The translations under genes and the position numbers were made by a program. This document shows positions 1 through 64,000 of a DNA stretch of 64,000 bases, one piece after another (the first letter of the stretch is position 1; each line of letters opens with the position of its first letter). The notes beneath the pieces were generated by a model. That model had not been told where the DNA came from and made no database searches. It was given only the letters and a program-made list of their open reading frames with translations. The DNA is taken from the sequence record MZ234025.1, one strand, 5' to 3'. The DNA comes from Escherichia phage vB_EcoM-172859UKE1.

Positions 1-697
1 CGAGAAAGTTGTAGGTGATATGTCTCGTGCTAAGGCACTTAAATCTCTTTTCCGTATTGTGACCCCGTATCTGACTATTAAAGATATTCCGTGTGTTGCA
101 ATTAACCATACCGCAATGGAAATTGGCGGATTGTATCCTAAAGAGATTATGGGCGGTGGTACAGGTATTCTTTATTCTGCCAACACAGTGTTTTTTATCT
201 CTAAACGTCAGGTTAAAGAAGGTACAGAATTGACCGGTTATGACTTCACGTTGAAAGCAGAAAAATCTCGCACTGTTAAAGAAAAATCTACTTTCCCAAT
301 CACGGTTAATTTTGATGGTGGTATCGACCCATTCAGCGGCTTGCTAGAAATGGCAACTGAAATTGGTTTTGTAGTTAAGCCTAAAGCTGGTTGGTATGCT
401 CGCGAATTCCTTGACGAAGAAACAGGTGAAATGATTCGTGAAGAAAAATCATGGCGTGCTAAAGCTACTGATTGTGTAGAATTCTGGGGACCTTTGTTTA
501 AACACAAACCTTTCCGAGATGCAATTGAAACTAAATATAAACTAGGTGCTATCTCTTCTATTAAAGAAGTTGATGACGCTGTTAACGACCTTATTAATTG
601 CAAAGCAACAACTAAAGTTCCGGTTAAAACTTCTGATGCTCCGTCTGCAGCAGATATAGAAAACGACCTTGACGAAATGGAAGATTTCGATGAATAA
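1..697 (+). CDS. uvsX: UvsX RecA-like recombinase, C-terminal portion (5' end outside window)
   Basis: Frame open from window edge to stop at 695-697; acidic tail DLDEMEDFDE and overall match to T4 UvsX as recalled; followed by 40 and 41 as in T4. Confidence 0.9.
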   Translation, partial: EKVVGDMSRAKALKSLFRIVTPYLTIKDIPCVAINHTAMEIGGLYPKEIMGGGTGILYSANTVFFISKRQVKEGTELTGYDFTLKAEKSRTVKEKSTFPITVNFDGGIDPFSGLLEMATEIGFVVKPKAGWYAREFLDEETGEMIREEKSWRAKATDCVEFWGPLFKHKPFRDAIETKYKLGAISSIKEVDDAVNDLINCKATTKVPVKTSDAPSAADIENDLDEMEDFDE

Positions 698-1031
698 TCT
701 CGATGATTTAAATCTAGAAATCGTTGATGAATCCCCTTCTTCGGAAGGGGAAGACATTCGCAAAGAACGAGTGTTTAATGAATCTCTTAAAATTGTCCGT
801 TCAGCAATGGAAAATGTCATTCAAGAGATTCTGATTACACTTGAAGACGGTTCTCATCATATAGTCTATATTACAAAACTAGACTGGGTTGATGGTAAAA
901 TCGTAATGGACTTTGCAGTTCTTGACCAGGACAGAAAATCAGAACTTGCACCACATGTTGAAAAATGTGTTACAATGCAAGTACAACAAGCTTTTAATGA
1001 ACGAACCAAGAAAAAATTTAAATTCTTTTAA
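669..1031 (+). CDS. 40: gp40-like protein (position of T4 gene 40)
   Basis: 120-aa ORF between uvsX and 41, T4 synteny; alternative in-frame ATG at 690. Confidence 0.55.
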   Translation: MTKWKISMNNLDDLNLEIVDESPSSEGEDIRKERVFNESLKIVRSAMENVIQEILITLEDGSHHIVYITKLDWVDGKIVMDFAVLDQDRKSELAPHVEKCVTMQVQQAFNERTKKKFKFF

Positions 1032-1040
1032 GGAGTTATC

Positions 1041-2483
1041 GTGGTAGAAATTATTTTGTCTCATCTAGTATATGACCAGGCTTATTTTTCTAAGGTCTGG
1101 CCTTATATGGATTCTGAGTATTTTGAGCGTGGACCGGCAAAAAACGTCTTTAAAATTATAAAGAGCCACGTTAACGAATATAATGCAATGCCATCTATCA
1201 ATGCATTAAAGGTGGCTTTAGATAACAGTTCTTTAACTGAAGCCGAATATAAAGGAACTTCAGACCTAATTGAAAAATTGGCTGATACTCCTGAAGACCA
1301 CGAATGGTTGGTTAAAGAAACTGAGAAATATGTCCAGCAAAAAGCGATGTATAATGCTACATCCAAAATCATTGAGATTCAGTCTAATGCTGAACTACCT
1401 CCAGAACAACGTAACAAGAAAATGCCTGACGTAGGAGCTATTCCTGATATTATGCGTCAAGCACTTTCAATTTCGTTCGATAGTTATGTTGGACATGACT
1501 GGATGGAAGACTACGAAGCACGCTGGCTTTCTTATCTAAATAAAGCACGTAAGGTCCCGTTCAAATTAAACATTTTGAATAAAATCACTAAAGGTGGTGC
1601 TGAAACAGGTACACTGAATGTTTTAATGGCTGGTGTTAACGTTGGTAAATCTTTAGGCCTTTGTTCACTCGCTGCAGATTATCTTCAAACAGGTCATAAT
1701 GTTCTTTATATTTCCATGGAAATGGCTGAAGAAGTTTGTGCTAAGCGTATAGATGCAAACATGCTTGACGTATCACTCGATGATATCGATGATGGTAACG
1801 TATCTTATGCTGAATATAAAGCCAAGATGGAAAAATGGCGTTCAAAATCCACATTAGGACGTTTAGTAGTTAAACAGTATCCTACTGGTGGAGCTAATGC
1901 TAATACATTTCGTGCATTGCTTAATGAGTTAAAACTTAAGAAGAACTTTGTGCCATCTGTAATCATGGTTGATTACTTAGGTATTTGTGGGTCTTGTCGT
2001 ATCAGAGTTTACACTGAAAATAGCTACACCTTAGTTAAAGCTATCGCAGAAGAACTTCGTGCATTAGCAGTAGAATCTGAAACAGTTCTATGGACTGCAG
2101 CTCAAGTAGGACGTGCAGCATGGGATGCTTCGGATATGAACATGAGCGATATTGCAGAATCAGCAGGTTTACCAGCAACAGCAGATTTCATGTTGGCCGT
2201 AATTGAAACCGAAGAACTTGCACAAGCTGAACAACAACTTATCAAACAAATCAAATCACGATACGGTGATAAGAATAAGTGGAATAAATTCCTGATGGGT
2301 GTACGTAAAGGCAACCAGAAATGGATTGAGATTGAGCAAGAAGGCATGAACACACCTAACACAGTAAATGAAAACGCAGGTGCTCAGATGCGTCAGGCAG
2401 AGGTGAATCGTACGGAACGCGTAGGTAAAGCCAAAGCAACACGTGCTGACCTAGATAGCTTAGCCAATGAGTTAAAATTTTAA
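1041..2483 (+). CDS. 41: gp41 replicative DNA helicase (DnaB-like)
   Basis: GTG start after aggag; Walker A GVNVGKS; near-colinear with T4 gp41 as recalled. Confidence 0.95.
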   Translation: MVEIILSHLVYDQAYFSKVWPYMDSEYFERGPAKNVFKIIKSHVNEYNAMPSINALKVALDNSSLTEAEYKGTSDLIEKLADTPEDHEWLVKETEKYVQQKAMYNATSKIIEIQSNAELPPEQRNKKMPDVGAIPDIMRQALSISFDSYVGHDWMEDYEARWLSYLNKARKVPFKLNILNKITKGGAETGTLNVLMAGVNVGKSLGLCSLAADYLQTGHNVLYISMEMAEEVCAKRIDANMLDVSLDDIDDGNVSYAEYKAKMEKWRSKSTLGRLVVKQYPTGGANANTFRALLNELKLKKNFVPSVIMVDYLGICGSCRIRVYTENSYTLVKAIAEELRALAVESETVLWTAAQVGRAAWDASDMNMSDIAESAGLPATADFMLAVIETEELAQAEQQLIKQIKSRYGDKNKWNKFLMGVRKGNQKWIEIEQEGMNTPNTVNENAGAQMRQAEVNRTERVGKAKATRADLDSLANELKF

Positions 2484-2489
2484 TAAAAA

Positions 2490-2512
2490 GGAGACTTCGG
2501 TCTCCTTTCGGG
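2490..2512 (+). terminator. UUCG-tetraloop hairpin after gene 41 (ggagacTTCGgtctcc)
   Basis: Perfect 6-bp stem with TTCG loop directly after the stop codon. Confidence 0.5.
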
Positions 2513-2571
2513 GTTTACATCTTCCTCTAGGCATGATATGATGAACTTACCCCAACCAAGAGGAAAACATT

Positions 2572-2946
2572 ATGAATATGTCTCAAGCAATTTTTACTGC
2601 AATCACCGAAAACACAACTGTTGAAGTAGTTTCTCCACTGGCAACCTACGTTATTCTTGCTCCTAAAACTATTGTATCTCGTATGGAAAACACAGGCAAA
2701 CGTATCGTACAAATAGTTGGAGCCGGAAATCAAAAACTTGATTATCTACGAACCATCAAAGCTTATGAACATTTCCAACTCGAAAAAGGTTCTCCTATTC
2801 AGGTAGAACTCGTAAATGGTGATATCGTTCGAGCAATGTTCCATCATTTCTATGCATTGAATGACCCATCTAAAGCGGTTCGTTTAATTGCATACGATGC
2901 AAACCAAAACGAAATCAACGCAGATATATCTAAATTACGTTTTTAA
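2572..2946 (+). CDS. hypothetical protein (124 aa)
   Basis: ORF with upstream SD (aggaaaacattATG); same strand as neighbours; no recognisable motif. Confidence 0.5.
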   Translation: MNMSQAIFTAITENTTVEVVSPLATYVILAPKTIVSRMENTGKRIVQIVGAGNQKLDYLRTIKAYEHFQLEKGSPIQVELVNGDIVRAMFHHFYALNDPSKAVRLIAYDANQNEINADISKLRF

Positions 2947-2996
2947 GTTTACTTCTCCAGTAGTTGTGTTATTATAGACCTATCAACTACTGGAGA
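2947..2996 (+). promoter_or_regulatory. Early sigma70-type promoter embedded in stem-loop (GTTTAC 2947-2952, TATTAT 2970-2975)
   Basis: 17-bp spacer; perfect 13-bp inverted repeat tctccagtagttg / caactactggaga flanks the -10. Confidence 0.6.
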
Positions 2997-3001
2997 ACAA
3001 A

Positions 3002-3319
3002 ATGAAAACCATCGATTGTAAAGCAGAATTTAAGATTTTTTATCACGGTTCAAGTAGTTCAGCTAACATCGAAAACATGCTTTGTCCTCCTGAGGAAACA
3101 GGAGTTCTGTCTGAAACTGGACGTAAGAAAAACTTGGATCGTGTATTCTTTACTGAAGATATAGGTTTAGCAAAGATTTATGCAGGACGAGCAGCACGCT
3201 CTTATGGAGGTGAACCACGTCTCTATCGAGTAATTTCTCCGGTAGATGTAGTTCAAATGAATGATACTAAAGGTGCTACAGTTTATCACGCTGAATGGGC
3301 ATTTTGCGAGGAAATATGA
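3002..3319 (+). CDS. small Arr-like ADP-ribosyltransferase candidate (105 aa)
   Basis: FYHGSS motif followed ~30 aa later by VFFTED and GEPRLYRV, resembling rifampin-ADP-ribosyltransferase (Arr) FYHGT...IYFS...YIYIVEP layout; SD ggagaacaaaATG; stop overlaps dmd start. Confidence 0.4.
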   Translation: MKTIDCKAEFKIFYHGSSSSANIENMLCPPEETGVLSETGRKKNLDRVFFTEDIGLAKIYAGRAARSYGGEPRLYRVISPVDVVQMNDTKGATVYHAEWAFCEEI

Positions 3320-3504
3320 GCAAATTAACTAAAGTTACTTTTATTGGCTGGTTTAAAAATGATAATATGTTCACTAAAGATATCATGTTATCAGGCGACC
3401 GTGAAGAAATCGAGTGGGTTGCGGTACAACTCGCTGAAGTGAACAGTGCACTTGTTAAAGCATTTCTTAATGATGAGAAAGTTTTCGAAGCAGATTTTCG
3501 ATAA
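3316..3504 (+). CDS. dmd: Dmd, antitoxin/discriminator of mRNA degradation
   Basis: MSKLTKVTFIGWFKNDNMFTKDI...EVNSALVKAF matches T4 Dmd (60 aa) as recalled; ATG 3316 preceded by gagga; ORF-track start 3295 is probably too far upstream. Confidence 0.8.
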   Translation: MSKLTKVTFIGWFKNDNMFTKDIMLSGDREEIEWVAVQLAEVNSALVKAFLNDEKVFEADFR

Positions 3505-3517
3505 TTTTAAAATAACT

Positions 3518-3560
3518 GTTTACAAGCACCACATACTGTGTTACTATCTTTCTATCAACT
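3518..3560 (+). promoter_or_regulatory. Early promoter (GTTTAC at 3518-3523) upstream of lipoprotein gene
   Basis: GTTTAC followed by A/T-rich -10 region ttactat. Confidence 0.45.
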
Positions 3561-3575
3561 ACAGAGGAAATTGAA

Positions 3576-3944
3576 ATGAAAAAATTAATCGCTTTAGCAA
3601 TGGTATTTGGATTAACCGGATGTGGTGCCCATGGCTTTATCCCTAATAACGTTGGCCAACTGATTTACAATCCGAATGTTAAACAATATGAACAACCTAA
3701 AGTTGAAGTGGAAGACCCGGTTACTGTAGGTAATCGAATGATTCAAGCTGATGCTCATGCTCAACGTTATCGTGATTCTGATACTGTAGCATTGTCAAAA
3801 GAACAACGCGTTAAAGAACATTGCTTACAGGCTACTGAAATCGCATTCATTCGCTATGTTGAAACAACCGGTAAAGAGCCTACCCAGAAACAAATCGCGA
3901 ATAACTACGTCCAGTGTATTGAACGTTTAAACAAATTTAATTAA
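3576..3944 (+). CDS. putative lipoprotein (signal peptide, lipobox LTGC)
   Basis: N-terminus MKKLIALAMVFGLTGCGA; strong SD gaggaaattgaaATG. Confidence 0.6.
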   Translation: MKKLIALAMVFGLTGCGAHGFIPNNVGQLIYNPNVKQYEQPKVEVEDPVTVGNRMIQADAHAQRYRDSDTVALSKEQRVKEHCLQATEIAFIRYVETTGKEPTQKQIANNYVQCIERLNKFN

Positions 3945-3947
3945 TTG

Positions 3948-3990
3948 GTTTACACCAAAGTTAAAACAAGATACTATAAACATAACAAAT
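3948..3990 (+). promoter_or_regulatory. Early promoter (GTTTAC 3948-3953, TACTAT about 3972-3977)
   Basis: Consensus -35-like GTTTAC and A/T-rich -10. Confidence 0.45.
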
Positions 3991-4005
3991 CAAGAGGAAA
4001 TTAAC

Positions 4006-4254
4006 ATGGAATTATTCGTAGCTAGTTCAGTAGCAGTTTTAATCGCAGGTATTGGTTCAATCATCATTTACATGTTGCCTTGGGTAATCGCACTTATTCG
4101 TGGCACAAAAAGCACAACAGCAATCTTCTTCGTATCTTTACTCTTTAACTGGACGATGGTTGGTTGGATTGGAACTTTAATTTGGTCTATCGTTGCCGAA
4201 AAGAAATCTGCTCTACAGCCTCAACAAGTAATTATTATTCGCGAAAAAGAATAA
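4006..4254 (+). CDS. small two-TM membrane protein, superinfection-immunity (Imm) family-like
   Basis: YMLPWVIALIRG...NWTMVGWIGTLIWS pattern resembles Imm-type small membrane proteins; SD agaggaaattaacATG. Confidence 0.5.
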   Translation: MELFVASSVAVLIAGIGSIIIYMLPWVIALIRGTKSTTAIFFVSLLFNWTMVGWIGTLIWSIVAEKKSALQPQQVIIIREKE

Positions 4255-4258
4255 ACTT

Positions 4259-4300
4259 GTTTACATTATAGATGGACTATAGTATAGTAGTCCTATCAAA
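4259..4300 (+). promoter_or_regulatory. Early promoter in stem-loop (GTTTAC 4259-4264; ggactat/atagtagtcc imperfect inverted repeat around -10)
   Basis: Same atagtagtcctatc cassette recurs at 24882 and 25392. Confidence 0.55.
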
Positions 4301-4317
4301 TCAACTAAGGAGTTAAA

Positions 4318-4611
4318 ATGAAAAAGTTATCATTGGCAGCAATCTTACTTGCAGTATCATGTGCACCGGCTCCAGTTACGGCAGGTTATGATAAAGACCT
4401 CTGTGAGTGGTCAATGACTGCAAATCAAGAAGATGTTGAACAACAAATCTTCTCTGATATCATGAACATCACTAAACGAGACCGTCCTAATATGGTTAAT
4501 AAAGTTGTTGAACAACTTAAGTCTGGCGGTAACATGCAGTACAACTATGTTTTGTATTGTGACCCTAATTTCGATAACAAAGATATCGTAACCGAAATCA
4601 CAGGTGAATAA
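4318..4611 (+). CDS. sp: Spackle periplasmic protein (superinfection exclusion)
   Basis: Signal peptide plus GYDKDLCEWSMTA...GGNMQYNYVLYCD matching T4 Sp (97 aa) as recalled. Confidence 0.85.
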   Translation: MKKLSLAAILLAVSCAPAPVTAGYDKDLCEWSMTANQEDVEQQIFSDIMNITKRDRPNMVNKVVEQLKSGGNMQYNYVLYCDPNFDNKDIVTEITGE

Positions 4612-4612
4612 C

Positions 4613-5263
4613 ATGATTTATTACATGCACAAAAATGCGCCATTTAAATATGGTAAATTTCCTAATGCGCAATGTTATAATATAACGCCGAATGAAAATA
4701 ATAACGGATATCATATTGGTGTAATTTTTGTAATTGTTAAAGATAACGAAATCGTTGCCTGGGCAGATTTTAAAGGTACAACATATGATGTTAATCCTGT
4801 GCCTTTCACATATTACAATATAATGGATTTGGCATATGATTATAATTGGTTTAATCATGACGCGTTGGTTCATATTGAAGGTGTAGGATTTGACATCTCC
4901 TATTCTAGCTATTCATTATGTCCTATGAGCCGAGCTCACGGTAAAGATGTATCATATCTTTCAATTCGGAAACGTGTAAACTTCAAACGTAGTACAGAGT
5001 ATGTTGGTGGACTCTTTGTTAAAGATAATAAAATAACCCGTATTAGTTATCCTCTAAGTGTAGGTCAAAAAGATGTTGATGTTGATTTAGACTTAACTGA
5101 AAATAACATTAATCATATTGCTTCTGTATATTTTGATATCGATGAAAAAATTGTAGTGTGTGGATACGAATTACCACCTGAAGAAAAGGCTGAAGCAATT
5201 GAAGTCGAATTAGAAATTTCTGTTGATGACCAAATATTTAATGCATTTATGAATCGAGGTTAA
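4613..5263 (+). CDS. hypothetical protein (216 aa; position of T4 61.2)
   Basis: ORF appears AT-rich by eye; ATG 4613 after aggtga; ORF-track start 4604 is GTG. Confidence 0.5.
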   Translation: MIYYMHKNAPFKYGKFPNAQCYNITPNENNNGYHIGVIFVIVKDNEIVAWADFKGTTYDVNPVPFTYYNIMDLAYDYNWFNHDALVHIEGVGFDISYSSYSLCPMSRAHGKDVSYLSIRKRVNFKRSTEYVGGLFVKDNKITRISYPLSVGQKDVDVDLDLTENNINHIASVYFDIDEKIVVCGYELPPEEKAEAIEVELEISVDDQIFNAFMNRG

Positions 5264-5264
5264 A

Positions 5265-5462
5265 ATGACTACTGCAATTTGCACGGGTTCTAAAATTAGT
5301 GTTTTTACAAGTTTTGAAGATTATGAAGTTGTTTCAAAACACCAATACCATATTAGCGTAAAAGCTAATGATGGTGTAATTTGGAATATTCCACAGTATG
5401 AAGGCACTACATATGAAGTCACAGATATAAATGGTGACAAAGCAATCTTTGTAATTGATTAA
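5265..5462 (+). CDS. hypothetical protein (65 aa)
   Basis: ORF immediately after preceding stop; same strand. Confidence 0.4.
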   Translation: MTTAICTGSKISVFTSFEDYEVVSKHQYHISVKANDGVIWNIPQYEGTTYEVTDINGDKAIFVID

Positions 5463-5481
5463 ATATACTCAGGAGGTACCT

Positions 5482-5949
5482 ATGGGTATTATTAACACTG
5501 CAATAGATTCTGTTTACGCATATAAGTTTATTCGACTAATGCAAAAACCTTTTACCGAATGGAAAGCATACGAAGCCAAAATCATCGATGAACGTGGAAG
5601 TGTTCTTAAACGTCCTTCCACTCCTGAAGAGAAAGCGGCTTATACACCTTTTCATGCTTCAGTTCGTTCAATGAAGCGAATGATGAGCACTGTTCCAGGT
5701 CTTAATGGAATGGCCTCAATGATGTCTGCCTGGAGTGCTGTAGCTTCACGCTATAACATTACGGAAGAACAGCAGAAAGAAATATTTAAAGAACTCCCTT
5801 TATTTGAGGATATGGTTGCTGGTGATTCAGGTGGCAGCCCTCAAGCTATTGCATCAGGAACAACTACAGGTGCAGTAGTAAATAAAGGTCCAGAACAAAT
5901 TCCTTCCAAGAAAAGAAAGCGAATTAAAGTAAATATTAATAAGTTGTGA
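5482..5949 (+). CDS. hypothetical protein with basic C-terminal tail (KKRKRIK)
   Basis: ATG 5482 preceded by aggagg; ORF-track start 5455 is upstream of the SD. Confidence 0.5.
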   Translation: MGIINTAIDSVYAYKFIRLMQKPFTEWKAYEAKIIDERGSVLKRPSTPEEKAAYTPFHASVRSMKRMMSTVPGLNGMASMMSAWSAVASRYNITEEQQKEIFKELPLFEDMVAGDSGGSPQAIASGTTTGAVVNKGPEQIPSKKRKRIKVNINKL

Positions 5950-5988
5950 TAAGATGGCCTTATTAATTTAAGGCCTCTGGAGAATACT

Positions 5989-7011
5989 ATGGCTGAATGG
6001 ATAGATAATGAATTTGCTTATCGCGCGTTTTCTCACCTACCTCGTTTTAGACAAATCAATAATTCAAGCACATTTAAATTAACATTTCGATGTCCAGTTT
6101 GTGGCGACTCCCAGACAGATGCAATGAAAGCTCGCGGATGGTATTATGGCGGTACTCCTGGTAATGTACATTGTTATAATTGCCAATACCACAATACAAT
6201 TTCCGGATACTTAAAAGAGTATGATGAAGAGCTTTATCGCGAATATCTAATGGAAGTTCGTAAAGAAAAAGCTAGAATGGAACCAAAGATTGAAAAGGTT
6301 CCTGAACATAAACCAGAACCGGAGAAAAAGACTATAAATTCTTTGCCGTCTTGTTCTCGTCTGGACAAGCTGCCCGAAGAGCATCCTATTGTGAAATATG
6401 TTAAGTCTCGGTGTATTCCTAAAGAATCGTGGAACAGATTATGGTTCACATTAGAATGGCCTAAATTGGTCAACAAGATTCAACCTGGTACGTATAAGAA
6501 AGAGATTCCCGAACCACGTTTAGTGATTCCTATTTTTAATAAAGACGGGAAGGCCGAGTCATTCCAAGGACGTGCACTTCGTAAAGATGCTCCTCAGAAA
6601 TATATCACTATTAAAGCGTTTGAGTCTGCAACAAAAATTTATGGTGTTGAACGTGTTAAGGAAGGAGACGTCTGGGTAATGGAAGGTCCTATTGATAGTT
6701 TATTCATACCCAATGCAATCGCTATTACAGGCGGCTCAATAGATTTAGATGTGGTACCATTTAAAGAACGTCGGGTATGGGTAATGGATAATGAACCTAG
6801 GCATCCAGATACTATAGCTCGTATGAAGCGATTAGTTGATGCAGGCGAACGTGTCATGTTCTGGGACCGAGCTCCATGGAGATCAAAGGATGTGAATGAT
6901 ATGGTAATGAAAGAAAATGCAACACCACAAGAAATTTTAGAATACATGAAACAGAATATTTCAAGTGGGTTGCATGCTAAAATGAGATTATCTCATTATT
7001 CTAAGATTTAA
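5989..7011 (+). CDS. 61: gp61 DNA primase
   Basis: Zn-finger CPVCGDS...CYNCQ near N-terminus and Toprim-like region; T4 synteny. Confidence 0.9.
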   Translation: MAEWIDNEFAYRAFSHLPRFRQINNSSTFKLTFRCPVCGDSQTDAMKARGWYYGGTPGNVHCYNCQYHNTISGYLKEYDEELYREYLMEVRKEKARMEPKIEKVPEHKPEPEKKTINSLPSCSRLDKLPEEHPIVKYVKSRCIPKESWNRLWFTLEWPKLVNKIQPGTYKKEIPEPRLVIPIFNKDGKAESFQGRALRKDAPQKYITIKAFESATKIYGVERVKEGDVWVMEGPIDSLFIPNAIAITGGSIDLDVVPFKERRVWVMDNEPRHPDTIARMKRLVDAGERVMFWDRAPWRSKDVNDMVMKENATPQEILEYMKQNISSGLHAKMRLSHYSKI

Positions 7012-7205
7012 ACAAGCCCTATAATAGCAAAGGCCAAATCGACTACAGTATCCAATGGAACAGAAGGAACTATAATACCATTAGCAACTAACAATGGTGC
7101 GATACCGAAGTTCCATGAAATAATGCCACCTACAACTATTGCGGCGATAGCAGTTTTCTTTTTATTGCCTTTAATAGCATTGATTAACGATGGAAGTTTA
7201 AACAT
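7008..7205 (-). CDS. small hydrophobic membrane protein (65 aa), antisense to the early gene block
   Basis: Consensus SD AAGGAG 5 nt upstream of ATG on minus strand; two hydrophobic segments; lies in 61-56 gap and overlaps the last 4 nt of 61. Confidence 0.45.
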   Translation of the reverse strand: MFKLPSLINAIKGNKKKTAIAAIVVGGIISWNFGIAPLLVANGIIVPSVPLDTVVDLAFAIIGLV

Positions 7206-7293
7206 AATATCTCCTTAGTTACCTATTATTTATTACGCTTTATAAAATTAATGTTAGAATTAACTCTCTTATACTGAATTGAAAGGAAAAATA

Positions 7294-7815
7294 ATGGCAC
7301 ACTTTAACGAATGTTCACAACTTATTTCTGGTGTTGATAAAGCAGAAGAAGCTTATTTTAATGCTCTGATTCACGAAGATAAAGACCCACTGCAGGTAAT
7401 GCTTGATATGCAGAAATCTTTACAGGTTCGTCTGGCAAATGACAAGCCTGAACATAACAAACATCCTGATGAATTGGCTACTGCTGGTGATGTTGTTGAT
7501 TGGCTGCGTAATCAGAAAGATTATATTGATGATGAATTCCGTGAACTGCTGACTTCACTTGGTGGTATGAGCAATGGTGAAAAAGCCGCCAGCAGTGTAT
7601 GGAAGCCGTGGAAGGCACAACATGCTGAATATCGTAATCGTCGTATCGATGAACTGTCTCCTGAAGACCAGCTTGAAATTAAATTTGAGATGATTGATAT
7701 TCTGCACTTTGTTCTGAACATGTTCCAAGGTCTTGGGCTTTCTGCTGAAGAAATCTTTAAACTTTACTACTTGAAAAACCAACACAACTTTGAACGCCAG
7801 GATAACGGTTACTAA
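7294..7815 (+). CDS. 56: gp56 dCTPase/dUTPase (MazG-like dCTP pyrophosphatase)
   Basis: MAHFNEC... start after gaaaggaaaaataATG; high similarity to T4 gp56 as recalled. Confidence 0.9.
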   Translation: MAHFNECSQLISGVDKAEEAYFNALIHEDKDPLQVMLDMQKSLQVRLANDKPEHNKHPDELATAGDVVDWLRNQKDYIDDEFRELLTSLGGMSNGEKAASSVWKPWKAQHAEYRNRRIDELSPEDQLEIKFEMIDILHFVLNMFQGLGLSAEEIFKLYYLKNQHNFERQDNGY

Positions 7816-7821
7816 TTAAGT

Positions 7822-7829
7822 TATAAATA
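7822..7829 (+). promoter_or_regulatory. Late promoter TATAAATA upstream of soc
   Basis: Exact TATAAATA about 30 nt upstream of the soc ATG. Confidence 0.6.
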
Positions 7830-7860
7830 CACCTGTAATTAAACAACAAAGGAGTTAATT

Positions 7861-8097
7861 ATGGGTGGTTACGTTAATATCAAAACCTTTACACATCCGG
7901 CTGGCGAAGGCAAAGAAGTTAAAGGTATGGAAGTTTCTGTACCGTTTGAGATTTATTCAAACGAACATCGAATTGCAGATTCCCATTACCAAATCTTTCC
8001 GTCAGAAAAGGCAGCTTATTCTGATGTCGTTTCTGATGCAGCAACTTGGAAAACTAAGAACGCTGCAATGTTTACCCCTACGCCAGTAAGCGGTTAA
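7861..8097 (+). CDS. soc: Soc small outer capsid protein
   Basis: GYVNIKTF...HYQIFPSEKAAYS matches T4 Soc as recalled; SD aaaggag. Confidence 0.8.
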   Translation: MGGYVNIKTFTHPAGEGKEVKGMEVSVPFEIYSNEHRIADSHYQIFPSEKAAYSDVVSDAATWKTKNAAMFTPTPVSG

Positions 8098-8104
8098 ATA
8101 ATTT

Positions 8105-8137
8105 AAGGAATCCTTCGGGATTCCTTTTTTTTTTTGT
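8105..8137 (+). terminator. Rho-independent terminator after soc (ggaatccTTCGggattcc + T11)
   Basis: Perfect hairpin with UUCG loop followed by long T run. Confidence 0.8.
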
Positions 8138-8144
8138 TTCTACA

Positions 8145-8190
8145 GTTTACAACCACTAAAAACTGTGTTAAGATATTCTTACTTACTCAA
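8145..8190 (+). promoter_or_regulatory. Early promoter (GTTTAC 8145-8150)
   Basis: GTTTAC then A/T-rich -10 (taagat) upstream of ORF 8203. Confidence 0.4.
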
Positions 8191-8202
8191 GAGGAGAACA
8201 AT

Positions 8203-8430
8203 ATGTTAAATCGTTGGATTAAACCTAATAACACATTAGGTGCTTTGATTGCTCAAGAAGTTTCGTTGAAATACGGTCTTGGATATTACGATGATGTAGT
8301 CGTACACTCATTCATGATGGATGGTGAAGACGTCAAATTTAATGCCGAAATCCGTTGGGATGATGGTGGTGTTCGTTTTGTTCGAGGAACAATTAATGCT
8401 TACGATACTGAAGAAGTTGTTTGCTGTTAA
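8203..8430 (+). CDS. hypothetical protein (75 aa)
   Basis: ATG 8203 preceded by aagaggaga; ORF-track start 8134 precedes the promoter. Confidence 0.5.
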   Translation: MLNRWIKPNNTLGALIAQEVSLKYGLGYYDDVVVHSFMMDGEDVKFNAEIRWDDGGVRFVRGTINAYDTEEVVCC

Positions 8431-8443
8431 ACCAGGCGAAGGT

Positions 8444-8632
8444 ATGATGCCTATTCCTGATACACATGAAAAGGCTTGGGAATACATTGGTGACGGCATG
8501 ATGGAAGAAGTTATTCGTCCTAAGTCTGCTTCAAACTCTTCAAGTTATAATCATTCATACGTATCGTCTTGGTCTGGTGATTCTGGGTCAAGTTATTCTG
8601 ATTGTGATTCAAGCTCAGGGAGCTGCGAATGA
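8444..8632 (+). CDS. hypothetical small protein with Ser-rich C-terminus
   Basis: ATG 8444; low-complexity tail SSSYNHSYVSSWSGDSGSSYSDCDSSSGSCE. Confidence 0.3.
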   Translation: MMPIPDTHEKAWEYIGDGMMEEVIRPKSASNSSSYNHSYVSSWSGDSGSSYSDCDSSSGSCE

Positions 8633-8808
8633 ACAAGATAGTTAAATGGTTTAAAAGCTGGGACGATGGTGTCGGTCCAGAAGATTGGCTGGATGTTCTT
8701 GAAGAGAATATGGCTAAAGAATTCCAGAAACATGAAGAAAAGCTCGTCGAAGATGAAGGCGAACGTATTGTAAAACTTTATATGGGTGAACCATCGAGGA
8801 AATTATAA
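8629..8808 (+). CDS. hypothetical small protein (59 aa)
   Basis: ATG overlaps previous stop (ATGA) and its stop overlaps next ATG (TAATG); below ORF-track size cutoff. Confidence 0.3.
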   Translation: MNKIVKWFKSWDDGVGPEDWLDVLEENMAKEFQKHEEKLVEDEGERIVKLYMGEPSRKL

Positions 8809-9272
8809 TGGATGCTATGCTATTTAAAATGTATTTGCTTGAAGCCAAGTCATTTAAACATATACCAGTGGAAGATAAGACTCCACTAGAAATAGCTATT
8901 CTCATTAACAAAAGTCTAAATAATCCGCAATATATCGTAGAAGAATTCTGCAAATTGCAGATTCCTAAAGGTTACAAAATTCGTGTAGAGCGAGTTGGAG
9001 CTATTACTCGTTCTAAAAATTCTCCGTTTAGTCTTGAAGAAGGCATAAAGGACTTAGGTTATGAATCTACGGAAAATGCAGTTTATGTGAATCCTGAAAA
9101 GCGTTTAGACTTGTTTGAAAAGCGAGACCATAAGTATTTTGCCAAAAAATACTTTATTACATCATTAGCAGATTTAGTCCATTTGCAACGAGCTATTTGG
9201 AAATTTTTTAAGACAAAAGGTGTAGCACTAGAAACATTCTCTGAACCGGCTAGTTTTTATCTAGGTGAATAA
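8808..9272 (+). CDS. hypothetical protein (154 aa)
   Basis: ORF with SD gaggaaattataATG. Confidence 0.5.
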   Translation: MDAMLFKMYLLEAKSFKHIPVEDKTPLEIAILINKSLNNPQYIVEEFCKLQIPKGYKIRVERVGAITRSKNSPFSLEEGIKDLGYESTENAVYVNPEKRLDLFEKRDHKYFAKKYFITSLADLVHLQRAIWKFFKTKGVALETFSEPASFYLGE

Positions 9273-9453
9273 TATGGACCTTATGAGTATGTTTGACGAG
9301 CCTGAAGTTGAGGCTCCTAAAGTGCATCGTAGTGAACTTGTTGATGAACTAGATAGTATTATACAACGACACGGCTTTAGTTTACCTGTTGAAGCCCTGA
9401 AAGACCTTGCATCTTATTATGACGACCCTCCACCATGGAGTCCTTGGAAATGA
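9265..9453 (+). CDS. hypothetical protein (62 aa)
   Basis: ORF overlapping previous stop. Confidence 0.35.
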   Translation: MNNMDLMSMFDEPEVEAPKVHRSELVDELDSIIQRHGFSLPVEALKDLASYYDDPPPWSPWK

Positions 9454-9669
9454 AAGAGAAATTGAAAGAGAAATTCTTACTAGAAATCAAGGAAAAAGAC
9501 TTTGAGACATGGTATCGAATGGTGAAAGGGCTGACATTGCTTTTTAAAGCATCGTTATTCATGTTAGAACAACCTGGTCCTGATGGGCCTTTAGTAGGAA
9601 AGCTTAAAAAGTAGTTTACATTCCCTCCTCTCGTGTTATGATAGGCTTATCTTTAAATGGAGGTCTATC

Positions 9670-10251
9670 ATGACATGTCAATCTGAACTTCAAGAACGCG
9701 AATACCTAACAAATCTGATTGATAGCAAATTCACCCGCCAAGAACAAAACATTCTCTGGGCCTGCACCGATTCTAAGGAAGACCCGGATTTCCACTATGA
9801 ATTAGACCATCTTGTTCGTAAGCATATGACTTCTACAGTGCCAGTAGAACTCTACCGTGGTGTAACTCCAGAAGAAGTAGAACGTCTTTCCCTTCTTTCT
9901 GTGGGATGCCATTGGTCTCCTGGACGAGTAACATCGTTCACAACTGATTTCAGTACAGCTCGTCAATTCTCCGGGAGATGGGAATATCAGACGTACACTA
10001 TTCTTAGTCTCAGGAATGCTCCATTCATTTTTGATTACTACCAAAACATGGTTAACATTGTACTTGCCGGAAAGAACCCTAAGCATGTTATGGAAGAAAC
10101 GCGTGTTGACGTCCTAGATATGATTGAATCTGAACAAGAATACATGGTCTCAGGTATCTCTAGATTTGAGATTGTGGAAATTGAAGAGTTAGAGTATGAC
10201 CCTTTGTCTCGAGTATACAAAATCATTCACTTAAAGATGTTGAATTTTTAG
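9670..10251 (+). CDS. ADP-ribosyltransferase, ModA/ModB family (paralog 1)
   Basis: R-S-E class motifs: YRG, STxxS-like FTTDFS, E-x-E (EQEY); tandem with a paralog; T4 synteny (modA/modB near dda). Confidence 0.6.
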   Translation: MTCQSELQEREYLTNLIDSKFTRQEQNILWACTDSKEDPDFHYELDHLVRKHMTSTVPVELYRGVTPEEVERLSLLSVGCHWSPGRVTSFTTDFSTARQFSGRWEYQTYTILSLRNAPFIFDYYQNMVNIVLAGKNPKHVMEETRVDVLDMIESEQEYMVSGISRFEIVEIEELEYDPLSRVYKIIHLKMLNF

Positions 10252-10308
10252 TGTACAAACTCTACCTACGATGATACTATACTTTTATCAACCACAGGAG
10301 AAACCTAA

Positions 10309-10917
10309 ATGTTTATGCCGTATAACGAGTGTGAAATTGAAGAAATGGTTCGTCGTGCTCAAAACCCCGAATATCAAGATGTATTGCAGTACGAAATTGA
10401 TAGTCAATTCAGCGACATTGAACAAAGTGTACTGTGGCAGTGTATGGAAAACAAGCCAGACTGTATTCAACAGGAGTTAAGTTCAATCGTTCGTAGAAAT
10501 TGGACGTCTTCTGTTCCTGAGACAATGTATCGTGGAATCTCTAAGAAAACTATGGCCACACTCGATGATAAAGGTATTGGTAGTATTATTAAATTTGACA
10601 GAGTAATGAGCTTCAGCCCAGTGTTCGGTGTAGCACGTAACTTTGCTTCGTATAATTTTTACGGAACATTTAATATGTTCTGCATCAAAGATGCACCATT
10701 TGCTTTCAACTTCCGTGAACATATGCTTAATATGATTCTGGCTGCACCATCTTGTGAGTTCAATGGAGCTTTCCCTGAAGCGACAAGACGGTCTAATGCT
10801 AGACTTATATCTGACGAATGTGAATTTATGCTCCCTATAGGGACTACACTGCGTGTAGATTCTATTATTCAAGATGGACGTTATACAATCTGGAATCTGT
10901 CTATTGTCAGTTACTGA
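10309..10917 (+). CDS. ADP-ribosyltransferase, ModA/ModB family (paralog 2)
   Basis: Shared blocks with 9670 ORF: VLWQC, SSVPETMYRGI, DAPFAFNF...MLNMILA, ECEF. Confidence 0.6.
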   Translation: MFMPYNECEIEEMVRRAQNPEYQDVLQYEIDSQFSDIEQSVLWQCMENKPDCIQQELSSIVRRNWTSSVPETMYRGISKKTMATLDDKGIGSIIKFDRVMSFSPVFGVARNFASYNFYGTFNMFCIKDAPFAFNFREHMLNMILAAPSCEFNGAFPEATRRSNARLISDECEFMLPIGTTLRVDSIIQDGRYTIWNLSIVSY

Positions 10918-11069
10918 CTGAATTGGAATAACCGGATGGAACTCAGAACCATTATAACACATAAAAAATTAAAGCATTTTATGAAAAAAGAGTGTACACT
11001 ACCTGAGGGCATGATATTATAAGCTTATCAGCTAAATGACCTAACGTCCGTAAGACAGAGGAAAATATT

Positions 11070-11816
11070 ATGTTGTCAAATAATAAAATTAACAAAATCA
11101 ATCGTCGTCTTGACCACACCAGAGCTTCTGCGAAGAGACGCTCTAAGGATTTTAACTTAGACTTTAATTACCTTAAAAACATTCTTGATCAAAAGGTCTG
11201 CGCTTACTCAGGTGAATCTTTTAATAACTCTGTTGAAGGTGAGAAATTATCCTTAGAACGTTTTAATAATGATATCGGCTACATTAAAGGTAATGTTATC
11301 CCAGTTAAGAAAAAATATAACACGGCTCGTTCTGATTTAACATTAGAAGAACTTATTGAGAAACGTGATGCCATTGCAAGACGTATCGCTAATCCTTCCG
11401 CCCGTAAAGTAGAGAAACTTAATCTCGACGAGAAGAAATGGGCCCAAATTAAAAAGGTTTATGGTACTATTTTAAAAATCCGAGCAAAACGTGAAAATCG
11501 TGTTAAGCATATGGCAAACATGATGAAAAATCAACCTTTATCTAACGAATCTAAACTTAGAATTGTTGCTTTGAAAGCACGCATTAATGGCTCACATCAA
11601 GCAGAAGGCCATGAACTTACTAAACTCAACGTTCTTCTTAAAGGCTCTGACTGGAAAACTAAAACTAAATTAACTGACGCTGAATCGCTTTTCGATACAT
11701 ATGATAAAGTTATCCAAGGTCTGCAACGTTTTGAAAAGATTGGTTTCATTGGTAAATTAAAATTGAAACGTGGCTTACCACTTAGCGCATCATTATTCCA
11801 ACTGATTAAAGGTTAA
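11070..11816 (+). CDS. Srd-position protein with N-terminal degenerate HNH-like motif
   Basis: CAYSGESF...LSLERFNNDIGYIKGNVIPV...N resembles the C.YCG...IDRID..GY..NV motif of phage HNH endonucleases but lacks the Cys ligands; basic helical C-terminal half. Confidence 0.45.
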   Translation: MLSNNKINKINRRLDHTRASAKRRSKDFNLDFNYLKNILDQKVCAYSGESFNNSVEGEKLSLERFNNDIGYIKGNVIPVKKKYNTARSDLTLEELIEKRDAIARRIANPSARKVEKLNLDEKKWAQIKKVYGTILKIRAKRENRVKHMANMMKNQPLSNESKLRIVALKARINGSHQAEGHELTKLNVLLKGSDWKTKTKLTDAESLFDTYDKVIQGLQRFEKIGFIGKLKLKRGLPLSASLFQLIKG

Positions 11817-11818
11817 TT

Positions 11819-12130
11819 ATGGTTTATGTATATGCAATAGTTTATCGAGATATGGAAGGATTTACTGTCCCGGTTCCACTTGATGAGCATCGTCCTGCAG
11901 TATTTTTTAGAAAAGATATTGCAGATAAAGTTTTCGATACTTTGAAAACACAGTATAAAACGGATTTAAAAATGGGAGTTCTAAGAATGGTCGAAACTCC
12001 GCGTAAGTTCTGGTTTAATAAGCTTGAAATGAAACACGTTAAACTAGATGCGGAGACGCAAAAATTGTATCAACGAATCCTGGACACAGGACGTATTGTT
12101 AGTATTCCAATTGCAGGGACTTTACGATGA
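11819..12130 (+). CDS. hypothetical protein (103 aa, dda.1 position)
   Basis: ORF tightly packed between neighbours; stop overlaps dda start. Confidence 0.4.
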   Translation: MVYVYAIVYRDMEGFTVPVPLDEHRPAVFFRKDIADKVFDTLKTQYKTDLKMGVLRMVETPRKFWFNKLEMKHVKLDAETQKLYQRILDTGRIVSIPIAGTLR

Positions 12131-13440
12131 CATTTGATGATTTGACTGAAGGCCAGAAAAACGCCTTCAACGTTGTTATGAACGCTATTAAAGAAAAGAA
12201 ACATCACGTAACTATTAATGGGCCTGCTGGTACAGGTAAAACAACCCTTACTAGATTCATCGTTGAAGCCCTTATTTCTTCTGGAGAATCAGGTATTATT
12301 TTAGCAGCCCCTACACATGCTGCTAAAAAGGTTCTAAGCAAACTTGCGGGTCAAGAAGCATCGACTATTCATAGCATTCTTAAAATCAACCCAACTACAT
12401 ACGAAGAAAACGTATTATTTGAACAGAAAAAGGTTCCAGACTTAGCCTTGTGTCGTGTACTGTTATTTGATGAAGCGTCAATGTGCGACCGTTCTCTGTT
12501 TAAAATAATGTTAGCTAGTATCCCTAAATGGTGTACAGTAATTGGAATCGGCGACCGATGCCAGATTCGTCCGGTAGACCCAGGCGAATCAACTGCGTAT
12601 CTAAGTCCTTTCTTCACTCACAAAGACTTCGTGCAATGCAACCTTACAGAAGTTAAACGTAGCAATGCACCAATTATTGATGTTGCGACTGATATTCGTA
12701 ACGGCAAATGGATTTACGATAAAGTAGTTGATGGGCACGGTGTTCACGGATATACAGACCTTAAATCGTATATGATGAACTATTTTAACGTCGTTAAAAC
12801 TCCTGAAGACCTTTTCGAAAATCGAATGATGGCATTCACAAATAAGTCGGTGGACAAGTTAAATTCAATTATTCGCCGAAAACTTCTTGAAACAGAAAAA
12901 CCATTTATTAAAGACGAAGTCATTGTTCTACAAGAGCCGTTTACTAAGACATATAAGCTAGATGGTAAAAATATGACCGAAATGCTTTTCAATAACGGTC
13001 AATTCGTTCGTATTCGAGATGCTGTAGAAACTTCTACATTCGTTAAAGCACGTGGTGTTTCAGGCGAATATATGATACGATACTGGAATCTTACAGTAGA
13101 AACGTATGGGGATGATGAAGAATACATCCGCGAAGATATAAAGGTTATTTCTTCTGAAGAAGAGCTTTATAAATTCAATTTGTTTTTGGCTAAGACCGCA
13201 GAAACATACAAATTTTGGAATAAAGGTGGTAAAGCTCCATGGAGCGAATTCTGGGATGCTAAACGTATGTTCACTAAGGTGAAGGCACTACCAGTATCAA
13301 CCTTCCATAAGGCCCAGGGTATGTCTGTTGACACGGCCTTTGTTTATACACCGTGTATCCATTACGCCGATTCAGAATTAGCTAAACAGTTATTGTATGT
13401 CGGCACAACTCGTGGTCGGTTTGACGTCCATTTTATTTGA
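12127..13440 (+). CDS. dda: Dda DNA helicase (SF1B)
   Basis: Walker A GPAGTGKTT; helicase motifs; length as T4 Dda. Confidence 0.9.
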   Translation: MTFDDLTEGQKNAFNVVMNAIKEKKHHVTINGPAGTGKTTLTRFIVEALISSGESGIILAAPTHAAKKVLSKLAGQEASTIHSILKINPTTYEENVLFEQKKVPDLALCRVLLFDEASMCDRSLFKIMLASIPKWCTVIGIGDRCQIRPVDPGESTAYLSPFFTHKDFVQCNLTEVKRSNAPIIDVATDIRNGKWIYDKVVDGHGVHGYTDLKSYMMNYFNVVKTPEDLFENRMMAFTNKSVDKLNSIIRRKLLETEKPFIKDEVIVLQEPFTKTYKLDGKNMTEMLFNNGQFVRIRDAVETSTFVKARGVSGEYMIRYWNLTVETYGDDEEYIREDIKVISSEEELYKFNLFLAKTAETYKFWNKGGKAPWSEFWDAKRMFTKVKALPVSTFHKAQGMSVDTAFVYTPCIHYADSELAKQLLYVGTTRGRFDVHFI

Positions 13441-13449
13441 GAGAAAATT

Positions 13450-14127
13450 ATGAGCACTGATGTTATTATAGATTTTGAAACATTCGGCAATACATCAAAA
13501 GCGGCTGTTATTGACCTTGCGGTTATTGCATATAATTCCGACCCTGAAGTTGTTGAATCATTTGAAGAACTTGTTCAACGAGGTAAGCGAATTAAATTTA
13601 ATTTAGCTTCTCAGAAAGGGAAGCGAGTTTTCGCTAAATCCACTATGAAATGGTGGAAAGAACAATCGGCTGAAGCACGTAAAAACTTGGCTCCGTCTGA
13701 AGACGATGTCACTACGCTTGAAGGCATTAAAATCTTTTTAGACTATTGCCGAGCTAATAAAGTTGACCAATGGAAATCACAGATGTGGTGTCGTGGTATG
13801 AGCTTTGACTTCCCGATATTGGTCGATTTGATTCGTGACCTCTATCGTGATGAAGGTGTTCCTGAACCAGAGATTGATACTGATAAATTAGAACCGGTTA
13901 AATTCTGGGCTCAACGTGATATTCGTACGGCAATCGAAGCTTACTCGTTGACACGAGGATTAAGTATGTGTCCATTACCGATGGGTACGCTAAAAGGATT
14001 CGTTGCCCATGATAGTATTCATGATTGTGCTAAAGATATTTTGATGTTAAAATATGCTCAGCGTTATGCGCTTGGTCTTGAAGATGTCCCTGAGAATCCT
14101 GACCCGTTAAGTGTAAAACAGCGATAA
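13450..14127 (+). CDS. dexA: DexA exonuclease A
   Basis: DEDD-like N-terminus (IIDFETFG), T4 synteny after dda. Confidence 0.8.
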   Translation: MSTDVIIDFETFGNTSKAAVIDLAVIAYNSDPEVVESFEELVQRGKRIKFNLASQKGKRVFAKSTMKWWKEQSAEARKNLAPSEDDVTTLEGIKIFLDYCRANKVDQWKSQMWCRGMSFDFPILVDLIRDLYRDEGVPEPEIDTDKLEPVKFWAQRDIRTAIEAYSLTRGLSMCPLPMGTLKGFVAHDSIHDCAKDILMLKYAQRYALGLEDVPENPDPLSVKQR

Positions 14128-14132
14128 AATCA

Positions 14133-14162
14133 GTTTACAACCAAGGACGGTTGGAGTATAAT
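14133..14162 (+). promoter_or_regulatory. Early promoter cassette GTTTACAACCAAGGACGGTTGGAGTATAAT
   Basis: GTTTAC 14133-14138 and TATAAT 14157-14162; near-identical cassette at 14689 and 60653. Confidence 0.65.
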
Positions 14163-14192
14163 CTTTCTATCTTAACCAAACGGGAAACAATT

Positions 14193-14687
14193 ATGAATAT
14201 CAATACTACGTCTACTTACATCCTGAAAGACGAAAAACAAATCAACTGGTACGGTGCTTCAGTGCGAGCTTATGAAAAGTTTTGTGAAATTTTAGGTGCC
14301 ACTCAAGGTAATAGTTTCACTATTGTTAACTTCATTAAACAAGTTGAAGGCCCTTGGTTATTCTTAGAAATTAAAAATTCATACGGTACAATTTCTACTA
14401 CTGCCATCCCAAGCACCGACTTTGAACTGTTGATTGAAGAAGCACCTGTTAAAGATGGTCTCCACTTTGATATGGATATCGTTTGTATGTACGGTACTCT
14501 GATTAAGCCTATTGAGCCTACTGATTTATTGTGTAAATATGTTTCAATTCGACGCCCATTCGATGGTCCAGTAAATGGATGGGTAACTGATCAGTGGATT
14601 GAAGATGGGGTTGAACTTCTGAACGTTGTTCATGCCGGTGATTTTAGTGTGGTTCCACGTAGTGCAGTAGTTAATATTCTAAATTAA
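14193..14687 (+). CDS. hypothetical protein, member of tandem paralog family (C-terminal DQWIEDG...GDF.VV motif)
   Basis: ATG 14193 downstream of promoter; shares C-terminal block with 14749 and 15214 ORFs. Confidence 0.55.
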   Translation: MNINTTSTYILKDEKQINWYGASVRAYEKFCEILGATQGNSFTIVNFIKQVEGPWLFLEIKNSYGTISTTAIPSTDFELLIEEAPVKDGLHFDMDIVCMYGTLIKPIEPTDLLCKYVSIRRPFDGPVNGWVTDQWIEDGVELLNVVHAGDFSVVPRSAVVNILN

Positions 14688-14688
14688 T

Positions 14689-14719
14689 GTTGTACATCCA
14701 AGGATGGATGGAGTATAAT
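14689..14719 (+). promoter_or_regulatory. Early promoter cassette GTTGTACATCCAAGGATGGATGGAGTATAAT
   Basis: TATAAT 14714-14719; paralog of cassette at 14133. Confidence 0.6.
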
Positions 14720-14748
14720 GAATTCAATTTAACAAAGAGAGAAAAATT

Positions 14749-15204
14749 ATGATTACTATTGGTGAAATTAAGCGTGTATCAACTGCATCCCGGTCTAAAG
14801 CCGCAGGTCGTCTGGTTGAAGTGGTAGGACTTCGCACAAATGGCATGGGACGCATTAAAGAAGTTAAAGTTCGAATCATTCCTAGTTTTGGACGTCAGGA
14901 TACTCAGCACGCTTACGTAAGTCCTAAATTCTTGGAAACTCCTGTGAGCGCTCATTTTGCTTCTACTGAACCTAATGCACAGTTCAAATGGGCCTTGTGT
15001 AAAGGTGTTGAATTCCAGACTGATAAAGAATTTGACTTCATCGATGAATACGGTTATCCAAGCAAAACTGATACTATGTGCGGCTTCATTAGTGACCAAT
15101 GGGTTGAAGATGGTGAAAAGTTATACAATATCGTATTCTTAGGTGACTTCCGAGTTGTTAAAGAATCTGAAATCACTCGTTATGTGTCTCCTCGTAAAGC
15201 TTAA
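14749..15204 (+). CDS. hypothetical protein, tandem paralog family member 2
   Basis: VSTASRSKAAGRLVEV... and C-terminal GFISDQWVEDGEKLYNIVFLGDF shared with next gene. Confidence 0.55.
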   Translation: MITIGEIKRVSTASRSKAAGRLVEVVGLRTNGMGRIKEVKVRIIPSFGRQDTQHAYVSPKFLETPVSAHFASTEPNAQFKWALCKGVEFQTDKEFDFIDEYGYPSKTDTMCGFISDQWVEDGEKLYNIVFLGDFRVVKESEITRYVSPRKA

Positions 15205-15213
15205 GGAATTATT

Positions 15214-15633
15214 ATGAATATTGTAAATCTCTCTACAGGTGATTACGTATATGTATCTGTTGCTTCTCGCTCTAAAGTTGCCGGGAAGTTGGTTGAAGTT
15301 CTTTCTGTGAGTGATCCGGTTTTTGGTCGTAACCAAGTTAAAGTTCGTGACGCCGATGGTAACATTGGTTACGTTAAAAGCCAATTTATTGAACCAGAAG
15401 AAAAAGCGTTCAAATGGAAACTGGGCAGATCAGTTTTAGTTGTAAAAGACTACGAGTTCACCATTGCCGCTGCGACAGATGGAACACCGTGGACAACGAA
15501 TCAAGTTGCTGGTTTTATTTCGGACCAATGGGTGGAAGATGGTGTTAAGCTTTATAACATTGTTTTCGCTGGGCAGTTCATGGTAGTTCCTGAGTTCCAA
15601 ATCAAAAAATATTGTCCAGCATCTTTTGCATAA
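15214..15633 (+). CDS. hypothetical protein, tandem paralog family member 3
   Basis: VSVASRSKVAGKLVEV... and GFISDQWVEDGVKLYNIVFAGQF. Confidence 0.55.
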   Translation: MNIVNLSTGDYVYVSVASRSKVAGKLVEVLSVSDPVFGRNQVKVRDADGNIGYVKSQFIEPEEKAFKWKLGRSVLVVKDYEFTIAAATDGTPWTTNQVAGFISDQWVEDGVKLYNIVFAGQFMVVPEFQIKKYCPASFA

Positions 15634-15637
15634 AGTT

Positions 15638-15666
15638 GTTTACTTCTCCTCCGGTTTTGATATTAT
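15638..15666 (+). promoter_or_regulatory. Early promoter (GTTTAC 15638-15643, TATTAT 15661-15666)
   Basis: 17-bp spacer; ggtt..aacc inverted repeat around -10. Confidence 0.55.
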
Positions 15667-15692
15667 AACCATATCAACCAGAGGAGAATAAT

Positions 15693-16217
15693 ATGTTAGT
15701 TTACCGCGTAGAACGTAGTTTTTGTACTCAACGTGAATCATTACCAGGAATTGCTATCGAAGATGGTAAAGCCGTCAGAATTTGGGAAACCTCTTGGAAT
15801 AAAGAACCTCGTTCGCCGTATGGTTGGTCGGGCACCGACAACTCTGAAGAAACATGGGAGTTCCTTGATAAGCATGGAATACTCTCAGGTAACTTCTACC
15901 ATCACGGCGACAACTATAATGTCCCTAATCGTCCTACAGTAAATGAAGACAAACTCCTTGAACAAAATATCTTAAGATACTATAGAATTGAGCACACATT
16001 TGAATTGAGTGAAGATTGGGCTCAAGGGTTCTATTTTGGATTTGAAAGTGTTGACGCGGTTTATGCATGGTTTGATGACCAGGTGGATGTTGAACTCTTG
16101 AAAGCTAAAGGATACTACATCGCGGTCTATGAAGCACCTGATTTCATCCTCGGAAGTTGTCAATTAATGTTTAGACGTTCATTGGCAGAACAAGTTGATT
16201 TTATTTTGCTAAAATGA
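15693..16217 (+). CDS. hypothetical protein (174 aa)
   Basis: ORF with SD cagaggagaataatATG. Confidence 0.5.
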   Translation: MLVYRVERSFCTQRESLPGIAIEDGKAVRIWETSWNKEPRSPYGWSGTDNSEETWEFLDKHGILSGNFYHHGDNYNVPNRPTVNEDKLLEQNILRYYRIEHTFELSEDWAQGFYFGFESVDAVYAWFDDQVDVELLKAKGYYIAVYEAPDFILGSCQLMFRRSLAEQVDFILLK

Positions 16218-16274
16218 TGTACAACAACTATGGTCTATGATACTATAGACCTATCAAAACAAGAGGAGAATATT

Positions 16275-16502
16275 ATGAAACGTCAAATCATTAAAAACGT
16301 AACTACTGATTCAAACATCGATGAGTTTGAAGATGTTCTGTTTAATCCTGATTTAGTTGTTGTACAGAAAAACTGGACCGAATTTTTATGCTACACTGAA
16401 GTGGTTTACGTTTATGAAAAACTCGGCGATGAAATGCCTATCTATGGTATCTTCCGTGAAATCACTGAAAACGGTACAACTTATTGGAAGGAAACTTACT
16501 AA
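16275..16502 (+). CDS. hypothetical protein (75 aa)
   Basis: ATG 16275 after aagaggagaatatt; promoter with tatagacctatc cassette upstream. Confidence 0.45.
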
Positions 16503-16915
16503 TGGCTAATAAATTCCGCGTTAACTCATGGTACCAATTTATAGATAAACGTGCCCAAGAAGAGTTTATTAAAGACCACACTGATAATGGGATTTATGCA
16601 CGACGTCTTGGCATGGAACCATTTAAAGTATTAGATGTTGACCATCTTGGTCGTCCTACTAAAATTGTGACATCTACTGGCACGGTTGGATACGCAACAG
16701 GCGGTGATATCCTTGATGAAAACTTTATCTGGCTCTCCACGAATGAAGCAGAGTTCTTTGACGAAGTTGAAAATCCATATCTAGCGTCCGAAGAGCAAGA
16801 TTCTGGTGAACTTGACGAATTGTCTGAATTTCCGGTGATGACGATTACTATCGAAAATAACGACCAGGCATGGTCTTTGTATCAAATGTTGAAAGCTCAC
16901 TTTAAGGAACAATAA
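16502..16915 (+). CDS. hypothetical acidic protein (137 aa)
   Basis: ATG 16502 overlaps previous stop (TAATG); ORF-track start 16484 is TTG. Confidence 0.45.
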
Positions 16916-17094
16916 TGCCGTTATACGACTATAAATGTCAATCTGAAGATTGTGGTCATGAATATGAAAAAATTAAAAGGATTTCTGAACGAGAAAACGA
17001 TGTTTGCCCTGAATGTCATCGTCTGTCTACTCGTCGGGTTTCTGCTCCTAAACATGTGAACGGTGGTTTTTACGACTTACTTAAGAAGGGTTAA
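16915..17094 (+). CDS. zinc-ribbon small protein (59 aa), FmdB-like CxxC...CPxC
   Basis: [18 protein letters not shown]...NDVCPECH; ATG overlaps previous stop (TAATG); not in ORF track (<60 aa). Confidence 0.5.
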   Translation: MPLYDYKCQSEDCGHEYEKIKRISERENDVCPECHRLSTRRVSAPKHVNGGFYDLLKKG

Positions 17095-17096
17095 TT

Positions 17097-17522
17097 ATGG
17101 CTTTTAAAGGTTTTGAAGTTGGTAAGAAATATCGTATTATCAAAGGACAGGAAGATAATTTCTTGAGAATTCTTAATACGACTGGTAAACGTCTTAATAC
17201 TAATCTGCATACTACTTTATTGTCCAAAGATTTTATTGTGGAAGAGATGATTGGTTACGGCGTTTCTGTGATTGCTGTAGAAGCCGTAGGCGATTATGGC
17301 CGAACTATTCATAGTATGCAAGGTGATATTCTGCTTTATGGTGCAGAATTTAAATTCTTTGAAGAAGTTCCGGAACCAGATACAGCTGTCGATTTCAAAA
17401 AAGGCTCTATAGAATTTGTTGATGGTTCGGTGATCGTATCAGGCGATGTGGTCATTACAGTTAAAAGTGAACAAGGGCGTTTGGCTGCAATTGATGCACT
17501 TCAGAAAATTAAATTTAAATAA
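17097..17522 (+). CDS. hypothetical protein (141 aa; position and length of T4 goF)
   Basis: ORF directly upstream of gene 39; assignment positional only. Confidence 0.4.
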   Translation: MAFKGFEVGKKYRIIKGQEDNFLRILNTTGKRLNTNLHTTLLSKDFIVEEMIGYGVSVIAVEAVGDYGRTIHSMQGDILLYGAEFKFFEEVPEPDTAVDFKKGSIEFVDGSVIVSGDVVITVKSEQGRLAAIDALQKIKFK

Positions 17523-17541
17523 GGGCTTCGGCCCTTTTTGC
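17523..17541 (+). terminator. Terminator hairpin gggcTTCGgccc + T run
   Basis: Hairpin with UUCG loop after stop. Confidence 0.6.
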
Positions 17542-17585
17542 TTTAGATTTCGGATGATAGAATACCTTCATAACGAGGAGACAAC

Positions 17586-19403
17586 ATGATTAAAAATGAA
17601 ATTAAGGTATTGTCAGATGTAGAACATATTAAGAAACGCAGTGGCATGTATATTGGTTCTTCGGCCAAAGAAGCCCACGAGCGTTTTTTGTTTGGTAAAT
17701 ATCAACAAGTTGAATATGTTCCTGGTCTGGTTAAATTAATCGATGAGATTATTGACAACTCGGTTGATGAAGCTATTCGTACATCATTTAAGTTTGCAAA
17801 TAAAATTGATGTGCAAATTAAAAATAATCAAGTTTCGGTGGAAGATAACGGACGTGGTATTCCTCAAGGTTTAGTTACCGACCAAAATGGTGAACAGATT
17901 CCTGGGCCTGTAGCAGCCTGGACTATTCCAAAGGCTGGTGGTAACTTTGGCGATGACTCTGAACGCAAGACTGGTGGTATGAACGGCGTCGGGAGTAGTT
18001 TAACTAATATCTTCTCTACGTTGTTTACAGGCATCACGTCAGATGGCGAAAATGAAATCACTGTTAACTGTTCAAACGGAATGGAAAACAAATCATGGTC
18101 TTCTAAGAAATCTAAAGGTAAAGGCACTAAAGTAATCTTCACTCCTGATTTCACTTCATTTGAAGAGCATAATTTATCTCAAATTTATTTAGATATTACT
18201 TTAGACCGACTTCAAACATTGGCAGTCGTTTATCCTGACATCAAGTTCACATTTAATGGTAAAAAGGTTGATGGTAATTTTAAACGATTTGCTAAACAAT
18301 TTGGTGAAGATAACATCATTCAAGAAAATGATAAAGTCTCTATAGCATTCACAACATCACCAGATGGCTTCCGTCATTTAACTTATGTGAATAACATCCA
18401 TACTAAAAATGGTGGTCATCATGTTGAATGCGTAATGGATGATATCTGCGAACATCTTTTGCCAGGTATTAAAAAGAAATATAAGGGTATTGAAGTCACT
18501 AAAGCTCGTGTTAAAGAATGTCTCACAATGTTGATGTTTATTAGAGACATGAGCAATATGCGTTTTGATTCTCAGACTAAAGAACGTTTAACGTCAACGT
18601 ATGGTGATATTCGTAATCATATCCAATTAGATGCTAAGAAAATTGCTCAGGCACTTCTTAAAAACGAAGCCTTGATTATGCCTATTGTTGAAGCAGCATT
18701 AGCTCGTAAATTGGCGGCAGAAAAGGCTGCGGAAACTAAAGCAGCTAAAAAGGCAACTAAAGCTAAGGTTCATAAGCATATTAAAGCTAACCAATGTGGT
18801 AAAGACGCAGATACGACATTGTTCTTAACAGAAGGTGATTCGGCAATTGGTTATCTCATTGATGTTCGTGACCGTGAACTACACGGCGGATTCCCATTAC
18901 GTGGTAAGGTGATGAATAGCTGGGGTATGTCGTATGCTGATATGATGAAGAACAAAGAGCTCTTTGATATCTGTGCTATCACAGGTCTTATTCTTGGTGA
19001 AAAGGCAGAGAATACGAACTATCGTAATATTGCAATTATGACCGATGCCGATCATGATGGTCTTGGAAGTATTTATCCGGCTTTGCTTGCTTTCTTTAGT
19101 AATTGGCCCGAATTGTTCGAACAAGGACGTATTCGCTTTGTTAAAACGCCTGTAATTATTGCACAAATTGGCAAAACTCAAAAATGGTTTTATACTGTAG
19201 CTGAGTATGAAGAAGTTAAAGATACACTGCCTAAGCATAGTATTCGATACATCAAGGGATTGGGCTCCCTTGAAAAGTCAGAATATCGTGAAATGATTCA
19301 GAATCCTGTGTACGACGTAGTTAAACTTCCTGAAAATTGGAAAGAACTCTTTGAAATGTTGTTGGGTGATGATTCAGAACTTCGTAAAGAATGGATGTCC
19401 TAA
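17586..19403 (+). CDS. 39: DNA topoisomerase II large subunit, fused 39+60 form (GyrB-like ATPase + Toprim)
   Basis: GHKL ATPase motifs plus Toprim TEGDSA in one 605-aa ORF; no gene-60 bypass gap. Confidence 0.9.
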   Translation: MIKNEIKVLSDVEHIKKRSGMYIGSSAKEAHERFLFGKYQQVEYVPGLVKLIDEIIDNSVDEAIRTSFKFANKIDVQIKNNQVSVEDNGRGIPQGLVTDQNGEQIPGPVAAWTIPKAGGNFGDDSERKTGGMNGVGSSLTNIFSTLFTGITSDGENEITVNCSNGMENKSWSSKKSKGKGTKVIFTPDFTSFEEHNLSQIYLDITLDRLQTLAVVYPDIKFTFNGKKVDGNFKRFAKQFGEDNIIQENDKVSIAFTTSPDGFRHLTYVNNIHTKNGGHHVECVMDDICEHLLPGIKKKYKGIEVTKARVKECLTMLMFIRDMSNMRFDSQTKERLTSTYGDIRNHIQLDAKKIAQALLKNEALIMPIVEAALARKLAAEKAAETKAAKKATKAKVHKHIKANQCGKDADTTLFLTEGDSAIGYLIDVRDRELHGGFPLRGKVMNSWGMSYADMMKNKELFDICAITGLILGEKAENTNYRNIAIMTDADHDGLGSIYPALLAFFSNWPELFEQGRIRFVKTPVIIAQIGKTQKWFYTVAEYEEVKDTLPKHSIRYIKGLGSLEKSEYREMIQNPVYDVVKLPENWKELFEMLLGDDSELRKEWMS

Positions 19404-19430
19404 GCTCCTTCGGGAGCTTCATTTTAATTT
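19402..19430 (+). terminator. Terminator hairpin aagctccTTCGggagctt
   Basis: Perfect stem with UUCG loop then T-rich tract. Confidence 0.55.
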
Positions 19431-19445
19431 TAATAAGGCTTAATT

Positions 19446-20546
19446 ATGAAAGTTATGTTTATCCCATCTCGTGCAGCCCCATTTAATCCTGACCGTGTAC
19501 AAGGTGGCCTTGAAGCAGTACATTTAAATGTGTTGAAATATCTTGTGTCCATCGGTGCTGATATTGATTATATCGGCTTTGATAATGACACGTTTGGTGA
19601 CTGGAAAGTTACACACCATCCTGTTGGTCATCTGGCTAAATTCAGTCTAGGTATGAGTTATACTATGGCTCGTAAGATTGTTGAACTAGCCAGCATTAAT
19701 GAATACGATTTCGTTGTTACAATGGAACCGACCAAACTAACGGTCCAAGCAATTAAAGATGCTGGACTCTCTAAAGTTCATAAGAATTTTATGGCTACAC
19801 CGTTTGAACCAGTGTCTCGTGGTATTGTTCAAATTTGGGATCAGACTATCCAGATTCACAAGAACGGTGGGAAGAGCTATGCTCCTACTAAAGCATTCCG
19901 TGAATTTGAACGTAAATATTGTCATATGACTTCAGCTCTTACTGACAAAATTGATTATGACTACTGGCGTGAAAATCCATTATTTGAACCTGATGACTAC
20001 CCGGTTATTTGTTTGAATGAAAAACCTGAAGTTCTTCCGGCAACTGAGTTGATTATTAGTGCTCAACGTTATGACACTAAGATGCGTCGCACTGATGTTG
20101 CTCTTGAAGCAATTAAAGCACTAGGCGAAAATGGTATTGGTTATTGTCCAAGCAAATGGGCACCACCAGCTAAATATCCTGTTATTATTGATGCTCCACA
20201 CAGTGAAATCATGGAACGTCTTAAAACAGCTAAAGCACTTATTAATACATGCCCTGACACAGGTACGGTAGAGAATAGTTCTATTGAAGCTATCTCTAAA
20301 GGTGTCCCTGTAATCCAGTTAGTTTTTAAGGATTATCCTCATGCGACATTCGAATACGATCCAGATACTGTGCGTGTAGAAATTGATTCCTCTACTCCTA
20401 AGAAAGAAGTAGTTGCGCTTTACACAAAAGCTGTATTAGAATTCACTGACACATACGAAGCTCGAGTTAAACGTGCTGAAGCAGTATGGAAGAAGTATAA
20501 CCGAGATGCAGTTGTTGCGATGTGGGATAAAATCTTCACAGCGTAA
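19446..20546 (+). CDS. GT-B fold (GT4-like) glycosyltransferase; candidate DNA hmC sugar transferase
   Basis: N-terminal MKVMFIPS...GGLEAVHLNVL and C-terminal ENSSIEAISKGVPVI donor-binding motif typical of GT4 enzymes; located between 39 and rIIA. Confidence 0.55.
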   Translation: MKVMFIPSRAAPFNPDRVQGGLEAVHLNVLKYLVSIGADIDYIGFDNDTFGDWKVTHHPVGHLAKFSLGMSYTMARKIVELASINEYDFVVTMEPTKLTVQAIKDAGLSKVHKNFMATPFEPVSRGIVQIWDQTIQIHKNGGKSYAPTKAFREFERKYCHMTSALTDKIDYDYWRENPLFEPDDYPVICLNEKPEVLPATELIISAQRYDTKMRRTDVALEAIKALGENGIGYCPSKWAPPAKYPVIIDAPHSEIMERLKTAKALINTCPDTGTVENSSIEAISKGVPVIQLVFKDYPHATFEYDPDTVRVEIDSSTPKKEVVALYTKAVLEFTDTYEARVKRAEAVWKKYNRDAVVAMWDKIFTA

Positions 20547-20638
20547 ATCCTGAATAGCCTGAGGCACTATTACACATAAGATGATAAATTATATGGTCTT
20601 TAGTAATAGTGCCCTAGGAATCTACTGAAGAGAATATT

Positions 20639-20839
20639 ATGAGAACATATAACGTGGACTTGGAACTTTTTGATAAAGCAGTGCTCCGGGAATTCCGGCT
20701 TATCCAAAGATTTTTTGATATCGAGTCAGCAGAGTCCTTTAAAGAACGCTTTAAAGAAATTAGATATAAAATACAAACCGATACAGCTACTAAAGAAGAA
20801 CTTCTTGAAGTAGCAGAAATTTTTAAACGTAACTTGTGA
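20639..20839 (+). CDS. hypothetical protein (rIIA.1 position)
   Basis: 66-aa ORF directly upstream of rIIA. Confidence 0.4.
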   Translation: MRTYNVDLELFDKAVLREFRLIQRFFDIESAESFKERFKEIRYKIQTDTATKEELLEVAEIFKRNL

Positions 20840-20851
20840 TGAGAGAAAAAT

Positions 20852-23065
20852 ATGATTATTGAAACGGCTAAAGAAACGATTATTGGTTCAGGCGGTAAGA
20901 GCACAGCATTTACTATTCAAGGCAATAGCAAAGTTTATAAGATTTTGTCTAATGACCTTTATACAAACAAAGAATTGGCTTGTGTACGTGAATTAATCAC
21001 AAACTGTATCGATGGACAAATTCTTAACGGTTGCACTGATAAGTTTATTGTTCAGGCTCCAGGTCGTTTAGACCCACGTTTTGTAGTTCGAGACTTTGGT
21101 CCTGGTATGAGTGATTTCACCATTCGAGGTAATGACGAAGAGCCAGGAATCTATAACTCATATTTTGCTTCAACTAAAACATCGAGTAACGATTTCATTG
21201 GTGGATTCGGACTCGGCTCTAAAGCTCCACTAGCATATACCGATACGTTTAACCTTACGTCTTATCACAACGGTGAAGTTCGTGGTTACGTAATCTACCA
21301 AGATGACACGGGTCCACAAATTAAGCCAACCTTTGTAGATAAGATGGGCCCTGATGACCGTACGGGTGTAGAAGTAGTTGTACCGGTTAACCCAGAAGAT
21401 TTTGAAAAGTTCGCATCCGAAATTGCTTATGTTATGCGTCCTCTCGGCGATATTGCAGAAGTTCGTGGTGTTAAAGATATTAAATACTTCCCGGAATTCG
21501 ATGATGTTTATTTAGCCAAGGAAGCTCCATGGGGTGAACGTGGTAATATCATGGCTGTTTATGGCGGTATTGTATATCCAATCGGAAGTGTTATTAAAGA
21601 ACAAACATGGATGATGACACGATGCACTACAGCTTATATTAAATTCCCAATGGGTGAACTAGATGTTGCTCCGTCTCGCGAAGCATTGTCATTTGATAAA
21701 CGTACAGTAGCAAATATCCATAAACGCGTTGCAGAAATCGATGCTAAATTGTTCGCTGAAGATTCTAAGAAATGGATTGATTGTAAATACCCACGACATG
21801 TGTTCCGCGAAATTGATTCTCTTGGCTATACCGCTCGTAAATACATGGAAAAGGCCGGGTCTAATATTGAATCACTGAAATACTCTAAAGAACAACTAAC
21901 TTATTCTGAGTTGTACAAACGTTTTAAAATGGGACCTGAGTGGTGTAATCTTGGTGTCGTATACGATATCGTTGAATCCCCTCGTCTTCGTCGTATTCGT
22001 GAAAGTGGTAGCTCATCATCAACCATTTCAATTAACAGCCTGATTGGCATTAACATTAAAAACGTTGAAATTGTTATTGACGATGTTAAGGGACGCGTTC
22101 CATTAATGCGAGCTCTTAATTCAATTGAAATGTCTAAAGACGAGGTTAAATTATCCGGTAAAGTTCCACGCGGTTTTGGTAAAAGCGTACTATTCGTTGA
22201 CCCTACAGACGAAGACGCAATGAAACTTCTGGAACGCCTTAAAGTTATCTTTGATGGCGACAACATTAACATGTACAAGACTTCAGAGCTTTTACAAATC
22301 GTTAAGCCATGGATTGAAGTCAGGAAACGGACTAATGAGCCTCGTCCTAAATCCCCGAGTGCTCATCGATTCTTTAAGAATGAAAACGATGTTTGGGTAT
22401 CAGAAGACCTCTTTATTCCGGCAAGTGAAGCAGATGAAATCCAAGGTTATGCTATAGTTCGTAATCGTTCTAATGCTGAATGTCTTGACGCAGATAAAGG
22501 TTGGTTGAACTATGACTCCAATTTCTTGACCCGTATTGCTGATTTGTCAGGTATTAAAGAGTTCACTGTAGTTCGTCCACAGATTGCTAAGAAAGTTCGT
22601 AAACTTGGTGAAGTAGAATGCTTGTTCGAAAAATCAATTAATGACTATATTACGCTAATTGATAAAGTGGATTATGATGAGTATGTATCACCAAGTCGTA
22701 GAGCACAGCCTTATTTGAATCATATTACTCGTAACGAAGAGCTTAACTTCCTTAGTAAGTATTTTAGCTCTAAGAACAAAGAAATCAGTAAAGACTTTGC
22801 AAAACTCTCAACAGTAAATAATCGTTGGGGATGGAATCGATTCGCAGGTGCTACTAATACAGACCTGAATAAGAAGTTAGAATTGTGTGCTAAAATTTTC
22901 GATAAGCTTAAAGATAATGCTTACGATAATGATGATAAAATGGTTATTGAATTCGAAACCAATTATCATATTGTGTCAGAATACATGGGACGACGTGGTA
23001 CTCTTTCCAAAGAACAGGTCGCTCAAATCGTTAAATTCATGAAGGCCGTGGAAGCGGCCAAATAA
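20852..23065 (+). CDS. rIIA: RIIA lysis-inhibition/Rex-exclusion protein
   Basis: 737 aa with N-terminal GHKL-like ATPase region; followed by rIIB. Confidence 0.9.
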   Translation: MIIETAKETIIGSGGKSTAFTIQGNSKVYKILSNDLYTNKELACVRELITNCIDGQILNGCTDKFIVQAPGRLDPRFVVRDFGPGMSDFTIRGNDEEPGIYNSYFASTKTSSNDFIGGFGLGSKAPLAYTDTFNLTSYHNGEVRGYVIYQDDTGPQIKPTFVDKMGPDDRTGVEVVVPVNPEDFEKFASEIAYVMRPLGDIAEVRGVKDIKYFPEFDDVYLAKEAPWGERGNIMAVYGGIVYPIGSVIKEQTWMMTRCTTAYIKFPMGELDVAPSREALSFDKRTVANIHKRVAEIDAKLFAEDSKKWIDCKYPRHVFREIDSLGYTARKYMEKAGSNIESLKYSKEQLTYSELYKRFKMGPEWCNLGVVYDIVESPRLRRIRESGSSSSTISINSLIGINIKNVEIVIDDVKGRVPLMRALNSIEMSKDEVKLSGKVPRGFGKSVLFVDPTDEDAMKLLERLKVIFDGDNINMYKTSELLQIVKPWIEVRKRTNEPRPKSPSAHRFFKNENDVWVSEDLFIPASEADEIQGYAIVRNRSNAECLDADKGWLNYDSNFLTRIADLSGIKEFTVVRPQIAKKVRKLGEVECLFEKSINDYITLIDKVDYDEYVSPSRRAQPYLNHITRNEELNFLSKYFSSKNKEISKDFAKLSTVNNRWGWNRFAGATNTDLNKKLELCAKIFDKLKDNAYDNDDKMVIEFETNYHIVSEYMGRRGTLSKEQVAQIVKFMKAVEAAK

Positions 23066-23074
23066 GGAAACATT

Positions 23075-24022
23075 ATGTACAATATTAAATGCTTGTCCCA
23101 AGAAGAACAGTTAGAAGCTTACGGCCTGGTTGAATCAGGCAAATGGACTCGTAAAGAAATTGCCGATTACTTCGACATTTCAACAGATACTCTTCGTAAG
23201 ATTGTTAAGAATTTTAAAGCAGAAGGCGTTGTCCCTGAAGCAAACGATGCCTCTTATGTAATCGAAGAAGTTCCAGAAAATGATGAACCTATTATCGGCG
23301 GACATCGTCCTGAAATCGTATGGAACGCGTCATCTAAATTTATTTCAATTATTGAAGGACGCGTAGCATACAATGCGACTCCATCAAGTCATGCAAATTT
23401 TGAAGAAATTAAAGCTAATCTGGTCGCAGGAAACCTTAGTAAAGCTGTCGAACTTATTAACATCAAGAAAGCTATTAGTAAGTTTGTTGACGGTAATGTC
23501 GTTATTGAAGGTGGTAGTTTATTTTATCAAGGTATAGAGATTCGTTCTGGCCTGGTTAATCGTATTATTGATTCTATGGAAAAAGGCGAAGACTTTAAAT
23601 TCTATCTACCGTTCCTTGAAAACCTGTTAGAAAACCCAAGCGAAAAAGCTGTACAACGTTTATTCGACTTCTTGGTTGCAAATGATATTGAAATCACTGA
23701 AGATGGGCATTTCTACGCGTGGAAAGTAGTTCGTAAAGATTATTTAGATTGCTATAGCGGTACATTTGATAACTCACCAGGTAAAGTTGTTTCAATGCCT
23801 CGTACTCGTGTTAACGATGATGATACACAAACCTGCTCCCGTGGTCTACATGTTTGCGCTAAATCGTATATTCGTTACTTTGGTTCTAGCTCAGATAAAG
23901 TTGTTAAGGTTAAAGTTCATCCACGTGATGTTGTATCTATCCCAGTTGACTATGGCGATGCTAAGATGCGTACTTGTCGTTATGAAGTAATTTCAGACGT
24001 TACTGAATTATTTGCAGAATAA
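23075..24022 (+). CDS. rIIB: RIIB protein
   Basis: 315 aa, T4 synteny and length. Confidence 0.85.
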   Translation: MYNIKCLSQEEQLEAYGLVESGKWTRKEIADYFDISTDTLRKIVKNFKAEGVVPEANDASYVIEEVPENDEPIIGGHRPEIVWNASSKFISIIEGRVAYNATPSSHANFEEIKANLVAGNLSKAVELINIKKAISKFVDGNVVIEGGSLFYQGIEIRSGLVNRIIDSMEKGEDFKFYLPFLENLLENPSEKAVQRLFDFLVANDIEITEDGHFYAWKVVRKDYLDCYSGTFDNSPGKVVSMPRTRVNDDDTQTCSRGLHVCAKSYIRYFGSSSDKVVKVKVHPRDVVSIPVDYGDAKMRTCRYEVISDVTELFAE

Positions 24023-24027
24023 TAATT

Positions 24028-24050
24028 GGGGACTTCGGTCCCCTTTTTTC
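24028..24050 (+). terminator. Terminator ggggacTTCGgtcccc + T6 after rIIB
   Basis: Perfect hairpin, UUCG loop, T run. Confidence 0.75.
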
Positions 24051-24063
24051 TTTAGGGGTAATT

Positions 24064-24351
24064 ATGATTCATCCATTTGACGTATCAGAATCCAAAATTG
24101 CTAATCTTCGTGGTCATCATAAGTGTAAATCAGTTTATTGTGCTAAATTGGTAAAACATCCTGGCGATGCACACTATGGTTGGTTAGAATGCGACGAAGT
24201 TGTTATTGAAATCCCACTGGTAGATGCAGAATATCTTGAAGAAGGTGACCGCATTTATTTTGGCGAACTACACATCAGAGGTATCTATGGTAAAGACGAA
24301 CTTGGGACTGTTGAGACTGAAGAATCTTCCGACATTTATCCTGTCGAATGA
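24064..24351 (+). CDS. hypothetical protein (95 aa)
   Basis: ORF after rIIB terminator. Confidence 0.4.
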   Translation: MIHPFDVSESKIANLRGHHKCKSVYCAKLVKHPGDAHYGWLECDEVVIEIPLVDAEYLEEGDRIYFGELHIRGIYGKDELGTVETEESSDIYPVE

Positions 24352-24367
24352 GTTTTTGACTAGTGAA

Positions 24368-24844
24368 ATGAAGGTGAAGATTGCTGACACTGCTCGGTAT
24401 TCCCTGAGCCAAAATCCTGACCAAAACAAAGAAGACGTTGTTCGACGTTGTAAGGTTGCAGTCTTTGCAGAGTATGTAGTAGCAAATTGGCTAGACGGAT
24501 ATGTTAATAAAGGTAATGAAGACGTAGAAGACCCGTACACGTATGCATGGGACGTTTTAGCTCATCCTAAATACTGCGGGTTACGTGTCGAAGTCAAGAC
24601 GCACCAGATCGATTCTAAATGGATTTCGGTTACCACAGGATACAGTGGTGATTATCCAGGTGGCAACGGAATCAACATAGGGCCCTTCTTGAATCATCGA
24701 GTCGCAGATTGCATTATTATATTAGATGTCAAAGAAACCTCACCTGACGTCTTCTCTTATTCTATAAAGTTCGTGGGAGACCATGAGGACCTAAAGAAAA
24801 TCGTCCGCAAGAGCAACTACAACGGGTGGTATCTTCATCTTTAA
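24368..24844 (+). CDS. putative PD-(D/E)xK-type nuclease (position of T4 denB)
   Basis: D...EVK motif (DVLAHPKYCGLRVEVKTHQ); ATG 24368; positional equivalence to denB only. Confidence 0.35.
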   Translation: MKVKIADTARYSLSQNPDQNKEDVVRRCKVAVFAEYVVANWLDGYVNKGNEDVEDPYTYAWDVLAHPKYCGLRVEVKTHQIDSKWISVTTGYSGDYPGGNGINIGPFLNHRVADCIIILDVKETSPDVFSYSIKFVGDHEDLKKIVRKSNYNGWYLHL

Positions 24845-24856
24845 TTTCATAAAAGT

Positions 24857-24886
24857 GTTTACAACTAAGTAGGACTATGATATAGT
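24857..24886 (+). promoter_or_regulatory. Early promoter in stem-loop (GTTTAC 24857-24862, TATAGT 24881-24886)
   Basis: aggactat...atagtagtcct inverted repeat. Confidence 0.6.
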
Positions 24887-24912
24887 AGTCCTATCTAAAA
24901 GAGGATAACATT

Positions 24913-25176
24913 ATGAAATTTAAATTTTTCTACGCAAAACATAAAGTAACAGGCGAATTTGTTTCAATGTACAACACCGCCGATGACGAAGGGATGATTT
25001 ATACCCATTTGGGTCTATCTCATTGGGACTCAGACGTGCCTTATATGTCATCTGAAGCCGAAATAACTCGTTTAGTTAACGGACATATGAACGACCATTT
25101 TAGTGTTATTCTTTCTAAAGACCTTAAAGAGGTTATCAACAAAGGATATATGGAACTCGCGGAAGTTGAGATATGA
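24913..25176 (+). CDS. hypothetical protein (87 aa)
   Basis: ORF with SD aagaggataacattATG. Confidence 0.5.
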   Translation: MKFKFFYAKHKVTGEFVSMYNTADDEGMIYTHLGLSHWDSDVPYMSSEAEITRLVNGHMNDHFSVILSKDLKEVINKGYMELAEVEI

Positions 25177-25368
25177 GTTCTAAAATGTGGATCGGAATAT
25201 GGTTGCTTAGTATCCCTATGATTTGTATAATATCTTCAATTGCATTGAGGTACTTATGAAAAATGCACTTCTTATTGTACTAAGAACAATTTGTGATACG
25301 GGTTTTTACATTGCATGTTCGTTCACTGGAACATGGTTGGCTTTAACATATTTTAATGTAATTTAATT

Positions 25369-25398
25369 GTTTACATCAAGGTAGGATTATGGTATAGT
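25369..25398 (+). promoter_or_regulatory. Early promoter in stem-loop (GTTTAC 25369-25374)
   Basis: aggattatggtatagtagtcct cassette. Confidence 0.55.
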
Positions 25399-25426
25399 AG
25401 TCCTACTGAAACATGAGGAACACAAA

Positions 25427-25627
25427 ATGGCTAAGCTTTTTAAAGATGTTGAAATTGGTGAAAAATTTGTCCTGAATAATGGTCAGCAGCTTATTCGTGT
25501 AGCTTCTATCGCCGGACAAACTCATAACTGTATCGCCCCAACGTGTTGGACTCGATTCTTTATTGAAGATGACACTGAATGTTTAACTGTTGAAGAGCTT
25601 TTTGAACGTTCTGATATAGCCGAATAA
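25427..25627 (+). CDS. hypothetical protein (66 aa)
   Basis: SD catgaggaacacaaaATG. Confidence 0.45.
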   Translation: MAKLFKDVEIGEKFVLNNGQQLIRVASIAGQTHNCIAPTCWTRFFIEDDTECLTVEELFERSDIAE

Positions 25628-25629
25628 AA

Positions 25630-25666
25630 TTGTACAAACTCTTGAGAGCAGAGTATAATGCTCTCA
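25630..25666 (+). promoter_or_regulatory. Early promoter cassette TTGTACAAACTCTTGAGAGCAGAGTATAATGCTCTC
   Basis: TATAAT 25654-25659 inside gagagca/tgctctc stem; near-identical cassette at 53514. Confidence 0.65.
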
Positions 25667-25703
25667 TGGATTACAAAAACATTAATCAATTGAGGAAATT
25701 AGC

Positions 25704-26150
25704 ATGTCCAAATATTTAACTCGTAAAGACCTTCTGGCAGTTGGCGGTGAAGTTGTTGCAGTAGTTCGTAACGGCGAATACGGTTCTGAAGTTTCTAAAG
25801 AGTTTCGTTCTCGTGAAGGTTTTTACTTCTTTGTTAAAGGTTCATCTGATTGGCGACAAGTAGCAGCACGATTCTTTGTAGGACGTCAACGTTCTAAACA
25901 AGGGTTGGATGCAATTCTTTCTCACATTCGTCAAGGCCGTTCGCAACTAGCCCGTACTATGGGCACTAACAATATTGAATATGATGTAATCTTTGTTGCA
26001 GCTAAGAACATGAAACCACTGACCACTGGTTATGGTAAAGGTCAATTGACTCTGGCATTCACTCGCAACCATACATCAGAATATCAAACACTCACTGAAA
26101 TGAACCGTCTTCTGGCAGATAATTTCAAATTCATTCTGCAGAGTTACTAA
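25704..26150 (+). CDS. ndd: Ndd nucleoid disruption protein
   Basis: [11 protein letters not shown]...[14 protein letters not shown]...[20 protein letters not shown]...[11 protein letters not shown] matches T4 Ndd as recalled. Confidence 0.85.
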
Positions 26151-26157
26151 TTTATAC

Positions 26158-26190
26158 AGGCCTATTAAGTTGGGCCTTTAATTTATTTTT
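26158..26190 (+). terminator. weak hairpin + T-rich tract after ndd
   Basis: aggcc/ggcct stem with 10-nt loop then tttaatttattttt. Confidence 0.3.
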
Positions 26191-26202
26191 GAGGTAATTA
26201 AA

Positions 26203-26349
26203 ATGATAGCATGGATTATTGCATTGCTGTGTTGGTCGTTTTTATTCGTTAACACTTTAGTTACAGGCGAAACAACAGTATTTCAACAGGCCGTATCACA
26301 AGGTACCTTAGCGGTCTTAGCTCTTCTTAACGTGTTAAAAGGCGAGTAA
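26203..26349 (+). CDS. small membrane protein (48 aa; ac-like position)
   Basis: Hydrophobic N-terminus; SD gaggtaattaaaATG; below ORF-track cutoff. Confidence 0.35.
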   Translation: MIAWIIALLCWSFLFVNTLVTGETTVFQQAVSQGTLAVLALLNVLKGE

Positions 26350-26489
26350 TGATTAAGAAAATCGTAGCAGGAGCCTTCGGGCTCTTGTTGTTGATTACGG
26401 TTCTGTACTACGGTGTGATGTTTGGGCTAATCCAAGTAGTGCTTTTCATTTCAGATGTTATAATGGTTATTCGTTCATTAATATGGTGA
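26349..26489 (+). CDS. small membrane protein (46 aa)
   Basis: ATG overlaps previous stop (TAATG); two hydrophobic stretches. Confidence 0.35.
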   Translation: MIKKIVAGAFGLLLLITVLYYGVMFGLIQVVLFISDVIMVIRSLIW

Positions 26490-26493
26490 AAAT

Positions 26494-27819
26494 ATGCAAT
26501 TGAATTCTCGTAATCTAAAAAGTATTATTGATAACGAAGCCTTAGCATATGCGATGTACACCGTTGAAAACCGTGCAATCCCAAACATGATTGATGGATT
26601 TAAGCCGGTTCAACGTTTTGTGGTTCATCGTGCGTTAGATTTGGCTCGTGGTAATAAAGAAAAATTTCATAAACTTGCGTCAATTGCAGGCGGTGTTGCA
26701 GATTTAGGTTATCACCATGGTGAATCTTCTGCACAAGATGCAGGTGCATTGATGGCTAACACATGGAACAACAACTATCCACTGTTAGATGGCCAAGGCA
26801 ACTTTGGTTCTCGAACAGTCCAAAAAGCTGCAGCATCTCGTTATATTTTTGCTCGTGTAAGTAAAAATTTCTATAACGTATATAAAGATACTGAATATGC
26901 TCCAGCTCATGAAGATAAAGAACACATTCCACCAAAATTCTATCTTCCTATTATTCCGACAGTTCTTTTGAATGGTGTCTCTGGTATTGCAACCGGTTAC
27001 GCAACAAATATTCTGCCTCATAGTTTTAAATCAGTCAAAAAGGCCGTATTACAAGCTCTTCAAGGTAAAAATGTCACTAAGCCAAAAGTTGAATTCCCGG
27101 AATTCCGTGGTGAAGTACATGAAGTTGATGGGCGTTATGAGATTCACGGAACATATAAGTTCACATCTCGCACTCAAATGCAGATAACTGAAATCCCATA
27201 TAAATTCGACCGTGAAACGTATGTGAGTAAGGTTCTCGACCCGTTGGAAGACAAAGGTCTAATCTCATGGGAAGACGATTGTGGTGAACACGGCTTTGGG
27301 TTTAAGGTGAAGTTCCGTAAAGAGTACTCGCTTCCTGATGATGAAGAGCTACGTCATGAAAAAATCATGAAAGATTTTAGTCTCATCGAACGTCGTTCAC
27401 AAAACATCACAGTGATTAATGAAAAGGGTAAATTAGCAGTCTACGATAACGTAGTGGACTTAATCAAAGATTTTGTTGAAGTCCGTAAGACTTACGTTCA
27501 GAAACGTATTGACAACAAAATCCTTGAATCTGAAAAAGCATTTAAACTTGCTTTTGCTAAGGCACACTTCATCAAAAAAGTTATTACAGGTGAAATTGTG
27601 ATTCAGGGCAAGACTCGTAAAGCTTTGACTGAAGAGCTAGCACAAATCGAAATGTATAAAGAACATGTCGATAAACTGGTAGGTCTTAACATCTTCCATA
27701 TCACTTCCGACGAAGCACGTAAACTGGCAGAAGAAGCTAAAGCTAAGAAAGAAGAAAATGAGTATTGGAAGTCTACTGATGTTGTGACAGAGTACACTAA
27801 AGACTTGGAGGCACTTTGA
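26494..27819 (+). CDS. 52: DNA topoisomerase II medium subunit (GyrA-like)
   Basis: NMIDGFKPVQRF... GyrA N-terminal motif; 441 aa as T4 gp52. Confidence 0.9.
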   Translation: MQLNSRNLKSIIDNEALAYAMYTVENRAIPNMIDGFKPVQRFVVHRALDLARGNKEKFHKLASIAGGVADLGYHHGESSAQDAGALMANTWNNNYPLLDGQGNFGSRTVQKAAASRYIFARVSKNFYNVYKDTEYAPAHEDKEHIPPKFYLPIIPTVLLNGVSGIATGYATNILPHSFKSVKKAVLQALQGKNVTKPKVEFPEFRGEVHEVDGRYEIHGTYKFTSRTQMQITEIPYKFDRETYVSKVLDPLEDKGLISWEDDCGEHGFGFKVKFRKEYSLPDDEELRHEKIMKDFSLIERRSQNITVINEKGKLAVYDNVVDLIKDFVEVRKTYVQKRIDNKILESEKAFKLAFAKAHFIKKVITGEIVIQGKTRKALTEELAQIEMYKEHVDKLVGLNIFHITSDEARKLAEEAKAKKEENEYWKSTDVVTEYTKDLEAL

Positions 27820-27895
27820 GTGCCCTAGTCTTAGGATTTCTCGGTGCAATAGCTGCACTAGTGATTTGGCTGTATTGGTTGGACAAACATGATTA

Positions 27896-27915
27896 GGGAG
27901 CTTCGGCTCCCTTTT
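27896..27915 (+). terminator. Terminator hairpin gggagcTTCGgctccc
   Basis: Perfect hairpin with UUCG loop + ttttg. Confidence 0.6.
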
Positions 27916-27936
27916 GTGCATTTTTCTCACAAAACA

Positions 27937-27965
27937 GTTTACATGTGCTTCAAACATGATATTAT
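27937..27965 (+). promoter_or_regulatory. Early promoter of motA (GTTTAC 27937-27942, TATTAT 27960-27965)
   Basis: 17-bp spacer; tattatagacctatc cassette. Confidence 0.6.
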
Positions 27966-28004
27966 AGACCTATCAAAACAAAACAACCGAATTGGAGAAA
28001 TAAA

Positions 28005-28637
28005 ATGTCTAAAGTTGCTTACATCATCAAAGCTTCCGAAAACGCTCTTAATGAAAAAACTGCTGCAATAATGGTTTACATCATTAAGAACAACTTCACC
28101 ACTGCTGCCAATGTCCGTGAAGCTCTGGAAGCGGAATACAATGCATCGGTTGTTAACTCTAACATTGGTGTATTGATTAAGAAAGGTTTAGTCGAAAAAT
28201 CTGGTGATGGACTTATAGCAACAGGCGAAGCAATGGATATTATCCAAAAAGCTGCAGACCTATTTGCTCAAGAAAATGCTCCAGAACTTCTTCAGAAACG
28301 TAACACCAGAAAAGCACGTGGAGTTACTCCTGAAATGCATGAATTAGCAAACTTTGTTTTTGAAAATATTAAAGATAAAGTTGAAGTTAAAGAAATTGGT
28401 GAAAACCGTAGTAACTTGGAAGTTCGATTTGCAAAACGAGTTCTAGGTATTCGTCAGATCGAAATTCGTCGAGATGGTTCTCTTAGAATCTTTGCATACA
28501 ACATGTCAGAAACTGAATCAAAGCTGTTTACTTCTCTTGAAAATGATGTTAAGATTAAGATCGGTGGTAAATATACTTACATTGACTTCCCTAATGTGTC
28601 CAAAGAAATCATTACCCTTGTAACTAACGTACTGTGA
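28005..28637 (+). CDS. motA: MotA middle-transcription activator
   Basis: MSKV.YIIKAS...VVNSNIGVLIKKGLVEKSGDGLI matches T4 MotA as recalled. Confidence 0.85.
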   Translation: MSKVAYIIKASENALNEKTAAIMVYIIKNNFTTAANVREALEAEYNASVVNSNIGVLIKKGLVEKSGDGLIATGEAMDIIQKAADLFAQENAPELLQKRNTRKARGVTPEMHELANFVFENIKDKVEVKEIGENRSNLEVRFAKRVLGIRQIEIRRDGSLRIFAYNMSETESKLFTSLENDVKIKIGGKYTYIDFPNVSKEIITLVTNVL

Positions 28638-28647
28638 GGAATACATA

Positions 28648-28977
28648 ATGAATAAGCTGAATATTATTAACGAACTTCGTAAATGTGCAGAACCTACTCA
28701 GGAAGGATGGGATATTTGGTACCACGGGGCTTATTTAGGGACAATTGTAAAGATTAAAGCAGGCCAATATATGGTTATTCGTGAAAATAATGACGCACCA
28801 TTTGGCCTTCGTAAAAACTACATGGCAGCGATCAGTTCATTTGTTGATGCCGCTTACGAAATCTATAAAGAAGATTATAAAGAATATCAGCAGTCACAAC
28901 CGGTTATTCGTTCGATCGGTGTAAATAAACAAGCACAAAAATCTATTTGGCAACGTATTAAAGGATGGTTTAAATGA
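28648..28977 (+). CDS. hypothetical protein (109 aa)
   Basis: ORF, SD tgaggaatacataATG. Confidence 0.45.
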
Positions 28978-29435
28978 AAACTTTTAAAGAACGTTTAGCT
29001 CTGTTAGATAAAGCTTTGTCGCGTGAGACTCCGGAAAGTCTGGCTGCTAAATTAGCTTCTTACGGCGGTGAATATACAGAACAAAATGTTTTAGATGAAG
29101 TTCCTGAAATCTGTTGGCAGACTCTGTATTGGGATGAAAACCAAAAGTATCAACGACGAATTGTCTGCGCAGCCAACCGTTTTAAATTAAAAGATGGACG
29201 AACTCTTATTATTCCAGGTGCTCGTCATTATTCTAAAGATATGGCAGAAGTTTTAGATGTAGTTAAACCTCAATTAGTTACTCAACAAGTTTGTGATGAT
29301 GACCAAGGGTTTATTGACCAATATAGTAATTATTGGACACGTGAAGAAGCAATGATTATTGCAACTTACGCTGGACAAGTACGTATTGAACGTGGTGGTA
29401 ATGAAAAAGAACTTTACTCTGAGGACCTTTACTAA
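28974..29435 (+). CDS. hypothetical protein (153 aa)
   Basis: ATGA overlap with previous gene. Confidence 0.45.
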
Positions 29436-29716
29436 TGAATCTTAAACAACTCCAGATTGATGCTATTGAAGCCCACATTAATCATATCAAACGCCTGAAT
29501 GCTATGATGGAAGAAAATTATGGTATGTATGCTAATCAGCCTGGTTGGGATGCTTTAGACCATCCTTATTTGGTTAATTTATGTAAAGGTGATACGTTAG
29601 CAATTATTCGTGATGGGTTAAAACCTTTCTTGCGCGACATGTATATTAAAATGAACGAAGAAATTATTGGCTCGTTGCAATATCAATTAAGGAAATTAGA
29701 TGATGAGAATAATTGA
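29435..29716 (+). CDS. hypothetical protein (93 aa)
   Basis: TAATG overlap with previous gene. Confidence 0.4.
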   Translation: MNLKQLQIDAIEAHINHIKRLNAMMEENYGMYANQPGWDALDHPYLVNLCKGDTLAIIRDGLKPFLRDMYIKMNEEIIGSLQYQLRKLDDENN

Positions 29717-29918
29717 TTCTAAAGCAGATTATTTTAATTCTGTTAATGATAAGAATAAAGCTTTAATTCGCCACTTTATTACTGAGATGGGATATACTAA
29801 CTCTAAAGATTTGAAAGAGCACATTATAGAATGTTCTGTGGCTAAAAAGTTTTCTTTTACCGATAAATGTTTAAACGAGGTTATAAAGCATTATGAACAA
29901 TCTTGTAGCAAAACATGA
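29700..29918 (+). CDS. hypothetical protein (72 aa)
   Basis: ORF overlapping neighbours by a few codons. Confidence 0.35.
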   Translation: MMRIIDSKADYFNSVNDKNKALIRHFITEMGYTNSKDLKEHIIECSVAKKFSFTDKCLNEVIKHYEQSCSKT

Positions 29919-30001
29919 TTTCAATAAGGCTTCTGTCCATAAGGACAAGAAGAAATCAGAACTTCAATCTAAACGCAAACAAAAACATAAGGGTAAAGAC
30001 T

Positions 30002-30301
30002 ATGCTTACTAAAATCAAAGAAAATCCTGCCACTGAACTTGTTATTCGTTGTGAAGAACTTGCAGAGCTTTATCAGGTTAACCGAGAAGTGTGTCGTAGT
30101 GTTATCGTAGATATGGCAGATGAAGTATGTTCTCGTATTCCTTTTAGTGTCGATTTCAATCACATGAAGCCTGGTGAAATCACTATCGTCTTTGGTTCTG
30201 ACTATACTGAAGAACGGGCTCTTAACGCCCTAGAATATGAAATGTCGTTTTTCGACATACAGGACTATATTGATAGTTATAAGGAACGATATGAGTCATA
30301 A
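30002..30301 (+). CDS. hypothetical protein (99 aa; arn region of T4)
   Basis: ATG 30002 after aagggtaaagact; ORF-track start 29915 overlaps previous gene. Confidence 0.4.
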   Translation: MLTKIKENPATELVIRCEELAELYQVNREVCRSVIVDMADEVCSRIPFSVDFNHMKPGEITIVFGSDYTEERALNALEYEMSFFDIQDYIDSYKERYES

Positions 30302-30452
30302 TCTTCAGAACGTAGTAGAGGCCGAACGCGAGCGTGAGGCTTTAGTCTATAATGAACTATTAGCTCTGTTCTTAGCCTTAAACTCGTACGAACAGGAAGA
30401 CTACATTGATTACGTTAAAAGCGTAGAAAAAGCCGTTTACAATCAACACTGA
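30291..30452 (+). CDS. hypothetical small protein (53 aa)
   Basis: ATG 30291 preceded by aaggaacgat. Confidence 0.35.
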   Translation: MSHNLQNVVEAEREREALVYNELLALFLALNSYEQEDYIDYVKSVEKAVYNQH

Positions 30453-30498
30453 TAATGGTACTATATCCATATCAACTAAGTGGAATGAATAAAACGTT

Positions 30499-30771
30499 AT
30501 GAATAAAGACATTGAAATCGTACGTGAAATTATTACTATTGCTTCTATTTTGATTAAATTCTCTAGGGAAGATATTGTTGAAGACCGAGCAAGTTTCATC
30601 GGATTCTTGAATGAGATTGGAATTAAAAAAGATGGTCGGCAGCTAAATCAGAATTCGTTCAGAAAACTAATTACAAATTTAACTGCCGAAGAAAAGAAAA
30701 CACTGATTAGTGAATTCAATGAAGGTTTTGAAAATATTTATCGTCATTTAGCGATGTATTCTAACAACTAA
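30499..30771 (+). CDS. asiA: AsiA anti-sigma70 factor
   Basis: VREIITIASILIKFSREDIVE...LNQNSFRK matches T4 AsiA as recalled. Confidence 0.9.
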   Translation: MNKDIEIVREIITIASILIKFSREDIVEDRASFIGFLNEIGIKKDGRQLNQNSFRKLITNLTAEEKKTLISEFNEGFENIYRHLAMYSNN

Positions 30772-31431
30772 TTATTTAGCCCTTCCTAGTATTCGGATCG
30801 CTTGGTTGCATATAGCCGCTAAGCGATCTTCCTCAAGTATATTACTCCCCTTATACCAATACATCGTCACAGTTCCGGCATAGATGTTATCCAAATTAAA
30901 GTATGGACAACTATACATATAAGAAAGTTCGGCAGTCTTAGATTTTGTAGGCAAAAATGCAAATTCTGATTTAGATGAGAAATGACGGCCACTTAAATGA
31001 ATTATATATTCATTGGCCGTTTTATCCACCGGGAATCCGCCAAGGGACTTTTCAGAAATTGTGCTAGGTAGTTTGCCTTCATAAGCTATAAGGTCGACAA
31101 AATAATTTAAGTTTTTAGGTCTGAAAGAATACACAGCACTAAAATCTGCACCAGATGAGATATGAACTATTTGCAGTTGTTCTAGAGCCGCAGATTCAAA
31201 ACGTAAAGCTCGTTCTTTTTGGATTATTTCAGTATAAGTATCATACTTAGCTCTTACATAATAATCCAGCAAAATACTTCCTTTGTACCATATTAGTGCC
31301 ATTAGGAACAAAAGAATAATTACCGCTACTCGAGACATTAAAACCTTTCCAGTAGCGTTATCTTTGAAAATACGATCTAGCAACCCAAATAGAATATCAC
31401 TAGGCGAAAATGATACTTTTGGTGTTGCCAT
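30772..31431 (-). CDS. t: Holin T
   Basis: FSPSDILFGLLDRIFKDNATGKVL..., single TM, 219 aa; matches T4 T as recalled. Confidence 0.9.
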   Translation of the reverse strand: MATPKVSFSPSDILFGLLDRIFKDNATGKVLMSRVAVIILLFLMALIWYKGSILLDYYVRAKYDTYTEIIQKERALRFESAALEQLQIVHISSGADFSAVYSFRPKNLNYFVDLIAYEGKLPSTISEKSLGGFPVDKTANEYIIHLSGRHFSSKSEFAFLPTKSKTAELSYMYSCPYFNLDNIYAGTVTMYWYKGSNILEEDRLAAICNQAIRILGRAK

Positions 31432-31440
31432 AATACCTCC

Positions 31441-31992
31441 TTACTTAAAGATATTTATAATCGCTTTGACAATAGATTTGTTTTCAAGGTCAGGGAATTT
31501 AGGGAATTCGCCGCCAAGATGTTCATGTTTTTCTAAAAGGGCAAAGAATTTTTTGAGCTCTTTAAATTTTCGTTTTTCTTCTCTATTAGCAACCTCTGCG
31601 TCAATAAGAGAACTTAAAACACTGAATAATTTATAGAGTTCATGAATTTTCTTATCACGTTGAACTACGCGTTTATATGCTTCATCTTCCTTCCACCCGT
31701 CGTCGGTCCAAATGTCAAATTCACCAGGTTCTTCTGTAGTAACATTTTGAAGAGCACCTGGAGTGTCAATAACAATTTTTTGCTTATCATAAGTCCATAC
31801 TGTTTTTCCACGATGGTCTTCAACATATACCCATTCTTGTTCACGTTCATCAAATACAACAGCATAGCCTTCTTTAGGGTCTAAAGGTTTTTTTGGTGTC
31901 GAATGAGCCGGAAATCCTACGCCTTTTAATGGTTTATAATTTTCTTCTTTGTAAAATTCTTTAGTGTCAAAATAATAATGATAGAGTTTCAT
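31441..31992 (-). CDS. 38: gp38 tail-fibre assembly chaperone (T4-type, 183 aa)
   Basis: MKLYHYYFDTKEFYKEENYKP...FDIWTDDGWKEDE; T4 length and synteny. Confidence 0.85.
   Translation of the reverse strand: MKLYHYYFDTKEFYKEENYKPLKGVGFPAHSTPKKPLDPKEGYAVVFDEREQEWVYVEDHRGKTVWTYDKQKIVIDTPGALQNVTTEEPGEFDIWTDDGWKEDEAYKRVVQRDKKIHELYKLFSVLSSLIDAEVANREEKRKFKELKKFFALLEKHEHLGGEFPKFPDLENKSIVKAIINIFK
31452..31459 (-). promoter_or_regulatory. Late promoter TATAAATA (minus strand) upstream of t, inside 3' end of gene 38
   Basis: Plus-strand tatttata is the reverse complement of TATAAATA. Confidence 0.5.
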
Positions 31993-32001
31993 ATTATAAA
32001 A

Positions 32002-32017
32002 AGGGACCGAAGTCCCT
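32002..32017 (-). terminator. Hairpin gggacTTCGgtccc between genes 37 and 38 (minus strand)
   Basis: Reverse complement of plus-strand agggaccgaagtccct. Confidence 0.4.
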
Positions 32018-32022
32018 TCTCC

Positions 32023-35000
32023 TTATGCTAAACGAACGATATAGTTAAAAGCAACGTTTTTAACCGTGTTTTCTGTATTTCCTGTGGCATTTACAGTTAT
32101 TGTATGACCATGAGAACCAATCGCTACCGAATGAGAGTGGGCACCAATACCTACAGTATGTGTATGGGCACCAATACCAACGGTGTGGGCATGGTTACCC
32201 GTAGAGCTAGTAGTACCAGACCAAGAGTGTGTATGGTTACCTTCTGTTGACGACTTTGCAATATATTGGCTTGTACCAGGCACGACACCGTTGCTTAGGC
32301 CAAAACCAACAACCTGGGTTCCGCTAATTTGAGTAGATCCATTAGGATATATTCCTGTTGGTTGATTATTAGGACCCCTTGGGCCGGTCTGTGAGTGTTG
32401 GTGGTTCCCTGCTGCGCCAGTAGTACCGCTTACTGTATGGTTATGGTTACCCGTTGTATTGCTAGTCTTCGTACCATAATCAAAACTTGAAGATGTTTTA
32501 GTACCGTAATCAAAACTAGAAGTGGTTTTAGTACCCAAATCTGTGCTTGATGCACTTGCACTATGGCTATGTGACTTAACACCGTCTGCTTCTGTACTCA
32601 ATACAGCACGCCCCGATGGTTTACCCTTGATAGTTTGACCACGCATATCAGGCAGAGCGCCGGAAGGATACACCGCAGCTAACTTAGGATACAAGCCAAC
32701 ATCAAAGGTTTGACCTTCCATAATAGCGTAACCGTCAGGAGGAGTATCCGTTGGCCAAGGAATCGGAGCACCAATTGGGTAACTCGACACAATATCCGTC
32801 TTAAGGTTATTTATTGTGGTATTCAAGTTAGCAAAGTTGCCAGAACCACCGGTGATATTACCATCAGTACCGAATTGAGCATTACCAACTTTTAATGGTT
32901 TTGAAAAAAGAACATCGTCGGTTCTAAATGCAACCCCATGACCTAATGCATTATTATATAAGTTAAGTTCATCTGAACTACCACTCCCATTACCAACGTA
33001 CCATTTAACCGTATTAGCTTTTTTACCCTGAATATAAACAGCGTTGGTCAATGAAGCCGAGTTAATAATAAGCGCGGCGTTATTAGCGTTAATTGTGATA
33101 GCTTGCCCTGATGTTGTTCCACTAGTTTCTACTTTAAATCTTCCACCACCGATATCAACATCATGATCCATGGAAACTTTACCAGTACTTAATGTAATAT
33201 AGAACGGACGTAAATTAGAAATACCACCTGATTCACCAGCATTCTGTGGAGTTGGAATAATATAAAGCTTATCTTCAGAACGACGGAAAATAGCACCGTA
33301 TTCGGCATTCCAAATTCTTAATGCATCAGCAGTTCCGCCAATTTTAACTTGTCCAGTAATAGAAGAACCACCTTGGACAAACAAACCGTTAGACATAGTA
33401 ACATTGCCACCAAAAGAACCTGTACCGGAGGCACTTATATTACCAAGGCCTATAATATGGCCTGTTTCGACAGTTCCGTTAAATTTAAAGTTAACCGGAC
33501 CTACTGTTTGACCTGACGCAGGATTAGTGCGTTGTGCATAAAAATAATATCCATGTCCGTCAGCTACTTCAAAAACTGTTTCACGAGTACGATCGCCAGA
33601 TGCGTTAAATGAATTACCCCACGCTTTAATAGATACATAACTTTTATTCTGACCTTCACGAGTACCACCAGCCCACAGTATAGTTTTAGTGCCATCTGCT
33701 GCTGTAGGAGCGTCAAGTTGAATACCGTCGGGTCTAGCACCAGTAAGAACTAATCCGTTATCAAATTTAATTCTTTGTATTGAAGATACTGTTCCGTTAG
33801 CATAAAACCGTACGTTATTAGAGCCAGTTACCAATTTTAAAATACCAGGGTTAACTTCCATGCCTTCTTGAGTATTAATATTAGTTTGGCCTTTACCGCG
33901 GAAATAGTGGGACAATTTCCCGCCGGAGTTATAACCGATATGAGTTTGCCCATCACCTGCGTTATTCACATCAGCCTGAGTTTGGACTGATAAAAGAGCG
34001 GCATTAGTACCGGGCATAATCCATGTAGCGCCCTGGTCTTCTGAACGACCAAATAATCCTTTGCGTGTACTGCGGAAACTGTCAGGTGTAATAGATGCAA
34101 TAGAATTCCAATTACCTACTAAATCATAAACACCCTGCTTAACGTATTTTAAACCAGTGGCGGCATCGCCCAAAGCAATATATCTTTCTCCCATTGGAGT
34201 AGGAGAACCGTAGTTGTTAGTATTTTCGTCAGCAGTAATTGTGCCAATAGCAAGTGAACGACGTAATACCATGGCGCCATCATTACGAAGACCCATTAAT
34301 TTAGTAGTAGGTGTATTTCCATTCCACCAAGAAATTTCATCATTCTTACCAGTTTGAGCTGAAGCGATTTCATGGTAAATGGTTCCGCCTGATTTAGCTC
34401 GAACTTTACGAAGATAATTTATACCATTTTCTTCGCCTGTTCCAGGATAAACATATTGAACTAATGATTGCGAATCGTATTGTCCAAATGCTTTTGTATC
34501 AAAAACTATAGTTTTTGTATTAATCTGCGGAGCAGAAACTACCCCAGTAGCTGAATTAATATTACCAGAAGCAGAAATATTACCTTTGCTGACAAATAAA
34601 TCGCCCGTGTCAACTTGGAAATTACCATTTCTATTAAAAGTCCAGTATTTTGAAGTCCCAGTTTCATCGATATAATGGAACTTAAAACTGCCTTCAGCAA
34701 CCAATGTACCCGCTGAAAAAGTACCATCTTTATAACGTTGCTTAATTAACGGGTTATATTCTGAAGTAGCGGTTGTTGCGGAAATATCCATGAAAATAGG
34801 GGCTTTTGCTGTGTGTTGACCAGCCCAAGAACCAACTCCGGTGGCCTTATAAGCAAATTCGATATATCCACCAGATGCAACATTTTGTGAGCCTATTAAA
34901 TTAAATGTACCTGTCTGAGTATAGTTACCTACATGAGTTACATTACCGTTAATATCCCCGCCCTTAGCAAAGCCTAGGCTAATAATATTACCGAGGTCAT

Positions 35001-35124
35001 CTTTAGTAAAAAGAGTTCGATCTTTTAAGTTTATCGCTAATTCGCCTTCGGCTAATTGTGCTGCAGTAGGATTAACTCCTGCCACTTTGCTTCTTTTAAA
35101 TTGTATCTGTTTTAATGTAGCCAT
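32023..35124 (-). CDS. 37: gp37 long tail fibre distal subunit
   Basis: 1033 aa; C-terminal His-box repeats ([33 protein letters not shown]); T4 synteny. Confidence 0.9.
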
Positions 35125-35132
35125 AAGTCCTC

Positions 35133-35795
35133 TTAATAATAGCCGAAATCTTGAACAGAATCTTTAATTACAATCTGGTCGAAACGAGGAACATGATTAG
35201 CCTCAGACGCCGGATTCTGTGAGAAAAAGTTTGGTGCTGTTAAAGTACCAGTCATGGTATCGCCTTTACGCAATACGCGGGAATTTGCGTTATCCGTAAC
35301 AATATTTATTCGTCCATCAACATAATCTTTTCTTGTGAGATCATTTGCTGCAACCGGAGCAGTAGCGTTAGAACGGACAGGACCAATTGCATAAAAACCG
35401 CCCTTAGTGCTGATATCACCAGTACGAGCGTTAATAACAACAGTTCGGTCTGCTGAACCTTGTGATGACTTAAAACCAATACCATTCCACGAAACGATGT
35501 CAATATTTGCCATATCAAAAGTAGCTGCATCACCGTTACCTGGATAAACACCACACTGTTGACTACTACCTACAGTAGGAACATGTACGCCTCCGTTAAA
35601 TCGAACAGTTGCAGCGTAAGTACCGCCATTAGCTTTAGAAACGAAATCGTTATCAGCCGCTTGTGGTTTATTATATTCTGAATAGAGTTTAAACGTTTTA
35701 TACAGGACGTCATCACCTGCTGGCATTAAAGGGAAATTACCTTGATGCCATATGACAGCACCGCCAGTTGTACTACCAGCTTTTAAATCGGCCAT
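35133..35795 (-). CDS. 36: gp36 long tail fibre distal connector
   Basis: 220 aa, T4 length and position. Confidence 0.85.
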
Positions 35796-35819
35796 AGTTG
35801 TCTCCTTATATGTATACCA

Positions 35820-35827
35820 TATTTATA
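35820..35827 (-). promoter_or_regulatory. Late promoter TATAAATA (minus strand) upstream of gene 36
   Basis: Plus tatttata at 35820-35827. Confidence 0.6.
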
Positions 35828-35834
35828 CAAAAAT

Positions 35835-35852
35835 GGGAGACCGAAGTCTCCC
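35835..35852 (-). terminator. Hairpin gggagacTTCGgtctccc after gene 35 (minus strand)
   Basis: Same 18-nt palindrome as at 44161 and 59069. Confidence 0.6.
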
Positions 35853-35857
35853 TAAAT

Positions 35858-36985
35858 TTATTCTGATGCTTCTTTAAATTCTTGTCCAAATACCTTACCG
35901 GTATCAGTTGAAGATTGAGTAGGTAATGTCATTATGTCTGGGGCACTTAAAGACTCTGAAACATAATTTACACGAATACCATTTATACCAAACTCAGCAG
36001 GTTTTGAAACGCTTCCATTACATGATACTTCAGTGAATATAACGTTTCTTAATCCACCTTGCCCGACTGGAGCTGTACGATAACAATAAATCGTGAACCC
36101 GTCAGCACCAGCAGGAATTTCTATGTAGTCTTCATATATCTTCCATTCACCTGCAGCCCCATCAAAGTTTGTATCCTTAAATGAAATAGGTGAAGTAGAA
36201 GGAGATTTAAAGAAACGAATAGAAAGTCGTGTCGTCCCTTGTGCTAACAAATCGGCATCAGCCATTAGTTGGAATTTCATATAAAGGAAATCTCCAGGCT
36301 TCAATTTATACCCAGCGAGAGGTGTAATAAGGGATGTTGTAGGCATCCTTTTAATTTCATTATTAGTACCTCCAACGGCAGATAAAAATGTGTCTGTCGA
36401 TTCATACGTACGACTAGGGAAGCCGGTAGCACCAATATCGTCGATCGTGTCATACACAACATCAAGTGGTGTACTATAGTCGGTTGAAGTTTTCTTATTA
36501 CTATACTTAATATGTTCTAGTGCTATAGCATTCTTACCAGAAATATAAAATGCCGAATAAGAAATGTCCACTATATTTAAAACTTGTTGAGCTAATGGAA
36601 TAGCAGAACTTCCGGCTTTATTAAACCATGTAAGAACTTCAGGCGGAAAGTTTGTTTTAGCGTTAGTAACAAGAGCAAATATAAAATTTGAAGCATATGT
36701 GTCCATGAAAGTAACAAATGCACTTGACGTTGTGTCGTTTTCAGTAGAGAAATTATATGACTTAGATTCAACTACTGCACCTGTTGTAGGATTTATTACA
36801 CGAACGTTTAATCCAACAGAAAAAACCTGGGACCCAAGTGGATTATCCTGGAACTTAATATAAGCAGGAGATGTTGATAGCGGACAAGAGCCCGCTATGC
36901 TTAATTTAAATCGTACTGAATTGCTTTCCGATAAAAATGGCGTTTGGACGTATCCTTGTCCAAACTTAGCCATAAATTTTTCCAT
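35858..36985 (-). CDS. 35: gp35 tail fibre hinge connector
   Basis: 375 aa, T4 length and position. Confidence 0.85.
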   Translation of the reverse strand: MEKFMAKFGQGYVQTPFLSESNSVRFKLSIAGSCPLSTSPAYIKFQDNPLGSQVFSVGLNVRVINPTTGAVVESKSYNFSTENDTTSSAFVTFMDTYASNFIFALVTNAKTNFPPEVLTWFNKAGSSAIPLAQQVLNIVDISYSAFYISGKNAIALEHIKYSNKKTSTDYSTPLDVVYDTIDDIGATGFPSRTYESTDTFLSAVGGTNNEIKRMPTTSLITPLAGYKLKPGDFLYMKFQLMADADLLAQGTTRLSIRFFKSPSTSPISFKDTNFDGAAGEWKIYEDYIEIPAGADGFTIYCYRTAPVGQGGLRNVIFTEVSCNGSVSKPAEFGINGIRVNYVSESLSAPDIMTLPTQSSTDTGKVFGQEFKEASE

Positions 36986-36993
36986 AATACCTC

Positions 36994-39900
36994 TTATTCA
37001 ATCCACTCGAATTTAACAGATTTATTCACAGGGTCTGGAATAATGCGGACATTACCAATCCTTAAGAAATCCCTTATTGTCAAGTTTCCGATTGTTGCAT
37101 TATCAGAAGGTAAAGCACCAATATCAGAAGGTTGAGGAGGGTTTCCACCATCAAATACCTGAACAAAACTTGACCAAGAATTTTTGGTTTTCTGCCATGT
37201 ACGTGTCCAACGGGTTGTACGTGCTTCTGGAGTTGTTGGATAAGTAATCCAATCTTGGTAAAGTGAATCAAGTGTGTTACCAAACTGAGTCAGTGTACCA
37301 GGAGATTTAACTTCTTCGCCACGTTCTAAGTATGGAAGCCCAGTCACTTCATTAGTTTTTTCAACCATTTTAAAATAACCTGGGAACTGGTTATAAGTGG
37401 CTGAATCGTTAATATCAATTGACCAGAATCCTACATTATCAGATGTTGGCGCACGGGTATATAAATCGGATGTTTTAGTACCCTGAGAACGAATTCTCGA
37501 GTTAACAGTTAAACCGCCTGAATTTATAGTAGCACCTTTGGCAATGATTAAGCCTTCACCAATCGTTACTTGGCCAGATGCATTATTAATAGCCAAAGGA
37601 CGTAATCCATTAAATCCGCCAGTCTGATCACCCGATGCAGTGAGCATAAAATAGGTATTAGCAGCATCATTGCGAATAAAGAATCCGTAATCACCACTAA
37701 TTGCTCTGAAAGCATTTGCAGACTTGCTAATGAATTCACCATTGGCTGTAACTGAACGACCAAATGTTGCAACGCCATTCGCATTTAACGTGCCTGAAGC
37801 GTTAACATTTATTGGCATCACAGTACCGTTAATGCTAAACGTTATATTCCCAGCTTTATTACGTTGAGAATAAAAGTGATTAGATGTTTCATCACCAACT
37901 TCAAACACAGTCGAACGAGACGTATCACTTCCACCACCAAACTGATTTCCCCAAACTCTGATAGACATCGTCTGCGCTGGGTTAGTTCCAGTCTGAGGTC
38001 CTTTTTCAAAAATCAGACGAGTTGCCGTTCCGGTATTAGAAATAGTTAATGTACTATTTGCCGAAACTGAACCACCAAACGTAGCAGTACTAGATGATAC
38101 AAGAGGGGCACTCAGATTCGTTTGTTGAGTTAAGGTTAGTGAACCATTAACCGTCTGTGCAATGTCCCTACGAATGAACTGAGATGAATCTAGGCCATCT
38201 AATAAATTTGCGTCAGCAGCTTTTGCTTTTAATGGCAAATAGTTAGCAAGTACACGGTTTAATTCATATGGTGATACCGCATAACTATTTTTCTCATATG
38301 ATTCTAAAGGTTGTGTTGAACCAACTGTATCATTACCAACAAATGTAATAGAACCGGATGAAGTTTTAACGAATCCACGAATCGCCGTAGTAGCAGCCCA
38401 TGTCGGTTCAGACTGGACAATCCATTTTAAATTCTTAGGAGATACAGCAGTATTAGCAGAAGTTCCTGTTACAGTTTCAGCCTGAGTAGCAACCTTAATT
38501 ACGCCTTCAGACGTTTCAGTGGACTTAGTCCCTAAAAGCTTTTTAGGAGTAATAAGAACATCATCTAAAGTTCCTGCATTAGATTCTGCCTGGGTCGCTA
38601 CGCGAAGTGTACCACGTTGTGTTTCATTTGCTTTAGAAATATCAAGAGTATAATGGTTCCACAAGGTTCCTTCTTCAATAAGTCCGGAATCAGAATTAAC
38701 ACTGGTACGGTCAGAAGAATCAAAATGAGTTTTAATTTTCAGTGGAGTTGAGATACGAGTATCATCAGTTCCAGTATCAAATTCAACTTGCGTAGCAATT
38801 TCGGCTATGCCGGATAATCCTTCCGTAGCTTTCCTATCATTTAACGTCTTAGGCGTTACTGCACGTGTATAATCAGTCCCAGCATTAGTTTCTGTTTGCG
38901 TAGCAATTTCAATTAAACCAATACGTCCATCAGTAGATGTTTTCTTATGTAGTGTTTCAGGAGTTACTACAGCGTGAGAATAACCTGCTTGAGATTGTCC
39001 AGCAATTACTTCACTATCAACAGCTAAAATTACTGCACCTTGTTGAGCATAAGTTGCTTTATATTGGTCAAGGGCTTTAGGAGAAATAGTTAAATTATTT
39101 ACGGTTTTATTATAAACGTTAGTGCCTGCGGCCCCACGAGTTTCAGCAGGAGTAGCAGAAGTAGTTGATACATATTTAACTATACCAGATAGTGTTTCAG
39201 AACCCTGACGTGCCTGCAATTTCTTAGGTGTAATAATCGTTGTGTCATCAAGACCAGCATCGGTTTCAGTCTGAGTAGCAATTTCAGCAAGTCCGCGACG
39301 AGTTTCAGTTGCTGTACGCTCATTTAGTTTTTTAGGCGTAACAATAGTATCGTCAACAAATGTTGCTGTGGAATTCTGGTTAACTTGTGCTGTTGTAGCA
39401 ATTTTAGCGATACCACGTCGAGCTTCAGTTGCTGTACGATTTGCCAACGTTTCAGGAGTAATAGCCACTTCTTTAGCTGGAGTATTCTCTAAATCAACAT
39501 TTGCTTGCGCTTGAGTAGCAAGAGCAATAACACCTAAACGAGCTCGTGTAGCATCAGTTCCAGCATCAACACGTTCTACCGTAGGGACATTCTGTTGCAC
39601 AACCCAATAATGGGTGTCAGAATCGGTATCTTCAATATATGCTAATTCTAATACAGGAACATATGAATTAGTACCATTGAATTCCAATTCAGTAACAGAA
39701 ACCCATTGAGCATCAGGTGGATATTCAGAACGTTTAGGGAACTGAAGCAATGCAACAGAAGAAGCAATTGTATCACCTTCGGCAGCTTTAATTTTTACTG
39801 TTTGGCCTTTACGCATGTAGTTCATTGAAATTTTAACAGTGTCACCACTCAAAATTCCGCTAGGCAGCGTAAGAGTAATAGTTCCGGTTGTAGCGTTATT

Positions 39901-40869
39901 TGTGCCAAAAATAAGAACTTCTTCATTTGGACGAATATTTGAATCCGCACGGATAATACGAAGACGCGATTTCTGGTCGCCTTCCCATATACGCCATAAA
40001 CTATTTGCAGCATCAAAAACAAAAAACGCGTCAGAGTCATTTCTGCCTTCGGCAATATGAGTCCCGACTTCACCAATAGACGTTGTATCATCAAATGTTT
40101 TAACAATTGTATGATACAGTGGGTTTAATCCGTCTAAATCAACTAGGTGGATTATATCACCATTGTTAGCATTACGTGGAAGTGTAATGTTGATTGGTGC
40201 TGCACTAGTAAAACGACGAACGATAAAATCATTTGCTTGTGCTTGATATGGTGTCGCAGGTGTAACAGTGATTGATTCTTTACCATAATCAGTAATATAC
40301 ATCTGCCACAAACGATTACTAAACACAAACAATAGTTGTGAACGTGGACGCGTCATTAAAACTGTACGAACTTGTTCACCTCTAAAGTTTAAAATACTCT
40401 GCACAGACGCGTTAATCTGTACTTTAACTGTCCCGGTTCTTCCACCAATATCAGCCAAAACAACAGTATCACCATCAACCGGCGCATTTGGCAATGTGAA
40501 AACCATATCATTGCCGGCACCAGTGTTAACTGAAATCGATTCACCTGAAGAAAGTTGATAAGTCCCAGAAGCGACAGTTATCCATTGTGCATCGGTACGA
40601 ACTGCACGCCATTGTAAAAGGTTAAATGCCCCGGAAGGAGACACGATATCATTTATTGCTTGATATAAACGGTTGTCATAAAGAACAACAAATCCTTTGT
40701 TATATCCACGCGTAGAATCATATACTTGAACGGTGTTTTCTTGTACCAGGAAGTCAACGTTTACGCCATCAGTACCTACTGTACGGTCGGCTAATGCTAC
40801 GTTAACAATCTTGTCGCCACCGGCGTCCAGACCGTCTTCGGCTCTGAACTTACGTTTGATGTCGGCCAT
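36994..40869 (-). CDS. 34: gp34 long tail fibre proximal subunit
   Basis: 1291 aa with about seven ~40-aa internal repeats (...IATQ.E...GTDD..I.TPKKL). Confidence 0.9.
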   Translation of the reverse strand: MADIKRKFRAEDGLDAGGDKIVNVALADRTVGTDGVNVDFLVQENTVQVYDSTRGYNKGFVVLYDNRLYQAINDIVSPSGAFNLLQWRAVRTDAQWITVASGTYQLSSGESISVNTGAGNDMVFTLPNAPVDGDTVVLADIGGRTGTVKVQINASVQSILNFRGEQVRTVLMTRPRSQLLFVFSNRLWQMYITDYGKESITVTPATPYQAQANDFIVRRFTSAAPINITLPRNANNGDIIHLVDLDGLNPLYHTIVKTFDDTTSIGEVGTHIAEGRNDSDAFFVFDAANSLWRIWEGDQKSRLRIIRADSNIRPNEEVLIFGTNNATTGTITLTLPSGILSGDTVKISMNYMRKGQTVKIKAAEGDTIASSVALLQFPKRSEYPPDAQWVSVTELEFNGTNSYVPVLELAYIEDTDSDTHYWVVQQNVPTVERVDAGTDATRARLGVIALATQAQANVDLENTPAKEVAITPETLANRTATEARRGIAKIATTAQVNQNSTATFVDDTIVTPKKLNERTATETRRGLAEIATQTETDAGLDDTTIITPKKLQARQGSETLSGIVKYVSTTSATPAETRGAAGTNVYNKTVNNLTISPKALDQYKATYAQQGAVILAVDSEVIAGQSQAGYSHAVVTPETLHKKTSTDGRIGLIEIATQTETNAGTDYTRAVTPKTLNDRKATEGLSGIAEIATQVEFDTGTDDTRISTPLKIKTHFDSSDRTSVNSDSGLIEEGTLWNHYTLDISKANETQRGTLRVATQAESNAGTLDDVLITPKKLLGTKSTETSEGVIKVATQAETVTGTSANTAVSPKNLKWIVQSEPTWAATTAIRGFVKTSSGSITFVGNDTVGSTQPLESYEKNSYAVSPYELNRVLANYLPLKAKAADANLLDGLDSSQFIRRDIAQTVNGSLTLTQQTNLSAPLVSSSTATFGGSVSANSTLTISNTGTATRLIFEKGPQTGTNPAQTMSIRVWGNQFGGGSDTSRSTVFEVGDETSNHFYSQRNKAGNITFSINGTVMPINVNASGTLNANGVATFGRSVTANGEFISKSANAFRAISGDYGFFIRNDAANTYFMLTASGDQTGGFNGLRPLAINNASGQVTIGEGLIIAKGATINSGGLTVNSRIRSQGTKTSDLYTRAPTSDNVGFWSIDINDSATYNQFPGYFKMVEKTNEVTGLPYLERGEEVKSPGTLTQFGNTLDSLYQDWITYPTTPEARTTRWTRTWQKTKNSWSSFVQVFDGGNPPQPSDIGALPSDNATIGNLTIRDFLRIGNVRIIPDPVNKSVKFEWIE

Positions 40870-40899
40870 TCGTTTTTCCTTTATTGTTTCAATAATACT

Positions 40900-40907
40900 T
40901 ATTTATA
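40900..40907 (-). promoter_or_regulatory. Late promoter TATAAATA (minus strand) upstream of gene 34
   Basis: Plus tatttata 40900-40907. Confidence 0.6.
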
Positions 40908-40910
40908 CCA

Positions 40911-40950
40911 GTTTACGCTTTCAAATGAGTATGTTACTATAGACAAGTTG
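40911..40950 (+). promoter_or_regulatory. Early promoter of rnh (GTTTAC 40911-40916, ...TACTATAGAC)
   Basis: Divergent from gene 34 late promoter. Confidence 0.5.
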
Positions 40951-40972
40951 ACTAACTGAACAAGAGGTTCAT

Positions 40973-41890
40973 ATGGATTTAGAAATGATGTTGGATGAAG
41001 ATTACAAAGAAGGTATTGCACTTGCCGACTTTAGTAACATTGCATTGGCAGCTGCATTAAACAACTTTGAAGACGGCGATAAAATTACTGTTCCGATGGT
41101 TCGTCATGTAATCTTGAATTCAATTCGTAAAAACGTAGTGATGTTCCGTAAGCAAGGCTATACAAAATTTGTATTGTGTATGGATAATGCTACTTCAGGT
41201 TATTGGCGTCGGGACTTTGCTTACTATTACAAGAAAAATCGTAAAACCGATCGTGAAGCTTCAAAGTGGGATTGGGAAGGATATTTTACTGCACTTCATC
41301 AAGTCGTTGATGAGATTAAGAAATATATGCCATACGTTGTAATGGATATTGACAAATACGAAGCGGATGACCATATCGGTGTATTAACTAAATATTTGTC
41401 ATTAGCCGGTCATAAGGTATGTATTGTTGCATCAGATGGCGACTTTACACAATTACACAAATATCCTAACGTTAAACAGTGGTCGCCACCACAGAAAAAA
41501 TGGGTTAAAATTAAGAACGGTTCTGCTGAAATTGATTGCATGACTAAAATTCTTAAAGGTGACCGTAAGGATGGTGTCGCATCGATTCGAGTTCGTGGCG
41601 ACTTCTGGTTTACCAGAGTTGAAGGTGAACGAACTCCAAGCATGAAAACATCAATTATTGAAGCAATTGCTAACGACCGTTCTCAAGCTGAAGTATTATT
41701 AAGTGCAGAAGAATATAAACGGTATCAAGAAAATTTGGTTCTCATTGATTTTGATTATATCCCTGATAATATTGCTTCAACCATTATAGAGTATTATAAC
41801 TCATATAAACCACAACCTAAAGGCAAGATTTATTCATACTTTGTAAAATCTGGTCTTTCTAAATTAACAAGTGTAATTAATGAATTCTGA
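40973..41890 (+). CDS. rnh: RNase H (5'-3' exonuclease/FEN)
   Basis: 305 aa; N-terminus and length match T4 RNase H as recalled. Confidence 0.9.
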   Translation: MDLEMMLDEDYKEGIALADFSNIALAAALNNFEDGDKITVPMVRHVILNSIRKNVVMFRKQGYTKFVLCMDNATSGYWRRDFAYYYKKNRKTDREASKWDWEGYFTALHQVVDEIKKYMPYVVMDIDKYEADDHIGVLTKYLSLAGHKVCIVASDGDFTQLHKYPNVKQWSPPQKKWVKIKNGSAEIDCMTKILKGDRKDGVASIRVRGDFWFTRVEGERTPSMKTSIIEAIANDRSQAEVLLSAEEYKRYQENLVLIDFDYIPDNIASTIIEYYNSYKPQPKGKIYSYFVKSGLSKLTSVINEF

Positions 41891-41897
41891 GGTAAAC

Positions 41898-42167
41898 ATG
41901 GCTAAGAAAGAAGCAGTTGAATTTAATCAAGATGTGCATGGTGAAGAACTGGCTAAACTAGTCAAGGAAGCTTCCGATAACAAACTTAAAATTTCTGGTT
42001 ATAATGAACTGATTAAAGACATTCGTACTCGTGCTAAAGAAGAGCTTGGCGTCGATGGAAAAATGTTTAATCGTTTGTTAGCTCTTTATCATAAAGACGC
42101 TCGTGACCAATTTGAAGCTGAAAATGAAGAGGTAGTCGAGCTTTATGACACAGTTTTCACTAAGTGA
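41898..42167 (+). CDS. dsbA: DsbA double-stranded DNA-binding protein (late transcription enhancer)
   Basis: 89 aa from ATG 41898 (SD tgaggtaaac); T4 synteny. Confidence 0.7.
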   Translation: MAKKEAVEFNQDVHGEELAKLVKEASDNKLKISGYNELIKDIRTRAKEELGVDGKMFNRLLALYHKDARDQFEAENEEVVELYDTVFTK

Positions 42168-42483
42168 TATTAAACCGGTTGATGAGGCCGGTTTATCTGA
42201 ACAAGAATTAGCAGTAAAACACGATAAAGATGATATCGCTAAATTGCTTGACCGACAAGAAAACGGATTCATTATCGAATCCATGGTTGAACAATTTGGT
42301 ATGTCTTATTTAGAAGCAACAACTGCTTTCTTGGAAGAAAATTCTATTCCAGAAACACAATTTGCTAAATTTATTCCTACAGGAATTGTTGAAAAAATTA
42401 CAAGCGAAGCAATTGACGAAAACATGCTTCGCCCATCAGTTGCTCGTGGTGAAAAAACTAATACGTTAGATTTCTTATTATGA
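42145..42483 (+). CDS. 33: gp33 late-transcription coactivator
   Basis: 112 aa, T4 length and position. Confidence 0.8.
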   Translation: MTQFSLSDIKPVDEAGLSEQELAVKHDKDDIAKLLDRQENGFIIESMVEQFGMSYLEATTAFLEENSIPETQFAKFIPTGIVEKITSEAIDENMLRPSVARGEKTNTLDFLL

Positions 42484-43133
42484 TTAAAATACGCATGCCT
42501 CCTGATGGAGAACGTTATATTAACGGAAAATCGGTATACAAACTATACTTGATGTGCAAACAACATTTTAATGGTCGGTATGACGTAATCAAATATAACT
42601 GGTGCATGCGTGTTTCGGATAATGCGTATCAAAAACGTCGAGATAAATATTTCTTTGAAAAACTAGCAGAGAAATATAAATTGAAGGAACTCACCTTGAT
42701 ATTCATAAGCAACTTAGTTGCTAACCAAGACGCATGGATTGGTGAGATATCAGACGCTGATGCATTAGTTTTCTATAGGGAATATATTGGACGTCTCAAA
42801 CAAGCTAAAGAGTCGTTTGCTGAAGACGTACGTAACATCTACTATTTCAGTAAGAAAGTTGAAGTTAGTGCGCTTCAAGAGATATTTGATTATAATAACA
42901 ACGTTCAGTCGAGCTACATATTTAAATTGCTACAAAGCAATATAATTTCATTTGAAACTTTCTTATTGTTGGACTCATTTTTGAATATTATAGATAAGCA
43001 CGACGAACTCACCGATAACTTAGTCTGGCAAAATTATTCTACCAAATTAAAGGCATATCGAAAAATACTTCAAATCGATGGAAATGCTGCTAAGAAATTG
43101 TTCATAGAAACAATCAAATCATGTAAGTATTAA
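42480..43133 (+). CDS. 59: gp59 helicase loader
   Basis: 217 aa, T4 length and position between 33 and 32. Confidence 0.85.
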   Translation: MIKIRMPPDGERYINGKSVYKLYLMCKQHFNGRYDVIKYNWCMRVSDNAYQKRRDKYFFEKLAEKYKLKELTLIFISNLVANQDAWIGEISDADALVFYREYIGRLKQAKESFAEDVRNIYYFSKKVEVSALQEIFDYNNNVQSSYIFKLLQSNIISFETFLLLDSFLNIIDKHDELTDNLVWQNYSTKLKAYRKILQIDGNAAKKLFIETIKSCKY

Positions 43134-43162
43134 GCTTTATTTCTTGTGTGTTAAAATTACTT

Positions 43163-43170
43163 TATAAATA
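43163..43170 (+). promoter_or_regulatory. Late promoter TATAAATA upstream of gene 32
   Basis: Exact TATAAATA about 80 nt upstream of ATG. Confidence 0.55.
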
Positions 43171-43251
43171 AATCATACCAGCTACGAGGTATAAGTGTCG
43201 TAGCAACCAACTGTAAATAAATTAAATAATCTAAATAAAAGGTAATAATCC

Positions 43252-44154
43252 ATGTTTAAACGTAAATCTACTGCTGACCTCGCTGCTCAAATGGCTAAAC
43301 TGAACGGTAACAAAGGTTTCTCTTCAGAAGATAAAGGCGAATGGAAGCTGAAGCTAGATGCATCAGGTAATGGTCAAGCGGTAATTCGTTTCTTGCCAGC
43401 AAAAACTGATGATGCACTACCATTTGCAATTCTTGTTAACCACGGTTTCAAGAAAAATGGTAAATGGTATATTGAAAATTGCTCTTCTACACACGGCGAT
43501 TACGACTCTTGTCCTGTATGTCAGTACATTAGTAAAAATGACCTGTACAATACCAACAAAAATGAATATTCTCAACTGAAACGTAAAACTTCTTATTGGG
43601 CTAATATTCTGGTTGTTAAAGACCCTCAAGCTCCAGATAACGAAGGTAAAGTATTTAAATATCGTTTCGGTAAAAAGATTTGGGACAAAATCAATGCAAT
43701 GATTGCTGTTGATACCGAAATGGGTGAAACTCCAGTTGATGTTACTTGTCCGTTTGAAGGTGCCAACTTCGTTCTGAAAGCTAAGCAGGTTTCTGGTTTT
43801 AGCAACTATGACGAATCTAAATTCTTGGGTCAATCTGAAATTCCTCGTATTAATGACGAAGCATTCCAGAAAGAACTATATGACCAGATGGTAGACCTTA
43901 CTACTTTGACGGCTAAAGACCAGTTCAAATCCTTTGAAAAATTAAATGAATCTTTCGCTAAGGTTCTTGGTACTGCCGCTCTTGGTGGTGCAGCAGCCGC
44001 AGCAGCTTCTGTTGCAGATAAAGTTGCTTCTGACCTTGACGATTTTGATAAAGACATGGAAGCCTTTAGTTCTGCAAAAACTGAAGATGACTTCATGAGC
44101 TCTACCTCATCCTCTGATGATGGCGACCTCGATGACCTGTTAGCTGGTCTATAA
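43252..44154 (+). CDS. 32: gp32 single-stranded DNA-binding protein
   Basis: [23 protein letters not shown]...; Zn-binding C-x-H...CPVC; acidic C-terminus; ~85% identity to T4 gp32 as recalled. Confidence 0.95.
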
Positions 44155-44160
44155 TAAATT

Positions 44161-44182
44161 GGGAGACTTCGGTCTCCCTTTT
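44161..44182 (+). terminator. Terminator gggagacTTCGgtctccc + ttttg after gene 32
   Basis: Perfect 7-bp stem, UUCG loop. Confidence 0.7.
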
Positions 44183-44208
44183 GAGTATCTGTAAATTGCC
44201 GAAAAAGT

Positions 44209-44245
44209 TGTTTACTTCTTCCATGGATGTGTTAGTATAGACCTA
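44209..44245 (+). promoter_or_regulatory. Early promoter (GTTTAC 44209-44214, ...gttagtatagacctatc)
   Basis: tatagacctatc cassette shared with promoters at 2971, 16245, 27963. Confidence 0.5.
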
Positions 44246-44267
44246 TCAACAACATGAGGAAATCAAA

Positions 44268-44660
44268 ATGGAAATCGGAAAATCTTATATCATTAACCCT
44301 TTATTTAAAGACGACTTTGTTCAAGAAGCACCACATAATAACGCTAAGATGTTAAAATTGATTGAACTCCACGGGCCTAGTTTTGTTGTAAACGGAATGG
44401 AACCTGATTATGATAGCGATACGTCAAACGTAGTAAGTGTAACTATGGAAGATGGTACTGTATGTTCTGCCGGTGGTGAAATTGAAACTTATTTTGAGAT
44501 TTATCCTGACGAGTTCAAATACTTTATTGAGGTAGATTTAGTAAAGCCTCAATCTACTAACGAAGGTATAGCTTTAGGTGTAACAAAAATCCATTGTATC
44601 GTAGATGAAACCAACGTCGACGAAATCATCAAACTTTTGCAAAAAACCTTTAAAAAGTAG
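44268..44660 (+). CDS. hypothetical protein (130 aa, frd.3 position)
   Basis: SD catgaggaaatcaaaATG. Confidence 0.5.
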   Translation: MEIGKSYIINPLFKDDFVQEAPHNNAKMLKLIELHGPSFVVNGMEPDYDSDTSNVVSVTMEDGTVCSAGGEIETYFEIYPDEFKYFIEVDLVKPQSTNEGIALGVTKIHCIVDETNVDEIIKLLQKTFKK

Positions 44661-44722
44661 TGTACAACAAGATAGGGTTATGTTATAGTAGCCCTATCAA
44701 ATCAAAAGTGAAGGAGAATAAA

Positions 44723-44971
44723 ATGAGATTGCAACGACAGAGCATCAAAGATTCTGAAGTTAGAGGTAAATGGTACTTCAACATCGTTGGTAAAGACGCT
44801 GAACTCCTTGAACAAGCTGAAGAAGCTTTACGTGAAATGGGTTGGAACGAAGAATGTGACGGATGTCCACTCTACGAAGATGGTGAAAGTGCAGGATTCT
44901 GGATTCACCACTCTGATGTTGAATCGTTTAAAGCTGATTGGAAAGTTGTTAAGAAAAATCTGAGGAAATAA
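44723..44971 (+). CDS. hypothetical protein (83 aa)
   Basis: ATG 44723 after gaaggagaataaa; ORF-track start 44660 precedes the promoter. Confidence 0.45.
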   Translation: MRLQRQSIKDSEVRGKWYFNIVGKDAELLEQAEEALREMGWNEECDGCPLYEDGESAGFWIHHSDVESFKADWKVVKKNLRK

Positions 44972-44973
44972 TT

Positions 44974-46660
<1,687 letters not shown>

Positions 46661-46915
46661 ATGATTTTACGTTTTATTAATTCATATGGCACCACAATTT
46701 TTGAAATGAAAAATCCTACCGAACTAGATATCCCTTCACCGAATAGTGAAATCACAGTTAAAGGTGAACGATTCATTTGTTATTCACATGAACGAATTTA
46801 TGAATATCGTGAATTCTGTGGTGGATTCGGTATAGAAAAAGAACCGTTGGTTTATTTCAATATCACAGTCTTGACACCTAAAGAATATGAAGAAATTATT
46901 GCTGAGGATAATTAA
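46661..46915 (+). CDS. hypothetical protein (84 aa, nrdA.1 position)
   Basis: ATG follows td stop directly. Confidence 0.4.
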   Translation: MILRFINSYGTTIFEMKNPTELDIPSPNSEITVKGERFICYSHERIYEYREFCGGFGIEKEPLVYFNITVLTPKEYEEIIAEDN

Positions 46916-47002
46916 CGCTTCAGTTTAAAAGTGTATAATAAATTAACGGGATAAATACTATCCCGTTTGGAGTAATGTCTATCAACCTATACTGAGGAAT
47001 AT

Positions 47003-49258
47003 ATGCAAGTAACTAAGAGCAGTGGTGTATCCCAAAATTTTGATGCACAGAAAATTATTCAAGTCTTAACTTGGCAATGTGAAGGAACACAAATTGACCC
47101 ATATGAATTGTACGAAGAAATTAAGACCCATCTTGTCGATGGGATGAGCACCAAAGATATTCAGAAGATTTGTATTAAAGTTGCAGCTAACTCGATTTCT
47201 GTCGAAGAACCTGATTATCAGTATGTCGCCGCCAAAGGGCTAATGTTTGCACTTCGTAAAGATGTATATGGGCAGTTTGAACCGCCTGCTTTTATCGACC
47301 ATATTTCTTATTGTGTTAATGAAGGCAAATATGACCCTGAGCTGTTGTCTCAATATTCAGCAGAAGAAATCATTTATCTCGATTCACAGATTAAACATGA
47401 ACGAGACTTTGACCTGACTTATGCTGGTGCTATGCAGCTTAAAGAAAAATATCTAGTTAAAGATAAAACAACTGGGAAGATTTATGAAACTCCACAGTTT
47501 GCTATCATGGCTATTGGCATGGCCTTACACCAAGACGAAACTCATGACCGTTTGAAACATATTATTCGTTTTTATGATGCCGTTTCTACTCATCAAGTTT
47601 CATTGCCAACCCCAATTATGGCAGGTGCTCGTACTCCAACTCGCCAGTTCTCTAGTTGTGTAGTTATTGAAGCCGGTGATTCGTTAAAATCTATTAACAA
47701 AACTTCAGCATCAATTATTGAATATATTTCTAAACGAGCTGGTATTGGTATCAACGTTGGTATGCTTCGTGCAGAAGGTTCTAAGATCGGTATGGGTGAA
47801 GTTCGACATACGGGTGTTATTCCATTCTGGAAACATTTCCAAACTGCAGTAAAATCTTGTTCTCAAGGTGGTATTCGTGGTGGTGCTGCTACAGCGTATT
47901 ATCCGATGTGGCACTTAGAAGTAGAGAACCTATTAGTTCTGAAAAATAACAAAGGCGTGGATGAAAACCGTATTCGACATATGGACTACGGAATTCAGAT
48001 TAATGACCTCATGATGGAACGCCTTGGTAAAAATGATTATATTACTTTATTTAGCCCTCACGAAATGTCAGGCGAACTATACTACTCGTTCTTTGAAGAT
48101 CAAGATAAATTCCGTGAGCTTTATGAGAAAGCTGAAAAAGACCCAACAATCAGAAAGAAAAGAATCAAAGCACTAGAACTCTTTGAATTGTTCATGACTG
48201 AACGTTCTGGTACTGCTCGAATTTATCCACAGTTTGTTGATAACACGAATAACTACACTCCATTTATTCGTGAAAAAGCTCCAATTCGTCAGAGTAACTT
48301 ATGTTGTGAAATCGCTATTCCAACTAATGATGTGAATGGTCCTGATGCTGAAATTGGTTTATGCACATTATCTGCTTTTGTATTGGATAAATTTGATTGG
48401 CAAGACCAAGATAAAATTAATGAACTTGCTGAAGTACAAGTACGTGCACTTGATAACCTGTTAGACTATCAAGATTATCCGGTTCCAGAAGCTTTAAAAG
48501 CTAAAAAGCGTCGTAATCTTGGTGTTGGTGTTACGAACTATGCTGCATGGTTAGCTTCTAACTTTGCTTCATATGAAGACGCTAACGATTTGACTCATGA
48601 ATTGTTTGAGAGATTGCAATATGGCCTTATCAAAGCTTCAATCAAACTCGCCAAAGAAAAAGGATGTTGCGAGTATTATTCAGACACTAAATGGTCTAGA
48701 GGCGAATTACCTATCGACTGGTACAATAAAAAGATTGACCAAATCGCAGCCCCGAACTACGTCTGTGACTGGGAAGAACTTCGAGCTGAACTCAAAGAAC
48801 ATGGAATTCGTAACTCAACGTTGTCTGCACTCATGCCTTGTGAGTCAAGCAGTCAAGTATCAAACTCTACAAACGGGATTGAGCCCCCACGTGGTCCAGT
48901 AAGTATTAAAGAATCTAAAGAAGGCAACTTCCGTCAGGTTGTTCCTAATATAGAACATAACACGAGTCTTTACGACTACGCGTGGAAACTTGCTAAGAAA
49001 GGTAATAAACCTTATTTAACCCAAGTTGCTATCATGTTGAAATGGGTGTGCCAATCTGCTTCTGCTAATACTTACTACGACCCTGCAGTATTTGAGAAAG
49101 GTAAAGTGCCAATGTCAGTAATGCTTGACGATCTGCTTTACTTCTGGTACTTTGGCGGAAAAAACCTCTACTATCATAACACTCGTGATGGGTCAGGTAC
49201 AGATGACTACGAATTAGAAACACCTAAAGCTGAAGATTGTTCTGCTTGTAAGCTTTAA
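47003..49258 (+). CDS. nrdA: ribonucleotide reductase class Ia large subunit
   Basis: 751 aa; ATP-cone N-terminus; C-terminal CxxC... Confidence 0.95.
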   Translation: MQVTKSSGVSQNFDAQKIIQVLTWQCEGTQIDPYELYEEIKTHLVDGMSTKDIQKICIKVAANSISVEEPDYQYVAAKGLMFALRKDVYGQFEPPAFIDHISYCVNEGKYDPELLSQYSAEEIIYLDSQIKHERDFDLTYAGAMQLKEKYLVKDKTTGKIYETPQFAIMAIGMALHQDETHDRLKHIIRFYDAVSTHQVSLPTPIMAGARTPTRQFSSCVVIEAGDSLKSINKTSASIIEYISKRAGIGINVGMLRAEGSKIGMGEVRHTGVIPFWKHFQTAVKSCSQGGIRGGAATAYYPMWHLEVENLLVLKNNKGVDENRIRHMDYGIQINDLMMERLGKNDYITLFSPHEMSGELYYSFFEDQDKFRELYEKAEKDPTIRKKRIKALELFELFMTERSGTARIYPQFVDNTNNYTPFIREKAPIRQSNLCCEIAIPTNDVNGPDAEIGLCTLSAFVLDKFDWQDQDKINELAEVQVRALDNLLDYQDYPVPEALKAKKRRNLGVGVTNYAAWLASNFASYEDANDLTHELFERLQYGLIKASIKLAKEKGCCEYYSDTKWSRGELPIDWYNKKIDQIAAPNYVCDWEELRAELKEHGIRNSTLSALMPCESSSQVSNSTNGIEPPRGPVSIKESKEGNFRQVVPNIEHNTSLYDYAWKLAKKGNKPYLTQVAIMLKWVCQSASANTYYDPAVFEKGKVPMSVMLDDLLYFWYFGGKNLYYHNTRDGSGTDDYELETPKAEDCSACKL

Positions 49259-49313
49259 GACTTTTGATTATAATTTACTCATGGATGAGTTAATAACTAA
49301 GTGAGAAAATATA

Positions 49314-50489
49314 ATGAGTACAGTTTTTAACACACAACAAGTCGATGTTTTGAATGAACCGATGTTCTTTGGTTCTGGTCTTGGCCTCGCACGTTACGAT
49401 ATTCAGCGTCATAAAGTTTTTGAAGAACTTATCGAAAAGCAGCTCTCGTTCTTTTGGCGTCCCGAGGAAGTAAACTTGATGTTGGATTCGGCCCAGTTTA
49501 ATAAGCTTCCACAGTTCCAACAGGACATCTTTACAAACAATCTTAAGTATCAATCATTATTAGATTCTATCCAAGGCAGGGCCCCATCTGCGGTACTTAT
49601 GGCACTGATTTCTGACCCTTCATTAGATACATGGGTTGCAACATGGACATTCAGTGAAACTATTCACTCTCGTTCGTATACTCATATTATGCGAAATCTT
49701 TATACCGATCCGTCCAAAGTATTTGATGAGATTGTATTAGACGAAGCAATCATGAAACGAGCTGAATCAATAGGTAAATATTACGATGATGTTCTAGTCA
49801 AGACTCGTCATTGGGAAAATGCTAAGGAAAATTATGAGTGTTCAATAGGCTCATGCCAGCAGAATGATATTGAGATGTACGAAGAAATAATGTTTAACGC
49901 CAAGCGTGATTTAATGAAGTCTCTTTATCTCTGTTTGCATGTTATCAACGCCTTAGAAGCTATTCGTTTTTACGTATCATTTGCGTGTACTTTCAACTTC
50001 CATAAAAATATGGAAATTATGGAAGGTAATGCAAAGATTATGAAGTTCATTGCTCGTGACGAACAACTCCACCTCAAGGGTACTCAGTACATTATCCGTC
50101 AACTTCAATCTGGTACTGATGGTGATGAGTGGGTTCGAATTGCTAAAGAATGTGAACAAGAAGCAGTTGACATTTTTATGGAAGTAAATAGTCAAGAGAA
50201 GGAATGGGCTGCACACCTCTTTAAAGATGGTACATGTCCAGGTATCAATACGCAGAGTATGTGTGCTTTTGTTGATTACTTGACTGTGTCTCGTATGAAA
50301 CAGTGTGGTTTGCCATGTCCAATTACTGATGCTCCGACCAAGCATCCGTATCCTTGGATTCGTGAATATCTGAACTCTGATTTAGTTCAAGCAGCTCCTC
50401 AGGAAGTTGAAATCAGTTCTTATCTTGTCGCACAAATTGATAATGATGTAGACCAAAATGTAATCAATTCATACAAAAAATATTTCTAA
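49314..50489 (+). CDS. nrdB: ribonucleotide reductase class Ia small subunit (uninterrupted)
   Basis: 391 aa continuous ORF, di-iron/tyrosyl radical protein features. Confidence 0.95.
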   Translation: MSTVFNTQQVDVLNEPMFFGSGLGLARYDIQRHKVFEELIEKQLSFFWRPEEVNLMLDSAQFNKLPQFQQDIFTNNLKYQSLLDSIQGRAPSAVLMALISDPSLDTWVATWTFSETIHSRSYTHIMRNLYTDPSKVFDEIVLDEAIMKRAESIGKYYDDVLVKTRHWENAKENYECSIGSCQQNDIEMYEEIMFNAKRDLMKSLYLCLHVINALEAIRFYVSFACTFNFHKNMEIMEGNAKIMKFIARDEQLHLKGTQYIIRQLQSGTDGDEWVRIAKECEQEAVDIFMEVNSQEKEWAAHLFKDGTCPGINTQSMCAFVDYLTVSRMKQCGLPCPITDAPTKHPYPWIREYLNSDLVQAAPQEVEISSYLVAQIDNDVDQNVINSYKKYF

Positions 50490-50493
50490 GGAC

Positions 50494-50512
50494 GGGACTT
50501 CGGTCCCACTTT
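50494..50512 (+). terminator. Hairpin gggacTTCGgtccc after nrdB
   Basis: UUCG-loop hairpin immediately after stop. Confidence 0.5.
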
Positions 50513-50515
50513 ATT

Positions 50516-50926
50516 ATGAAAGATATTGCCGCCGAATATTCCTTTATTAAATATACAGAATTGGAGCTATTAGAAGATGCAACAATTAAAACAGTTGATG
50601 TCCCTAATAAGAAAAATGTCATATACGCTATTGCTATAGATGACGAACTTGTGTATATTGGTAAAACCAAGAATTTAAAGAAACGCATTAACTATTATCG
50701 AACAGCCATAAATCGAAAAGACCAGACTTCAGATTCAAGAAAATCACTTATGATTTTGGATGCCTTAATGCAAGGCAAAAAGGTTGAATTCTGGGCCCGC
50801 CAATGTTTTGACCTTTCAGTCACCAACGAACTTGGTTCAATGACCATCGCAACAATGGACCTTGAAGAACCGCTTTTTATCAAAAAGTTCAACCCGCCTT
50901 GGAATATCCAACATAAGAAAAAGTAG
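50516..50926 (+). CDS. denA: endonuclease II (GIY-YIG family)
   Basis: VIYAIAIDDELVYIGKTKNLKKRINYY GIY-YIG motif; 136 aa as T4 DenA. Confidence 0.85.
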   Translation: MKDIAAEYSFIKYTELELLEDATIKTVDVPNKKNVIYAIAIDDELVYIGKTKNLKKRINYYRTAINRKDQTSDSRKSLMILDALMQGKKVEFWARQCFDLSVTNELGSMTIATMDLEEPLFIKKFNPPWNIQHKKK

Positions 50927-50955
50927 TTTACATACCACAAGGATTGTGGTACAAT
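50926..50955 (+). promoter_or_regulatory. Early promoter (GTTTAC 50926-50931, TACAAT 50950-50955)
   Basis: 18-bp spacer upstream of rnlA. Confidence 0.5.
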
Positions 50956-50971
50956 TTAAAAAACTAACTGA

Positions 50972-52105
<1,134 letters not shown>

Positions 52106-52167
52106 TGGTTTACAAACACCAAGGATGGTGTTACTATGGCTTTTATCAACAACACGAGGAGAAAATT

Positions 52168-52668
52168 ATGAATATGCAATTGATTACTAACGATATGGTC
52201 GTAACCGCTTTTGGAGACACAACTGACGGAATCCGGGTCTTTAAGAAAGGACGTCCAGTTGGTTATCTTACTGACCTACGTGTTACACTGGCCAAAAATC
52301 TTAAAAAGAAAGTAAAACAAAAAGAGTATTCCACCCGATACGCTGAAGAGAAACGCGAAGCGATGCCGGAAGCAGTTAATGCCATGGTAGAATTTCTTCA
52401 AAACAATTTGACTAAATATGACGCTAATGTGTTCATTAATATTAGTCAACCAAACGTACATATCGCAGGTATAAAATTCTACATTATTTGCGACCCTCTT
52501 ACCGACAAATTCAACCGCCTCGGAATTTCAAGTCCGTATCATACAGCAGAAGAGTTGTGTGTATTGTTTGAATCGTACAAAATCCAGTGTGATGGTTTGA
52601 AAACCGTTCTTATCAATGGATTATCCCGAGATGAAATCATTGAGATTATTAAAACATGCTTAAAGTAA
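52168..52668 (+). CDS. alc: Alc (host transcription shut-off on cytosine DNA) position
   Basis: ATG 52168 after acgaggagaaaatt; promoter GTTTAC 52108; ORF-track start 52105 overlaps promoter. Confidence 0.55.
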   Translation: MNMQLITNDMVVTAFGDTTDGIRVFKKGRPVGYLTDLRVTLAKNLKKKVKQKEYSTRYAEEKREAMPEAVNAMVEFLQNNLTKYDANVFINISQPNVHIAGIKFYIICDPLTDKFNRLGISSPYHTAEELCVLFESYKIQCDGLKTVLINGLSRDEIIEIIKTCLK

Positions 52669-53012
52669 ATCCTATTTACGCTATAGTAGCAGCTTTTGCT
52701 CTAGTTTCTACGGTAACAATAGTTGTCTTAAACAACAAAGTTGATTCGTTGAATACTGAATTAGCTTCTGTCAAAGAGACCGCTAAAAACAATGCTAAAG
52801 TATTAGACGACTTCAAGGTTCAATATCAGTCAATCGAAGAAATGACTTATAAGAACCGTGTTTTAGTTGACCAACTTAAGGCCGAAAATGAAAAGCTCCG
52901 TAAGGATTCGAAGAAGAAGAACGTGGTGGCAAGTAAACCAGGATTGGTCGAAAAACAAATCAACAAGTCCTTCGATTCCTTTGCAGAAGACCTCAGGAAG
53001 CTCTCAGAATGA
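52656..53012 (+). CDS. membrane-anchored coiled-coil protein (118 aa)
   Basis: N-terminal TM segment IYAIVAAFALVSTVTIVVL. Confidence 0.45.
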   Translation: MLKVNPIYAIVAAFALVSTVTIVVLNNKVDSLNTELASVKETAKNNAKVLDDFKVQYQSIEEMTYKNRVLVDQLKAENEKLRKDSKKKNVVASKPGLVEKQINKSFDSFAEDLRKLSE

Positions 53013-53299
53013 TTAAATTAATCGCAGTTGTATTATCTATTGGCATTTTGGCTGGATGTGCCCAGGATGTGCCCTTAAGCCCTAAAGAAACTTTACATCC
53101 GCCATGGCCTGAATCTATTGTTGAATATAACCAGAAATGGCAAGTAAAGGTTATTGATGGTAATCCATGGGTTGGAATGCCATTTGAAGACTCTCAAGAA
53201 TTTCGTATCTGGTTAAACGACGTAAAAAGATATGTACATGACCAGAAGACTATGTTATGTTATTATCGTAGTGGTTTAAAAGAGGAAAAATGCCAATGA
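53009..53299 (+). CDS. putative lipoprotein (lipobox LAGC)
   Basis: MIKLIAVVLSIGILAGCAQ. Confidence 0.5.
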   Translation: MIKLIAVVLSIGILAGCAQDVPLSPKETLHPPWPESIVEYNQKWQVKVIDGNPWVGMPFEDSQEFRIWLNDVKRYVHDQKTMLCYYRSGLKEEKCQ

Positions 53300-53514
53300 C
53301 TAAAGAACAGCATGAATACATTAAAGGGCTTATCTATGAATCTGAAATGGCGGCTATGATTTATGGGCGCCAGATTCAACGATTAGAATCTTTGCCTCCG
53401 ACTAATGACCGCTTGTTAGTTCAGTCTCGTGCTAATCTGAAAAATGAATATCAGAATAAGTGGGCAGTAGCGACTAAAGCTCTTCATGAGTATATTGAAT
53501 CTTTAGTAAAATAG
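53290..53514 (+). CDS. hypothetical protein (74 aa)
   Basis: Overlapping start with previous gene. Confidence 0.4.
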   Translation: MPMTKEQHEYIKGLIYESEMAAMIYGRQIQRLESLPPTNDRLLVQSRANLKNEYQNKWAVATKALHEYIESLVK

Positions 53515-53560
53515 TTTACAAACTCTCGGGAGCAGAGTATAATGCTCCTATGGATAATTG
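53514..53560 (+). promoter_or_regulatory. Early promoter cassette GTTTACAAACTCTCGGGAGCAGAGTATAATGCTCC
   Basis: Near-identical to cassette at 25630; -10 inside stem. Confidence 0.65.
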
Positions 53561-53571
53561 AGGAAATCTAA

Positions 53572-53870
53572 ATGAAAACATTACTAGAGAATTACATCAA
53601 ACGGTCTGATGAGTATATTGATATCTGCCGTGGAATGTCACTTGTCAATTATGACAAAGATGCAGCAAAGGCACTAGATGAAGCAGGTAAAGCTCTTCGT
53701 AAAGCTGCTAAAGAAAAAGGGTTGGATTTGCAACAACTCAAAAGTCATATGATTAAATTTATTTCTTCAAACGTTAGAAGTACGTCAATTAATAAAAACG
53801 TCGCTGAAATTAATAAAGACCGGCGAGAGCATAACATTCGTATTCTTGAAACTTTCTTAGGAATAAAATA

Positions 53871-53871
<1 letters not shown>
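53572..53871 (+). CDS. hypothetical protein (99 aa)
   Basis: SD attgaggaaatctaaATG. Confidence 0.45.
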
Positions 53872-54957
<1,086 letters not shown>

Positions 54958-54958
<1 letters not shown>

Positions 54959-55149
54959 TGAAACGATTATATGAAGTGATTGAGGCCATCGAACGGCATA
55001 AAGAATATTTGTTTGTAGCCTGGCCTTTAGTAAATGGACAGTTCGGTATTGATGTGCTGGACTATGAGCATGAAGAACGTTTGGACGGTGGTATATTTGA
55101 TAACGTCGACCAGGCAATTGAATGGTTAAATGAAAACTATGTACGATAA
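54958..55149 (+). CDS. hypothetical protein (63 aa)
   Basis: TAATG overlap with pseT stop. Confidence 0.35.
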
Positions 55150-55354
55150 ACATCATGAAATCGAAGATGAAGCATACAAAATGCTTCGTAAACTAGTGGG
55201 ACTTAATATGAGTCCTACATTAATCAACAAACTCGCAGGAATTCGTAATGATCTGAATACTCGTTACAAAGGCGAATATCATGTAGAGTTTGTTCCTGTA
55301 GGTGAACCGACCGAGCGATTTGTTGTTCGAGTTAAAGTAAATACTGTACACTGA
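55130..55354 (+). CDS. hypothetical protein (74 aa)
   Basis: ORF in cd.x region. Confidence 0.35.
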   Translation: MKTMYDKHHEIEDEAYKMLRKLVGLNMSPTLINKLAGIRNDLNTRYKGEYHVEFVPVGEPTERFVVRVKVNTVH

Positions 55355-55361
55355 GGTAATT

Positions 55362-55637
55362 ATGTTCCCAACTTATTCTGAAATTGTAAAGGTAGTCTTC
55401 AGTCAGATTATTGCTAATAATATGTTTGAAGTGCTTGATAATGCAGCCGAACTCAGAGTTCATGCTCAACTAACTCATGTACTCAATGCTTTGCTCCCAG
55501 ACCAAGTAGATTCTATTGCTATTACTCTTCTCCCTGGGTCTGCACACGTCATAGTGGTATTTGATCTTGACGGTGATTTAGTTATCCAATGTGATATCAA
55601 TTTCGGTACACAAAAAATTGAATGCAAAGCAATTTAA
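55362..55637 (+). CDS. hypothetical protein (91 aa)
   Basis: SD tgaggtaattATG. Confidence 0.4.
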   Translation: MFPTYSEIVKVVFSQIIANNMFEVLDNAAELRVHAQLTHVLNALLPDQVDSIAITLLPGSAHVIVVFDLDGDLVIQCDINFGTQKIECKAI

Positions 55638-55697
55638 TGGTTTACAACATGGTGGAGTTGTGATACTATAACTCTACCAACAAATGAGGAAATAGAA

Positions 55698-55934
55698 ATG
55701 CTAAGTGAAAACCCAATTACAGTACACGAATTTCAGATTAAAGTAAAAGAATTTGCTCAAGCACTCATCAATAAAGTGTCTGAACGTTTCCAAGATGCAA
55801 CATTACGAGTTATTCAAGAATCTCCACGTTCTTTTCTCATAATCGTTAATCCTAAAGATGGTGACCAAATTACTAATCTTAAATTAGGCAGTGATGGTCT
55901 TGTTGAAGCAACTCGAGTATATGGAACACTATAA
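55698..55934 (+). CDS. hypothetical protein (78 aa)
   Basis: Promoter GTTTAC 55640 and SD aatgaggaaatagaaATG. Confidence 0.45.
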   Translation: MLSENPITVHEFQIKVKEFAQALINKVSERFQDATLRVIQESPRSFLIIVNPKDGDQITNLKLGSDGLVEATRVYGTL

Positions 55935-56054
55935 TGAGAGCTATCTCATTACTATCGAGAATGGTCATAAATCTGAGCACTACCAACTTAGCCTGTCTAA
56001 TCCGGTTAAAGGTATTGTTGAATCAGAATCTGTTTATATCTCCTAAGGATTGTT

Positions 56055-57047
56055 ATGTTACCTGTCGTCGGAAAACTTATTTCTCCAAAAGAACTGGCTG
56101 AGATTATTCCTTTGTCGGAAGCTTACGCATCACAAGTGGCTTCTCATCGCGAACAAGTTAATTCGATTATGAACGGTGAAGACCCACGCAAACTTATTGT
56201 TGTAGGTCCTTGTTCAATTCATGACCCTATTGCTGCTGTTGAATACGGCAAACGTCTGGCTGAACTTCAAACTCGTCTTCCTAATGTTCTGTTAGTGATG
56301 CGCGTTTATTTTGAAAAGCCTCGAACTACCGTAGGTTGGAAAGGTCTTGTAAATGATCCATATCTTGACGGAAGTTTTGATATGAACCACGGTCTTATAG
56401 TTGCACGAACATTGTGTCGTAAACTTCTACGTATGGGACTTCCATTAGCAACTGAAGTATTAGACCCATTCACGATTAAGTATCTTTCTGGTATTTTCTC
56501 ATGGGTTGCTATTGGCGCCCGTACGACTGAAAGTCAGACACATCGTGAAATTGCTTCAGGTCTACCGATGTGCGTAGGCTTCAAGAACGCAACCAATGGT
56601 TCTATTAAAGTAGCTACAGACGCGATGTATAGTGCCGCCTGGCCTCATCGGTATATGGGTATGGACGTCGATGGTACTGTAGGCATTGTTGAAGCTGAAG
56701 GTAATCAGAATACGCATATCGTATTGCGTGGCGGGACCAACGGCCCGAACTATCATTCTTCTGATATTCAAGAAGCTTCTAACAAAGCAAGGGCAGTAGG
56801 TCTGAATCATTATGTAATGGTTGACTGTAGCCATGCAAACGCTGCTGGGCATTATAGCAATCAAATTGGTATTGGTAAAAATTTAGCAGCTAATGATTTG
56901 GTCAAAGGAATTATGATAGAATCATTCCTACATGAAGGAAATCAAAAAATTTCTGATAATATGTCCTATGGCGTTTCCGTTACCGATGCGTGCATCAGTT
57001 GGGAACAAACTAAAGAGCTGTTAACTTATATTAATAAGGTTCAATAA
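56055..57047 (+). CDS. 3-deoxy-D-arabino-heptulosonate-7-phosphate (DAHP) synthase, class I (AroG/AroF-like)
   Basis: Colinear with E. coli AroG as recalled: VVGPCSIHDP, MRVYFEKPRTTVGWKGL.NDP, AIGARTTESQ.HRE.ASGL, GFKN.T.G.IKVA; stop overlaps cd ATG. Confidence 0.8.
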   Translation: MLPVVGKLISPKELAEIIPLSEAYASQVASHREQVNSIMNGEDPRKLIVVGPCSIHDPIAAVEYGKRLAELQTRLPNVLLVMRVYFEKPRTTVGWKGLVNDPYLDGSFDMNHGLIVARTLCRKLLRMGLPLATEVLDPFTIKYLSGIFSWVAIGARTTESQTHREIASGLPMCVGFKNATNGSIKVATDAMYSAAWPHRYMGMDVDGTVGIVEAEGNQNTHIVLRGGTNGPNYHSSDIQEASNKARAVGLNHYVMVDCSHANAAGHYSNQIGIGKNLAANDLVKGIMIESFLHEGNQKISDNMSYGVSVTDACISWEQTKELLTYINKVQ

Positions 57048-57628
57048 TGAAAGCTAGCACATATCTTCAAATTGCTTATTTGATTTCTCAAGAATCAAAA
57101 TGTTGTTCATGGAAAGTTGGTGCCGTCATTGAAAAAGATGGACGCATTATTTCTACAGGTTATAATGGCTCTCCTTCAGGTGGTACAAACTGTTGCGAAC
57201 ATGCATCCGAAAACGGCTGGTTGAAGAATAAACCAAGCCCGGCTATTTCTGATGGGCAGAAAGAAGGCACTACAGCATTTGGACGGGCAGATAATTTTGT
57301 TTTGGCTAAAGAACATCGGGCTGCTCATAGTGCATGGTCTGCTAATAACGAAATCCATGCAGAATTGAATGCAATTTTGTTTGCAGCTCGTAAAGGTAAT
57401 TCTATTGAAGGTGCTACGTTATATACTACGCTTTCTCCGTGTCCTGATTGCACTAAAGCTATCACACAATCAGGCATTAAAAAGGTCGTATATGCAGAAT
57501 TATATGACCGGTCTCCTGAAAATTGGGCAGACATTCTTAAACAAGCTGGTATTGAAGTAATTCAGTACTCTCGTAATAATCTTCGTTCTCTGAATTGGGA
57601 ACAAATTCGAAACTTTTGTGGTGAATAA
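57047..57628 (+). CDS. cd: dCMP deaminase
   Basis: Zn-binding HAELNAI...PCPDC motifs; 193 aa as T4 Cd. Confidence 0.9.
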   Translation: MKASTYLQIAYLISQESKCCSWKVGAVIEKDGRIISTGYNGSPSGGTNCCEHASENGWLKNKPSPAISDGQKEGTTAFGRADNFVLAKEHRAAHSAWSANNEIHAELNAILFAARKGNSIEGATLYTTLSPCPDCTKAITQSGIKKVVYAELYDRSPENWADILKQAGIEVIQYSRNNLRSLNWEQIRNFCGE

Positions 57629-57629
57629 T

Positions 57630-57926
57630 ATGATTTTAACTGAACAAGAAACTATGGTTCTTCGTGAACGTATTAAAACTATTCTGTCTGTAGGTGTTCA
57701 TTGTGTTGTATTTGAAAAGGCTAATGGTGATGTTCGTACGATGTTTGCCTCCCGTGATGAACTTGAAGTCAAATATGAAAATAGAAATCCAGCAACAGAA
57801 GTTCGTTCTGAACCTCGTGAATCAGTTCGAGCATTCGATACCGAGTTAGGTCAGTGGCGTTCTTTCCGCCTTGATAAAGTAATTTCGGTTGATGGTACTC
57901 CGGTAGAACGTTTGCTTCTTATGTAA
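57630..57926 (+). CDS. hypothetical protein (98 aa)
   Basis: ATG 57630 two nt after cd stop. Confidence 0.4.
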   Translation: MILTEQETMVLRERIKTILSVGVHCVVFEKANGDVRTMFASRDELEVKYENRNPATEVRSEPRESVRAFDTELGQWRSFRLDKVISVDGTPVERLLLM

Positions 57927-57983
57927 TATGCTTTACGAATAGTATGGTATTATTAATCTATCGTCAAACAACAAGGAAATAAG

Positions 57984-58316
57984 ATGTCTGAAGTACAACT
58001 CCCAATTCGTGCTGTTGGTGAATATGTCATTCTGGTTTCTGAACCCGCTCAAGCAGGTGATGAAGAAGTTACCGAATCAGGACTTGTGATTGGTAAACGT
58101 GTTCAAGGTGAAGTTCCTGAACTATGTGTAGTTCATTCTGTAGGTCCTGATGTTCCTGAAGGTTTTGTTGAAGTCGGTGATTTGACTCCACTACCAGTTG
58201 GACAAATTCGAAATGTTCCGCATCCATTTGTGGCTTTGGGACTTAAACAACCTAAAGAAATTAAACAGAAATTCGTAACATGCCACTATAAAGCTATTCC
58301 GTGTCTTTATAAGTGA
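57984..58316 (+). CDS. 31: gp31 co-chaperonin (GroES-like)
   Basis: [21 protein letters not shown]...; 110 aa; near-identical to T4 gp31 as recalled. Confidence 0.9.
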
Positions 58317-58317
58317 T

Positions 58318-58325
58318 ATAAATAA
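58318..58325 (+). promoter_or_regulatory. Late promoter TATAAATA upstream of rIII
   Basis: Exact TATAAATA right after gene 31 stop. Confidence 0.5.
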
Positions 58326-58440
58326 CTATATGAAGAGAACACTCTTCTAAGCGGTAGCCTACAACTGAGAGACTTGTCGAAAGAAGGTGAAATTCAGACG
58401 AACGTGGCTACTAAATATTATCTCGAATTGAGAATTTAAA

Positions 58441-58689
58441 ATGATTAAACAATTACAACACGCTCTTGAACTGCAACGAAACGCATGGAATAATGGTCAT
58501 GAAAACTACGGCGCATCTATTGATGTTGAAGCCGAAGCTCTTGAAATCCTTCGTTATTTCAAACATCTGAACCCGGTCCAGGCAGCTTTGGCTTCTGAAC
58601 TGGAAGCAAAAGATGAACTGAAATATGCTAAGCCTTTGGCTTCTGCAGCTCGTAAAGCAGTACGTCATTTTGTTATTACCCTGAAATAA
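58441..58689 (+). CDS. rIII: RIII lysis-inhibition accessory protein
   Basis: MIKQLQHALELQRNAWNNGHENYGASIDVEAEALEILRYF; 82 aa as T4 RIII. Confidence 0.85.
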   Translation: MIKQLQHALELQRNAWNNGHENYGASIDVEAEALEILRYFKHLNPVQAALASELEAKDELKYAKPLASAARKAVRHFVITLK

Positions 58690-58883
58690 GTGTTAGGTGA
58701 GTCACTACCTTAGTGTGAAGTTAAAATCGAGGAGCCGTCGAACTATGTTTTACGGTGTACCTCTTGAATGTTGACGAGGTTTATGGTTATCCTGTCGTTA
58801 AATATCCAAAACCTATGTTCCCTTCGAGGGCTTGCGCAGGCAATGTCAATAAGTCCTGCATTTTCATTTAAAGAGAATTTATA

Positions 58884-59063
58884 ATGGCAAAACAAGCTAA
58901 AGCAAAGAAAGCAGTTGAAAAGAAAGTTGATGGTACCTCTAAACGCGCTGGATACAAGCGTGGGTCGAACTATCGTATTAATCAAACAGTTGAGAAGATC
59001 ATGCGCAGAGCACGTGCAGTTCTTCGAGATGATGCTTCTCGTTTTGGAAAGGTTATTGCATAA
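58884..59063 (+). CDS. small basic protein (59 aa), unannotated by ORF track
   Basis: ATG 58884; MAKQAKAKKAVEKKVDG...; followed directly by terminator hairpin. Confidence 0.4.
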   Translation: MAKQAKAKKAVEKKVDGTSKRAGYKRGSNYRINQTVEKIMRRARAVLRDDASRFGKVIA

Positions 59064-59068
59064 TTTTA

Positions 59069-59090
59069 GGGAGACTTCGGTCTCCCTTTT
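59069..59090 (+). terminator. Terminator gggagacTTCGgtctccc + tttt
   Basis: Identical palindrome to 44161. Confidence 0.65.
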
Positions 59091-59122
59091 GTGCGTTTAG
59101 GGCAGAAAAAGTTTAAAAAGAT

Positions 59123-59152
59123 GTTTACTCTCCTGTAGGATGTGTTACTATA
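59123..59152 (+). promoter_or_regulatory. Early promoter (GTTTAC 59123-59128, ...TACTATAGAC)
   Basis: Upstream of ORF 59194. Confidence 0.5.
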
Positions 59153-59193
59153 GACTTGTACCACCTAATCGATAAAACAAACCGGAGAACAAA

Positions 59194-59562
59194 ATGAAAA
59201 TCAATCTGAACTCATACATCAAATGTAAAGACCACGACGGTTATAAAGCTATCGAAATTAAAGAATTCCAGTGGATGTTATACAAAGAGCAATTTGAGTT
59301 CGTAGGTTGTATGACCCCTGAAGGTCCTTCAGATGATTTCTCTTGGAAAATTGTGTTAGCAAACTTTTTCACAGGTGACACATACGAATTAAAAACTATT
59401 ATTACCGGTAAAATTCGTTCAGAAACATATGTTGACGAAGAAACCGGTTACTCTGAAGATGTTACATGGTATCAAAATGGACGCATTACAGCAGATAACC
59501 TGATCGAAAAAATGAAAGCCAAAGGTGTTTTAAATTTAGACAATTGGATTAAAGTTGCATAA
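59194..59562 (+). CDS. hypothetical protein (122 aa)
   Basis: SD accggagaacaaaATG. Confidence 0.5.
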   Translation: MKINLNSYIKCKDHDGYKAIEIKEFQWMLYKEQFEFVGCMTPEGPSDDFSWKIVLANFFTGDTYELKTIITGKIRSETYVDEETGYSEDVTWYQNGRITADNLIEKMKAKGVLNLDNWIKVA

Positions 59563-59566
59563 AACA

Positions 59567-59606
59567 GTTTACTTTGGTACAGGTTATGTTATTATAGACC
59601 TGTACC
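59567..59606 (+). promoter_or_regulatory. Early promoter in stem-loop (GTTTAC 59567-59572, TATTAT 59590-59595; ggtacaggt/acctgtacc)
   Basis: Perfect 9-bp inverted repeat flanks -10. Confidence 0.6.
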
Positions 59607-59636
59607 AACAAACAACTTAAACATCTGGAGAATAAA

Positions 59637-60002
59637 ATGAACTACATCAACTTCGAACGTAAATATGTTTCTAACGGTATCGCTGGTTCTTCTGAAGTTA
59701 TTTGCTTATGGAAATACGAAAACGGTACAGTTTGTGAAATCGAACAGTGCATGACTCCTAATTACGTTTATATGCGATTTGAAAATGGCATCACGGTTTC
59801 AATCACGATGGAAGGTTCCAACTTCAAAATTGCATTAGATGACGATTTCCGTCAGCGTGATTTAGGTACTCATCCTTGCTGGAATGGTGTTAATCGTAAA
59901 CTTCTGGTTAAAACTTGGATTCGTCATATCCTGAGTAACCGAGCTAAACCTGAACATCTCGAAGCAATCTTTGATGTAGTTCTTAACGAATTTGATATCT
60001 AA
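59637..60002 (+). CDS. hypothetical protein (121 aa)
   Basis: SD tctggagaataaaATG. Confidence 0.5.
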   Translation: MNYINFERKYVSNGIAGSSEVICLWKYENGTVCEIEQCMTPNYVYMRFENGITVSITMEGSNFKIALDDDFRQRDLGTHPCWNGVNRKLLVKTWIRHILSNRAKPEHLEAIFDVVLNEFDI

Positions 60003-60009
60003 ATTAATT

Positions 60010-60025
60010 GGGAGCTTCGGCTCCC
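60010..60025 (+). terminator. Hairpin gggagcTTCGgctccc
   Basis: UUCG-loop hairpin after stop. Confidence 0.5.
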
Positions 60026-60037
60026 ACTGAGGAAATT

Positions 60038-60652
60038 ATGTTTAAAGTTAATACTTTTTATAAAATGAATTTTAAAAATGGGGATATTACTCCACGCCTT
60101 AAAAACATGTTCTCATATGACCTTATTGAGCCTTTTGAAGTTTTAGAAGTTACTGATGCCGGCTCAGTTTGTGAAATTAGAACTTCTGAAGGTAAAATTT
60201 ATCAGGCCGGTGTTGGTAAATTCAGTAATTGTTTTACTTTAATATTCTCGACCGATTTAGATGAGCATTTTATTGAATGTCCTAACCCTAAGGTCTATGA
60301 AGTTCCACATCAAGAAACTAAGAAAAATGGACCGCACGAATATACGAAGGTTGAAACTCCTCACGGCGTGATGTGGCGACATAACTCTCCTTTTGGAAGT
60401 AAAGGAACATTTGCTCAACTGGCTAAGCCCTACGACGATGAAAAATATGTAGTAGTCCTTTTATCTGAACAGGGTACTCAAGACCGTGGATGCCAGCGTT
60501 CCGGTTTATTGAGTGAACTCGAAGCTCATAACCTAGCACGTGAATTCGTTGAGAAAAATCCTGGTTCTGAAGCTCTAGTCATGAAAGCAATTACTCAATA
60601 TATCACTGCTCAACCTGTTGTTCATCCGGTAGAAATTAATTTCATTAAGTAG
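60038..60652 (+). CDS. hypothetical protein (204 aa)
   Basis: ATG 60038 after ctgaggaaatt; ORF-track start 60008 lies within the hairpin. Confidence 0.5.
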   Translation: MFKVNTFYKMNFKNGDITPRLKNMFSYDLIEPFEVLEVTDAGSVCEIRTSEGKIYQAGVGKFSNCFTLIFSTDLDEHFIECPNPKVYEVPHQETKKNGPHEYTKVETPHGVMWRHNSPFGSKGTFAQLAKPYDDEKYVVVLLSEQGTQDRGCQRSGLLSELEAHNLAREFVEKNPGSEALVMKAITQYITAQPVVHPVEINFIK

Positions 60653-60682
60653 TGTACATCCAAGGACGGATTAGAGTATAAT
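60653..60682 (+). promoter_or_regulatory. Early promoter cassette GTGTACATCCAAGGACGGATTAGAGTATAAT
   Basis: Paralog of cassettes at 14133 and 14689. Confidence 0.6.
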
Positions 60683-60706
60683 GATTTCTTTAGTAAGTGG
60701 AAAAAT

Positions 60707-60904
60707 ATGAAATTTTTAATAGCACAAACAGTCCAATTAAAAGGTGTTGGAATCCCTGGGATGATTTTTAAAGTTCTCAACGAATTTAAAACTGCCGCTG
60801 GAATTATCAATGAAGCGTATGCTGTTCAATGGGTTGATGGGACTTCTGACATACGTATGGGTAAAGAGTTATCTCCTATTAAAGGGTTGAAACATGTTGA
60901 ATAA
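60707..60904 (+). CDS. hypothetical protein (65 aa)
   Basis: ORF downstream of promoter cassette. Confidence 0.4.
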   Translation: MKFLIAQTVQLKGVGIPGMIFKVLNEFKTAAGIINEAYAVQWVDGTSDIRMGKELSPIKGLKHVE

Positions 60905-61112
60905 ATTAATCCAGAAATTGTTTGGTACGGAAATGATTGAAGTTACTTATCGTGTAACCGACGTTTTTCCATATTACGCGGAAAACCGTTTAGAACCATA
61001 CGTTACGTCAATTAAAATGCCTAAAAATGACAGAAATTTATCTATCGAAGACCGTATACCTGGATACGGACATTGGGCTGATGTTGAAATTATAAGTGTT
61101 AAAGATGTCTGA
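60894..61112 (+). CDS. hypothetical protein (72 aa)
   Basis: Overlapping start with previous gene. Confidence 0.4.
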   Translation: MLNKLIQKLFGTEMIEVTYRVTDVFPYYAENRLEPYVTSIKMPKNDRNLSIEDRIPGYGHWADVEIISVKDV

Positions 61113-61563
61113 ATTAGAAATAAGAAGTAATTTCAAATGGCCGTCATGTGCATTAAGTAACTTTGCTCAATGGCCTTTTGTTATGGATGGTATTCAATTC
61201 GGAGGTCTTGAAGGATTTCTCCAAGGATGTAAGGTGAAAAATGTTGAACAACAAAGACGTATATTTGGGTTGTCTGGATTGGCTGCACAGCAAGCTGGAA
61301 GGTCTTACGCAAGAGCTCAGGACCGTGGGACTCTCTTCTGGTTAGGAGTTCCATTTTCAAGATACTCCGAAGCGTGGAAAGAATTATACACAAATGCATA
61401 TTTTGAAGCCGCGATCCAAAACAAGGGGTTTCGTGATGCCTTACAAGCCTCTAAAGGAAAAATTTTGAAGCACAGCATGGCCAGCCACCTAACAAAAGAT
61501 GATACAATACTAACTGAAGATGAATTTATTGACGTGTTAAACCTATTAAGAGACTCTTTATGA
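61105..61563 (+). CDS. NADAR (YbiA/DUF1768-like) domain protein
   Basis: FKWPSCALSNFAQWPF...GLEGFLQGCK...F motif layout typical of NADAR/YbiA family; ATG 61105. Confidence 0.5.
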   Translation: MSELEIRSNFKWPSCALSNFAQWPFVMDGIQFGGLEGFLQGCKVKNVEQQRRIFGLSGLAAQQAGRSYARAQDRGTLFWLGVPFSRYSEAWKELYTNAYFEAAIQNKGFRDALQASKGKILKHSMASHLTKDDTILTEDEFIDVLNLLRDSL

Positions 61564-62384
61564 AGCCTACTATTTTGACTGATATTGATGGTGTATGTTT
61601 AAGCTGGCAATCTGGACTTCCTTATTTTGCCCAAAAATATAACCTTCCATTAGAACATATTTTAAAAATGATTCAGGACGAAAAATTTATTTCTCCTGGT
61701 AAACTGTTCAATACCGACGATAACCTTGGTAAACAATTAATAGAAAAATATAATAGCTCTGATTTTATTCGTTACTTAGCGCCTTATTCTGATGCTCTTC
61801 GAGTTATCAATAAACTAAAAGAAGACTATAATTTTGTAGCCGTGACGGCGCTAGGTGATTCAATTGATGCTCGATTGAATAGACAATTTAATTTGAATGC
61901 TTTGTTCCCAGGCGCTTTCTCTGAAGTAATGATGTGTGGACATGATTCTTCAAAGGAACAATTATTCGAACTAGCTAAAACAAAATATAACGTGATTTGT
62001 TACGTTGACGATTTAGCTCATCATTGTGACCATGCGGCAGAAATTCTTAATGTACCGATTTATTGGTTGGCTCGTGGTGAACGTGACGCCATTCCTCGTA
62101 CTGCACAACGTGTACACACGTGGGATGATATTGAATCTCGTTTGGTTCCACCCGAGCATAATTCAGATTCAGATCGTGAAGACCTTTTAAAACGATTGGC
62201 GGATTTGCTTAAAGAATCTGGTGCAACAAGTCCAGGTGCATGGCCTAATCAAATTGGTGGCCCCTCGACAACACGTACTCCATATACCTGGCGAACCCCA
62301 GGACCAACTGATATGCAGCCGTGGTGGACGATTCAAAACTTTCCTTTAGATTCGTCTAAATGGACTTGGTCTATAAATTGTTAA
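61560..62384 (+). CDS. HAD-superfamily hydrolase (putative nucleotidase/phosphatase) with Trp/Pro-rich C-terminal tail
   Basis: N-terminal HAD motif I LTDIDGV; ATGA overlap with preceding gene. Confidence 0.5.
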   Translation: MKPTILTDIDGVCLSWQSGLPYFAQKYNLPLEHILKMIQDEKFISPGKLFNTDDNLGKQLIEKYNSSDFIRYLAPYSDALRVINKLKEDYNFVAVTALGDSIDARLNRQFNLNALFPGAFSEVMMCGHDSSKEQLFELAKTKYNVICYVDDLAHHCDHAAEILNVPIYWLARGERDAIPRTAQRVHTWDDIESRLVPPEHNSDSDREDLLKRLADLLKESGATSPGAWPNQIGGPSTTRTPYTWRTPGPTDMQPWWTIQNFPLDSSKWTWSINC

Positions 62385-62393
62385 GGGTTAATT

Positions 62394-62663
62394 ATGTTTG
62401 TAGTTCATGATATTACAGATGGCAAAAATACCACACGTGACTACGGTCACGTTAACATGTTCTTTCGAGACTGGCCATTGTTTCGTTCAGTAAAAGACGC
62501 AGAAATATTTAAAGAGTGTGTTGAACAAGGGTTCATCTACATTTCAGAATACTATGTTGAAGGACTCGGTAAATGGATTACAACTTATCAGAAAACGCTG
62601 AAATCGCTTCTAGATGAAGTGGCTTATAATAGAACCGTAACCAAAATCGAGGACATCAAATGA
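62394..62663 (+). CDS. hypothetical protein (89 aa)
   Basis: ORF whose stop overlaps ligase ATG. Confidence 0.4.
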   Translation: MFVVHDITDGKNTTRDYGHVNMFFRDWPLFRSVKDAEIFKECVEQGFIYISEYYVEGLGKWITTYQKTLKSLLDEVAYNRTVTKIEDIK

Positions 62664-64000
62664 TTTTAGATATTTTAAACCAAATAGCTGCGATCGGTTC
62701 TACTAAAACAAAACAGGAAATCCTTAAGAAAAATAAGGACAACAAATTACTTGAACGTGTGTATCGTTTAACATATGCACGTGGTATCCAGTATTATATT
62801 AAGAAATGGCCAGGACCAGGTGAAAGGTCTCAAGCGTATGGTCTTCTTGAATTAGATGACATGTTGGATTTTATTGAGTTCACATTAGCCACTCGTAAAC
62901 TCACTGGTAATGCTGCAATTAAAGAGCTCATGGGTTATATCGCTGATGGTAAACCTGATGATGTAGAAGTCCTTCGTCGTGTAATGATGCGCGACCTTGA
63001 AGTAGGTGCTTCAGTGTCTATCGCGAATAAGGTGTGGCCTGGACTTATTCAATTGCAACCACAGATGTTAGCATCTGCATATGACGAGAAATTGATTACT
63101 AAAAATATTAAATGGCCCGCATTTGCCCAATTAAAAGCAGATGGTGCTCGTTGTTTCGCTGAAGTTCGCGATGATGGTGTTCAATTCTTTTCTCGTGCCG
63201 GCAACGAATATCATGGTCTTACTCTATTAGCGGATGAACTAATGGAAATGACTAAAGAAGCTCGTGAAAGACACCCTAATGGGGTTTTAATCGACGGTGA
63301 ATTAGTTTATCATTCATTTGATATTAAAAAGGCTGTGAGCTCAGGAAATGACCTGTCGTTCTTATTTGGTGATAATGAAGAATCCGAAGAAGTACAGGTT
63401 GCAGACCGTAGCACTTCAAATGGTTTAGCAAATAAATCTCTTCAAGGGACTATTTCTCCTAAAGAAGCGGAAGGTATGGTTCTTCAAGCCTGGGACTACG
63501 TTCCTTTAGATGAAGTCTATTCTGATGGCAAAATTAAAGGTCAGAAATACGATGTTCGTTTTGCTGCTCTTGAAAATATGGCTGAAGGCTTTAAGCGAAT
63601 TGAGCCAATTGAAAATCAGTTAGTTCGTAATCTTGACGAAGCTAAAGTGGTTTATAAAAAATATGTTGACCAAGGTCTTGAAGGTATTATCCTTAAAAAC
63701 CGTGATTCATATTGGGAAAACAAACGCTCTAAGAATCTAATTAAATTTAAAGAAGTTATTGATATCGCTTTAGAAGTTGTAGGATACTATGAACACTCTA
63801 AAGACCCTAACAAATTAGGTGGTGTCGAACTCGTATCACGATGTCGTCGTATTACAACCGATTGCGGTTCAGGTTTTAAAGATACAACTCATAAAACAGT
63901 TGACGGTGTAAAGGTTCTTATTCCTTTAGACGAGCGTCATGATTTAGACCGTGAACGATTAATGACCGAAGCTCGTGAAGGTAAATTAATTGGACGTATC
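62660..64000 (+). CDS. 30: gp30 ATP-dependent DNA ligase, N-terminal ~447 aa (3' end outside window)
   Basis: MILDILNQIAA...; adenylation motif region KADGAR; open to window end. Confidence 0.9.
   Translation, partial: MILDILNQIAAIGSTKTKQEILKKNKDNKLLERVYRLTYARGIQYYIKKWPGPGERSQAYGLLELDDMLDFIEFTLATRKLTGNAAIKELMGYIADGKPDDVEVLRRVMMRDLEVGASVSIANKVWPGLIQLQPQMLASAYDEKLITKNIKWPAFAQLKADGARCFAEVRDDGVQFFSRAGNEYHGLTLLADELMEMTKEARERHPNGVLIDGELVYHSFDIKKAVSSGNDLSFLFGDNEESEEVQVADRSTSNGLANKSLQGTISPKEAEGMVLQAWDYVPLDEVYSDGKIKGQKYDVRFAALENMAEGFKRIEPIENQLVRNLDEAKVVYKKYVDQGLEGIILKNRDSYWENKRSKNLIKFKEVIDIALEVVGYYEHSKDPNKLGGVELVSRCRRITTDCGSGFKDTTHKTVDGVKVLIPLDERHDLDRERLMTEAREGKLIGRI

Follow-up and report, generated by a model that had tools for sequence, protein, structure and literature searches.

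An RB69-type early accessory cluster with predicted counter-defence and superinfection-exclusion genes between genes 41 and 61 of a Mosigvirus phage

Results

We analysed a 64-kb stretch of phage DNA (hereafter, the window), which comes from a Mosigvirus, an RB69-type T-even phage, and is 98.5% identical in DNA sequence to phage JS09. The ORF listing of the window placed nine ORFs at 2572–5949, all on the + strand, flanked by gene 41 (1041–2483) on the left and gene 61 (5989–7011) on the right. In a DNA search, at least 80% of this region was covered in 152 phage records. Families were assigned by homology (Pfam, PHROG) to Dmd, the DUF5481 lipoprotein Imm.1, Imm, Spackle and AdfA, and identity between window proteins and their T4 counterparts ranged from 33% to 67%. 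An earlier sequence-only reading had described nine short genes between 41 and 61, each with its own early promoter. Its gene set and coordinates were borne out; its promoter count was not, and it missed that the gene overlapping dmd encodes a protein with an ADP-ribosyltransferase (ART) fold.

The first gene (2572–2946, 124 aa) encodes a protein 99% identical to RB69ORF041c. This homologue is a Mosigvirus-restricted ORFan (phrog_10668, 'unknown' in PHROG) with only two clusters among the 5.8 billion proteins searched; its single-sequence AF2 model had a pLDDT of 52, too low for use. The second gene (3002–3319, 105 aa), the ORF040c homologue, encodes a minimal, Arr/Tpt1-like ART-fold protein; the protein itself had no match in Pfam, NCBIfam or PDB sequence searches. 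Its stop codon overlaps the start of dmd (3316–3504, 62 aa) in a shared ATGA. The dmd product is 56% identical to T4 Dmd and matched PF17587 (Pfam, E 1e-20) and the PDB entries 5i8j (E 1.5e-33) and 5hy3_B (T4 Dmd, chain 'Antitoxin Dmd', E 1.3e-17); by homology it is a putative antitoxin-like inhibitor of RnlA/LsoA RNase toxins. RnlA and LsoA are experimentally established host targets of Dmd (PDB 5hy3; PMC9391042).

Next on the strand lie imm.1, imm and sp. The product of imm.1 (3576–3944, 122 aa) is a DUF5481 lipoprotein with the lipobox LTGC and Cys16; it scored 38 bits against PF17578 (cut-off 27, E 2e-9, Pfam) and is 33–35% identical to T4 Imm.1. The imm product (4006–4254, 82 aa) matched Imm_superinfect (PF14373, E 2e-15, Pfam), has two hydrophobic segments and would, by homology, be a two-TM inner-membrane superinfection immunity protein. 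It aligned with T4 Imm end to end at 64–65% identity, including the C-terminal QVIIIREKE, and across 802 phage records imm occurred once per record, this being the sole copy found. Spackle, the product of sp (4318–4611, 97 aa), matched T4_Spackle (PF25676, E 2e-41, Pfam) and PDB 6x6o (E 1e-38), is 66% identical to T4 Sp and has an N-terminal signal-like segment; homology suggests that it inhibits the gp5 tail lysozyme in the periplasm, a mechanism described in PMC7677548. Judged by homology, the gene that the sequence-only reading had called Imm-like is a true imm orthologue, and the secreted lipoprotein that it noticed is the usual partner Imm.1, whose gene accompanies imm in both T4 and Mosigvirus. 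The ORFs that it had assigned to the Imm, Sp and Dmd families do belong to them.

The 216-aa ORF at 4613–5263, placed by that reading at the position of T4 61.2, proved to be adfA, for anti-DarT factor A by homology (PF23813, E 6e-120, Pfam; 67% identity to T4 AdfA). An anti-DarT role of T4 61.2 is described in PMC11257639, which also covers AdfN, and in PMC9391042. In the alignment, residue 168 of the window protein, which corresponds to RB69 position 164, is His, as it is in T4, whereas RB69 has Arg; His164 marks the DarT1-neutralising allele (PMC11257639). That study found DarTG1 resistance among T-even phages to be unpredicted by AdfA presence or allele, and deletion of adfA from T4 gave no phenotype; the His allele may therefore matter little in vivo. 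The window also carries an intact adfN (61105–61563).

Two further genes complete the interval. The ORF033c homologue (5265–5462, 65 aa; phrog_3249) is 97–98% identical to its RB69 and JS09 counterparts, and no T4 counterpart was found in the 14.5-kb T4 locus searched. Gene 61.1 (5482 or 5455 to 5949) was recognised from homology searches and the RB69/JS09 annotation as a full-length, 155-aa form. The 54-aa T4 61.1 aligns only to its residues 102–141, and RB69 has the gene split into ORF032c and 61.1. Relatives of 61.1 formed 112 clusters across Straboviridae at 41–99% identity.

One gene of the RB69 locus is absent. At 3505–3517 the alignment places the site at which RB69 and JS09 carry 61.4/tifA (about 206 bp), and TifA had no match anywhere within the 64-kb window. 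TifA (family DUF7279) is a ToxN inhibitor (PMC9391042). RB69-type tifA at 95% identity or more was found in 69 records, compared with 153 records holding Mosigvirus-type imm/adfA; tifA is thus apparently missing from about 84 of the 153 (~55%), a common polymorphism.

We scanned for T4-type early promoters with the strict motif GTTTACW-N16-17-TAYNAT, which occurred 15 times in the window (0.22 expected), every time on the + strand; four of the 15 copies fell within the 3.4-kb interval. With one variant, five promoter motifs were found for the nine genes, confined to five intergenic gaps of 55–88 bp. Motif 1 (2513–2542, GTTTACA-N17-TATGAT) would serve ORF041c, motif 2 (beginning at 2947, with its cassette spanning 2947–3002) precedes the ORF040c homologue, and motifs 3 (3518–3547) and 4 (3948–3977), both GTTTACA-N17-TACTAT, would serve imm.1 and imm. 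The variant motif 5 (4259–4288, GTTTACA-N17-TATAGT) would serve sp, adfA, ORF033c and 61.1. The other four genes (dmd, adfA, ORF033c, 61.1) abut or overlap their upstream neighbour: beyond the ATGA at dmd, the spacing is 1 nt at sp/adfA, 1 nt at adfA/ORF033c, and 19 nt at ORF033c/61.1, where it carries a Shine-Dalgarno sequence only. Five motifs for nine genes point to five transcription units, not nine.

Folding of the five promoter gaps gave one strong stem-loop, one weak, and three gaps with no stable structure. The strong one encloses motif 2 in a 14–19-nt inverted repeat at 2947–3002 (−22.1 kcal/mol, z −4.7; 0 of 200 shuffles folded equally well), with arms that are 89% complementary and a 3' arm that holds the following gene's Shine-Dalgarno (GGAG). 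The weak one is a small hairpin over the −10 of motif 5 (−15 kcal/mol, z −2.1). The left border of the cluster, directly 3' of gene 41, is a terminator-like hairpin at 2487–2508 (GGAGAC-UUCG-GUCUCC followed by UUU; the fold of 2484–2574 reached −24.4 kcal/mol, z −2.4). Between 61.1 and gene 61, a hairpin at 5957–5980 (GGCCUUA-N6-UAAGGCC; −13.9 kcal/mol, z −2.5) lies in a gap where the motif scan found no promoter motif.

Discussion

We concluded that the interval is the early accessory cluster typical of RB69-like (Mosigvirus) T-even phages. Our favoured explanation, to which we assign a probability of roughly 0.9, is that it represents the Mosigvirus version of a T-even early accessory region, read as five early units: [ORF041c], [ART-dmd], [imm.1], [imm] and [sp-adfA-ORF033c-61.1]. 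T4-type early promoters would have the nine genes read immediately after infection. By homology with characterised T4 and RB69 proteins, Dmd would then bind and block RnlA/LsoA RNase toxins in the cytoplasm, where AdfA may bind DarT1 and so spare phage DNA from ADP-ribosylation. In the envelope, two-TM Imm of the inner membrane would stop DNA entry by later phages, while periplasmic Spackle would inhibit the gp5 tail lysozyme. These assignments are tempered by moderate identity to the characterised T4 proteins (Dmd 56%, Imm 64%, Sp 66%, AdfA 67%). The small Arr/Tpt1-like ART gene is probably coupled translationally to dmd, and gene content varies by gain or loss of whole promoter-plus-gene cassettes, most likely through recombination (PeSL-type shuffling) where promoter/leader sequences resemble one another.

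Clustering of dmd, tifA and adfA at the T4 locus led Srikant et al. (2022) to propose an 'anti-TA island' (PMC9391042), and the RB69-type arrangement is common to about 150 Mosigvirus genomes and annotated in the public record as the RB69 layout. Our analysis supports the sequence-only interpretation as right but not new: more than 150 sequenced phages have this cluster, which had been described as an anti-toxin island before, and it is ordinary. True orthology of imm, the annotated RB69 layout and the earlier island proposal lay beyond what that reading knew.

Does the interval have a functional theme at all? It could instead be a hyperplastic site that gathers promoter-bearing cassettes by illegitimate or short-homology recombination, with the mix of anti-toxin and exclusion genes a coincidence. 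T4, Dhakavirus and Mosigvirus do differ in gene content here, tifA comes and goes inside one genus, ORF041c is an ORFan, promoters are dense, and promoter/leader stretches recur between cassettes (D1, 33 nt at 76%, and the CTATCAACTAC leader); other T4-type phages provide documented cases of PeSL-mediated shuffling (PMC2839356, PMC4122927). Because no role is known for ORF041c, Imm.1, ORF033c and 61.1, four of the nine, choosing between a functional island and a dumping ground is a matter of interpretation. We nevertheless consider pure coincidence unlikely. Of the five genes whose roles are known or predicted, four bear on conflict with host defences or with rival phages, the dmd/tifA/adfA clustering prompted the island proposal elsewhere, and a cassette mechanism can coexist with a theme.

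Less probable still is that ART and dmd form a type II toxin-antitoxin module carried by the phage, in which Dmd would mainly neutralise the 105-aa ART toxin; Iyer et al. (2022; PMC9503650) made this prediction in silico. The left half of the island would then be a self-contained addiction or regulatory module, not an anti-RnlA device. The ATGA overlap, a dmd Shine-Dalgarno within the ART gene, and adjacency in both Mosigvirus and Dhakavirus VR5 fit such a pairing. So does the occurrence of the ART domain, beside other effector domains, in very large multidomain phage 'polyvalent' proteins; the 2947–3002 hairpin could moreover mask the ribosome-binding site of ART when transcription reads through, which suggests control of ART dosage. 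However, the two genes occur independently. T4 dmd directly follows gene 41 with no ART, and where the ART is 60–75% conserved, in Klebsiella, Acinetobacter, Aeromonas and Proteus phages, the downstream ORFs are mutually dissimilar and non-Dmd by Pfam. Downstream of the Vibrio homologue, which is more remote (34% identity), no gene lies on the same strand, and Dmd already has its established host targets.

That the imm gene is a paralogue with another role, the real imm lying elsewhere in the genome, is highly improbable: PF14373 covers a wide range of small membrane proteins and the genes 42–43 stretch lies outside the window, but the end-to-end identity to T4 Imm, the single matching place in each of 802 records, an RB69 43–42 interval annotated without imm, and an imm.1 preceding the gene as in T4 all argue against it.

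With imm taken as the orthologue, its place beside sp appears to be derived in Mosigvirus, because the 43–42 interval is the widespread location of imm. Gene 43 is followed by imm in S16, VR20 and Cronobacter VP8 phages, and RB69 retains a 42.1-like relic that aligns with the T4 imm-42 spacer. Being present at several cassettes, the promoter/leader motifs in common do not locate the crossover points of an imm.1-imm relocation.

Several known systems resemble parts of the locus. The nearest solved folds to ORF040c are Arr (rifampin ADP-ribosyltransferase) and Tpt1/KptA (RNA 2'-phosphotransferase); the anti-defence protein AcrF11 is also a small ART. ORF040c is shorter than all three, and an invariant GRKKNL motif sets it apart from them. 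The intergenic cassettes recall the promoter-early stem-loop (PeSL) cassettes of T4-type phages (PMC2839356, PMC4122927) in that TTTACW-N17-TAYWAT promoters lie in short cassettes bordering variable early genes, and the 2947–3002 cassette has its promoter within a strong stem-loop. Unlike PeSLs, a strong stem-loop is present in just one of five gaps here, and recombination at these sites is presumed.

The closest match is the RB69 locus RB69p031–p041 (NC_004928) and its JS09 equivalent, with matching genes, order and orientation and 90–100% protein identity: 41, ORF041c, ORF040c, dmd, (61.4), imm.1, imm, sp, 61.2, ORF033c, 61.1, 61. The window differs from both in having no 61.4/tifA and from RB69 in AdfA His for Arg164; its 61.1 is a single ORF like that of JS09, whereas RB69's is split. 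In T4 the order is different (41, dmd, 61.4, sp, 61.2, 61.1, 61), and imm.1-imm lies elsewhere, as the sequence-only reading had said of imm, at a distance of 6 kb in the 43–42 interval; identity with T4 61.1–61.5, which that reading had named as evidence against itself, was not what we found. Compared with T4, the window has two genes upstream of dmd (ORF041c and ART) plus ORF033c, all absent from the T4 locus, and a full-length 61.1 in place of a 54-aa remnant, whereas T4 carries tifA. Both nevertheless share the flanks 41 and 61, orthologous dmd, sp, adfA and 61.1 C-terminal part (56–75% identity), and an early-transcribed group of anti-toxin factors.

Gene content and relatives of the interval between genes 41 and 61

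The left end of the window carries uvsX (20–697), gene 40 (669–1031) and the helicase gene 41 (1041–2483), and the primase gene 61 lies at 5989–7011. Between genes 41 and 61 the sequence-only reading had reported nine small plus-strand ORFs (2572–5949), and all nine were present exactly where it had placed them. The DNA of this interval (2484–5988) was 98.5% identical to that of Escherichia phage JS09. A single match spanning at least 80% of 2484–5988 was found in 152 phage records, with identities that were nearly all 95–99%; every one of the 152 was an RB69-like phage of the genus Mosigvirus.

The gene order in T4 is 41 / dmd / 61.4 / sp / 61.2 / 61.1 / 61, with imm.1-imm located between genes 43 and 42. 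In contrast, the RB69 order is 41 / ORF041c / ORF040c / dmd / 61.4 / imm.1 / imm / sp / 61.2 / ORF033c / ORF032c+61.1 / 61. Phage JS09 has the RB69 order, but with 61.1 unsplit, and the window has the order of these two phages without 61.4. The possibility that the layout would simply be that of T4 61.1–61.5 was thus not borne out, because the synteny differs from T4. We concluded that the arrangement is the one annotated in RB69, and hence not new.

The first ORF (2572–2946), a homologue of RB69ORF041c, returned only noise in Pfam, NCBIfam and PDB sequence searches. A match to the phosphoheptose isomerase 3trj (E = 0.058) was likewise treated as noise. Homologues were confined to two clusters among 5.8 billion proteins (98% and 52% identity), and a single-sequence AF2 model was not confident (pLDDT 52). 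ORF041c is a genus-restricted ORFan.

At the other end of the interval, the homologue of RB69ORF033c (5265–5462) is followed by 61.1 (5482–5949), which is here one basic ORF of 155 aa (pI 9.7) directly upstream of gene 61. This length is the widely conserved form of gp61.1, found across Straboviridae in 112 clusters with 41–99% identity. By comparison, T4 61.1 has only 54 aa and matched residues 102–141 of the window protein only, whereas the RB69 gene is split in two (ORF032c and 61.1). Just past gene 61, overlapping its end, a 65-aa hydrophobic ORF (7008–7205, minus strand) corresponds to RB69ORF029w and is the sole minus-strand gene in this stretch.

Anti-toxin and superinfection-exclusion genes

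Five of the ORFs had been given functional names (Dmd, a secreted lipoprotein, an Imm-family protein, Spackle and the T4 61.2 product), and all five names proved right, because each gene matched the corresponding family, structure or T4 protein. The dmd product (3316–3504) matched PF17587 (E = 1e-20, 74 bits against a cut-off of 27) and the PDB entries 5i8j (E = 1.5e-33) and 5hy3_B (E = 1.3e-17). It was 56% identical to T4 Dmd, by analogy with which it is a putative inhibitor of RnlA/LsoA toxins. The sp product, Spackle (4318–4611), matched PF25676 (E = 2e-41, 141 bits), was 66% identical to T4 Sp, and aligned with PDB 6x6o over residues 1–97 (E = 1e-38). Its expected signal peptide was apparent as a hydrophobic N-terminal segment (residues 4–24), and the mature-form PDB chain 7cn6 aligns from residue 23. 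Inhibition of the gp5 lysozyme domain is a mechanism established for T4 Sp only (PMC7677548).

The imm product (4006–4254, 82 aa) matched PF14373 (E = 2e-15, 57 bits against a cut-off of 27.9) and, over its full length, was 64–65% identical to T4 Imm. The two proposed transmembrane segments were seen as hydrophobic segments at residues 1–34 and 40–59 in a Kyte-Doolittle scan, which is a crude method and not a dedicated transmembrane predictor. By analogy, Imm of the window is a putative blocker of DNA injection by superinfecting T-even phages. Immediately upstream, as in T4, lies imm.1 (3576–3944), the product of which matched DUF5481 (PF17578; 38 bits against a cut-off of 27) and was 33–35% identical to T4 Imm.1, with a conserved lipobox (LTGC with Cys16 in the window, LAGC in T4). 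The T4 RefSeq record NC_000866 labels imm.1 (9137–9514 of our T4 locus, L002) an 'iduronate sulfatase'. The 125-aa lipoprotein matches DUF5481 only, which points to a misannotation.

The sequence-only reading had remarked that T4 imm maps elsewhere and that an Imm-like gene here adjoins sp; the comparison bore this out, with T4 imm.1-imm in the interval between 43 and 42. A single copy of imm was present in each of 802 phage records. Because imm also directly follows gene 43 in Salmonella phage S16, Gaprivervirus VR20 and a Cronobacter phage, the 43–42 interval is the widespread position, and the site beside sp is probably a derived trait of Mosigvirus. The 43–42 interval of RB69 contains a series of sugar-metabolism-like genes. 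Beside RB69 gene 43, the small RB69ORF054c (14824–14934 of the RB69 locus, L003) shared 76% mean column identity with an ORF in the T4 imm-42 spacer (L002 8700–8890); its sequence suggests that RB69ORF054c is a remnant at the ancestral location of imm, which is consistent with a departure of imm.1-imm from there. Upstream of imm.1, the left part of the spacer is similar to the T4 sp promoter (about 21 of 24 nt) and the right part to the leader of T4 imm.1 (CTATCAACTAC). Crossover points for the relocation were sought in this spacer and rejected, because this leader motif is found ahead of the ORF040c homologue as well and so is not diagnostic.

The 216-aa ORF at 4613–5263 had been assigned to T4 61.2 by position. 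Its product, AdfA, matched PF23813 (E = 6e-120, 399 bits; residues 1–216 on profile positions 1–211) and was 67–69% identical to the T4 protein. In AdfA, His164 reportedly enables binding and neutralization of DarT1 (PMC11257639). The residue at RB69 position 164 is residue 168 of the window ORF (codon 5114–5116), where the window has His (NNINHIASVYF), as does T4 (NIINHIASVYF), whereas RB69 has Arg (NNINRIASVYF). From this residue, AdfA of the window carries the putatively DarT1-neutralizing allele. AdfA status was not predictive of DarTG1 resistance among T-even phages, and the main anti-DarTG1 factor is AdfN (gp30.3), which is truncated by a frameshift in RB69 (PMC11257639). In the window, adfN (T4 gene 30.3, encoding a NADAR-family anti-DarTG1 enzyme) has an intact homologue on the plus strand at 61105–61563, 96% identical to T4.

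In T4, 61.4 is tifA, a ToxN inhibitor gene co-transcribed with dmd (PMC9391042); the TifA family is Pfam DUF7279. The gene lies between dmd and imm.1 in JS09 (L001 3526–3738) and RB69 (L003 4751–4963). At window 3504–3518 it was absent, leaving a clean 206-bp gap relative to both phages, and tblastn found no match anywhere in the 64-kb window. RB69-type TifA (at least 95% identity) occurred in 69 phage records, against 153 records each for Mosigvirus-type Imm and AdfA; thus, about 55% of sequenced Mosigvirus genomes are, like this phage, without tifA.

Promoters and transcription units

An early promoter had been proposed for each gene of the island. The sequence did not bear this out, because nine genes share five promoter gaps. 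Only five intergenic gaps exist (55–88 bp), and a T4-type early promoter motif lies in every one of them. In its strict form, GTTTACW-N16-17-TAYNAT, the motif starts at 2513, 2947, 3518 and 3948, and a variant with the −10 box TATAGT starts at 4259, all on the plus strand. Elsewhere the genes are closely packed: ORF040c and dmd overlap in a shared ATGA, sp and adfA are 1 nt apart, as are adfA and ORF033c, and the 19 nt between ORF033c and 61.1 hold a ribosome-binding site only. The predicted units are therefore read from sequence as five: [ORF041c], [ORF040c-dmd], [imm.1], [imm] and [sp-adfA-ORF033c-61.1]. A loose sigma-70 scan gave 24 sites against 15.3 ± 3.6 expected, many of them weak and inside genes, and was not counted as evidence for nine promoters.

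The strict motif occurred 15 times in the 64-kb window, always on the plus strand, against 0.22 expected by chance, and 4 of the 15 sites fell within the 3.4-kb island. Other plus-strand sites include 9614, 14133, 15638, 27937, 30435 and those at 50926–59595. Together, the 15 sites provide a ready map of the early transcription units of the window.

Gene 41 ends in a UUCG-loop hairpin followed by U's, and a second hairpin stands ahead of gene 61, in a gap from which a promoter is absent. Promoter and stem-loop were also combined within spacers, to varying degrees. The hairpin at 2947–3002, a 14–19-nt inverted repeat, was the strongest (−22 kcal/mol, z = −4.7, with none of the shuffles folding as well); that at 4255–4317 was weak (z = −2.1), and none was stable at 3505–3575 or 3945–4005. 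The loop of the 2947–3002 hairpin holds the promoter −10 box, and its 3′ arm holds the GGAG ribosome-binding site of the ORF040c homologue. In read-through transcripts from upstream the hairpin would hide this site, which would be exposed in those begun at the proximal promoter. A ribosome-binding site hidden in read-through and exposed from a proximal promoter is familiar from other T4 genes. The layout resembles the promoter-early stem-loop (PeSL) cassettes (PMC2839356, PMC4122927).

A gene for a putative minimal ADP-ribosyltransferase, coupled to dmd

The sequence-only reading missed a gene for a putative minimal ADP-ribosyltransferase (mini-ART) that is coupled to dmd. The homologue of RB69ORF040c (3002–3319, 105 aa) has the ART fold, of the minimal Arr/Tpt1-like kind. 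Searches of Pfam, NCBIfam and PDB with the window protein and the family profile gave no direct match to a curated ART model, and phmmer and profile searches of the family against PDB returned nothing meaningful. The link to Arr-ms is transitive only, through the homologues P0134, P0151 and P0129 (27–29 bits, cut-off 25). We looked in a sequence alignment for the NAD-site pattern of a His in an HG[ST] motif, a central Tyr and a C-terminal acidic residue. H15, G16 and Y60 did not vary among 46 close and 26 distant members, whereas E103 was constant within the T4-like subfamily alone and unalignable in many distant members.

The homologues form more than 149 clusters (60–99% identity) and occur in 609 phage records, including phages of Klebsiella, Acinetobacter, Aeromonas, Proteus and Vibrio. 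The family is 60–90% conserved among Straboviridae of very different hosts and is absent from T4, where gene 41 is immediately followed by dmd; there was no Tequatrovirus among the matches listed. When 1.84 billion representatives were searched with a profile, 222 relatives emerged, many of them domains within longer proteins, the largest of 3,924 aa. Ten of these relatives were scanned with Pfam: three exceeded the Arr-ms cut-off, and the other domains included ART-PolyVal, NUDIX, portal, 2H phosphoesterase (a weak Acb1 match), GNAT and Toprim, a set characteristic of phage polyvalent proteins. In a few GenBank records the mini-ART gene is already named 'putative (rifampin) ADP-ribosyl transferase'.

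A toxin-antitoxin (TA) pair of a 'p0068-family' ART and Dmd has been predicted in silico in Escherichia, Shigella and Salmonella phages (Iyer et al. 2022, PMC9503650), and the ORF040c-dmd pair of the window matches it. A type II module, with the ART as toxin and Dmd as antitoxin, would account for the adjacency and ATGA overlap of the two genes, for the one promoter motif that lies upstream of the pair with none between, and for the retention of the adjacency in Mosigvirus and Dhakavirus. However, the ART occurred without Dmd in the sampled Klebsiella, Acinetobacter, Aeromonas, Proteus and Vibrio phages, and T4 has Dmd without the ART. An obligate pair was rejected: in these five other genera the downstream gene was non-Dmd, and mutually unrelated, or absent. 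Because the two genes are found apart, the pair is not obligate, and we consider the TA reading unlikely.

We place the probability that mini-ART is a catalytically active ADP-ribosyltransferase, and a further counter-defense or host-takeover effector of the island, at roughly one in three (0.35). Its targets could be RNA or DNA ends, or a host defense protein. The promoter-in-hairpin cassette could gate synthesis of mini-ART, and there could also be a functional link to Dmd, whose translation is coupled to that of mini-ART. If active, mini-ART would join Alt, ModA and ModB as a fourth type of ADP-ribosyltransferase in T-even-like phages. It is the one item of the island worth an experiment, which would also test the published ART-Dmd TA hypothesis.

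Proposed working of the island and comparison with known systems

Host RNA polymerase would read the five early units immediately after infection. In the cytoplasm, Dmd and AdfA would then inhibit host toxins stoichiometrically, namely the RnlA/LsoA RNases and the DNA ADP-ribosyltransferase DarT1. Imm in the inner membrane would block DNA entry and Spackle in the periplasm would inhibit gp5 lysozyme, such that later T-even phages would be stopped (PMC7677548, PMC6832632). These mechanisms most likely transfer by homology from experiments on T4 and RB69.

The content of the island appears to vary by gain and loss of whole promoter-plus-gene cassettes, as in the presence or absence of tifA, the relocation of imm.1-imm, and the extra genes. 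Stretches common to the spacers, among them AACTGTTTAC and CTATCAACTAC, could serve as short homologies for cassette recombination. For host-range prediction the locus has modest practical value: tifA is absent, AdfA has the putative DarT1-neutralizing allele, and adfN is intact.

The concept of an 'anti-TA island' was published in 2022 for the T4 counterpart of the locus (PMC9391042). The RB69 gene order, the known protein families and the published island concept and ART-Dmd prediction led us to conclude that the finding is correct, ordinary and already known; in every respect that was tested, the locus belongs to a known kind.

Follow-up and report, generated by a model that had tools for sequence, protein, structure and literature searches.

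The 64,000-nucleotide stretch of Escherichia phage vB_EcoM-172859UKE1 analyzed here (MZ234025.1; hereafter, the window) carries, at 3002–3319 on the + strand, a gene with an ATG start for a 105-amino-acid protein (phrog_2110) with a predicted minimal ADP-ribosyltransferase (ART) fold related to that of Arr. Profile comparisons and a structural model support the view that this protein is a divergent Arr homologue. It is probably an active NAD+-using mono-ADP-ribosyltransferase of the immediate-early phase, which would modify a target conserved among hosts or a small molecule. The open reading frame (ORF) had been singled out in a preliminary description made from the sequence, and it is present, with its motifs, as described there. 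Since it was found by tblastn in 609 phage records (605 of which cover at least 80% of the query) and 25 columns are invariant among 40 homologues of 60–89% identity, it is a real gene and not a chance reading frame.

The gene order in this part of the window is uvsX, 40, 41, a 124-aa ORF, the 105-aa ART ORF, dmd, several small genes, and the primase gene 61. Mosigvirus genomes, PhAPEC2 and JS09 among them, are approximately 97% identical to the window in the ART region, and the exact ART protein is encoded on 320 contigs. The dmd gene (3316–3504, +; 62 aa) was identified by its Pfam match (PF17587, Dmd, E 1.1e-20), and its product is 56% identical to T4 Dmd. The overlap claimed for the two genes was seen: the ART stop codon TGA (3317–3319) and the dmd start codon ATG (3316–3318) together read ATGA, and in one relative (L008) the equivalent ATG is the sole possible start of the Dmd ORF. 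In T4, a 58-bp gap without any gene separates gene 41 from dmd, in agreement with the absence from T4 that had been claimed, and because dmd there directly follows gene 41, both the 124-aa ORF and the ART ORF are extra relative to T4. A profile scan of T4 bases 1–50000 gave no match to the ART family, and the tblastn distributions of ART and Dmd suggest that the remaining T4 sequence lacks it as well.

The neighboring genes also provided some observations. The 124-aa ORF (2572–2946, +; phrog_10668), the second insertion between gene 41 and dmd, gave no Pfam, NCBIfam, or PADLOC match, is present in Mosigvirus loci and missing from Dhakavirus-like loci, and is preceded by a T4-early-like promoter-like site of its own at 2514–2542. 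Downstream, a DUF5481 protein whose lipoprotein-type signal reads LTGC is encoded at 3576–3944 (+); some records name it 'immunity protein', and it is unlike T4 gene 61.4, which occupies the corresponding place. Homologues of T4 spackle (66% identity) and T4 61.2 (67% identity) lie at 4318–4611 (+) and 4604–5263 (+), respectively; for RB69, a link between 61.2 homologues and escape from the DarTG defence has reportedly been made.

When the window protein was searched alone, as a single sequence, no match was obtained in Pfam (even at E 10), NCBIfam, PADLOC, or the PDB sequences, and the only direct match was PHROG 2110, in which the function is unassigned. The relationship to Arr was found with family alignments: a close-family alignment of the 40 homologues mentioned above (A1) and a wide-family alignment of 56 diverse sequences (A2). 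The A2 profile, run against the whole PDB, matched only Arr-ms (E 1e-3) and Arr-2 (E 0.014), whereas the A1 profile gave a chance match only (complement factor I, E 1.3). Likewise, hhalign against an Arr alignment gave a probability of 94.5% (E 7.7e-8, 74 columns) for A2 and only 32.6% for A1, so that the homology rests on bridging through distant family members. An exhaustive HMM search yielded 224 cluster representatives, many of them domains in proteins of hundreds to thousands of residues. Distant family members (E 1e-21 to 1e-27) score 26.9–29.4 bits against Pfam Arr-ms (PF12120) in the same region and thereby pass the gathering threshold of 25 bits, although the window protein itself falls below it. 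The profile relationship to Arr anticipated in the preliminary description is therefore borne out at the level of the family, but not for the window protein on its own.

The predicted structure provides a second line of evidence. The AlphaFold2 model computed from the family alignment (pLDDT 84.8, pTM 0.77) consists of six strands and one long helix. In a Foldseek search of the PDB, two Arr-ms entries ranked top with a probability of 1.00 over 102–103 aligned columns. The matches were to ART folds, those of Arr and Tpt1/KptA being on top, as had been supposed from the order of the motifs, and ParT-ParS was also among them. In BFVD, the match in third place was a viral protein of 94 aa that bears the name 'Ms Rifampin ADP-ribosyl transferase'.

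We then consider the residues that may make up the active site. The strand 1 motif FYHGSS (residues 13–18; 3038–3055, +) contains H15-G16, with the predicted NAD+-binding His. The most conserved segment is a basic signature loop, S37-E-T-G-R-K-K-N-L-D46 (3110–3139, +), and it is followed by strand 2 and a helix, VFFTEDIGLAKIYAGRAA (residues 48–65; 3143–3196, +). The segment GEPRLYRVISP corresponds to residues 70–80, and the pair E103-E104 (3308–3313, +) is located in the last strand. Across the 56 members of A2, H15, G16, and Y60 are invariant, and P30, E38, R41, F49, T51, A57, A61, G69, G70, and G91 are near-invariant. In the alignment of A2 with Arr, H15 corresponds to the catalytic His19 of Arr-ms, F49 to Tyr49, the SE-GR loop to the E-x-G-R of Arr, and LYRVISP to IFIVEP. 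The emphasis that the preliminary description had placed on FYHG is justified by these results, the His-Gly being invariant in the close family as well. Its comparison of strand 2 with the IYFS of Arr was right as to the position, but the Tyr is replaced by Phe (F49). Arr Asp84 aligns to N87, and the region Q85-M86-N87 is variable in the ART family. The roles of Tyr49 and Asp84 we take to be those assigned in structure work on Arr-ms. In the loop, E38, G40, R41, K43, N44, and L45 are invariant in A1, and E38 and R41 remain near-invariant family-wide; the confidence of the model is low at residues 37–40. The loop may have a role in the binding of a substrate or a phosphate.

These comparisons bear on whether the gene might encode a true rifampin resistance enzyme, as the label 'rifampin ADP-ribosyl transferase' in a few GenBank records, those of Klebsiella phages, implies. 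Arr is indeed the closest solved relative. However, the window protein is not a true Arr, because it is not recognized by the Pfam Arr-ms model, the match in sequence extends only over Arr-ms residues 13–81, Tyr49 is replaced by Phe, and the residue in the place of Asp84 varies. The window protein has 105 residues, as against 143 in Arr-ms, and a lytic phage would have no evident use for rifampin inactivation. We regard this function as exceedingly improbable.

The identity of the acidic catalytic residue is less simple. E103 is invariant in A1, that is, in the T4-type clade, whereas many of the distant members, including polyvalent proteins, have K, R, V, or I instead; no acidic catalytic residue conserved family-wide at a defined strand position was found in A2. 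E103-E104 is thus a candidate acid pair of the T4-type clade, with a presumed catalytic role. The H-Y-[EDQ] clade is defined by His in strand 1, Tyr in strand 2, and an acidic residue or Gln in strand 5. The protein has H15 in strand 1, Phe49 in strand 2, and an invariant Tyr, Y60, in the helix, and E103, which may correspond to the strand 5 residue, is invariant in the T4-type clade only. The Arr sequences retrieved for the alignment were mostly fragments with unreliable C-termini, and the alignment of the last two strands, in which E103/E104 are placed against V-G-E-L of Arr, is therefore of low confidence. The Shine-Dalgarno sequence of dmd (GAGG, 3307–3313, +) sits inside the E103-E104 codons GAGGAA. 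These codons are therefore doubly constrained in the window lineage; E103 is nevertheless kept in clades without any downstream ORF.

Alternatively, the protein could be a non-catalytic binder, namely, an ART-fold sponge that takes up NAD+ or an ADP-ribose-derived immune signal without transferring anything. The lack of a family-wide acidic residue, the Phe at position 49, and the very small size of the protein would suit such a function, and the invariant H15, G16, Y60, and R41 are what ligand binding alone would be expected to require. On the other hand, Arr and Tpt1 both function without a canonical Glu. The T4-type clade does keep an invariant E103, and most of the Pfam families that accompany the domain in polyvalent proteins are enzymatic. 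Moreover, AcrIF11, a phage ART of proven activity, has H-F-H-D as its key residues, with Phe at the second position, and D115/E116 as catalytic residues (PMC11383003); the deviations of the window ART are therefore compatible with activity. A purely binding function is accordingly judged improbable, and a catalytic one is preferred.

As for the acceptor, an enzyme of the Tpt1/KptA kind would remove 2′-phosphates from RNA or ADP-ribosylate the phosphate ends of RNA or DNA, and it could serve RNA repair or RNA-level counter-defence beside Dmd. The invariant basic loop GRKKN, the position of the Slopekvirus ART gene four genes upstream of RNA ligase 2, and one polyvalent protein in which the domain is fused to a 2H phosphoesterase are in favor of this. 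Only the NAD+-binding lobe of Tpt1 is matched, however, and 105 residues cannot hold the N-terminal lobe, which carries most of the catalytic Arg-His-Arg-Arg tetrad of Tpt1. Furthermore, the sole solved relative found by sequence is Arr, not Tpt1, and the genomic context is not consistently one of RNA repair. The window protein is slightly acidic overall, with a net negative charge, so that a nucleic-acid acceptor is not favored. An enzyme of this kind seems unlikely to us. A bolder proposal, which we hold to be rather doubtful, is that the protein, with 94–105 aa, is the smallest active ADP-ribosyltransferase known, and that its basic loop selects either an immune signal of the nucleotide type or the end of an RNA. 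If its acceptor were indeed not a protein, it would be an immediate-early counter-defence enzyme acting at the RNA or signal level beside Dmd, and T-even-type phages would have in it a fourth ART lineage with a mechanism distinct from the others.

The early expression assumed above is suggested by the region upstream of the gene. A consensus scan found a putative T4-early-type promoter at 2947–2975 (+), composed of GTTTACT (−35), a 16-nt spacer, and the extended −10 sequence TGT-TATTAT; it agrees with the consensus at 9 of 12 positions, has TG before the −10 box, and lies 27 nt upstream of the ATG. The layout GTTTAC...TAtTAT is also found upstream of the homologous ART gene in other genera. 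This putative promoter would place the expression of the ART in the early period. As the next promoter downstream is located at 3519, past dmd, the ART gene and dmd are predicted to form a two-gene early unit, dmd being the second gene. The same scan detected 14 promoter-like sites, as compared with 5.8 ± 2.6 expected. Sites of the form (G)TTTAC...TAnnAT at 2514, 2948, 3519, 3949, and 4260 (+) amount to one per small gene between genes 41 and 61, and this region looks like a string of early cassettes, each with its own promoter.

A 14-bp inverted repeat overlaps this promoter: positions 2953–2966 pair with 2984–2997, and the resulting hairpin (2953–2997, +) has a predicted folding energy of −22.1 kcal/mol (z −4.14), with none of 200 shuffled sequences folding as well. 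Its loop holds the −10 box, and its 3′ arm holds the ribosome-binding site, whose Shine-Dalgarno sequence GGAG (2992–2995, +) was read directly, 6 nt before the ATG. In transcripts that read through from upstream, the GGAG would be buried in the hairpin. Transcripts starting at around 2982 from the ART promoter would lack the 5′ arm. The hairpin thus probably restricts translation of the ART to transcripts begun at its own promoter, and such control would be in line with known T4 practice. Pairings of the form TCTCC...GGAGA precede the homologous ART gene in other genera, where the stem sequences differ. We also considered whether the hairpin could be a terminator, and rejected this, as no T-run follows the stem and the −10 box lies inside the loop. 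A terminator-like site within the ORF (3087–3104) was at the chance level.

The distribution of the family was examined together with that of dmd. The pairing of the two genes had been described by Iyer et al. 2022 (Iyer, Burroughs, Anantharaman, and Aravind; PMC9503650), who pair the p0068-like ART of the H-Y-[EDQ] clade with Dmd and report the two, from phages of Escherichia, Shigella, and Salmonella, as a 'novel type-II T-A system'. A predicted ART gene adjoining dmd in phages of these three hosts matches the arrangement in the window, and, judging from that description, the window pair appears to be the gene pair of Iyer et al. According to this idea, the ART would be the toxin and the translationally coupled Dmd its antitoxin. 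The ATGA overlap within one early unit and the recurrence of the pairing in Mosigvirus and Dhakavirus-like phages are consistent with the idea, and ART toxins neutralized by small partners do exist, ParT-ParS being an example.

The wider distribution is not consistent with it. Among 62 IMG/VR loci, dmd lies immediately downstream of the ART gene in only 10. In the others, the following ORF encodes a 55–60-aa membrane protein (Slopekvirus-like loci) or a 41–46-aa Cys-rich acidic peptide, or there are lipoprotein-like ORFs, unrelated ORFs, or nothing; the Dmd model matched none of these non-dmd ORFs. In four gene 41–ART loci (L016 and L021–L023; approximately 3318–3460), the 41–46-aa acidic peptide that takes the place of dmd is zinc-ribbon-like, with two CxxC-like pairs (MEE.EC.VC...C.DC...EEE). 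Conversely, Dmd was found in 797 phage records, nearly all of Escherichia, Shigella, Yersinia, and Salmonella phages, and approximately 570 of the 797 are less than 60% identical to the window Dmd, including all the T4-type phages among the matches listed. Of the 609 ART records, 116 are of Klebsiella phages, 68 of Acinetobacter phages, and 62 of Aeromonas phages, and these three genera are absent from the ten genera listed for Dmd. Outside a subset of Escherichia, Shigella, and Salmonella phages, the host-genus distributions thus differ, and each gene is common without the other, as in T4, which has dmd straight after gene 41 and no ART there. The gene that follows the ART varies from one phage lineage to another, so that a common function cannot be deduced from the dmd overlap; small overlapping early genes are the norm in these regions. 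In addition, Dmd is an antitoxin-like inhibitor of RnlA and LsoA, a role that is already sufficient to account for it. The comparison of loci indicates that the ART-dmd adjacency is a lineage-specific arrangement and not an obligate partnership. Toxin-antitoxin action is not the general logic of the family, and the Mosigvirus and Dhakavirus lineages are the ones in which it may apply; for the window pair we consider it decidedly unlikely.

Outside these small phage genes, the Arr-like domain recurs in giant polyvalent proteins of phages or mobile elements, where its partners include ART-PolyVal, lambda-type portal, 2H/Acb1 phosphoesterase, NUDIX, PcfJ, DUF7178, Toprim, GNAT, and CHAP domains. 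In the metagenomic proteins P0131, P0139, P0164, and P0186, it lies within a few hundred residues of the unrelated ART-PolyVal domain (in P0186, the match to the latter stays below the cut-off of 31.2 bits, at 26.9 bits), and in P0164 a NUDIX domain follows. This proximity suggests that the two kinds of ART domain work in tandem. The family is nearly absent from cellular genomes: a search with one peptide pattern found at least 3 loci among 185,579 species. At one of these loci, on a Flagellimonas marina contig (NZ_JBHSCL010000010.1, L071), a 105-aa ART at 2965–3282 is nearly identical to Slopekvirus-type copies. The ORFs flanking it are phage-like, one of them being identical, over the residues shown, to an ORF of two Slopekvirus-like loci (L026/L027). 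This copy may come from phage contamination or from a phage in the assembly. Both the distribution of the family and its deployment fit an effector with a role at the outset of infection.

From these results, the following course of action can be proposed for the preferred reading, an active transferase. The protein would be made immediately after infection from its own T4-early-type promoter, as the first gene of the ART-dmd unit. It appears to retain the NAD+-binding core, composed of His15-Gly16 in strand 1, VFFT in strand 2, Tyr60 in the helix, and the LYRVISP strand, in which His15, Phe49, and Tyr60 would hold NAD+. The invariant basic loop (SE-GRKKNLD) may bind the NAD+ pyrophosphate, the acceptor, or both. 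A small molecule, or a target that is conserved among gamma-proteobacterial hosts, would then receive the ADP-ribose, and this modification would aid takeover or counter-defence.

The preliminary description had presented a small ART outside the R-S-E class as foreign to T4-type phages, and this part has to be withdrawn. The exact window protein is already named 'ADP-ribosyl transferase' in UniRef, with 14 Mosigvirus entries, RefSeq uses this name for phage HX01, as do several further records, GenBank included, and what appears to be the same ART was described by Iyer et al. 2022. Since the databases carry this name, the association with Dmd was published in 2022, and our literature searches found no biochemical or genetic study of the gene, the ART is a correct rediscovery of a predicted, uncharacterized enzyme that was already known. 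What is added here is explicit tests that tie the family to Arr, and the finding that the published toxin-antitoxin idea does not fit the wider distribution of the ART.

The gene may nevertheless deserve attention. T4 is the classic system for phage ADP-ribosylation, yet in its relatives there is an additional ART-fold gene, much smaller than those of T4 and not related to them, which at least 609 sequenced phages possess. The ART of Mosigvirus loci is 85–90% identical to that of Dhakavirus-like loci, as compared with 64–68% for gp41 and approximately 62% for gp61, so it is more conserved there than the replicative helicase or the primase. Identification of the target would reveal what a minimal ART can recognize and could expose a new route of takeover or anti-defence. 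Phages Bas46 and Bas47 of the widely used BASEL collection have a close relative of the gene that falls into the same 90% cluster, and experiments would therefore be easy to set up.

Finally, the window ART was compared with known systems. Arr (PF12120; PDB 2HW2, 9IAF, and 9IBA), the only solved protein found with A2 and the top Foldseek match, shares with it the HG[ST] strand, the E-x-G-R loop, the [VI][FY]F[ST] strand, the next helix, and the [IL][FY].V.P strand. Arr proteins, however, have 143–151 aa, and the C-terminal part of Arr that forms the rifampin site is absent from the window ART, which, unlike Arr, is borne by a phage and appears to be expressed early. Iyer et al. (PMC9503650) file the p0068 family apart from the H-H-h clade, to which they assign RNA repair and small-molecule modification, whereas the present searches place the family nearest Arr. 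Tpt1/KptA (PDB 9LD3) differs in having an RNA-binding N-terminal lobe, which the window ART lacks, and no match to it was found at the sequence level. AcrIF11 (PDB 6KYF), a phage anti-CRISPR ADP-ribosyltransferase, has no detectable sequence relation to the window ART and contains a helical insert (approximately residues 51–107, thought to recognize Csy1) that is absent from it; there is no hint of a type I-F CRISPR target in T4-type phages or their hosts. T4 Alt, ModA, and ModB are likewise phage ARTs of early host takeover. They belong, however, to the R-S-E clade, with Arg instead of His in strand 1, Ser-Thr-Ser in strand 2, and Glu-x-Glu in strand 5, and they are unrelated in sequence to the window ART and two to six times larger.

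Follow-up and report, generated by a model that had tools for sequence, protein, structure and literature searches.

The locus described here lies between the genes for DNA primase (gene 61) and dCTPase (gene 56) in a stretch of 64,000 nucleotides, hereafter the window, from Escherichia phage vB_EcoM-172859UKE1 (MZ234025.1). The window is a segment of a Mosigvirus genome about 98% identical to phage JS09, and its positions 6600-7900 share 98% identity with phages TH12, HY126, and JS09. Gene 61 (5989..7011, plus strand) is identified by its match to phrog_47 (E = 5e-101) and by the JS09 annotation, and gene 56 (7294..7815, plus strand), encoding a dCTPase/NTP pyrophosphohydrolase, by its match to phrog_173 (E = 1.6e-45) and by the same annotation. 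The gap between them measures 282 bp. Its minus strand carries an ORF of 65 codons with an ATG start (7008..7205), convergent with gene 61 and divergent from gene 56, which is documented by the ORF list, a family match, and annotated relatives; its product is MFKLPSLINAIKGNKKKTAIAAIVVGGIISWNFGIAPLLVANGIIVPSVPLDTVVDLAFAIIGLV. The TAA codons of gene 61 and of the small ORF overlap by 4 nt in the palindrome TTAA (7008-7011). A Shine-Dalgarno (SD) sequence, AAGGAG (7216-7211, minus strand), is followed by 5 nt (atatt) and the ATG. Further upstream, a pattern search located a putative late promoter box, AATAAATA, at 7234-7227 on the minus strand; it would occupy -13 to -6 and ends 21 nt before the ATG. 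The minus-strand sequence 5' of the ORF is cgtAATAAATAataggtaactAAGGAGatattATG. The first-pass annotation had described the ORF, a gap of about 280 bp, an SD sequence 5 nt from the start codon, and an overlap with the last 4 nt of gene 61, all of which are present in the window.

Antisense ORFs of 60 to 100 codons are common in this AT-rich window, and the length of the small ORF by itself is weak evidence of coding. The ORF could be a chance product of an intergenic spacer, annotated by gene callers only for its length and its SD sequence. However, an ATG-initiated ORF of at least 65 codons appeared in only 131 of 20,000 shuffles (0.65%) of the 300-nt stretch containing the small gene, and in a codon-level comparison the dN/dS of its frame was far below 1 (0.05 to 0.34 in all informative pairs). 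Between the window and RB69 there are 12 synonymous and 2 non-synonymous differences (omega 0.05), and between the window and phage ESCO47 the counts are 31.5 and 17.5 (dS 1.4, omega 0.09). Omega is 0.15 between the window and T4 and 0.12 to 0.29 in Tequatrovirus pairs with more than a handful of substitutions; the comparison of T4 with SH7 gives 0.61, but from three substitutions only. Synonymous sites have reached saturation and the protein has nevertheless been preserved, which rules out conservation by a DNA or RNA element of the other strand. The ORF is not broken in close relatives, where an interruption would have spoken against a gene: tblastn matched it in 692 phage records, with at least 80% of the protein covered in 685 of them, and it is kept in seven genera, down to 20% to 30% identity with invariant residues retained. 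On the strength of the shuffles, the dN/dS values, and this conservation, the chance reading was rejected, and we regard its probability as negligible. The small ORF is a genuine gene under purifying selection, which bears out the earlier proposal of a protein-coding gene on the antisense (late) strand. The same proposal held that a strong SD sequence on such an ORF is unlikely to be chance; the composite ATAAATA-N(3-14)-RGGAG-N(3-9)-ATG occurs three times in the 64-kb window, as against 0.04 expected, in agreement with that view.

The protein matches phrog_2024, a PHROG without an assigned function, over its entire length (E = 1.4e-26, residues 1-65 on positions 1-65 of the 65-position profile). 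It is identical to JS09_0153 of phage JS09 and 97% identical to RB69ORF029w of phage RB69. The gene is annotated as a hypothetical protein in these two phages and in HY126, and the exact window protein is already in NCBI under the same label. By these matches, the small gene is a member of the phrog_2024/RB69ORF029w family, which has been catalogued already. It is not new, since hundreds of Mosigvirus and Tequatrovirus genomes list it as hypothetical, and RB69ORF029w was recorded in 2006 with one transmembrane helix (21-41) and no predicted signal peptide (Nolan et al. 2006, PMC1524935, supplement). A profile search of 5.8 billion proteins returned 118 family clusters at 90% identity, all of 41 to 74 aa, in which the named members and the contigs of about 160 to 175 kb all belong to T4-like phages. 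An exhaustive phmmer search of 1.84 billion representatives found no relatives outside the family; three weak, multi-stretch matches in long proteins were regarded as hydrophobic noise. Single-protein scans of IMG/VR recovered 7 near-identical loci. Within the 64-kb window, tblastn revealed no paralogue of the small gene elsewhere, giving chance-level matches only (E above 0.05).

At least seven Tevenvirinae genera have a late-strand ORF of 62 to 69 aa that is convergent with gene 61 and lies upstream of gene 56: Mosigvirus (the window, JS09, and RB69), Tequatrovirus (T4, AR1, SH7, teqskov, and S1P5QW), Gaprivervirus (CJ20), Kanagawavirus (Q7622), Jiaodavirus (Mineola), Dhakavirus (KIT01), and Mosugukvirus (PM2). 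The family splits into two divergent, paralogous subfamilies. Type A, with the pattern MxKLxxLIxAIKGNKK...LDTVVDLAFAxxGL, occurs in Mosigvirus, Tequatrovirus, and Gaprivervirus, and type B, with the pattern MGxIFYQIWKL...EH..., in Kanagawavirus, Dhakavirus, and Mosugukvirus, with a divergent form in Jiaodavirus. Both types stand in tandem (B followed by A, with an 8-nt overlap) in the Mosigvirus ESCO47 and in one 173-kb metagenomic contig, and in both tandem loci CATAAATA precedes the first gene only.

Phage T4 itself has an orthologue (NC_000866 17738-17938, plus strand), 66 aa long and 52% identical, with the same TTAA stop overlap with gene 61. It sits in the 309 bp between dam (16846-17625) and gene 61 (17935-18963), a stretch that is without features in both reference records, NC_000866.4 and AF158101.6. 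No NCBI accession for the exact T4 protein was found in a collection of 15 billion proteins, and the gene was called in one Pyrodigal-annotated T4 assembly. The first-pass annotation had noted that dam, which T4 carries in this gap, is absent here and that the small gene takes its place. The absence stands, as tblastn detected no Dam homologue in the 64-kb window, but the substitution does not: T4 has both genes in the 61-56 gap, and the two are not mutually exclusive. The gene order 61-ORF-56 without dam is found in AR1, SH7, teqskov, and S1P5QW, and in most Tequatrovirus. Because T4 has both genes while most Tequatrovirus have the ORF without dam, the small ORF is the ancestral occupant of the gap, and dam is an insertion between it and gene 56, specific to a T4 subgroup. 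Deletions of 1 nt and 2 nt shift the frame of the small ORF in two T4 genomes of laboratory origin, T4_ev240 and T4_583L; if they are real, T4 can dispense with the gene under laboratory conditions.

The upstream region of the small gene is as widely conserved as its frame. An ATAAATA box (NATAAATA) lies 19 to 29 nt 5' of the ATG in all 17 single-gene loci, across the 7 genera, and is followed at all orthologous loci by a GGAG-type SD sequence. The box takes the form AATAAATA in Mosigvirus, AR1-type Tequatrovirus, and Dhakavirus, GATAAATA in T4 (17709-17716) and PM2, CATAAATA in CJ20 and Mineola, and the perfect form TATAAATA in Q7622. Late promoters of T4 have TATAAATA at -13 to -6; of 50 that have been listed, 32 match it perfectly and nine carry A at -13 (Geiduschek and Kassavetis 2010, PMC2988020). 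RB69 and its relatives show little conservation of the T at -13 (Nolan et al. 2006, PMC1524935). A box of the TATAAATA type just upstream of the coding region, which marks a T4-type late gene dependent on gp55, gp33, and gp45, is thus found here, and AATAAATA with A at -13 is a normal natural variant of the T4-type late box. The first-pass annotation was right to point to a late-promoter-like sequence on the minus strand and too cautious in calling it imperfect. From the -13 to -6 rule, we infer a transcription start near 7221/7220 and a leader of about 15 to 16 nt. The small-gene box is not among the 31 late promoters predicted for RB69 by Nolan et al. (2006, PMC1524935).

Elsewhere in the window, the composite of box, SD sequence, and ATG occurs only at holin t (30772-31431, minus strand) and at the tail-fibre gene 36 (35133-35795, minus strand), so the minus strand of the window is the late strand. 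By its sequence, the small ORF has the start architecture of bona fide late genes and is probably expressed late in infection. A search of the literature found no RNA, ribosome-footprint, or peptide evidence for it in any phage. The motif WATAAATA is rarer in the window than in shuffled sequences (9 occurrences versus 16.8 expected; 9 or more in 98 of 100 shuffles), which is consistent with avoidance of spurious late promoters, although this is a weak test. On the opposite strand, a predicted middle promoter of gene 56 (7235..7260, plus strand) consists of a MotA-box-like aCGCTTTA, a spacer of 12 nt, and TAGAAT, and corresponds to the RB69 middle promoter Pm:16038 (score 21.6; Nolan et al. 2006, PMC1524935, additional file 4). 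The same adjacency, or an overlap, of the MotA-box core GCTT and the complement of the late box is seen in AR1, teqskov, CJ20, KIT01, PM2, and ESCO47. The 88 nt that separate the start codons of the small gene and gene 56 thus seem to hold a compact, back-to-back pair of a middle (gene 56) and a late promoter.

Between the small ORF and position 4500, the minus strand shows no terminator-like site, and a transcript from the late box would therefore continue into gene 61 in antisense orientation. The late promoter might accordingly serve mainly to shut off primase late in infection, through RNA that is antisense to the 3' part of gene 61 and to genes preceding it, with the ORF being secondary or incidental. 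The maintenance of the convergent, stop-overlapping layout in several genera is in line with such a role, as is the transcription of both T4 strands at different times at several sites (PMC2988020). However, the frame is under strong purifying selection with saturated synonymous sites, the SD sequence is kept everywhere, the product has invariant residues and forms two paralogous subfamilies, and the small ORFs of CJ20 and Mineola do not overlap gene 61 at all. We therefore consider antisense RNA improbable as the main function of the locus. The transcript may affect gene 61 in antisense as well, but such an effect could not account for conservation at the protein level.

The encoded protein is predicted to have a single transmembrane helix. 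In all eight orthologues compared, the most hydrophobic 19-mer lies within residues 17-46, and C-terminal 19-mers are far less favourable. The helix is marginally hydrophobic (-2.4 to +3.7 kcal/mol as a simple Hessa-scale sum). It is preceded by four to five K/R residues and followed by one or two acidic residues, with no K/R after it in seven of the eight orthologues and one in Mineola; this distribution predicts an N-in/C-out topology. AlphaFold2, run with a 41-sequence alignment, modelled helices at residues 4-11, 15-41, and 51-62 and a loop at 42-50, with a mean pLDDT of 78.5 and the best values over residues 21-50. The N-terminal 14 residues are amphipathic, and the hydrophobic moment is high over residues 48-64 as well. 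From residue 42 to 65 the protein lacks K/R and has two Asp; its last residues are AFAIIGLV. The model and these profiles suggest one transmembrane helix (about residues 18-41, N-in/C-out) and an acidic, amphipathic C-terminal helix. Of the small membrane protein with two hydrophobic segments proposed by the first-pass annotation, the membrane protein is retained, whereas the second segment is better described as this amphipathic helix.

Conservation is concentrated in and just after the membrane helix. W31, N32, P37, and G43 are invariant across the 41 sequences, P47 is conserved in 98% and A39 in 88%, and position 42 is H, Q, or N in 98%. Position 52 is acidic in 95% of the sequences, and positions 52, 53, and 56 are polar in both subfamilies. 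A mid-membrane Asn with a Pro five residues later is the type of feature that mediates helix-helix association. That W31-N32 and P37, halfway along the helix, do not vary suggests that the protein acts by helix-helix contact. Scans of Pfam and NCBIfam (E up to 10) assigned no family, a PDB sequence search with the family profile matched transmembrane segments at chance level only (E above 0.1), and Foldseek against viral models (BFVD) retrieved family members only; no characterised relative was found in any of these four collections.

Small, late, membrane-spanning proteins include the holins, and the predicted helix at about residues 18-41 qualifies the product as membrane-spanning. It could accordingly be a second holin or a pinholin whose lesions trigger lysis. 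The small gene shares its promoter-SD-ATG layout with holin t, and the family member of phage OE5505 is named 'Holin' in UniRef and BFVD. However, that name is an unsupported database label, and no holin family of Pfam or NCBIfam was matched at E up to 10. Holins typically end in a hydrophilic, highly charged C-terminal domain, whereas the C-terminus here is hydrophobic and acidic and lacks the charged, K/R-bearing tail. No endolysin or spanin gene adjoins the locus, and the phage already has holin t. With no charged tail, no family match, no linkage to lysis genes, and another holin present, the holin identity was rejected, and we judge it very unlikely.

A role in envelope protection or in conflict late in infection, distinct from lysis timing, is somewhat easier to entertain. 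Such a factor could act in superinfection exclusion, block DNA injection or lysis from without, or counter a membrane-based abortive-infection system of the host. T4-type phages use several small membrane or periplasmic proteins in this way, and Imm and Sp are encoded just upstream of gene 61 in a Mosigvirus-type genome. The two divergent subfamilies and their tandem stacking form an arms-race-like pattern. However, the known exclusion genes imm and sp are early genes on the other strand, no family library gave a match, and the strict position and low dN/dS of the small gene resemble a housekeeping gene more than a fast-evolving conflict gene. We consider this role unlikely, if less so than that of a holin.

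The interpretation that we favour, with moderate confidence, is that the small gene is a conserved late gene for a single-pass inner-membrane protein that acts by helix contacts, perhaps in controlling the envelope or the timing of lysis. At late times in infection, gp55-RNA polymerase would start at the AATAAATA box and produce a transcript with a leader of about 15 nt bearing the consensus SD sequence. The 65-aa product would then insert in the inner membrane as a single-pass helix (about residues 18-41), leaving the N-terminal amphipathic helix and the K/R cluster that follows it on the cytoplasmic side, and the (H/Q/N)-G-x-x-L-P loop and the acidic amphipathic helix (51-62) on the periplasmic side. 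W31-N32 and P37 in mid-helix would provide a helix-helix contact, either for self-association or with another membrane protein, and its target, late in infection, may be an envelope component of the phage or of the host. As to the field in which it acts, control of the envelope or of lysis timing is our preferred guess and the most probable single option, held only tentatively; the protein may instead have a late exclusion or anti-defence role, or one in membrane-associated assembly. The small gene is flanked by replication and nucleotide genes, and no feature ties it to lysis in particular. It is conceivable, though doubtful, that T4-type phages, T4 included, carry in this late membrane micro-protein, with its Asn/Trp/Pro helix and its promoter back-to-back with the gene 56 middle promoter, an unrecognised player in the control of the envelope, of lysis or lysis inhibition, or in another late membrane process.

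Beyond the existing annotation, this analysis contributes the T4 orthologue, the late-promoter box, the two subfamilies and their tandem, and the W-N...P...G motif. The locus is only mildly noteworthy, namely for its absence from the T4 reference annotation and for its conserved late-promoter and motif architecture. Since NC_000866.4 and AF158101.6 lack the gene, proteomics databases, knock-down libraries, and expression tables that use these records miss it. The conserved late box, the invariant W-N...P...G residues, and the tandem subfamilies make this uncharacterised T4 late membrane protein directly testable. A clean knock-out should be easy because the ORF overlaps gene 61 at the stop codon only, and a change of the AATAAATA box to AACAGATA would destroy the promoter.

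Several known systems share some of these features. The closest are RB69ORF029w and JS09_0153, which have the same position between genes 61 and 56, the same orientation, and the same predicted single transmembrane helix as the window gene. Holin T of T4 resembles the small gene in being late and in its TATAAATA-type box, SD sequence, and ATG spacing, and its product, like the small protein as predicted, is single-pass and N-in. However, holin T has 218 to 219 aa and a large periplasmic domain, compared with 65 aa here, and the two have no sequence similarity (tblastn matches at E above 0.05 only). Imm and Sp of T4 are likewise small inner-membrane or periplasmic phage proteins, encoded within a few kb of gene 61. 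They are products of early genes on the early strand, whereas the small gene is found on the late strand and is preceded by a late box, and they have no detectable sequence similarity to its product. The gene soc shows that a late gene can sit inside the early gene block of T4-type phages: it is small, has its own TATAAATA box (7822-7829), and lies in the same 61-56-soc-mrh region. In contrast to the small gene, which is on the opposite strand and has no terminator, soc is on the early-gene strand with a strong terminator at 8105-8126, and it encodes a soluble capsid decoration protein rather than a predicted membrane protein. In its likely mode of action, the small protein can be likened to MgrB and AcrZ, bacterial single-pass proteins of less than 70 aa that act on a larger membrane protein through contacts of their transmembrane helix. 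Contacts of this kind are typically driven by a polar residue, for instance Asn, in the middle of the membrane. MgrB and AcrZ are host proteins without known homology to the small protein, and the likeness extends to the likely mode of action only.

The small membrane protein gene has a 66-aa orthologue in T4, at 17738-17938 on the plus strand of NC_000866.4, which falls almost entirely within a 309-bp stretch that carries no annotated feature in either T4 reference record, NC_000866.4 (17626-17934; 3127-3435 in L003, the T4 locus extracted from it) or AF158101.6. The T4 orthologue has the Shine-Dalgarno sequence AAGGAGG and the late-box sequence GATAAATA at 17709-17716. No NCBI accession for the exact T4 protein was found by an exact-sequence search of a 15-billion-protein collection. 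In two laboratory-derived T4 genomes the orthologue is frameshifted (alignment A3), by a 1-nt deletion in an A-run in T4_ev240 and by a 2-nt deletion in T4_583L; these changes represent either mutations or sequencing errors.

A second, 67-aa paralogue, of the type-B subfamily, lies immediately upstream of the type-A gene and overlaps it by 8 nt in two loci, one from the Mosigvirus phage ESCO47 (1305-1508 in L006) and the other from a metagenomic contig of 173 kb (2305-2508 in L025). Since the late box CATAAATA is present only ahead of the first gene, the B-A tandem is a predicted two-gene late operon.

In the window, the small gene's late box (7227-7234, minus strand) stands back-to-back with a predicted middle promoter of gene 56 on the plus strand (7235-7260), which consists of a MotA-box-like aCGCTTTA, 12 nt, and TAGAAT. 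The RB69 promoter Pm:16038 (Nolan et al. 2006, PMC1524935) is the counterpart of this middle promoter. The GCTT/TATTTAT juxtaposition is conserved in at least six further phages from five genera. On the plus (early) strand, soc (7861-8097) has a perfect late box of its own, TATAAATA, at 7822-7829, and is followed by a hairpin (8105-8126) with a 9-bp stem and a T-run on that strand. This palindromic stem received a score on the minus strand too; the tail that follows it there is AT-rich and has no T-run. Across the whole 64-kb window, WATAAATA is rarer than in dinucleotide shuffles (9 observed versus 16.8 expected), suggesting that spurious late-promoter boxes may be avoided.

The genes upstream of sp differ between T4 and Mosigvirus. 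In Mosigvirus (JS09, L001 1-3412), imm.1 and imm are located directly upstream of sp-61.2-61.1-61, a local rearrangement relative to T4, in which imm is absent from the corresponding stretch (L003) and sp is instead preceded by 61.4, dmd, and gene 41.

Follow-up and report, generated by a model that had tools for sequence, protein, structure and literature searches.

The Srd protein of phage T4 is reported to attach to the catalytic, N-terminal half of RNase E and to speed the decay of host mRNA (Qi et al. 2015, as cited in PMC4980113, PMC7430671 and PMC13232886). PMC4980113 counts it among just three phage proteins with a reported action against the host RNA-decay machinery. The databases name the protein an anti-sigma factor. 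In T4, srd is an early gene. The other described system that bears on the present analysis is the restriction endonuclease PacI, the founding member of group 20 in the His-Me finger classification. As set out in PMC5714182, that group has no Pfam model, its members lack the catalytic histidine, and the role of the histidine is taken by a tyrosine of the omega loop. PacI itself is described in PMC4081073 as having no such histidine and a tyrosine in its role, with one Asp and one Asn as the metal ligands.

We analyzed a window of 64,000 nucleotides from the genome of Escherichia phage vB_EcoM-172859UKE1 (MZ234025.1). The reading frame at 11070..11816 (+ strand; 248 amino acids and a stop codon) is the Srd ortholog of this RB69-like (Mosigvirus) T-even phage. 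The assignment draws on the ORF list, a PHROG match, tblastn and an alignment of 26 Srd orthologs extending down to 39% identity (A1). The initial annotation had already put the protein in the srd position, and the PHROG match and the synteny both bear this out. The PHROG family 1400 profile, "Srd anti-sigma factor", matches residues 3-248 with its positions 2-249 of 251 at E 1.4e-99. By tblastn the protein is 68% identical to the T2/T4-type Srd over 100% coverage, and matches appear in 1167 phage records; the Srd proteins of the RB69-like phages ST0, mobillu and LH01 are at least 98.8% identical to it. In the ORF list, two ModB/ModA-type frames (9670..10251 and 10309..10917) lie upstream, and a dda.1-like small frame (11819..12130), the Dda helicase (12127..13440) and DexA (13450..14127) follow downstream. 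This places srd between modA and dda.1/dda, the setting of the T4 Srd group. The identical gene order is annotated in the near-identical Mosigvirus phage LH01, and srd also precedes dda in Acinetobacter, Shewanella and Morganella phages. A six-frame scan of the 64-kb window found no second copy of the Srd N-terminal domain.

A Shine-Dalgarno sequence, GAGG (11058..11061, + strand), can be read 8 nt 5' of the srd ATG. A consensus scan picked out a promoter-like site at 10993..11020 (+ strand; TGTACA, 16 nt, TATTAT, with a TG before the -10), within the 152-bp gap that precedes srd. Since sigma-70-type promoter-like matches near srd are no more frequent in that scan than in shuffled sequence, this site is a candidate only.

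Curated models are silent on what the protein is built from. No Pfam family matches Srd at E up to 10, HNH families included, no NCBIfam model matches it, and PADLOC returned nothing usable. It also departs from a canonical HNH domain in that an Arg occupies the position of the catalytic His that ends strand 1. A PHROG scan gave a first pointer, with residues of about 9-106 also matching families named "endonuclease", "HNH endonuclease" and "endonuclease VII" (E 3.6e-18 to 7.7e-11). The profile of A1 was then searched exhaustively against 1.84 billion representative proteins, and it found 5159 representatives (clustered at 50% identity) at E <= 0.001, 345 of them at E <= 1e-10. A second profile (A2) was built from 75 diverse domains, filtered to <55% identity before selection. 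Compared to all PDB sequences, A2 matches PacI at E 1.4e-5, and hhalign of A2 to PacI gives 95.4% probability with E 2e-8. The canonical Gme HNH nickase is matched at E 0.021, with its "mDH" aligned to "leR". A1, containing only Srd orthologs, returned only coiled-coil noise from the PDB sequences and a nonsignificant 3.6% by hhalign to PacI. A word-indexed protein search with the N-terminal domain alone, an insensitive method, gave only 2 matches. Because the Srd-only profiles miss PacI, the relationship is one of remote homology, resting on the intermediate sequences and on the predicted fold.

The predicted structure has the arrangement of the PacI group, a beta-beta-alpha-metal fold with a helical subdomain in front of it. 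In the model, the core at residues 60-89 (11247..11336, + strand) consists of a strand at 60-64 (LSLER), a loop containing G70-Y71, a second strand at 76-80 (VIPVK) and a helix starting at 81 and carrying N84 and R87. A two-helix subdomain (helices 4-23 and 32-39) precedes it. Overall identity between Srd and PacI is 17%, and within the core the 28 residues 62-89 of Srd lie gap-free on 91-118 of PacI. Residues 43-95 of Srd read VCAYSGESFNNSVEGEKLSLERFNNDIGYIKGNVIPVKKKYNTARSDLTLEEL, and the motif region of PacI reads CGYCG...VDRSDSFEGYSPQNARLACFICNRIK. The sequence and structure evidence for the link between the two proteins agree. Taking the profiles and the model together, residues 1-108 of Srd (11070..11393, + strand) are very probably a His-Me finger domain of PacI type.

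The initial annotation had noticed an HNH-like block at residues of about 40-95, and this was a sound observation; the residues are as it quoted them, and their match to PacI is above chance. It had proposed Mob/HNH_3 endonucleases as the comparator. PacI, whose group is by nature without the catalytic His, is the right comparator instead. The initial annotation had also counted an end-to-end match to T4 Srd, combined with an unrelated fold for Srd, against the HNH idea. The end-to-end match to the T4-type Srd is indeed there, but its fold does show a relationship to HNH, and the idea stands unrefuted.

The alignment with PacI (numbered here by position in the PDB chain sequence) allows the active site and the zinc site to be followed residue by residue. 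E63 and R64 of Srd (codons 11256..11261, + strand) align with D92 and R93, which stand where a canonical HNH domain has its D-H pair of metal-ligand acid and general-base His. G70-Y71 (Y71 codon 11280..11282, + strand) aligns with G99-Y100, and Y100 is the only tyrosine in the inter-strand loop of PacI. N75 (11292..11294, + strand) aligns with N104 and corresponds to the middle Asn of the H-N-H motif. N84 (11319..11321, + strand) aligns with N113, the helix Asn that is a metal ligand in PacI, and R87 aligns with K116. Thus Srd shares with the PacI group the missing His, with R64 at its position, and the loop tyrosine in Y71; from the metal-ligand pair it retains N84, and the Asp has become Glu63. 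The zinc site is another matter. C44 (11199..11201, + strand; C63 of PacI) is the sole survivor of the four zinc cysteines, and S47, K80 and Y83 stand at the places of C66, C109 and C112.

These features are sustained across the family. Among the 75 diverse domains of A2, C44, R64, N75 and N84 are invariant (75/75), and position 71 is Tyr in 74, as it is in 304 of the 305 motif instances in the gathered proteins. At position 87, 70 of the 75 domains have Lys or Arg; at position 63, 48 have Glu and the other 27 Asp. The first zinc cysteine stands alone in 64 domains (C---), is joined by the third in 9 (C-C-), and is part of a complete set in 2 (CCCC). Within the 26 orthologs, to 39% identity, and in distant Straboviridae, R64, Y71, N75, N84 and an acidic residue at 63 are all invariant. 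As the alignment has it, then, Srd keeps all the PacI active-site positions, with one Asp changed to Glu, and is without three of the four zinc cysteines. The initial annotation had held that every metal-ligand Cys and the Asp/His positions were substituted and that the domain was catalytically dead. The first statement is not correct. C44 is kept, the exchange of Asp for Glu63 is conservative, Y71, N75 and N84 are kept, and the reference motif used for that comparison itself contains no His. Since the PacI active-site positions are kept, the second statement is not supported, even with three of four zinc cysteines lost. The switch to Glu at 63 could still mean a change or a loss of chemistry.

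Outside the full-length Srd-like proteins, the stretch matched by the first ~100 profile positions turns up in other architectures. Proteins of ~190 residues carry the domain at their C-terminus, others have tandem copies preceded by zinc-ribbon-like CxC...SCGC leaders, and long eukaryote-like proteins contain 2-4 copies. Rare members have the full CxxC...CxxCN pattern, for example P0162 (CYYCG...GIDRYDNDKGYVEGNVVPCCTECNMLK). The acidic residue sorts by architecture. Where the layout is Srd-like, with the domain first and then at least 90 further residues, the metal-ligand position is Glu in 124 of 126 proteins; where the domain is C-terminal, it is Asp in 109 of 116. The Srd orthologs from Escherichia phages through to those of Acinetobacter, Shewanella and Morganella phages all show the Glu form, CAYSGE...(S/T)(L/Y)ER.... 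One Asp-type protein is encoded between the rIIB and RNA ligase genes of a 177-kb T4-like contig, and another adjoins HNH_3 and GIY-YIG/NUMOD3 genes. By Foldseek, 89 viral structure models share the domain at E <= 0.001. Neither Pfam nor NCBIfam has a model for the domain family. Automated annotation has touched the family in places: some of the BFVD neighbors are named "HNH endonuclease", PHROG families cross-match, and the Srd ortholog of Acinetobacter phage Lazarus is labelled "putative HNH endonuclease".

The Asp-keeping relatives resemble free-standing homing endonucleases of T4-like phages, which fits domestication. It is plausible that the Srd domain was derived from homing-endonuclease-like genes of this free-standing kind. 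The Srd lineage would then have lost the Cys4 zinc site down to C44 and exchanged the metal-binding Asp for Glu, and would have kept the rest of the PacI constellation. The initial annotation had suggested a domesticated homing endonuclease surviving as a dead relic. The architecture and genomic setting of the relatives make the origin plausible; the dead relic part is unsupported.

The N-terminal domain is joined to a basic helical region, as had been noted from the sequence at the outset, and the AF2 helices and a pI of 10.5 for residues 109-200 agree with that description. The full-length AF2 model has a pLDDT of 87.5. A disordered linker at residues 111-116 is followed by helices at 121-153, 159-191, 203-222, 226-233 and 242-247. 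The first two of these are long and basic (residues 121-191; 11430..11642, + strand) and are predicted to form an antiparallel coiled-coil hairpin; in A1 their sequence is weakly conserved and their length variable. The remainder (residues 203-248; 11676..11813, + strand) is a conserved helical module, ...YDKxIQGLxRFExxxFIxKxKLKxGLPLxASxFxLIxG, in which K231, G235, P237 and L238 are conserved columns of A1 and which is kept in the Acinetobacter and Shewanella phage orthologs. Foldseek and PDB sequence searches with the C-terminal part returned generic coiled coils only. From its conservation, we infer that residues 203-248 are a candidate partner-binding module.

By orthology to T4 Srd, the 172859UKE1 protein would bind the N-terminal half of RNase E and speed the decay of host mRNA. 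We somewhat favor the view that it does so as an RNase E activator in which a PacI-type finger with a functional pocket faces nucleic acid and the helices contact RNase E. The finger would serve as the nucleic-acid-contacting module of the activator, its metal/phosphate pocket would still hold RNA and possibly nick it, and the helical part would make the contact to RNase E. A domain kept only as a scaffold is hard to square with catalytic positions that are conserved so strictly. In the 2015 work of Qi et al., Srd-dependent mRNA decay was reportedly absent, and host mRNAs stable, when RNase E was inactivated, which argues against Srd itself cutting those mRNAs. Together with the loss of the zinc site and the switch from Asp to Glu, this speaks against a stand-alone nuclease.

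Several other accounts of the protein have to be weighed against this one. The domain might neither bind metal nor cut, and serve instead as a scaffold for protein contact, with RNase E for example, or for non-catalytic RNA binding; we regard this as possible, though on balance doubtful. The Cys4 zinc site is gone with one of four Cys left, the Asp to Glu switch is specific to the Srd-like architecture, and the reported effect of Srd runs through RNase E (as related in PMC4980113 and PMC7430671). Precedents for non-catalytic His-Me fingers are given in PMC5714182 in the form of Smad MH1 and the Enpp nuclease-like domain, where the nuclease fold is reused for binding. In both precedents, however, the His is gone and so is the equivalent Tyr; Srd has kept its Tyr and the metal-ligand positions, the Asp as Glu63, along with R64 and N75. 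Many active HNH domains, such as those of colicins and Cas9, have no zinc site, and in the Vvn nuclease a Glu precedes the catalytic His, so Glu fits an active site. In the opposite direction, Srd might be a tyrosine-using, metal-dependent endonuclease acting on RNA or host DNA, with 5'-phosphate ends that feed RNase E, and part of the "RNase E stimulation" would then be substrate priming. A variant has the zinc-site-free protein nick host RNA or DNA, or link to it transiently through Y71, and so create the 5'-phosphate entry points from which RNase E would degrade host mRNA. The full PacI-type catalytic constellation is conserved, and members of the wider family with homing-endonuclease-like architectures have these residues too. 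His-Me finger nucleases leave 5'-phosphate ends, and RNase E favors 5'-monophosphate substrates. We nevertheless think the endonuclease unlikely, and its variant equally so. Nuclease activity has not been reported for Srd, an enzyme with Glu in place of Asp and no zinc site may be less active, and the stability that host mRNAs are said to show with RNase E inactivated counts against it.

The two remaining accounts fare worse. Srd would act on RNA polymerase as an anti-sigma factor or sigma-70 decoy if it mimicked part of RpoD, as implied by labels that are all inherited: PHROG 1400 "Srd anti-sigma factor", PHROG 4592 "decoy of host sigma70" and the GenBank product names. We found no sequence signal for that. 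With E allowed up to 10, Pfam shows no sigma-70 domain in Srd, and the PDB sequence matches include no sigma factor. The best BLASTP match of Srd to E. coli RpoD has E 0.10 over 27 residues, hhalign of the Srd family to RpoD gives a probability of 0.15%, and the two weak RpoD matches fall within helices of the His-Me finger domain. Sigma-70 similarity was rejected on these comparisons, and we consider the anti-sigma account very improbable. The initial annotation had said that T4 Srd is reported to affect sigma factors and RNase E, and the citing papers relate the RNase E effect. Finally, the HNH-like motif might be a chance resemblance in a domain of unrelated origin. The failure of the Srd-only profiles to reach HNH families and the low identity to PacI would fit that, but the evidence is transitive, through intermediates found at E <= 1e-13 whose joint profile is the one that reaches PacI. 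In addition, each catalytic residue of PacI falls, within the gap-free segment, on a position that is invariant in Srd. We give chance next to no credence. The reading of Srd as an RNase E activator with a functional PacI-type finger is the one we carry forward.

Literature searches linking Srd with HNH or PacI returned nothing relevant. The srd gene and the His-Me finger fold family are already known. Apparently new are the PacI-type assignment of the N-terminal third of Srd, the recognition of its intact active-site residues, and the Asp/Glu split by architecture. The assignment overturns nothing. It is a first structural handle on Srd, placed on its conserved N-terminal third, and with it an opaque host-takeover protein gains sharp and cheap tests: four or five residues (E63, R64, Y71, N84 and C44) separate the models that turn on RNase E binding, RNA binding and cutting. 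It also exposes a large domain family that has gone without a curated model. If Srd did prove to be an active nuclease, its 5,000-plus un-modelled relatives would be a large and so far overlooked group of PacI-type nucleases that do without zinc, spread over phages, giant viruses and eukaryotes. The clean split between the homing-endonuclease-like and the Srd-like proteins might become a textbook case of a selfish nuclease recruited for host takeover.

Among the canonical HNH domains (Gme HNH 4h9d, Hpy99I 3fc3, McrA and Cas9 HNH; PF01844, PF13392, PF02945), Gme HNH shows a weak profile match, with D-H lying on E-R and the CN..K helix also aligned; unlike them, Srd has no catalytic His, Pfam HNH match or CxxC...CxxC. 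The RNase E adaptor RapZ offers a precedent, as it activates the enzyme through contact with the N-terminal domain of RNase E as described in PMC7430671, and its fold is unrelated to that of Srd. PacI (PDB 3ldy/3m7k) shares with Srd the motif register C..xG ... acid-R ... GY ... N ... N..K/R, and with it the Arg in place of the catalytic His, the loop Tyr and the Asn metal ligand. It differs in having Asp as the other metal ligand and a complete zinc site whose cysteines bracket the active site, in lacking the 140-residue basic helical tail, and in being a restriction enzyme, where Srd is an early host-takeover protein of a phage. T4 Srd is the closest: an end-to-end ortholog of equal length in the same position between modA and dda.1-dda, with the N-terminal motif identical in the T4-type sequence P0013, and the 172859UKE1 protein differs from it as the RB69/Mosigvirus-type allele. 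In the free-standing homing-endonuclease-like proteins (such as P0214, P0297, P0120 and P0162; PHROGs 3322, 3118 and 1035), the Srd profile finds the domain at E 1e-13 or better. Like Srd they conserve the C, R, Y, N and N residues and are present in T4-like phage genomes. Unlike Srd, which has the domain at its N-terminus in the Glu form, they mostly carry Asp, hold the domain C-terminally or in tandem behind CxC..SCGC zinc-ribbon leaders, and in a few cases such as P0162 keep all four Cys. Their genes occupy variable, intergenic-like sites beside other homing-endonuclease genes, whereas srd holds a fixed syntenic position.

Directly upstream of srd lie two ORFs, one of 193 aa (window 9670..10251) and one of 202 aa (window 10309..10917). 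They are tandem paralogues of each other and are the counterparts of both genes annotated as RNA polymerase ADP-ribosylase (ModB/ModA type) in LH01, a near-identical Mosigvirus phage. The gap between modA and srd holds a promoter-like site, TGTACA-16-TATTAT with an extended -10 TG (window 10993..11020), which is statistically no different from background. From its sequence, it is a candidate early promoter.

The only matches of Srd to sigma-70 are of residues 2-28 to E. coli RpoD 353-379 and of residues 88-121 to RpoD 569-613, and both are non-significant (E 0.10 and 4.6). Within the His-Me finger domain, the matching stretches overlap its first helix and its post-core helix; the second match continues across the linker up to residue 121. 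These matches may be the historical basis for the name Srd.

Two further observations concern proteins gathered with the Srd profile. In P0107, a protein of 126 aa encoded outside the window, similarity to T4-type Srd is confined to the final 58 residues, which match its C-terminal module; the preceding 68 bear no relation to Srd. P0107 appears to be a chimeric srd allele, or one with an internal deletion, that would have retained this module but not the His-Me finger. P0121 is an 86-aa Srd fragment in which many Arg residues are changed to Cys, Ser to Phe or Leu, and Ala to Val, the pattern that would result if the source reads had suffered C->T damage or deamination.

The domain also occurs in other architectures. 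Five proteins of 430-850 residues (P0086, P0142, P0147, P0167 and P0180) carry two to four copies each, alternating with CxxC...CxxC ribbons. The copies are of the Glu type, with the motif WRMSLERxNN..GY..NC.L.A.EFN. These proteins look eukaryotic or giant-viral in origin, which is consistent with the inclusion of giant-virus members in the PacI group (PMC5714182). In P0159 (280 aa), the domain is fused to a C-terminus resembling deoxynucleoside-monophosphate kinase (PHROG 139, E 1.7e-8).

The first zinc cysteine, C44 in Srd (codon at window 11199..11201), is invariant in the alignment of diverse domains (75/75), and it is kept even though the remaining three zinc ligands are missing in 64 of the 75. 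This invariance might stem from packing, from residual metal binding or redox chemistry, or from direct involvement in the active site. At the position of PacI Cys109, 116 of the 305 motif instances, in the homing-endonuclease-like clade, have a His (...NVQWVHKDIN.MK). This His may serve that clade as a replacement ligand or as a second catalytic residue. Srd has a Lys there.

Follow-up and report, generated by a model that had tools for sequence, protein, structure and literature searches.

A GT-B glycosyltransferase encoded between gene 39 and rIIA.1 as the probable second DNA arabinofuranosyltransferase of Mosigvirus phages

Arabinosylated 5-hydroxycytosine is a recently characterised hypermodification of phage DNA that blocks many restriction enzymes as well as some CRISPR-Cas and glycosylase defences. 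In the DNA of phage RB69, mono- and di-arabinosylated 5-hydroxycytosine were identified by MS/MS and NMR, the disaccharide form being beta-D-Araf-(1->3)-alpha-D-Araf-5-hydroxy-2'-deoxycytidine, without a methylene bridge (Lee et al., NAR 2026, PMC13326640). The pathway described there starts from 5hodCMP, made by a flavin-containing thymidylate-synthase homolog, and uses UDP-arabinofuranose as the proposed donor, which would be supplied by an arabinose-5-P isomerase, a bifunctional kinase/nucleotidyltransferase, and a HAD phosphatase. RB69 gp46:47, encoded within the biosynthetic cluster, is listed as the first transferase, and RB69 gp3 as 'beta-arabinosyltransferase 2' (PMC13326640). For the latter, then named ORF003c, an arabinosyltransferase role in RB69 had been proposed earlier (Thomas et al. 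2018, PMC6024577).

Related phages differ in the number of sugars carried by their DNA. In an independent study, Mosigvirus NP was found to contain mono- and di-arabinosyl-dC at a ratio of 1:4, and LC-MS and NMR of RB69 and NP DNA identified 5-hydroxycytosine (PMC13326640, PMC13390438). Bas46 and Bas47 are reported to be doubly arabinosylated (PMC12923530). The DNA of the Shewanella phage Thanatos is reported to carry a single pentose (PMC12838424), and this phage is described as mono-arabinosylated with a single ara-GT (PMC13326640). At the other end of the range, RB69 DNA receives a third Araf from UDP-Araf in vitro when gp76 and gp77 of Acinetobacter phage DLP3 are combined; either paralog by itself was inactive, and none of the glycosyltransferases acted individually on 5hoC DNA (PMC13326640). 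According to PMC13216743, which does not specify the gene, Bas46 became sensitive to a plasmid-borne defence once its 'arabinosyltransferase Aat' had been deleted. In the literature covered, outside of which lie Mahler et al. 2025 and He et al. 2026, no direct assay was found of RB69 gp3 or of the protein considered here.

This protein is encoded by Escherichia phage vB_EcoM-172859UKE1 (MZ234025.1), of which a stretch of 64,000 nucleotides was analysed (hereafter the window). A preliminary description, made from the letters alone, had drawn attention to an ORF of 366 aa at 19446-20546 and proposed it as a candidate sugar transferase acting on hmC DNA. The ORF and the strings quoted from both ends of its product are indeed present in the translation, with MKVMFIPS...GGLEAVHLNVLKYL at the N-terminus and ENSSIEAISKGVPVI at residues 276-290. 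The features of the window that are relevant to the present analysis are the following:

7279..7815, + strand: gp56-like dCTPase/NTP pyrophosphohydrolase (PHROG 173, E 2e-45)
17586..19403, + strand: topoisomerase II large subunit, genes 39 and 60 fused, 605 aa (PHROG 543 over the full length; PHROG 7229 on residues 452-605)
19402..19419, + strand: UUCG-tetraloop hairpin AAGCUCC-UUCG-GGAGCUU (7 bp, -10.5 kcal/mol, z -3.2)
19435..19438, + strand: AAGG Shine-Dalgarno-like element, 7 nt 5' of the ATG of the ORF (read from sequence)
19446..20546, + strand: 366-aa GT-B (GT4-like) glycosyltransferase ORF, putative second DNA arabinofuranosyltransferase (ATG start; homology, fold, synteny)
20558..20618, + strand: long hairpin in the spacer between this ORF and rIIA.1 (23 bp, -27.6 kcal/mol, z -5.5 versus shuffles)
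20639..20839, + strand: rIIA.1 (Pfam T4_RIIA1, PF24210, E 2e-30)
20852..23065: rIIA, 3' of rIIA.1, with rIIB also downstream

The ORF is clearly a real gene and not a chance ORF, since PHROG 8302 ('unknown function') covers it end to end (E 2e-219), it is present in 163 phage records at 90% or more nucleotide identity, it has homologs in Acinetobacter phages, and its dN/dS is 0.079 in comparison with phage AlbertHofmann (17 synonymous and 5 non-synonymous changes). It is under purifying selection. The closest match of the window is Shigella phage SSE1, of the genus Mosigvirus, with 97-98% identity across the first 32 kb and 99.6% within the ORF; the Bas47 gene shares 98% identity with the ORF. 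In GenBank, the gene is mostly labelled 'hypothetical protein', other labels being 'hmC-arabinosyltransferase', 'DNA alpha-glucosyltransferase' or 'ATP-binding protein'. Mosigvirus genomes without the gene were sought with a 3.5-kb flank as query: among the sampled matches listed, all complete genomes of at least 93% identity covered the ORF, and rows of lower coverage corresponded to record ends or fragments.

The locus between gene 39 and rIIA.1/rIIA is conserved, the RB69 and HY126 genomes carrying the gene at the same place. As the preliminary description had recognised, genes 39 and 60 are fused here: PHROG 543 and PHROG 7229 both match the single 605-aa ORF, and the fusion is also noted in the RB69 record. 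Because this ORF is continuous, the window genome lacks the translational-bypass element of T4 gene 60 as well as mobA. The same description had the glycosyltransferase gene standing in for gene 60, mobA, and rIIA.1 of T4. The first two are correctly placed; rIIA.1, by contrast, is present at 20639..20839, so that the ORF takes only the gene 60/mobA segment.

Two RNA hairpins flank the gene. The UUCG hairpin overlaps the gp39 stop codon, 26 nt ahead of the ORF, with CAUUUUAAUU after it. This hairpin is a possible partial terminator, or else might stabilise the mRNA. The longer hairpin, in the spacer upstream of rIIA.1, has neither a U-tract nor an Rfam match. It is nearly invariant in 5 other Mosigvirus genomes and more conserved than the flanking coding sequence, and with zero covariation the alignment neither supports nor refutes the structure. 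This element could be involved in mRNA processing or stability, or could be regulatory. An Rfam scan of 17000-24500 gave nothing meaningful. No promoter is proposed, as a sigma-70 scan gave fewer sites than shuffled sequence.

The match to a transferase of RB69-like phages, suggested at first from the position of the gene, is borne out by alignment: 353 of the 366 residues (96%) are identical to RB69ORF003c (NP_861693.1), a protein of equal length whose gene likewise lies between gene 39 and rIIA.1. None of the 13 substitutions falls in a family-invariant column, and on this comparison no functional difference between the two proteins is expected. An ortholog of known structure is the glycosyltransferase of phage HY126, which matches over the whole length with 97% identity (PDB 9iqz, E 7.5e-247), has the same three-dimensional structure, and shows no difference of substance. 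Its apo form (9iqz) and the form crystallised 'with UDP' (9ir0) were released on 2025-07-16. The paper by He et al. 2026 (Nat Chem Biol) presumably reports this structure. The HY126 gene in GenBank (PP658200, 3001-4098) reads ...SKGVLGIQL... where 9iqz and all relatives read ...SKGVPVIQL..., a conserved donor-site motif; the genome record probably contains a sequencing difference here. Publications between 2018 and 2026 already cover the gene, together with its candidate function and fold and the crystal structure of this 97%-identical ortholog. The result for the window adds no new biology, and its value lies in the correct annotation of a gene that is often left hypothetical or mislabelled. 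Mosigviruses are common in phage-therapy collections, and a gene-to-sugar assignment would give access to phages with defined mono- or di-arabinosyl DNA and a predictable sensitivity to defence systems.

Structure prediction and fold comparison revealed a GT-B fold with two Rossmann-like domains. The model used was obtained with AlphaFold on a 10-sequence alignment; an earlier 6-sequence model was poor (pLDDT 56.9) and served only for a preliminary Foldseek search. The GT-B fold assigned in the preliminary description is therefore correct. Profile-HMM searching, which it had put forward as a check, returned no glycosyltransferase family at gathering score (PF00534, PF13439, and PF13692 included) and cannot confirm the fold. 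Indeed, no Pfam family matched the protein at E<=1, NCBIfam gave no match, and the only glycosyltransferase-related match of ten family members against Pfam at E<=10 was one weak GT4-conflict hit (E 0.0028). Among PDB sequences, the family profile matched only 9iqz. Identity to GT4-type retaining GT-B enzymes (BshA, PimA, MshA, WaaG, and the sucrose-phosphate synthase 6kih) is only 10-16%, and the window family further differs from them in its DNA-linked acceptor and furanose donor, both of which are deduced in the case of the window protein.

Three motifs are invariant in nine family members, down to 36% identity: a Gly loop (G20-G21-L22), Q207-R208-x-D210-xxx-R214, and T272-G-T-x-E276-xx-S-x-E281-A-I-xx-G286. 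Residues 248-352 are 35% identical to a bona fide Pfam Glycos_transf_1 protein, and this region spans the EX7E motif of the latter. The second Glu (E281) and G-x-P-V are kept in the window family, the first Glu is replaced by the invariant Thr272, and an invariant Glu276 lies four residues ahead of Glu281 (x4 spacing). From these motifs, R208, R214, and E281 are predicted to bind the nucleotide-sugar. Given Thr272 in place of the first EX7E Glu, together with the lack of a Pfam glycosyltransferase match, a GT4-style retaining mechanism is not established.

The family is very small. A representative search of 1.84 billion proteins yielded 14 representative hits at E<=0.001, about ten of which are genuine members or fragments. 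A homolog search with an alignment as query contributed five divergent sequences, of which four are full-length, to the second alignment; a second search of this kind retrieved no further members. The most divergent full-length member, on a JGI contig (3300045321, 3040-4224), has 394 aa and is 33% identical. It adjoins T4-like DNA ligase and DsbA genes, not arabinose genes; the family has therefore relocated in T4-like genomes more than once.

As suggested in the preliminary description, the protein does not resemble the T4 enzymes: no sequence homology was found to alpha-gt (GT72; PDB 1y6f/1xv5) or beta-gt (GT63). The systems also differ in their acceptor. That of T4 is hmC, made by a gp42-type dCMP hydroxymethylase, which does not apply to the window system. 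The hmC acceptor initially assumed, following the 2018 paper, is outdated, the sugar being carried by 5-hydroxycytosine (PMC13326640, PMC13390438).

The genes expected to supply the modified base and the donor lie elsewhere. In SSE1, an arabinose cluster is located between the DNA polymerase gene and uvsX, and stops about 0.6 kb short of the point at which the window begins, UvsX residue 160. This accounts for the early remark that donor-synthesis genes are not evident in the window. The cluster encodes an arabinose-5-P isomerase (SIS domain), a bifunctional NTP-transferase/kinase (NTP_transferase and kinase domains), a small ORF, a U32-like protein (Peptidase_U32), a ThyA-like enzyme (Thymidylat_synt), the first transferase, and a kinase. 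The ThyA homolog reads '...MRSQN...MQLD', RSQN presumably standing where ThyA has RSCD, with D169N mapped onto this ThyA motif. RSQN corresponds to the D169N signature, which is described as that of 5hodCMP synthases (PMC13326640). Judging from relatives that are 97-99% identical in the stretches compared, the window's own genome probably contains the same cluster. The first-transferase gene adjoins the 5hodCMP synthase gene, and the window ORF has no similarity to this 299-aa transferase or to the U32-like protein.

The two transferases have different distributions. Phage records with the first transferase number 348 and come from many genera, including Mosigvirus, JS98/IME08-type coliphages, and phages of Klebsiella, Enterobacter, Serratia, Proteus, Yersinia, Shewanella (Thanatos), and Acinetobacter. 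The window ORF family is found in 211 records, with one copy in Mosigvirus, two in Acinetobacter phages, plus one Tegunavirus; Thanatos carries the first transferase and lacks this family. The DLP3 paralogs gp77 (XEO41443.1) and gp76 (XEO41444.1), beta-arabinosyltransferases 2/3, share the invariant motifs of the window family and are 43% and 41% identical to the window protein over the full length. In DLP1 and DLP3, both homologs (41-43% identical) sit inside the arabinose cluster, whereas the single Mosigvirus copy lies about 20 kb from it. The DLP3 pair makes a third, beta-(1->5)-linked sugar that is absent from Mosigvirus DNA. A third arrangement of both glycosyltransferase genes was observed in an uncultivated phage, beside the separated genes of Mosigvirus and the shared cluster of the Acinetobacter phages: on a Logan contig (SRR26937416, 450-2482), a 42%-identical homolog is followed by a first-transferase homolog, itself 48% identical to the SSE1 protein, with a 4-nt overlap between the stop of the former and the start of the latter.

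When the published DNA chemistry (PMC13326640, PMC13390438, PMC12838424, PMC12923530) is set beside these distributions, the number of family copies follows the number of additional sugars, with none in Thanatos, one in Mosigvirus, and two in DLP3, whose DNA is tri-arabinosylated. This fits an extension enzyme, not a base-directed transferase. It is quite probable that the ORF encodes the second DNA arabinofuranosyltransferase of Mosigvirus, equivalent to RB69 gp3 and the HY126 glycosyltransferase, which adds the second Araf to arabinosyl-5hoC DNA. That the protein adds sugar number two is a published proposal (PMC13326640), to which we add here the phyletic and copy-number pattern.

In the proposed mechanism, the enzyme would be a soluble GT-B protein of the GT4 type whose C-terminal domain would bind the UDP-sugar, the presumed donor being UDP-D-arabinofuranose. 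Its substrate would be phage DNA in which every cytosine is replaced by 5-hydroxycytosine already bearing one alpha-D-arabinofuranose, placed by the unrelated first transferase from the cluster between the DNA polymerase gene and uvsX. Transfer of a second D-Araf to O3 of the first sugar would generate beta-D-Araf-(1->3)-alpha-D-Araf-5-hydroxy-dC, the major base form in Mosigvirus virions, and this bulkier disaccharide would probably protect against a wider range of host defences that target DNA. The beta linkage observed would be explained by retention, as in GT4 enzymes, provided that the donor is UDP-beta-D-Araf; inversion would then be required of the first transferase. UDP-beta-D-Araf is the 1,2-cis anomer, and is assumed as donor from general nucleotide-sugar chemistry.

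It is rather unlikely, and yet worth considering, that this GT4-like enzyme departs from such a scheme in its mechanism or role. It might extend the sugar in the major groove of duplex DNA without base flipping. It might also possess a variant catalytic motif adapted to a furanose donor, in which Thr272/Glu276 would take the place of the first EX7E Glu. Finally, its action might depend on sequence context and leave about 20% of the sites mono-arabinosylated, as in the 1:4 ratio of phage NP; if so, the outcome would be a mixed epigenome hedging against defences that recognise either form.

The inactivity of each DLP3 paralog alone implies that a picture of a single enzyme acting in a single step may be too simple. 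These paralogs, active only together (PMC13326640), would be compatible with the protein being an obligate partner of the first transferase or of another phage protein, which might help to bind the acceptor or the DNA instead of carrying out the whole catalysis. The translational coupling of the metagenomic phage homolog to a first-transferase gene points the same way, and the non-canonical EX7E could fit a degenerate active site. In Mosigvirus, however, the gene is present as a single copy about 20 kb from the cluster and its donor-site residues are invariant, and the crystallisation of the HY126 ortholog with UDP (9ir0) argues for a functional nucleotide-sugar site. An obligate-partner role is considered quite improbable.

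As for the addition of the first arabinose straight onto the base, whether hmC as proposed in 2018 or 5hoC in an updated form, the ORF would then be the primary transferase. This very improbable reading conflicts with several observations. First, the DNA has no hmC-linked sugar (PMC13326640, PMC13390438). Second, all arabinosylating phages, Thanatos included, share the unrelated 299-aa glycosyltransferase encoded beside the 5hodCMP synthase. Third, Thanatos is mono-pentosylated in the absence of the window family, whose copies, as described above, track the extra sugars. Lastly, a non-DNA target (a host envelope glycan, a lipid, or a phage protein) is extremely improbable, and the envelope-glycan role was rejected on the phage-only distribution and the cluster linkage. 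In favour of such a target, the close structural neighbours of the protein (PimA, WaaG, BshA) are all lipid, LPS or small-molecule glycosyltransferases, and a homolog is labelled 'glycosyltransferase involved in cell wall biosynthesis' in one metagenomic source. Against it, family members are restricted to T4-like phages and strictly accompany the arabinosylation cluster, within which they are encoded in Acinetobacter phages, and homologs act on DNA in vitro (PMC13326640).

Besides the putative second arabinofuranosyltransferase, the window was found to contain a single further component of the cytosine-replacement pathway, the gp56-like dCTPase at 7279..7815. Its TTG start is a mechanical call and the true start is perhaps further downstream; its role in the pathway is given in the dCTPase row of Table 1 of Lee et al. 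(PMC13326640). Beside the corresponding gene, SSE1 carries about 640 extra nt (7148-7791, 'homing endonuclease') that are absent from the window at about 7281-7287, which shows that the window is not SSE1 itself. Homing-endonuclease insertions were also seen near the glycosyltransferase gene in some genomes of the flank search; phiC120 and F27 harbor one of about 800 nt ('homing endonuclease') inside the equivalent of window positions 18400-21900. Finally, Shigella phage JK45 (MK962757), a record classed as Tequatrovirus whose sequence is Mosigvirus-like, contains at 2602-3196 a tandem duplication of about 503 nt, equivalent to window positions 20136-20638. The duplicated stretch takes in the hairpin spacer and the 3' part of the transferase gene, the latter carrying an annotation of its own as a 411-nt ORF. 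The duplication may be genuine or may have arisen during assembly.
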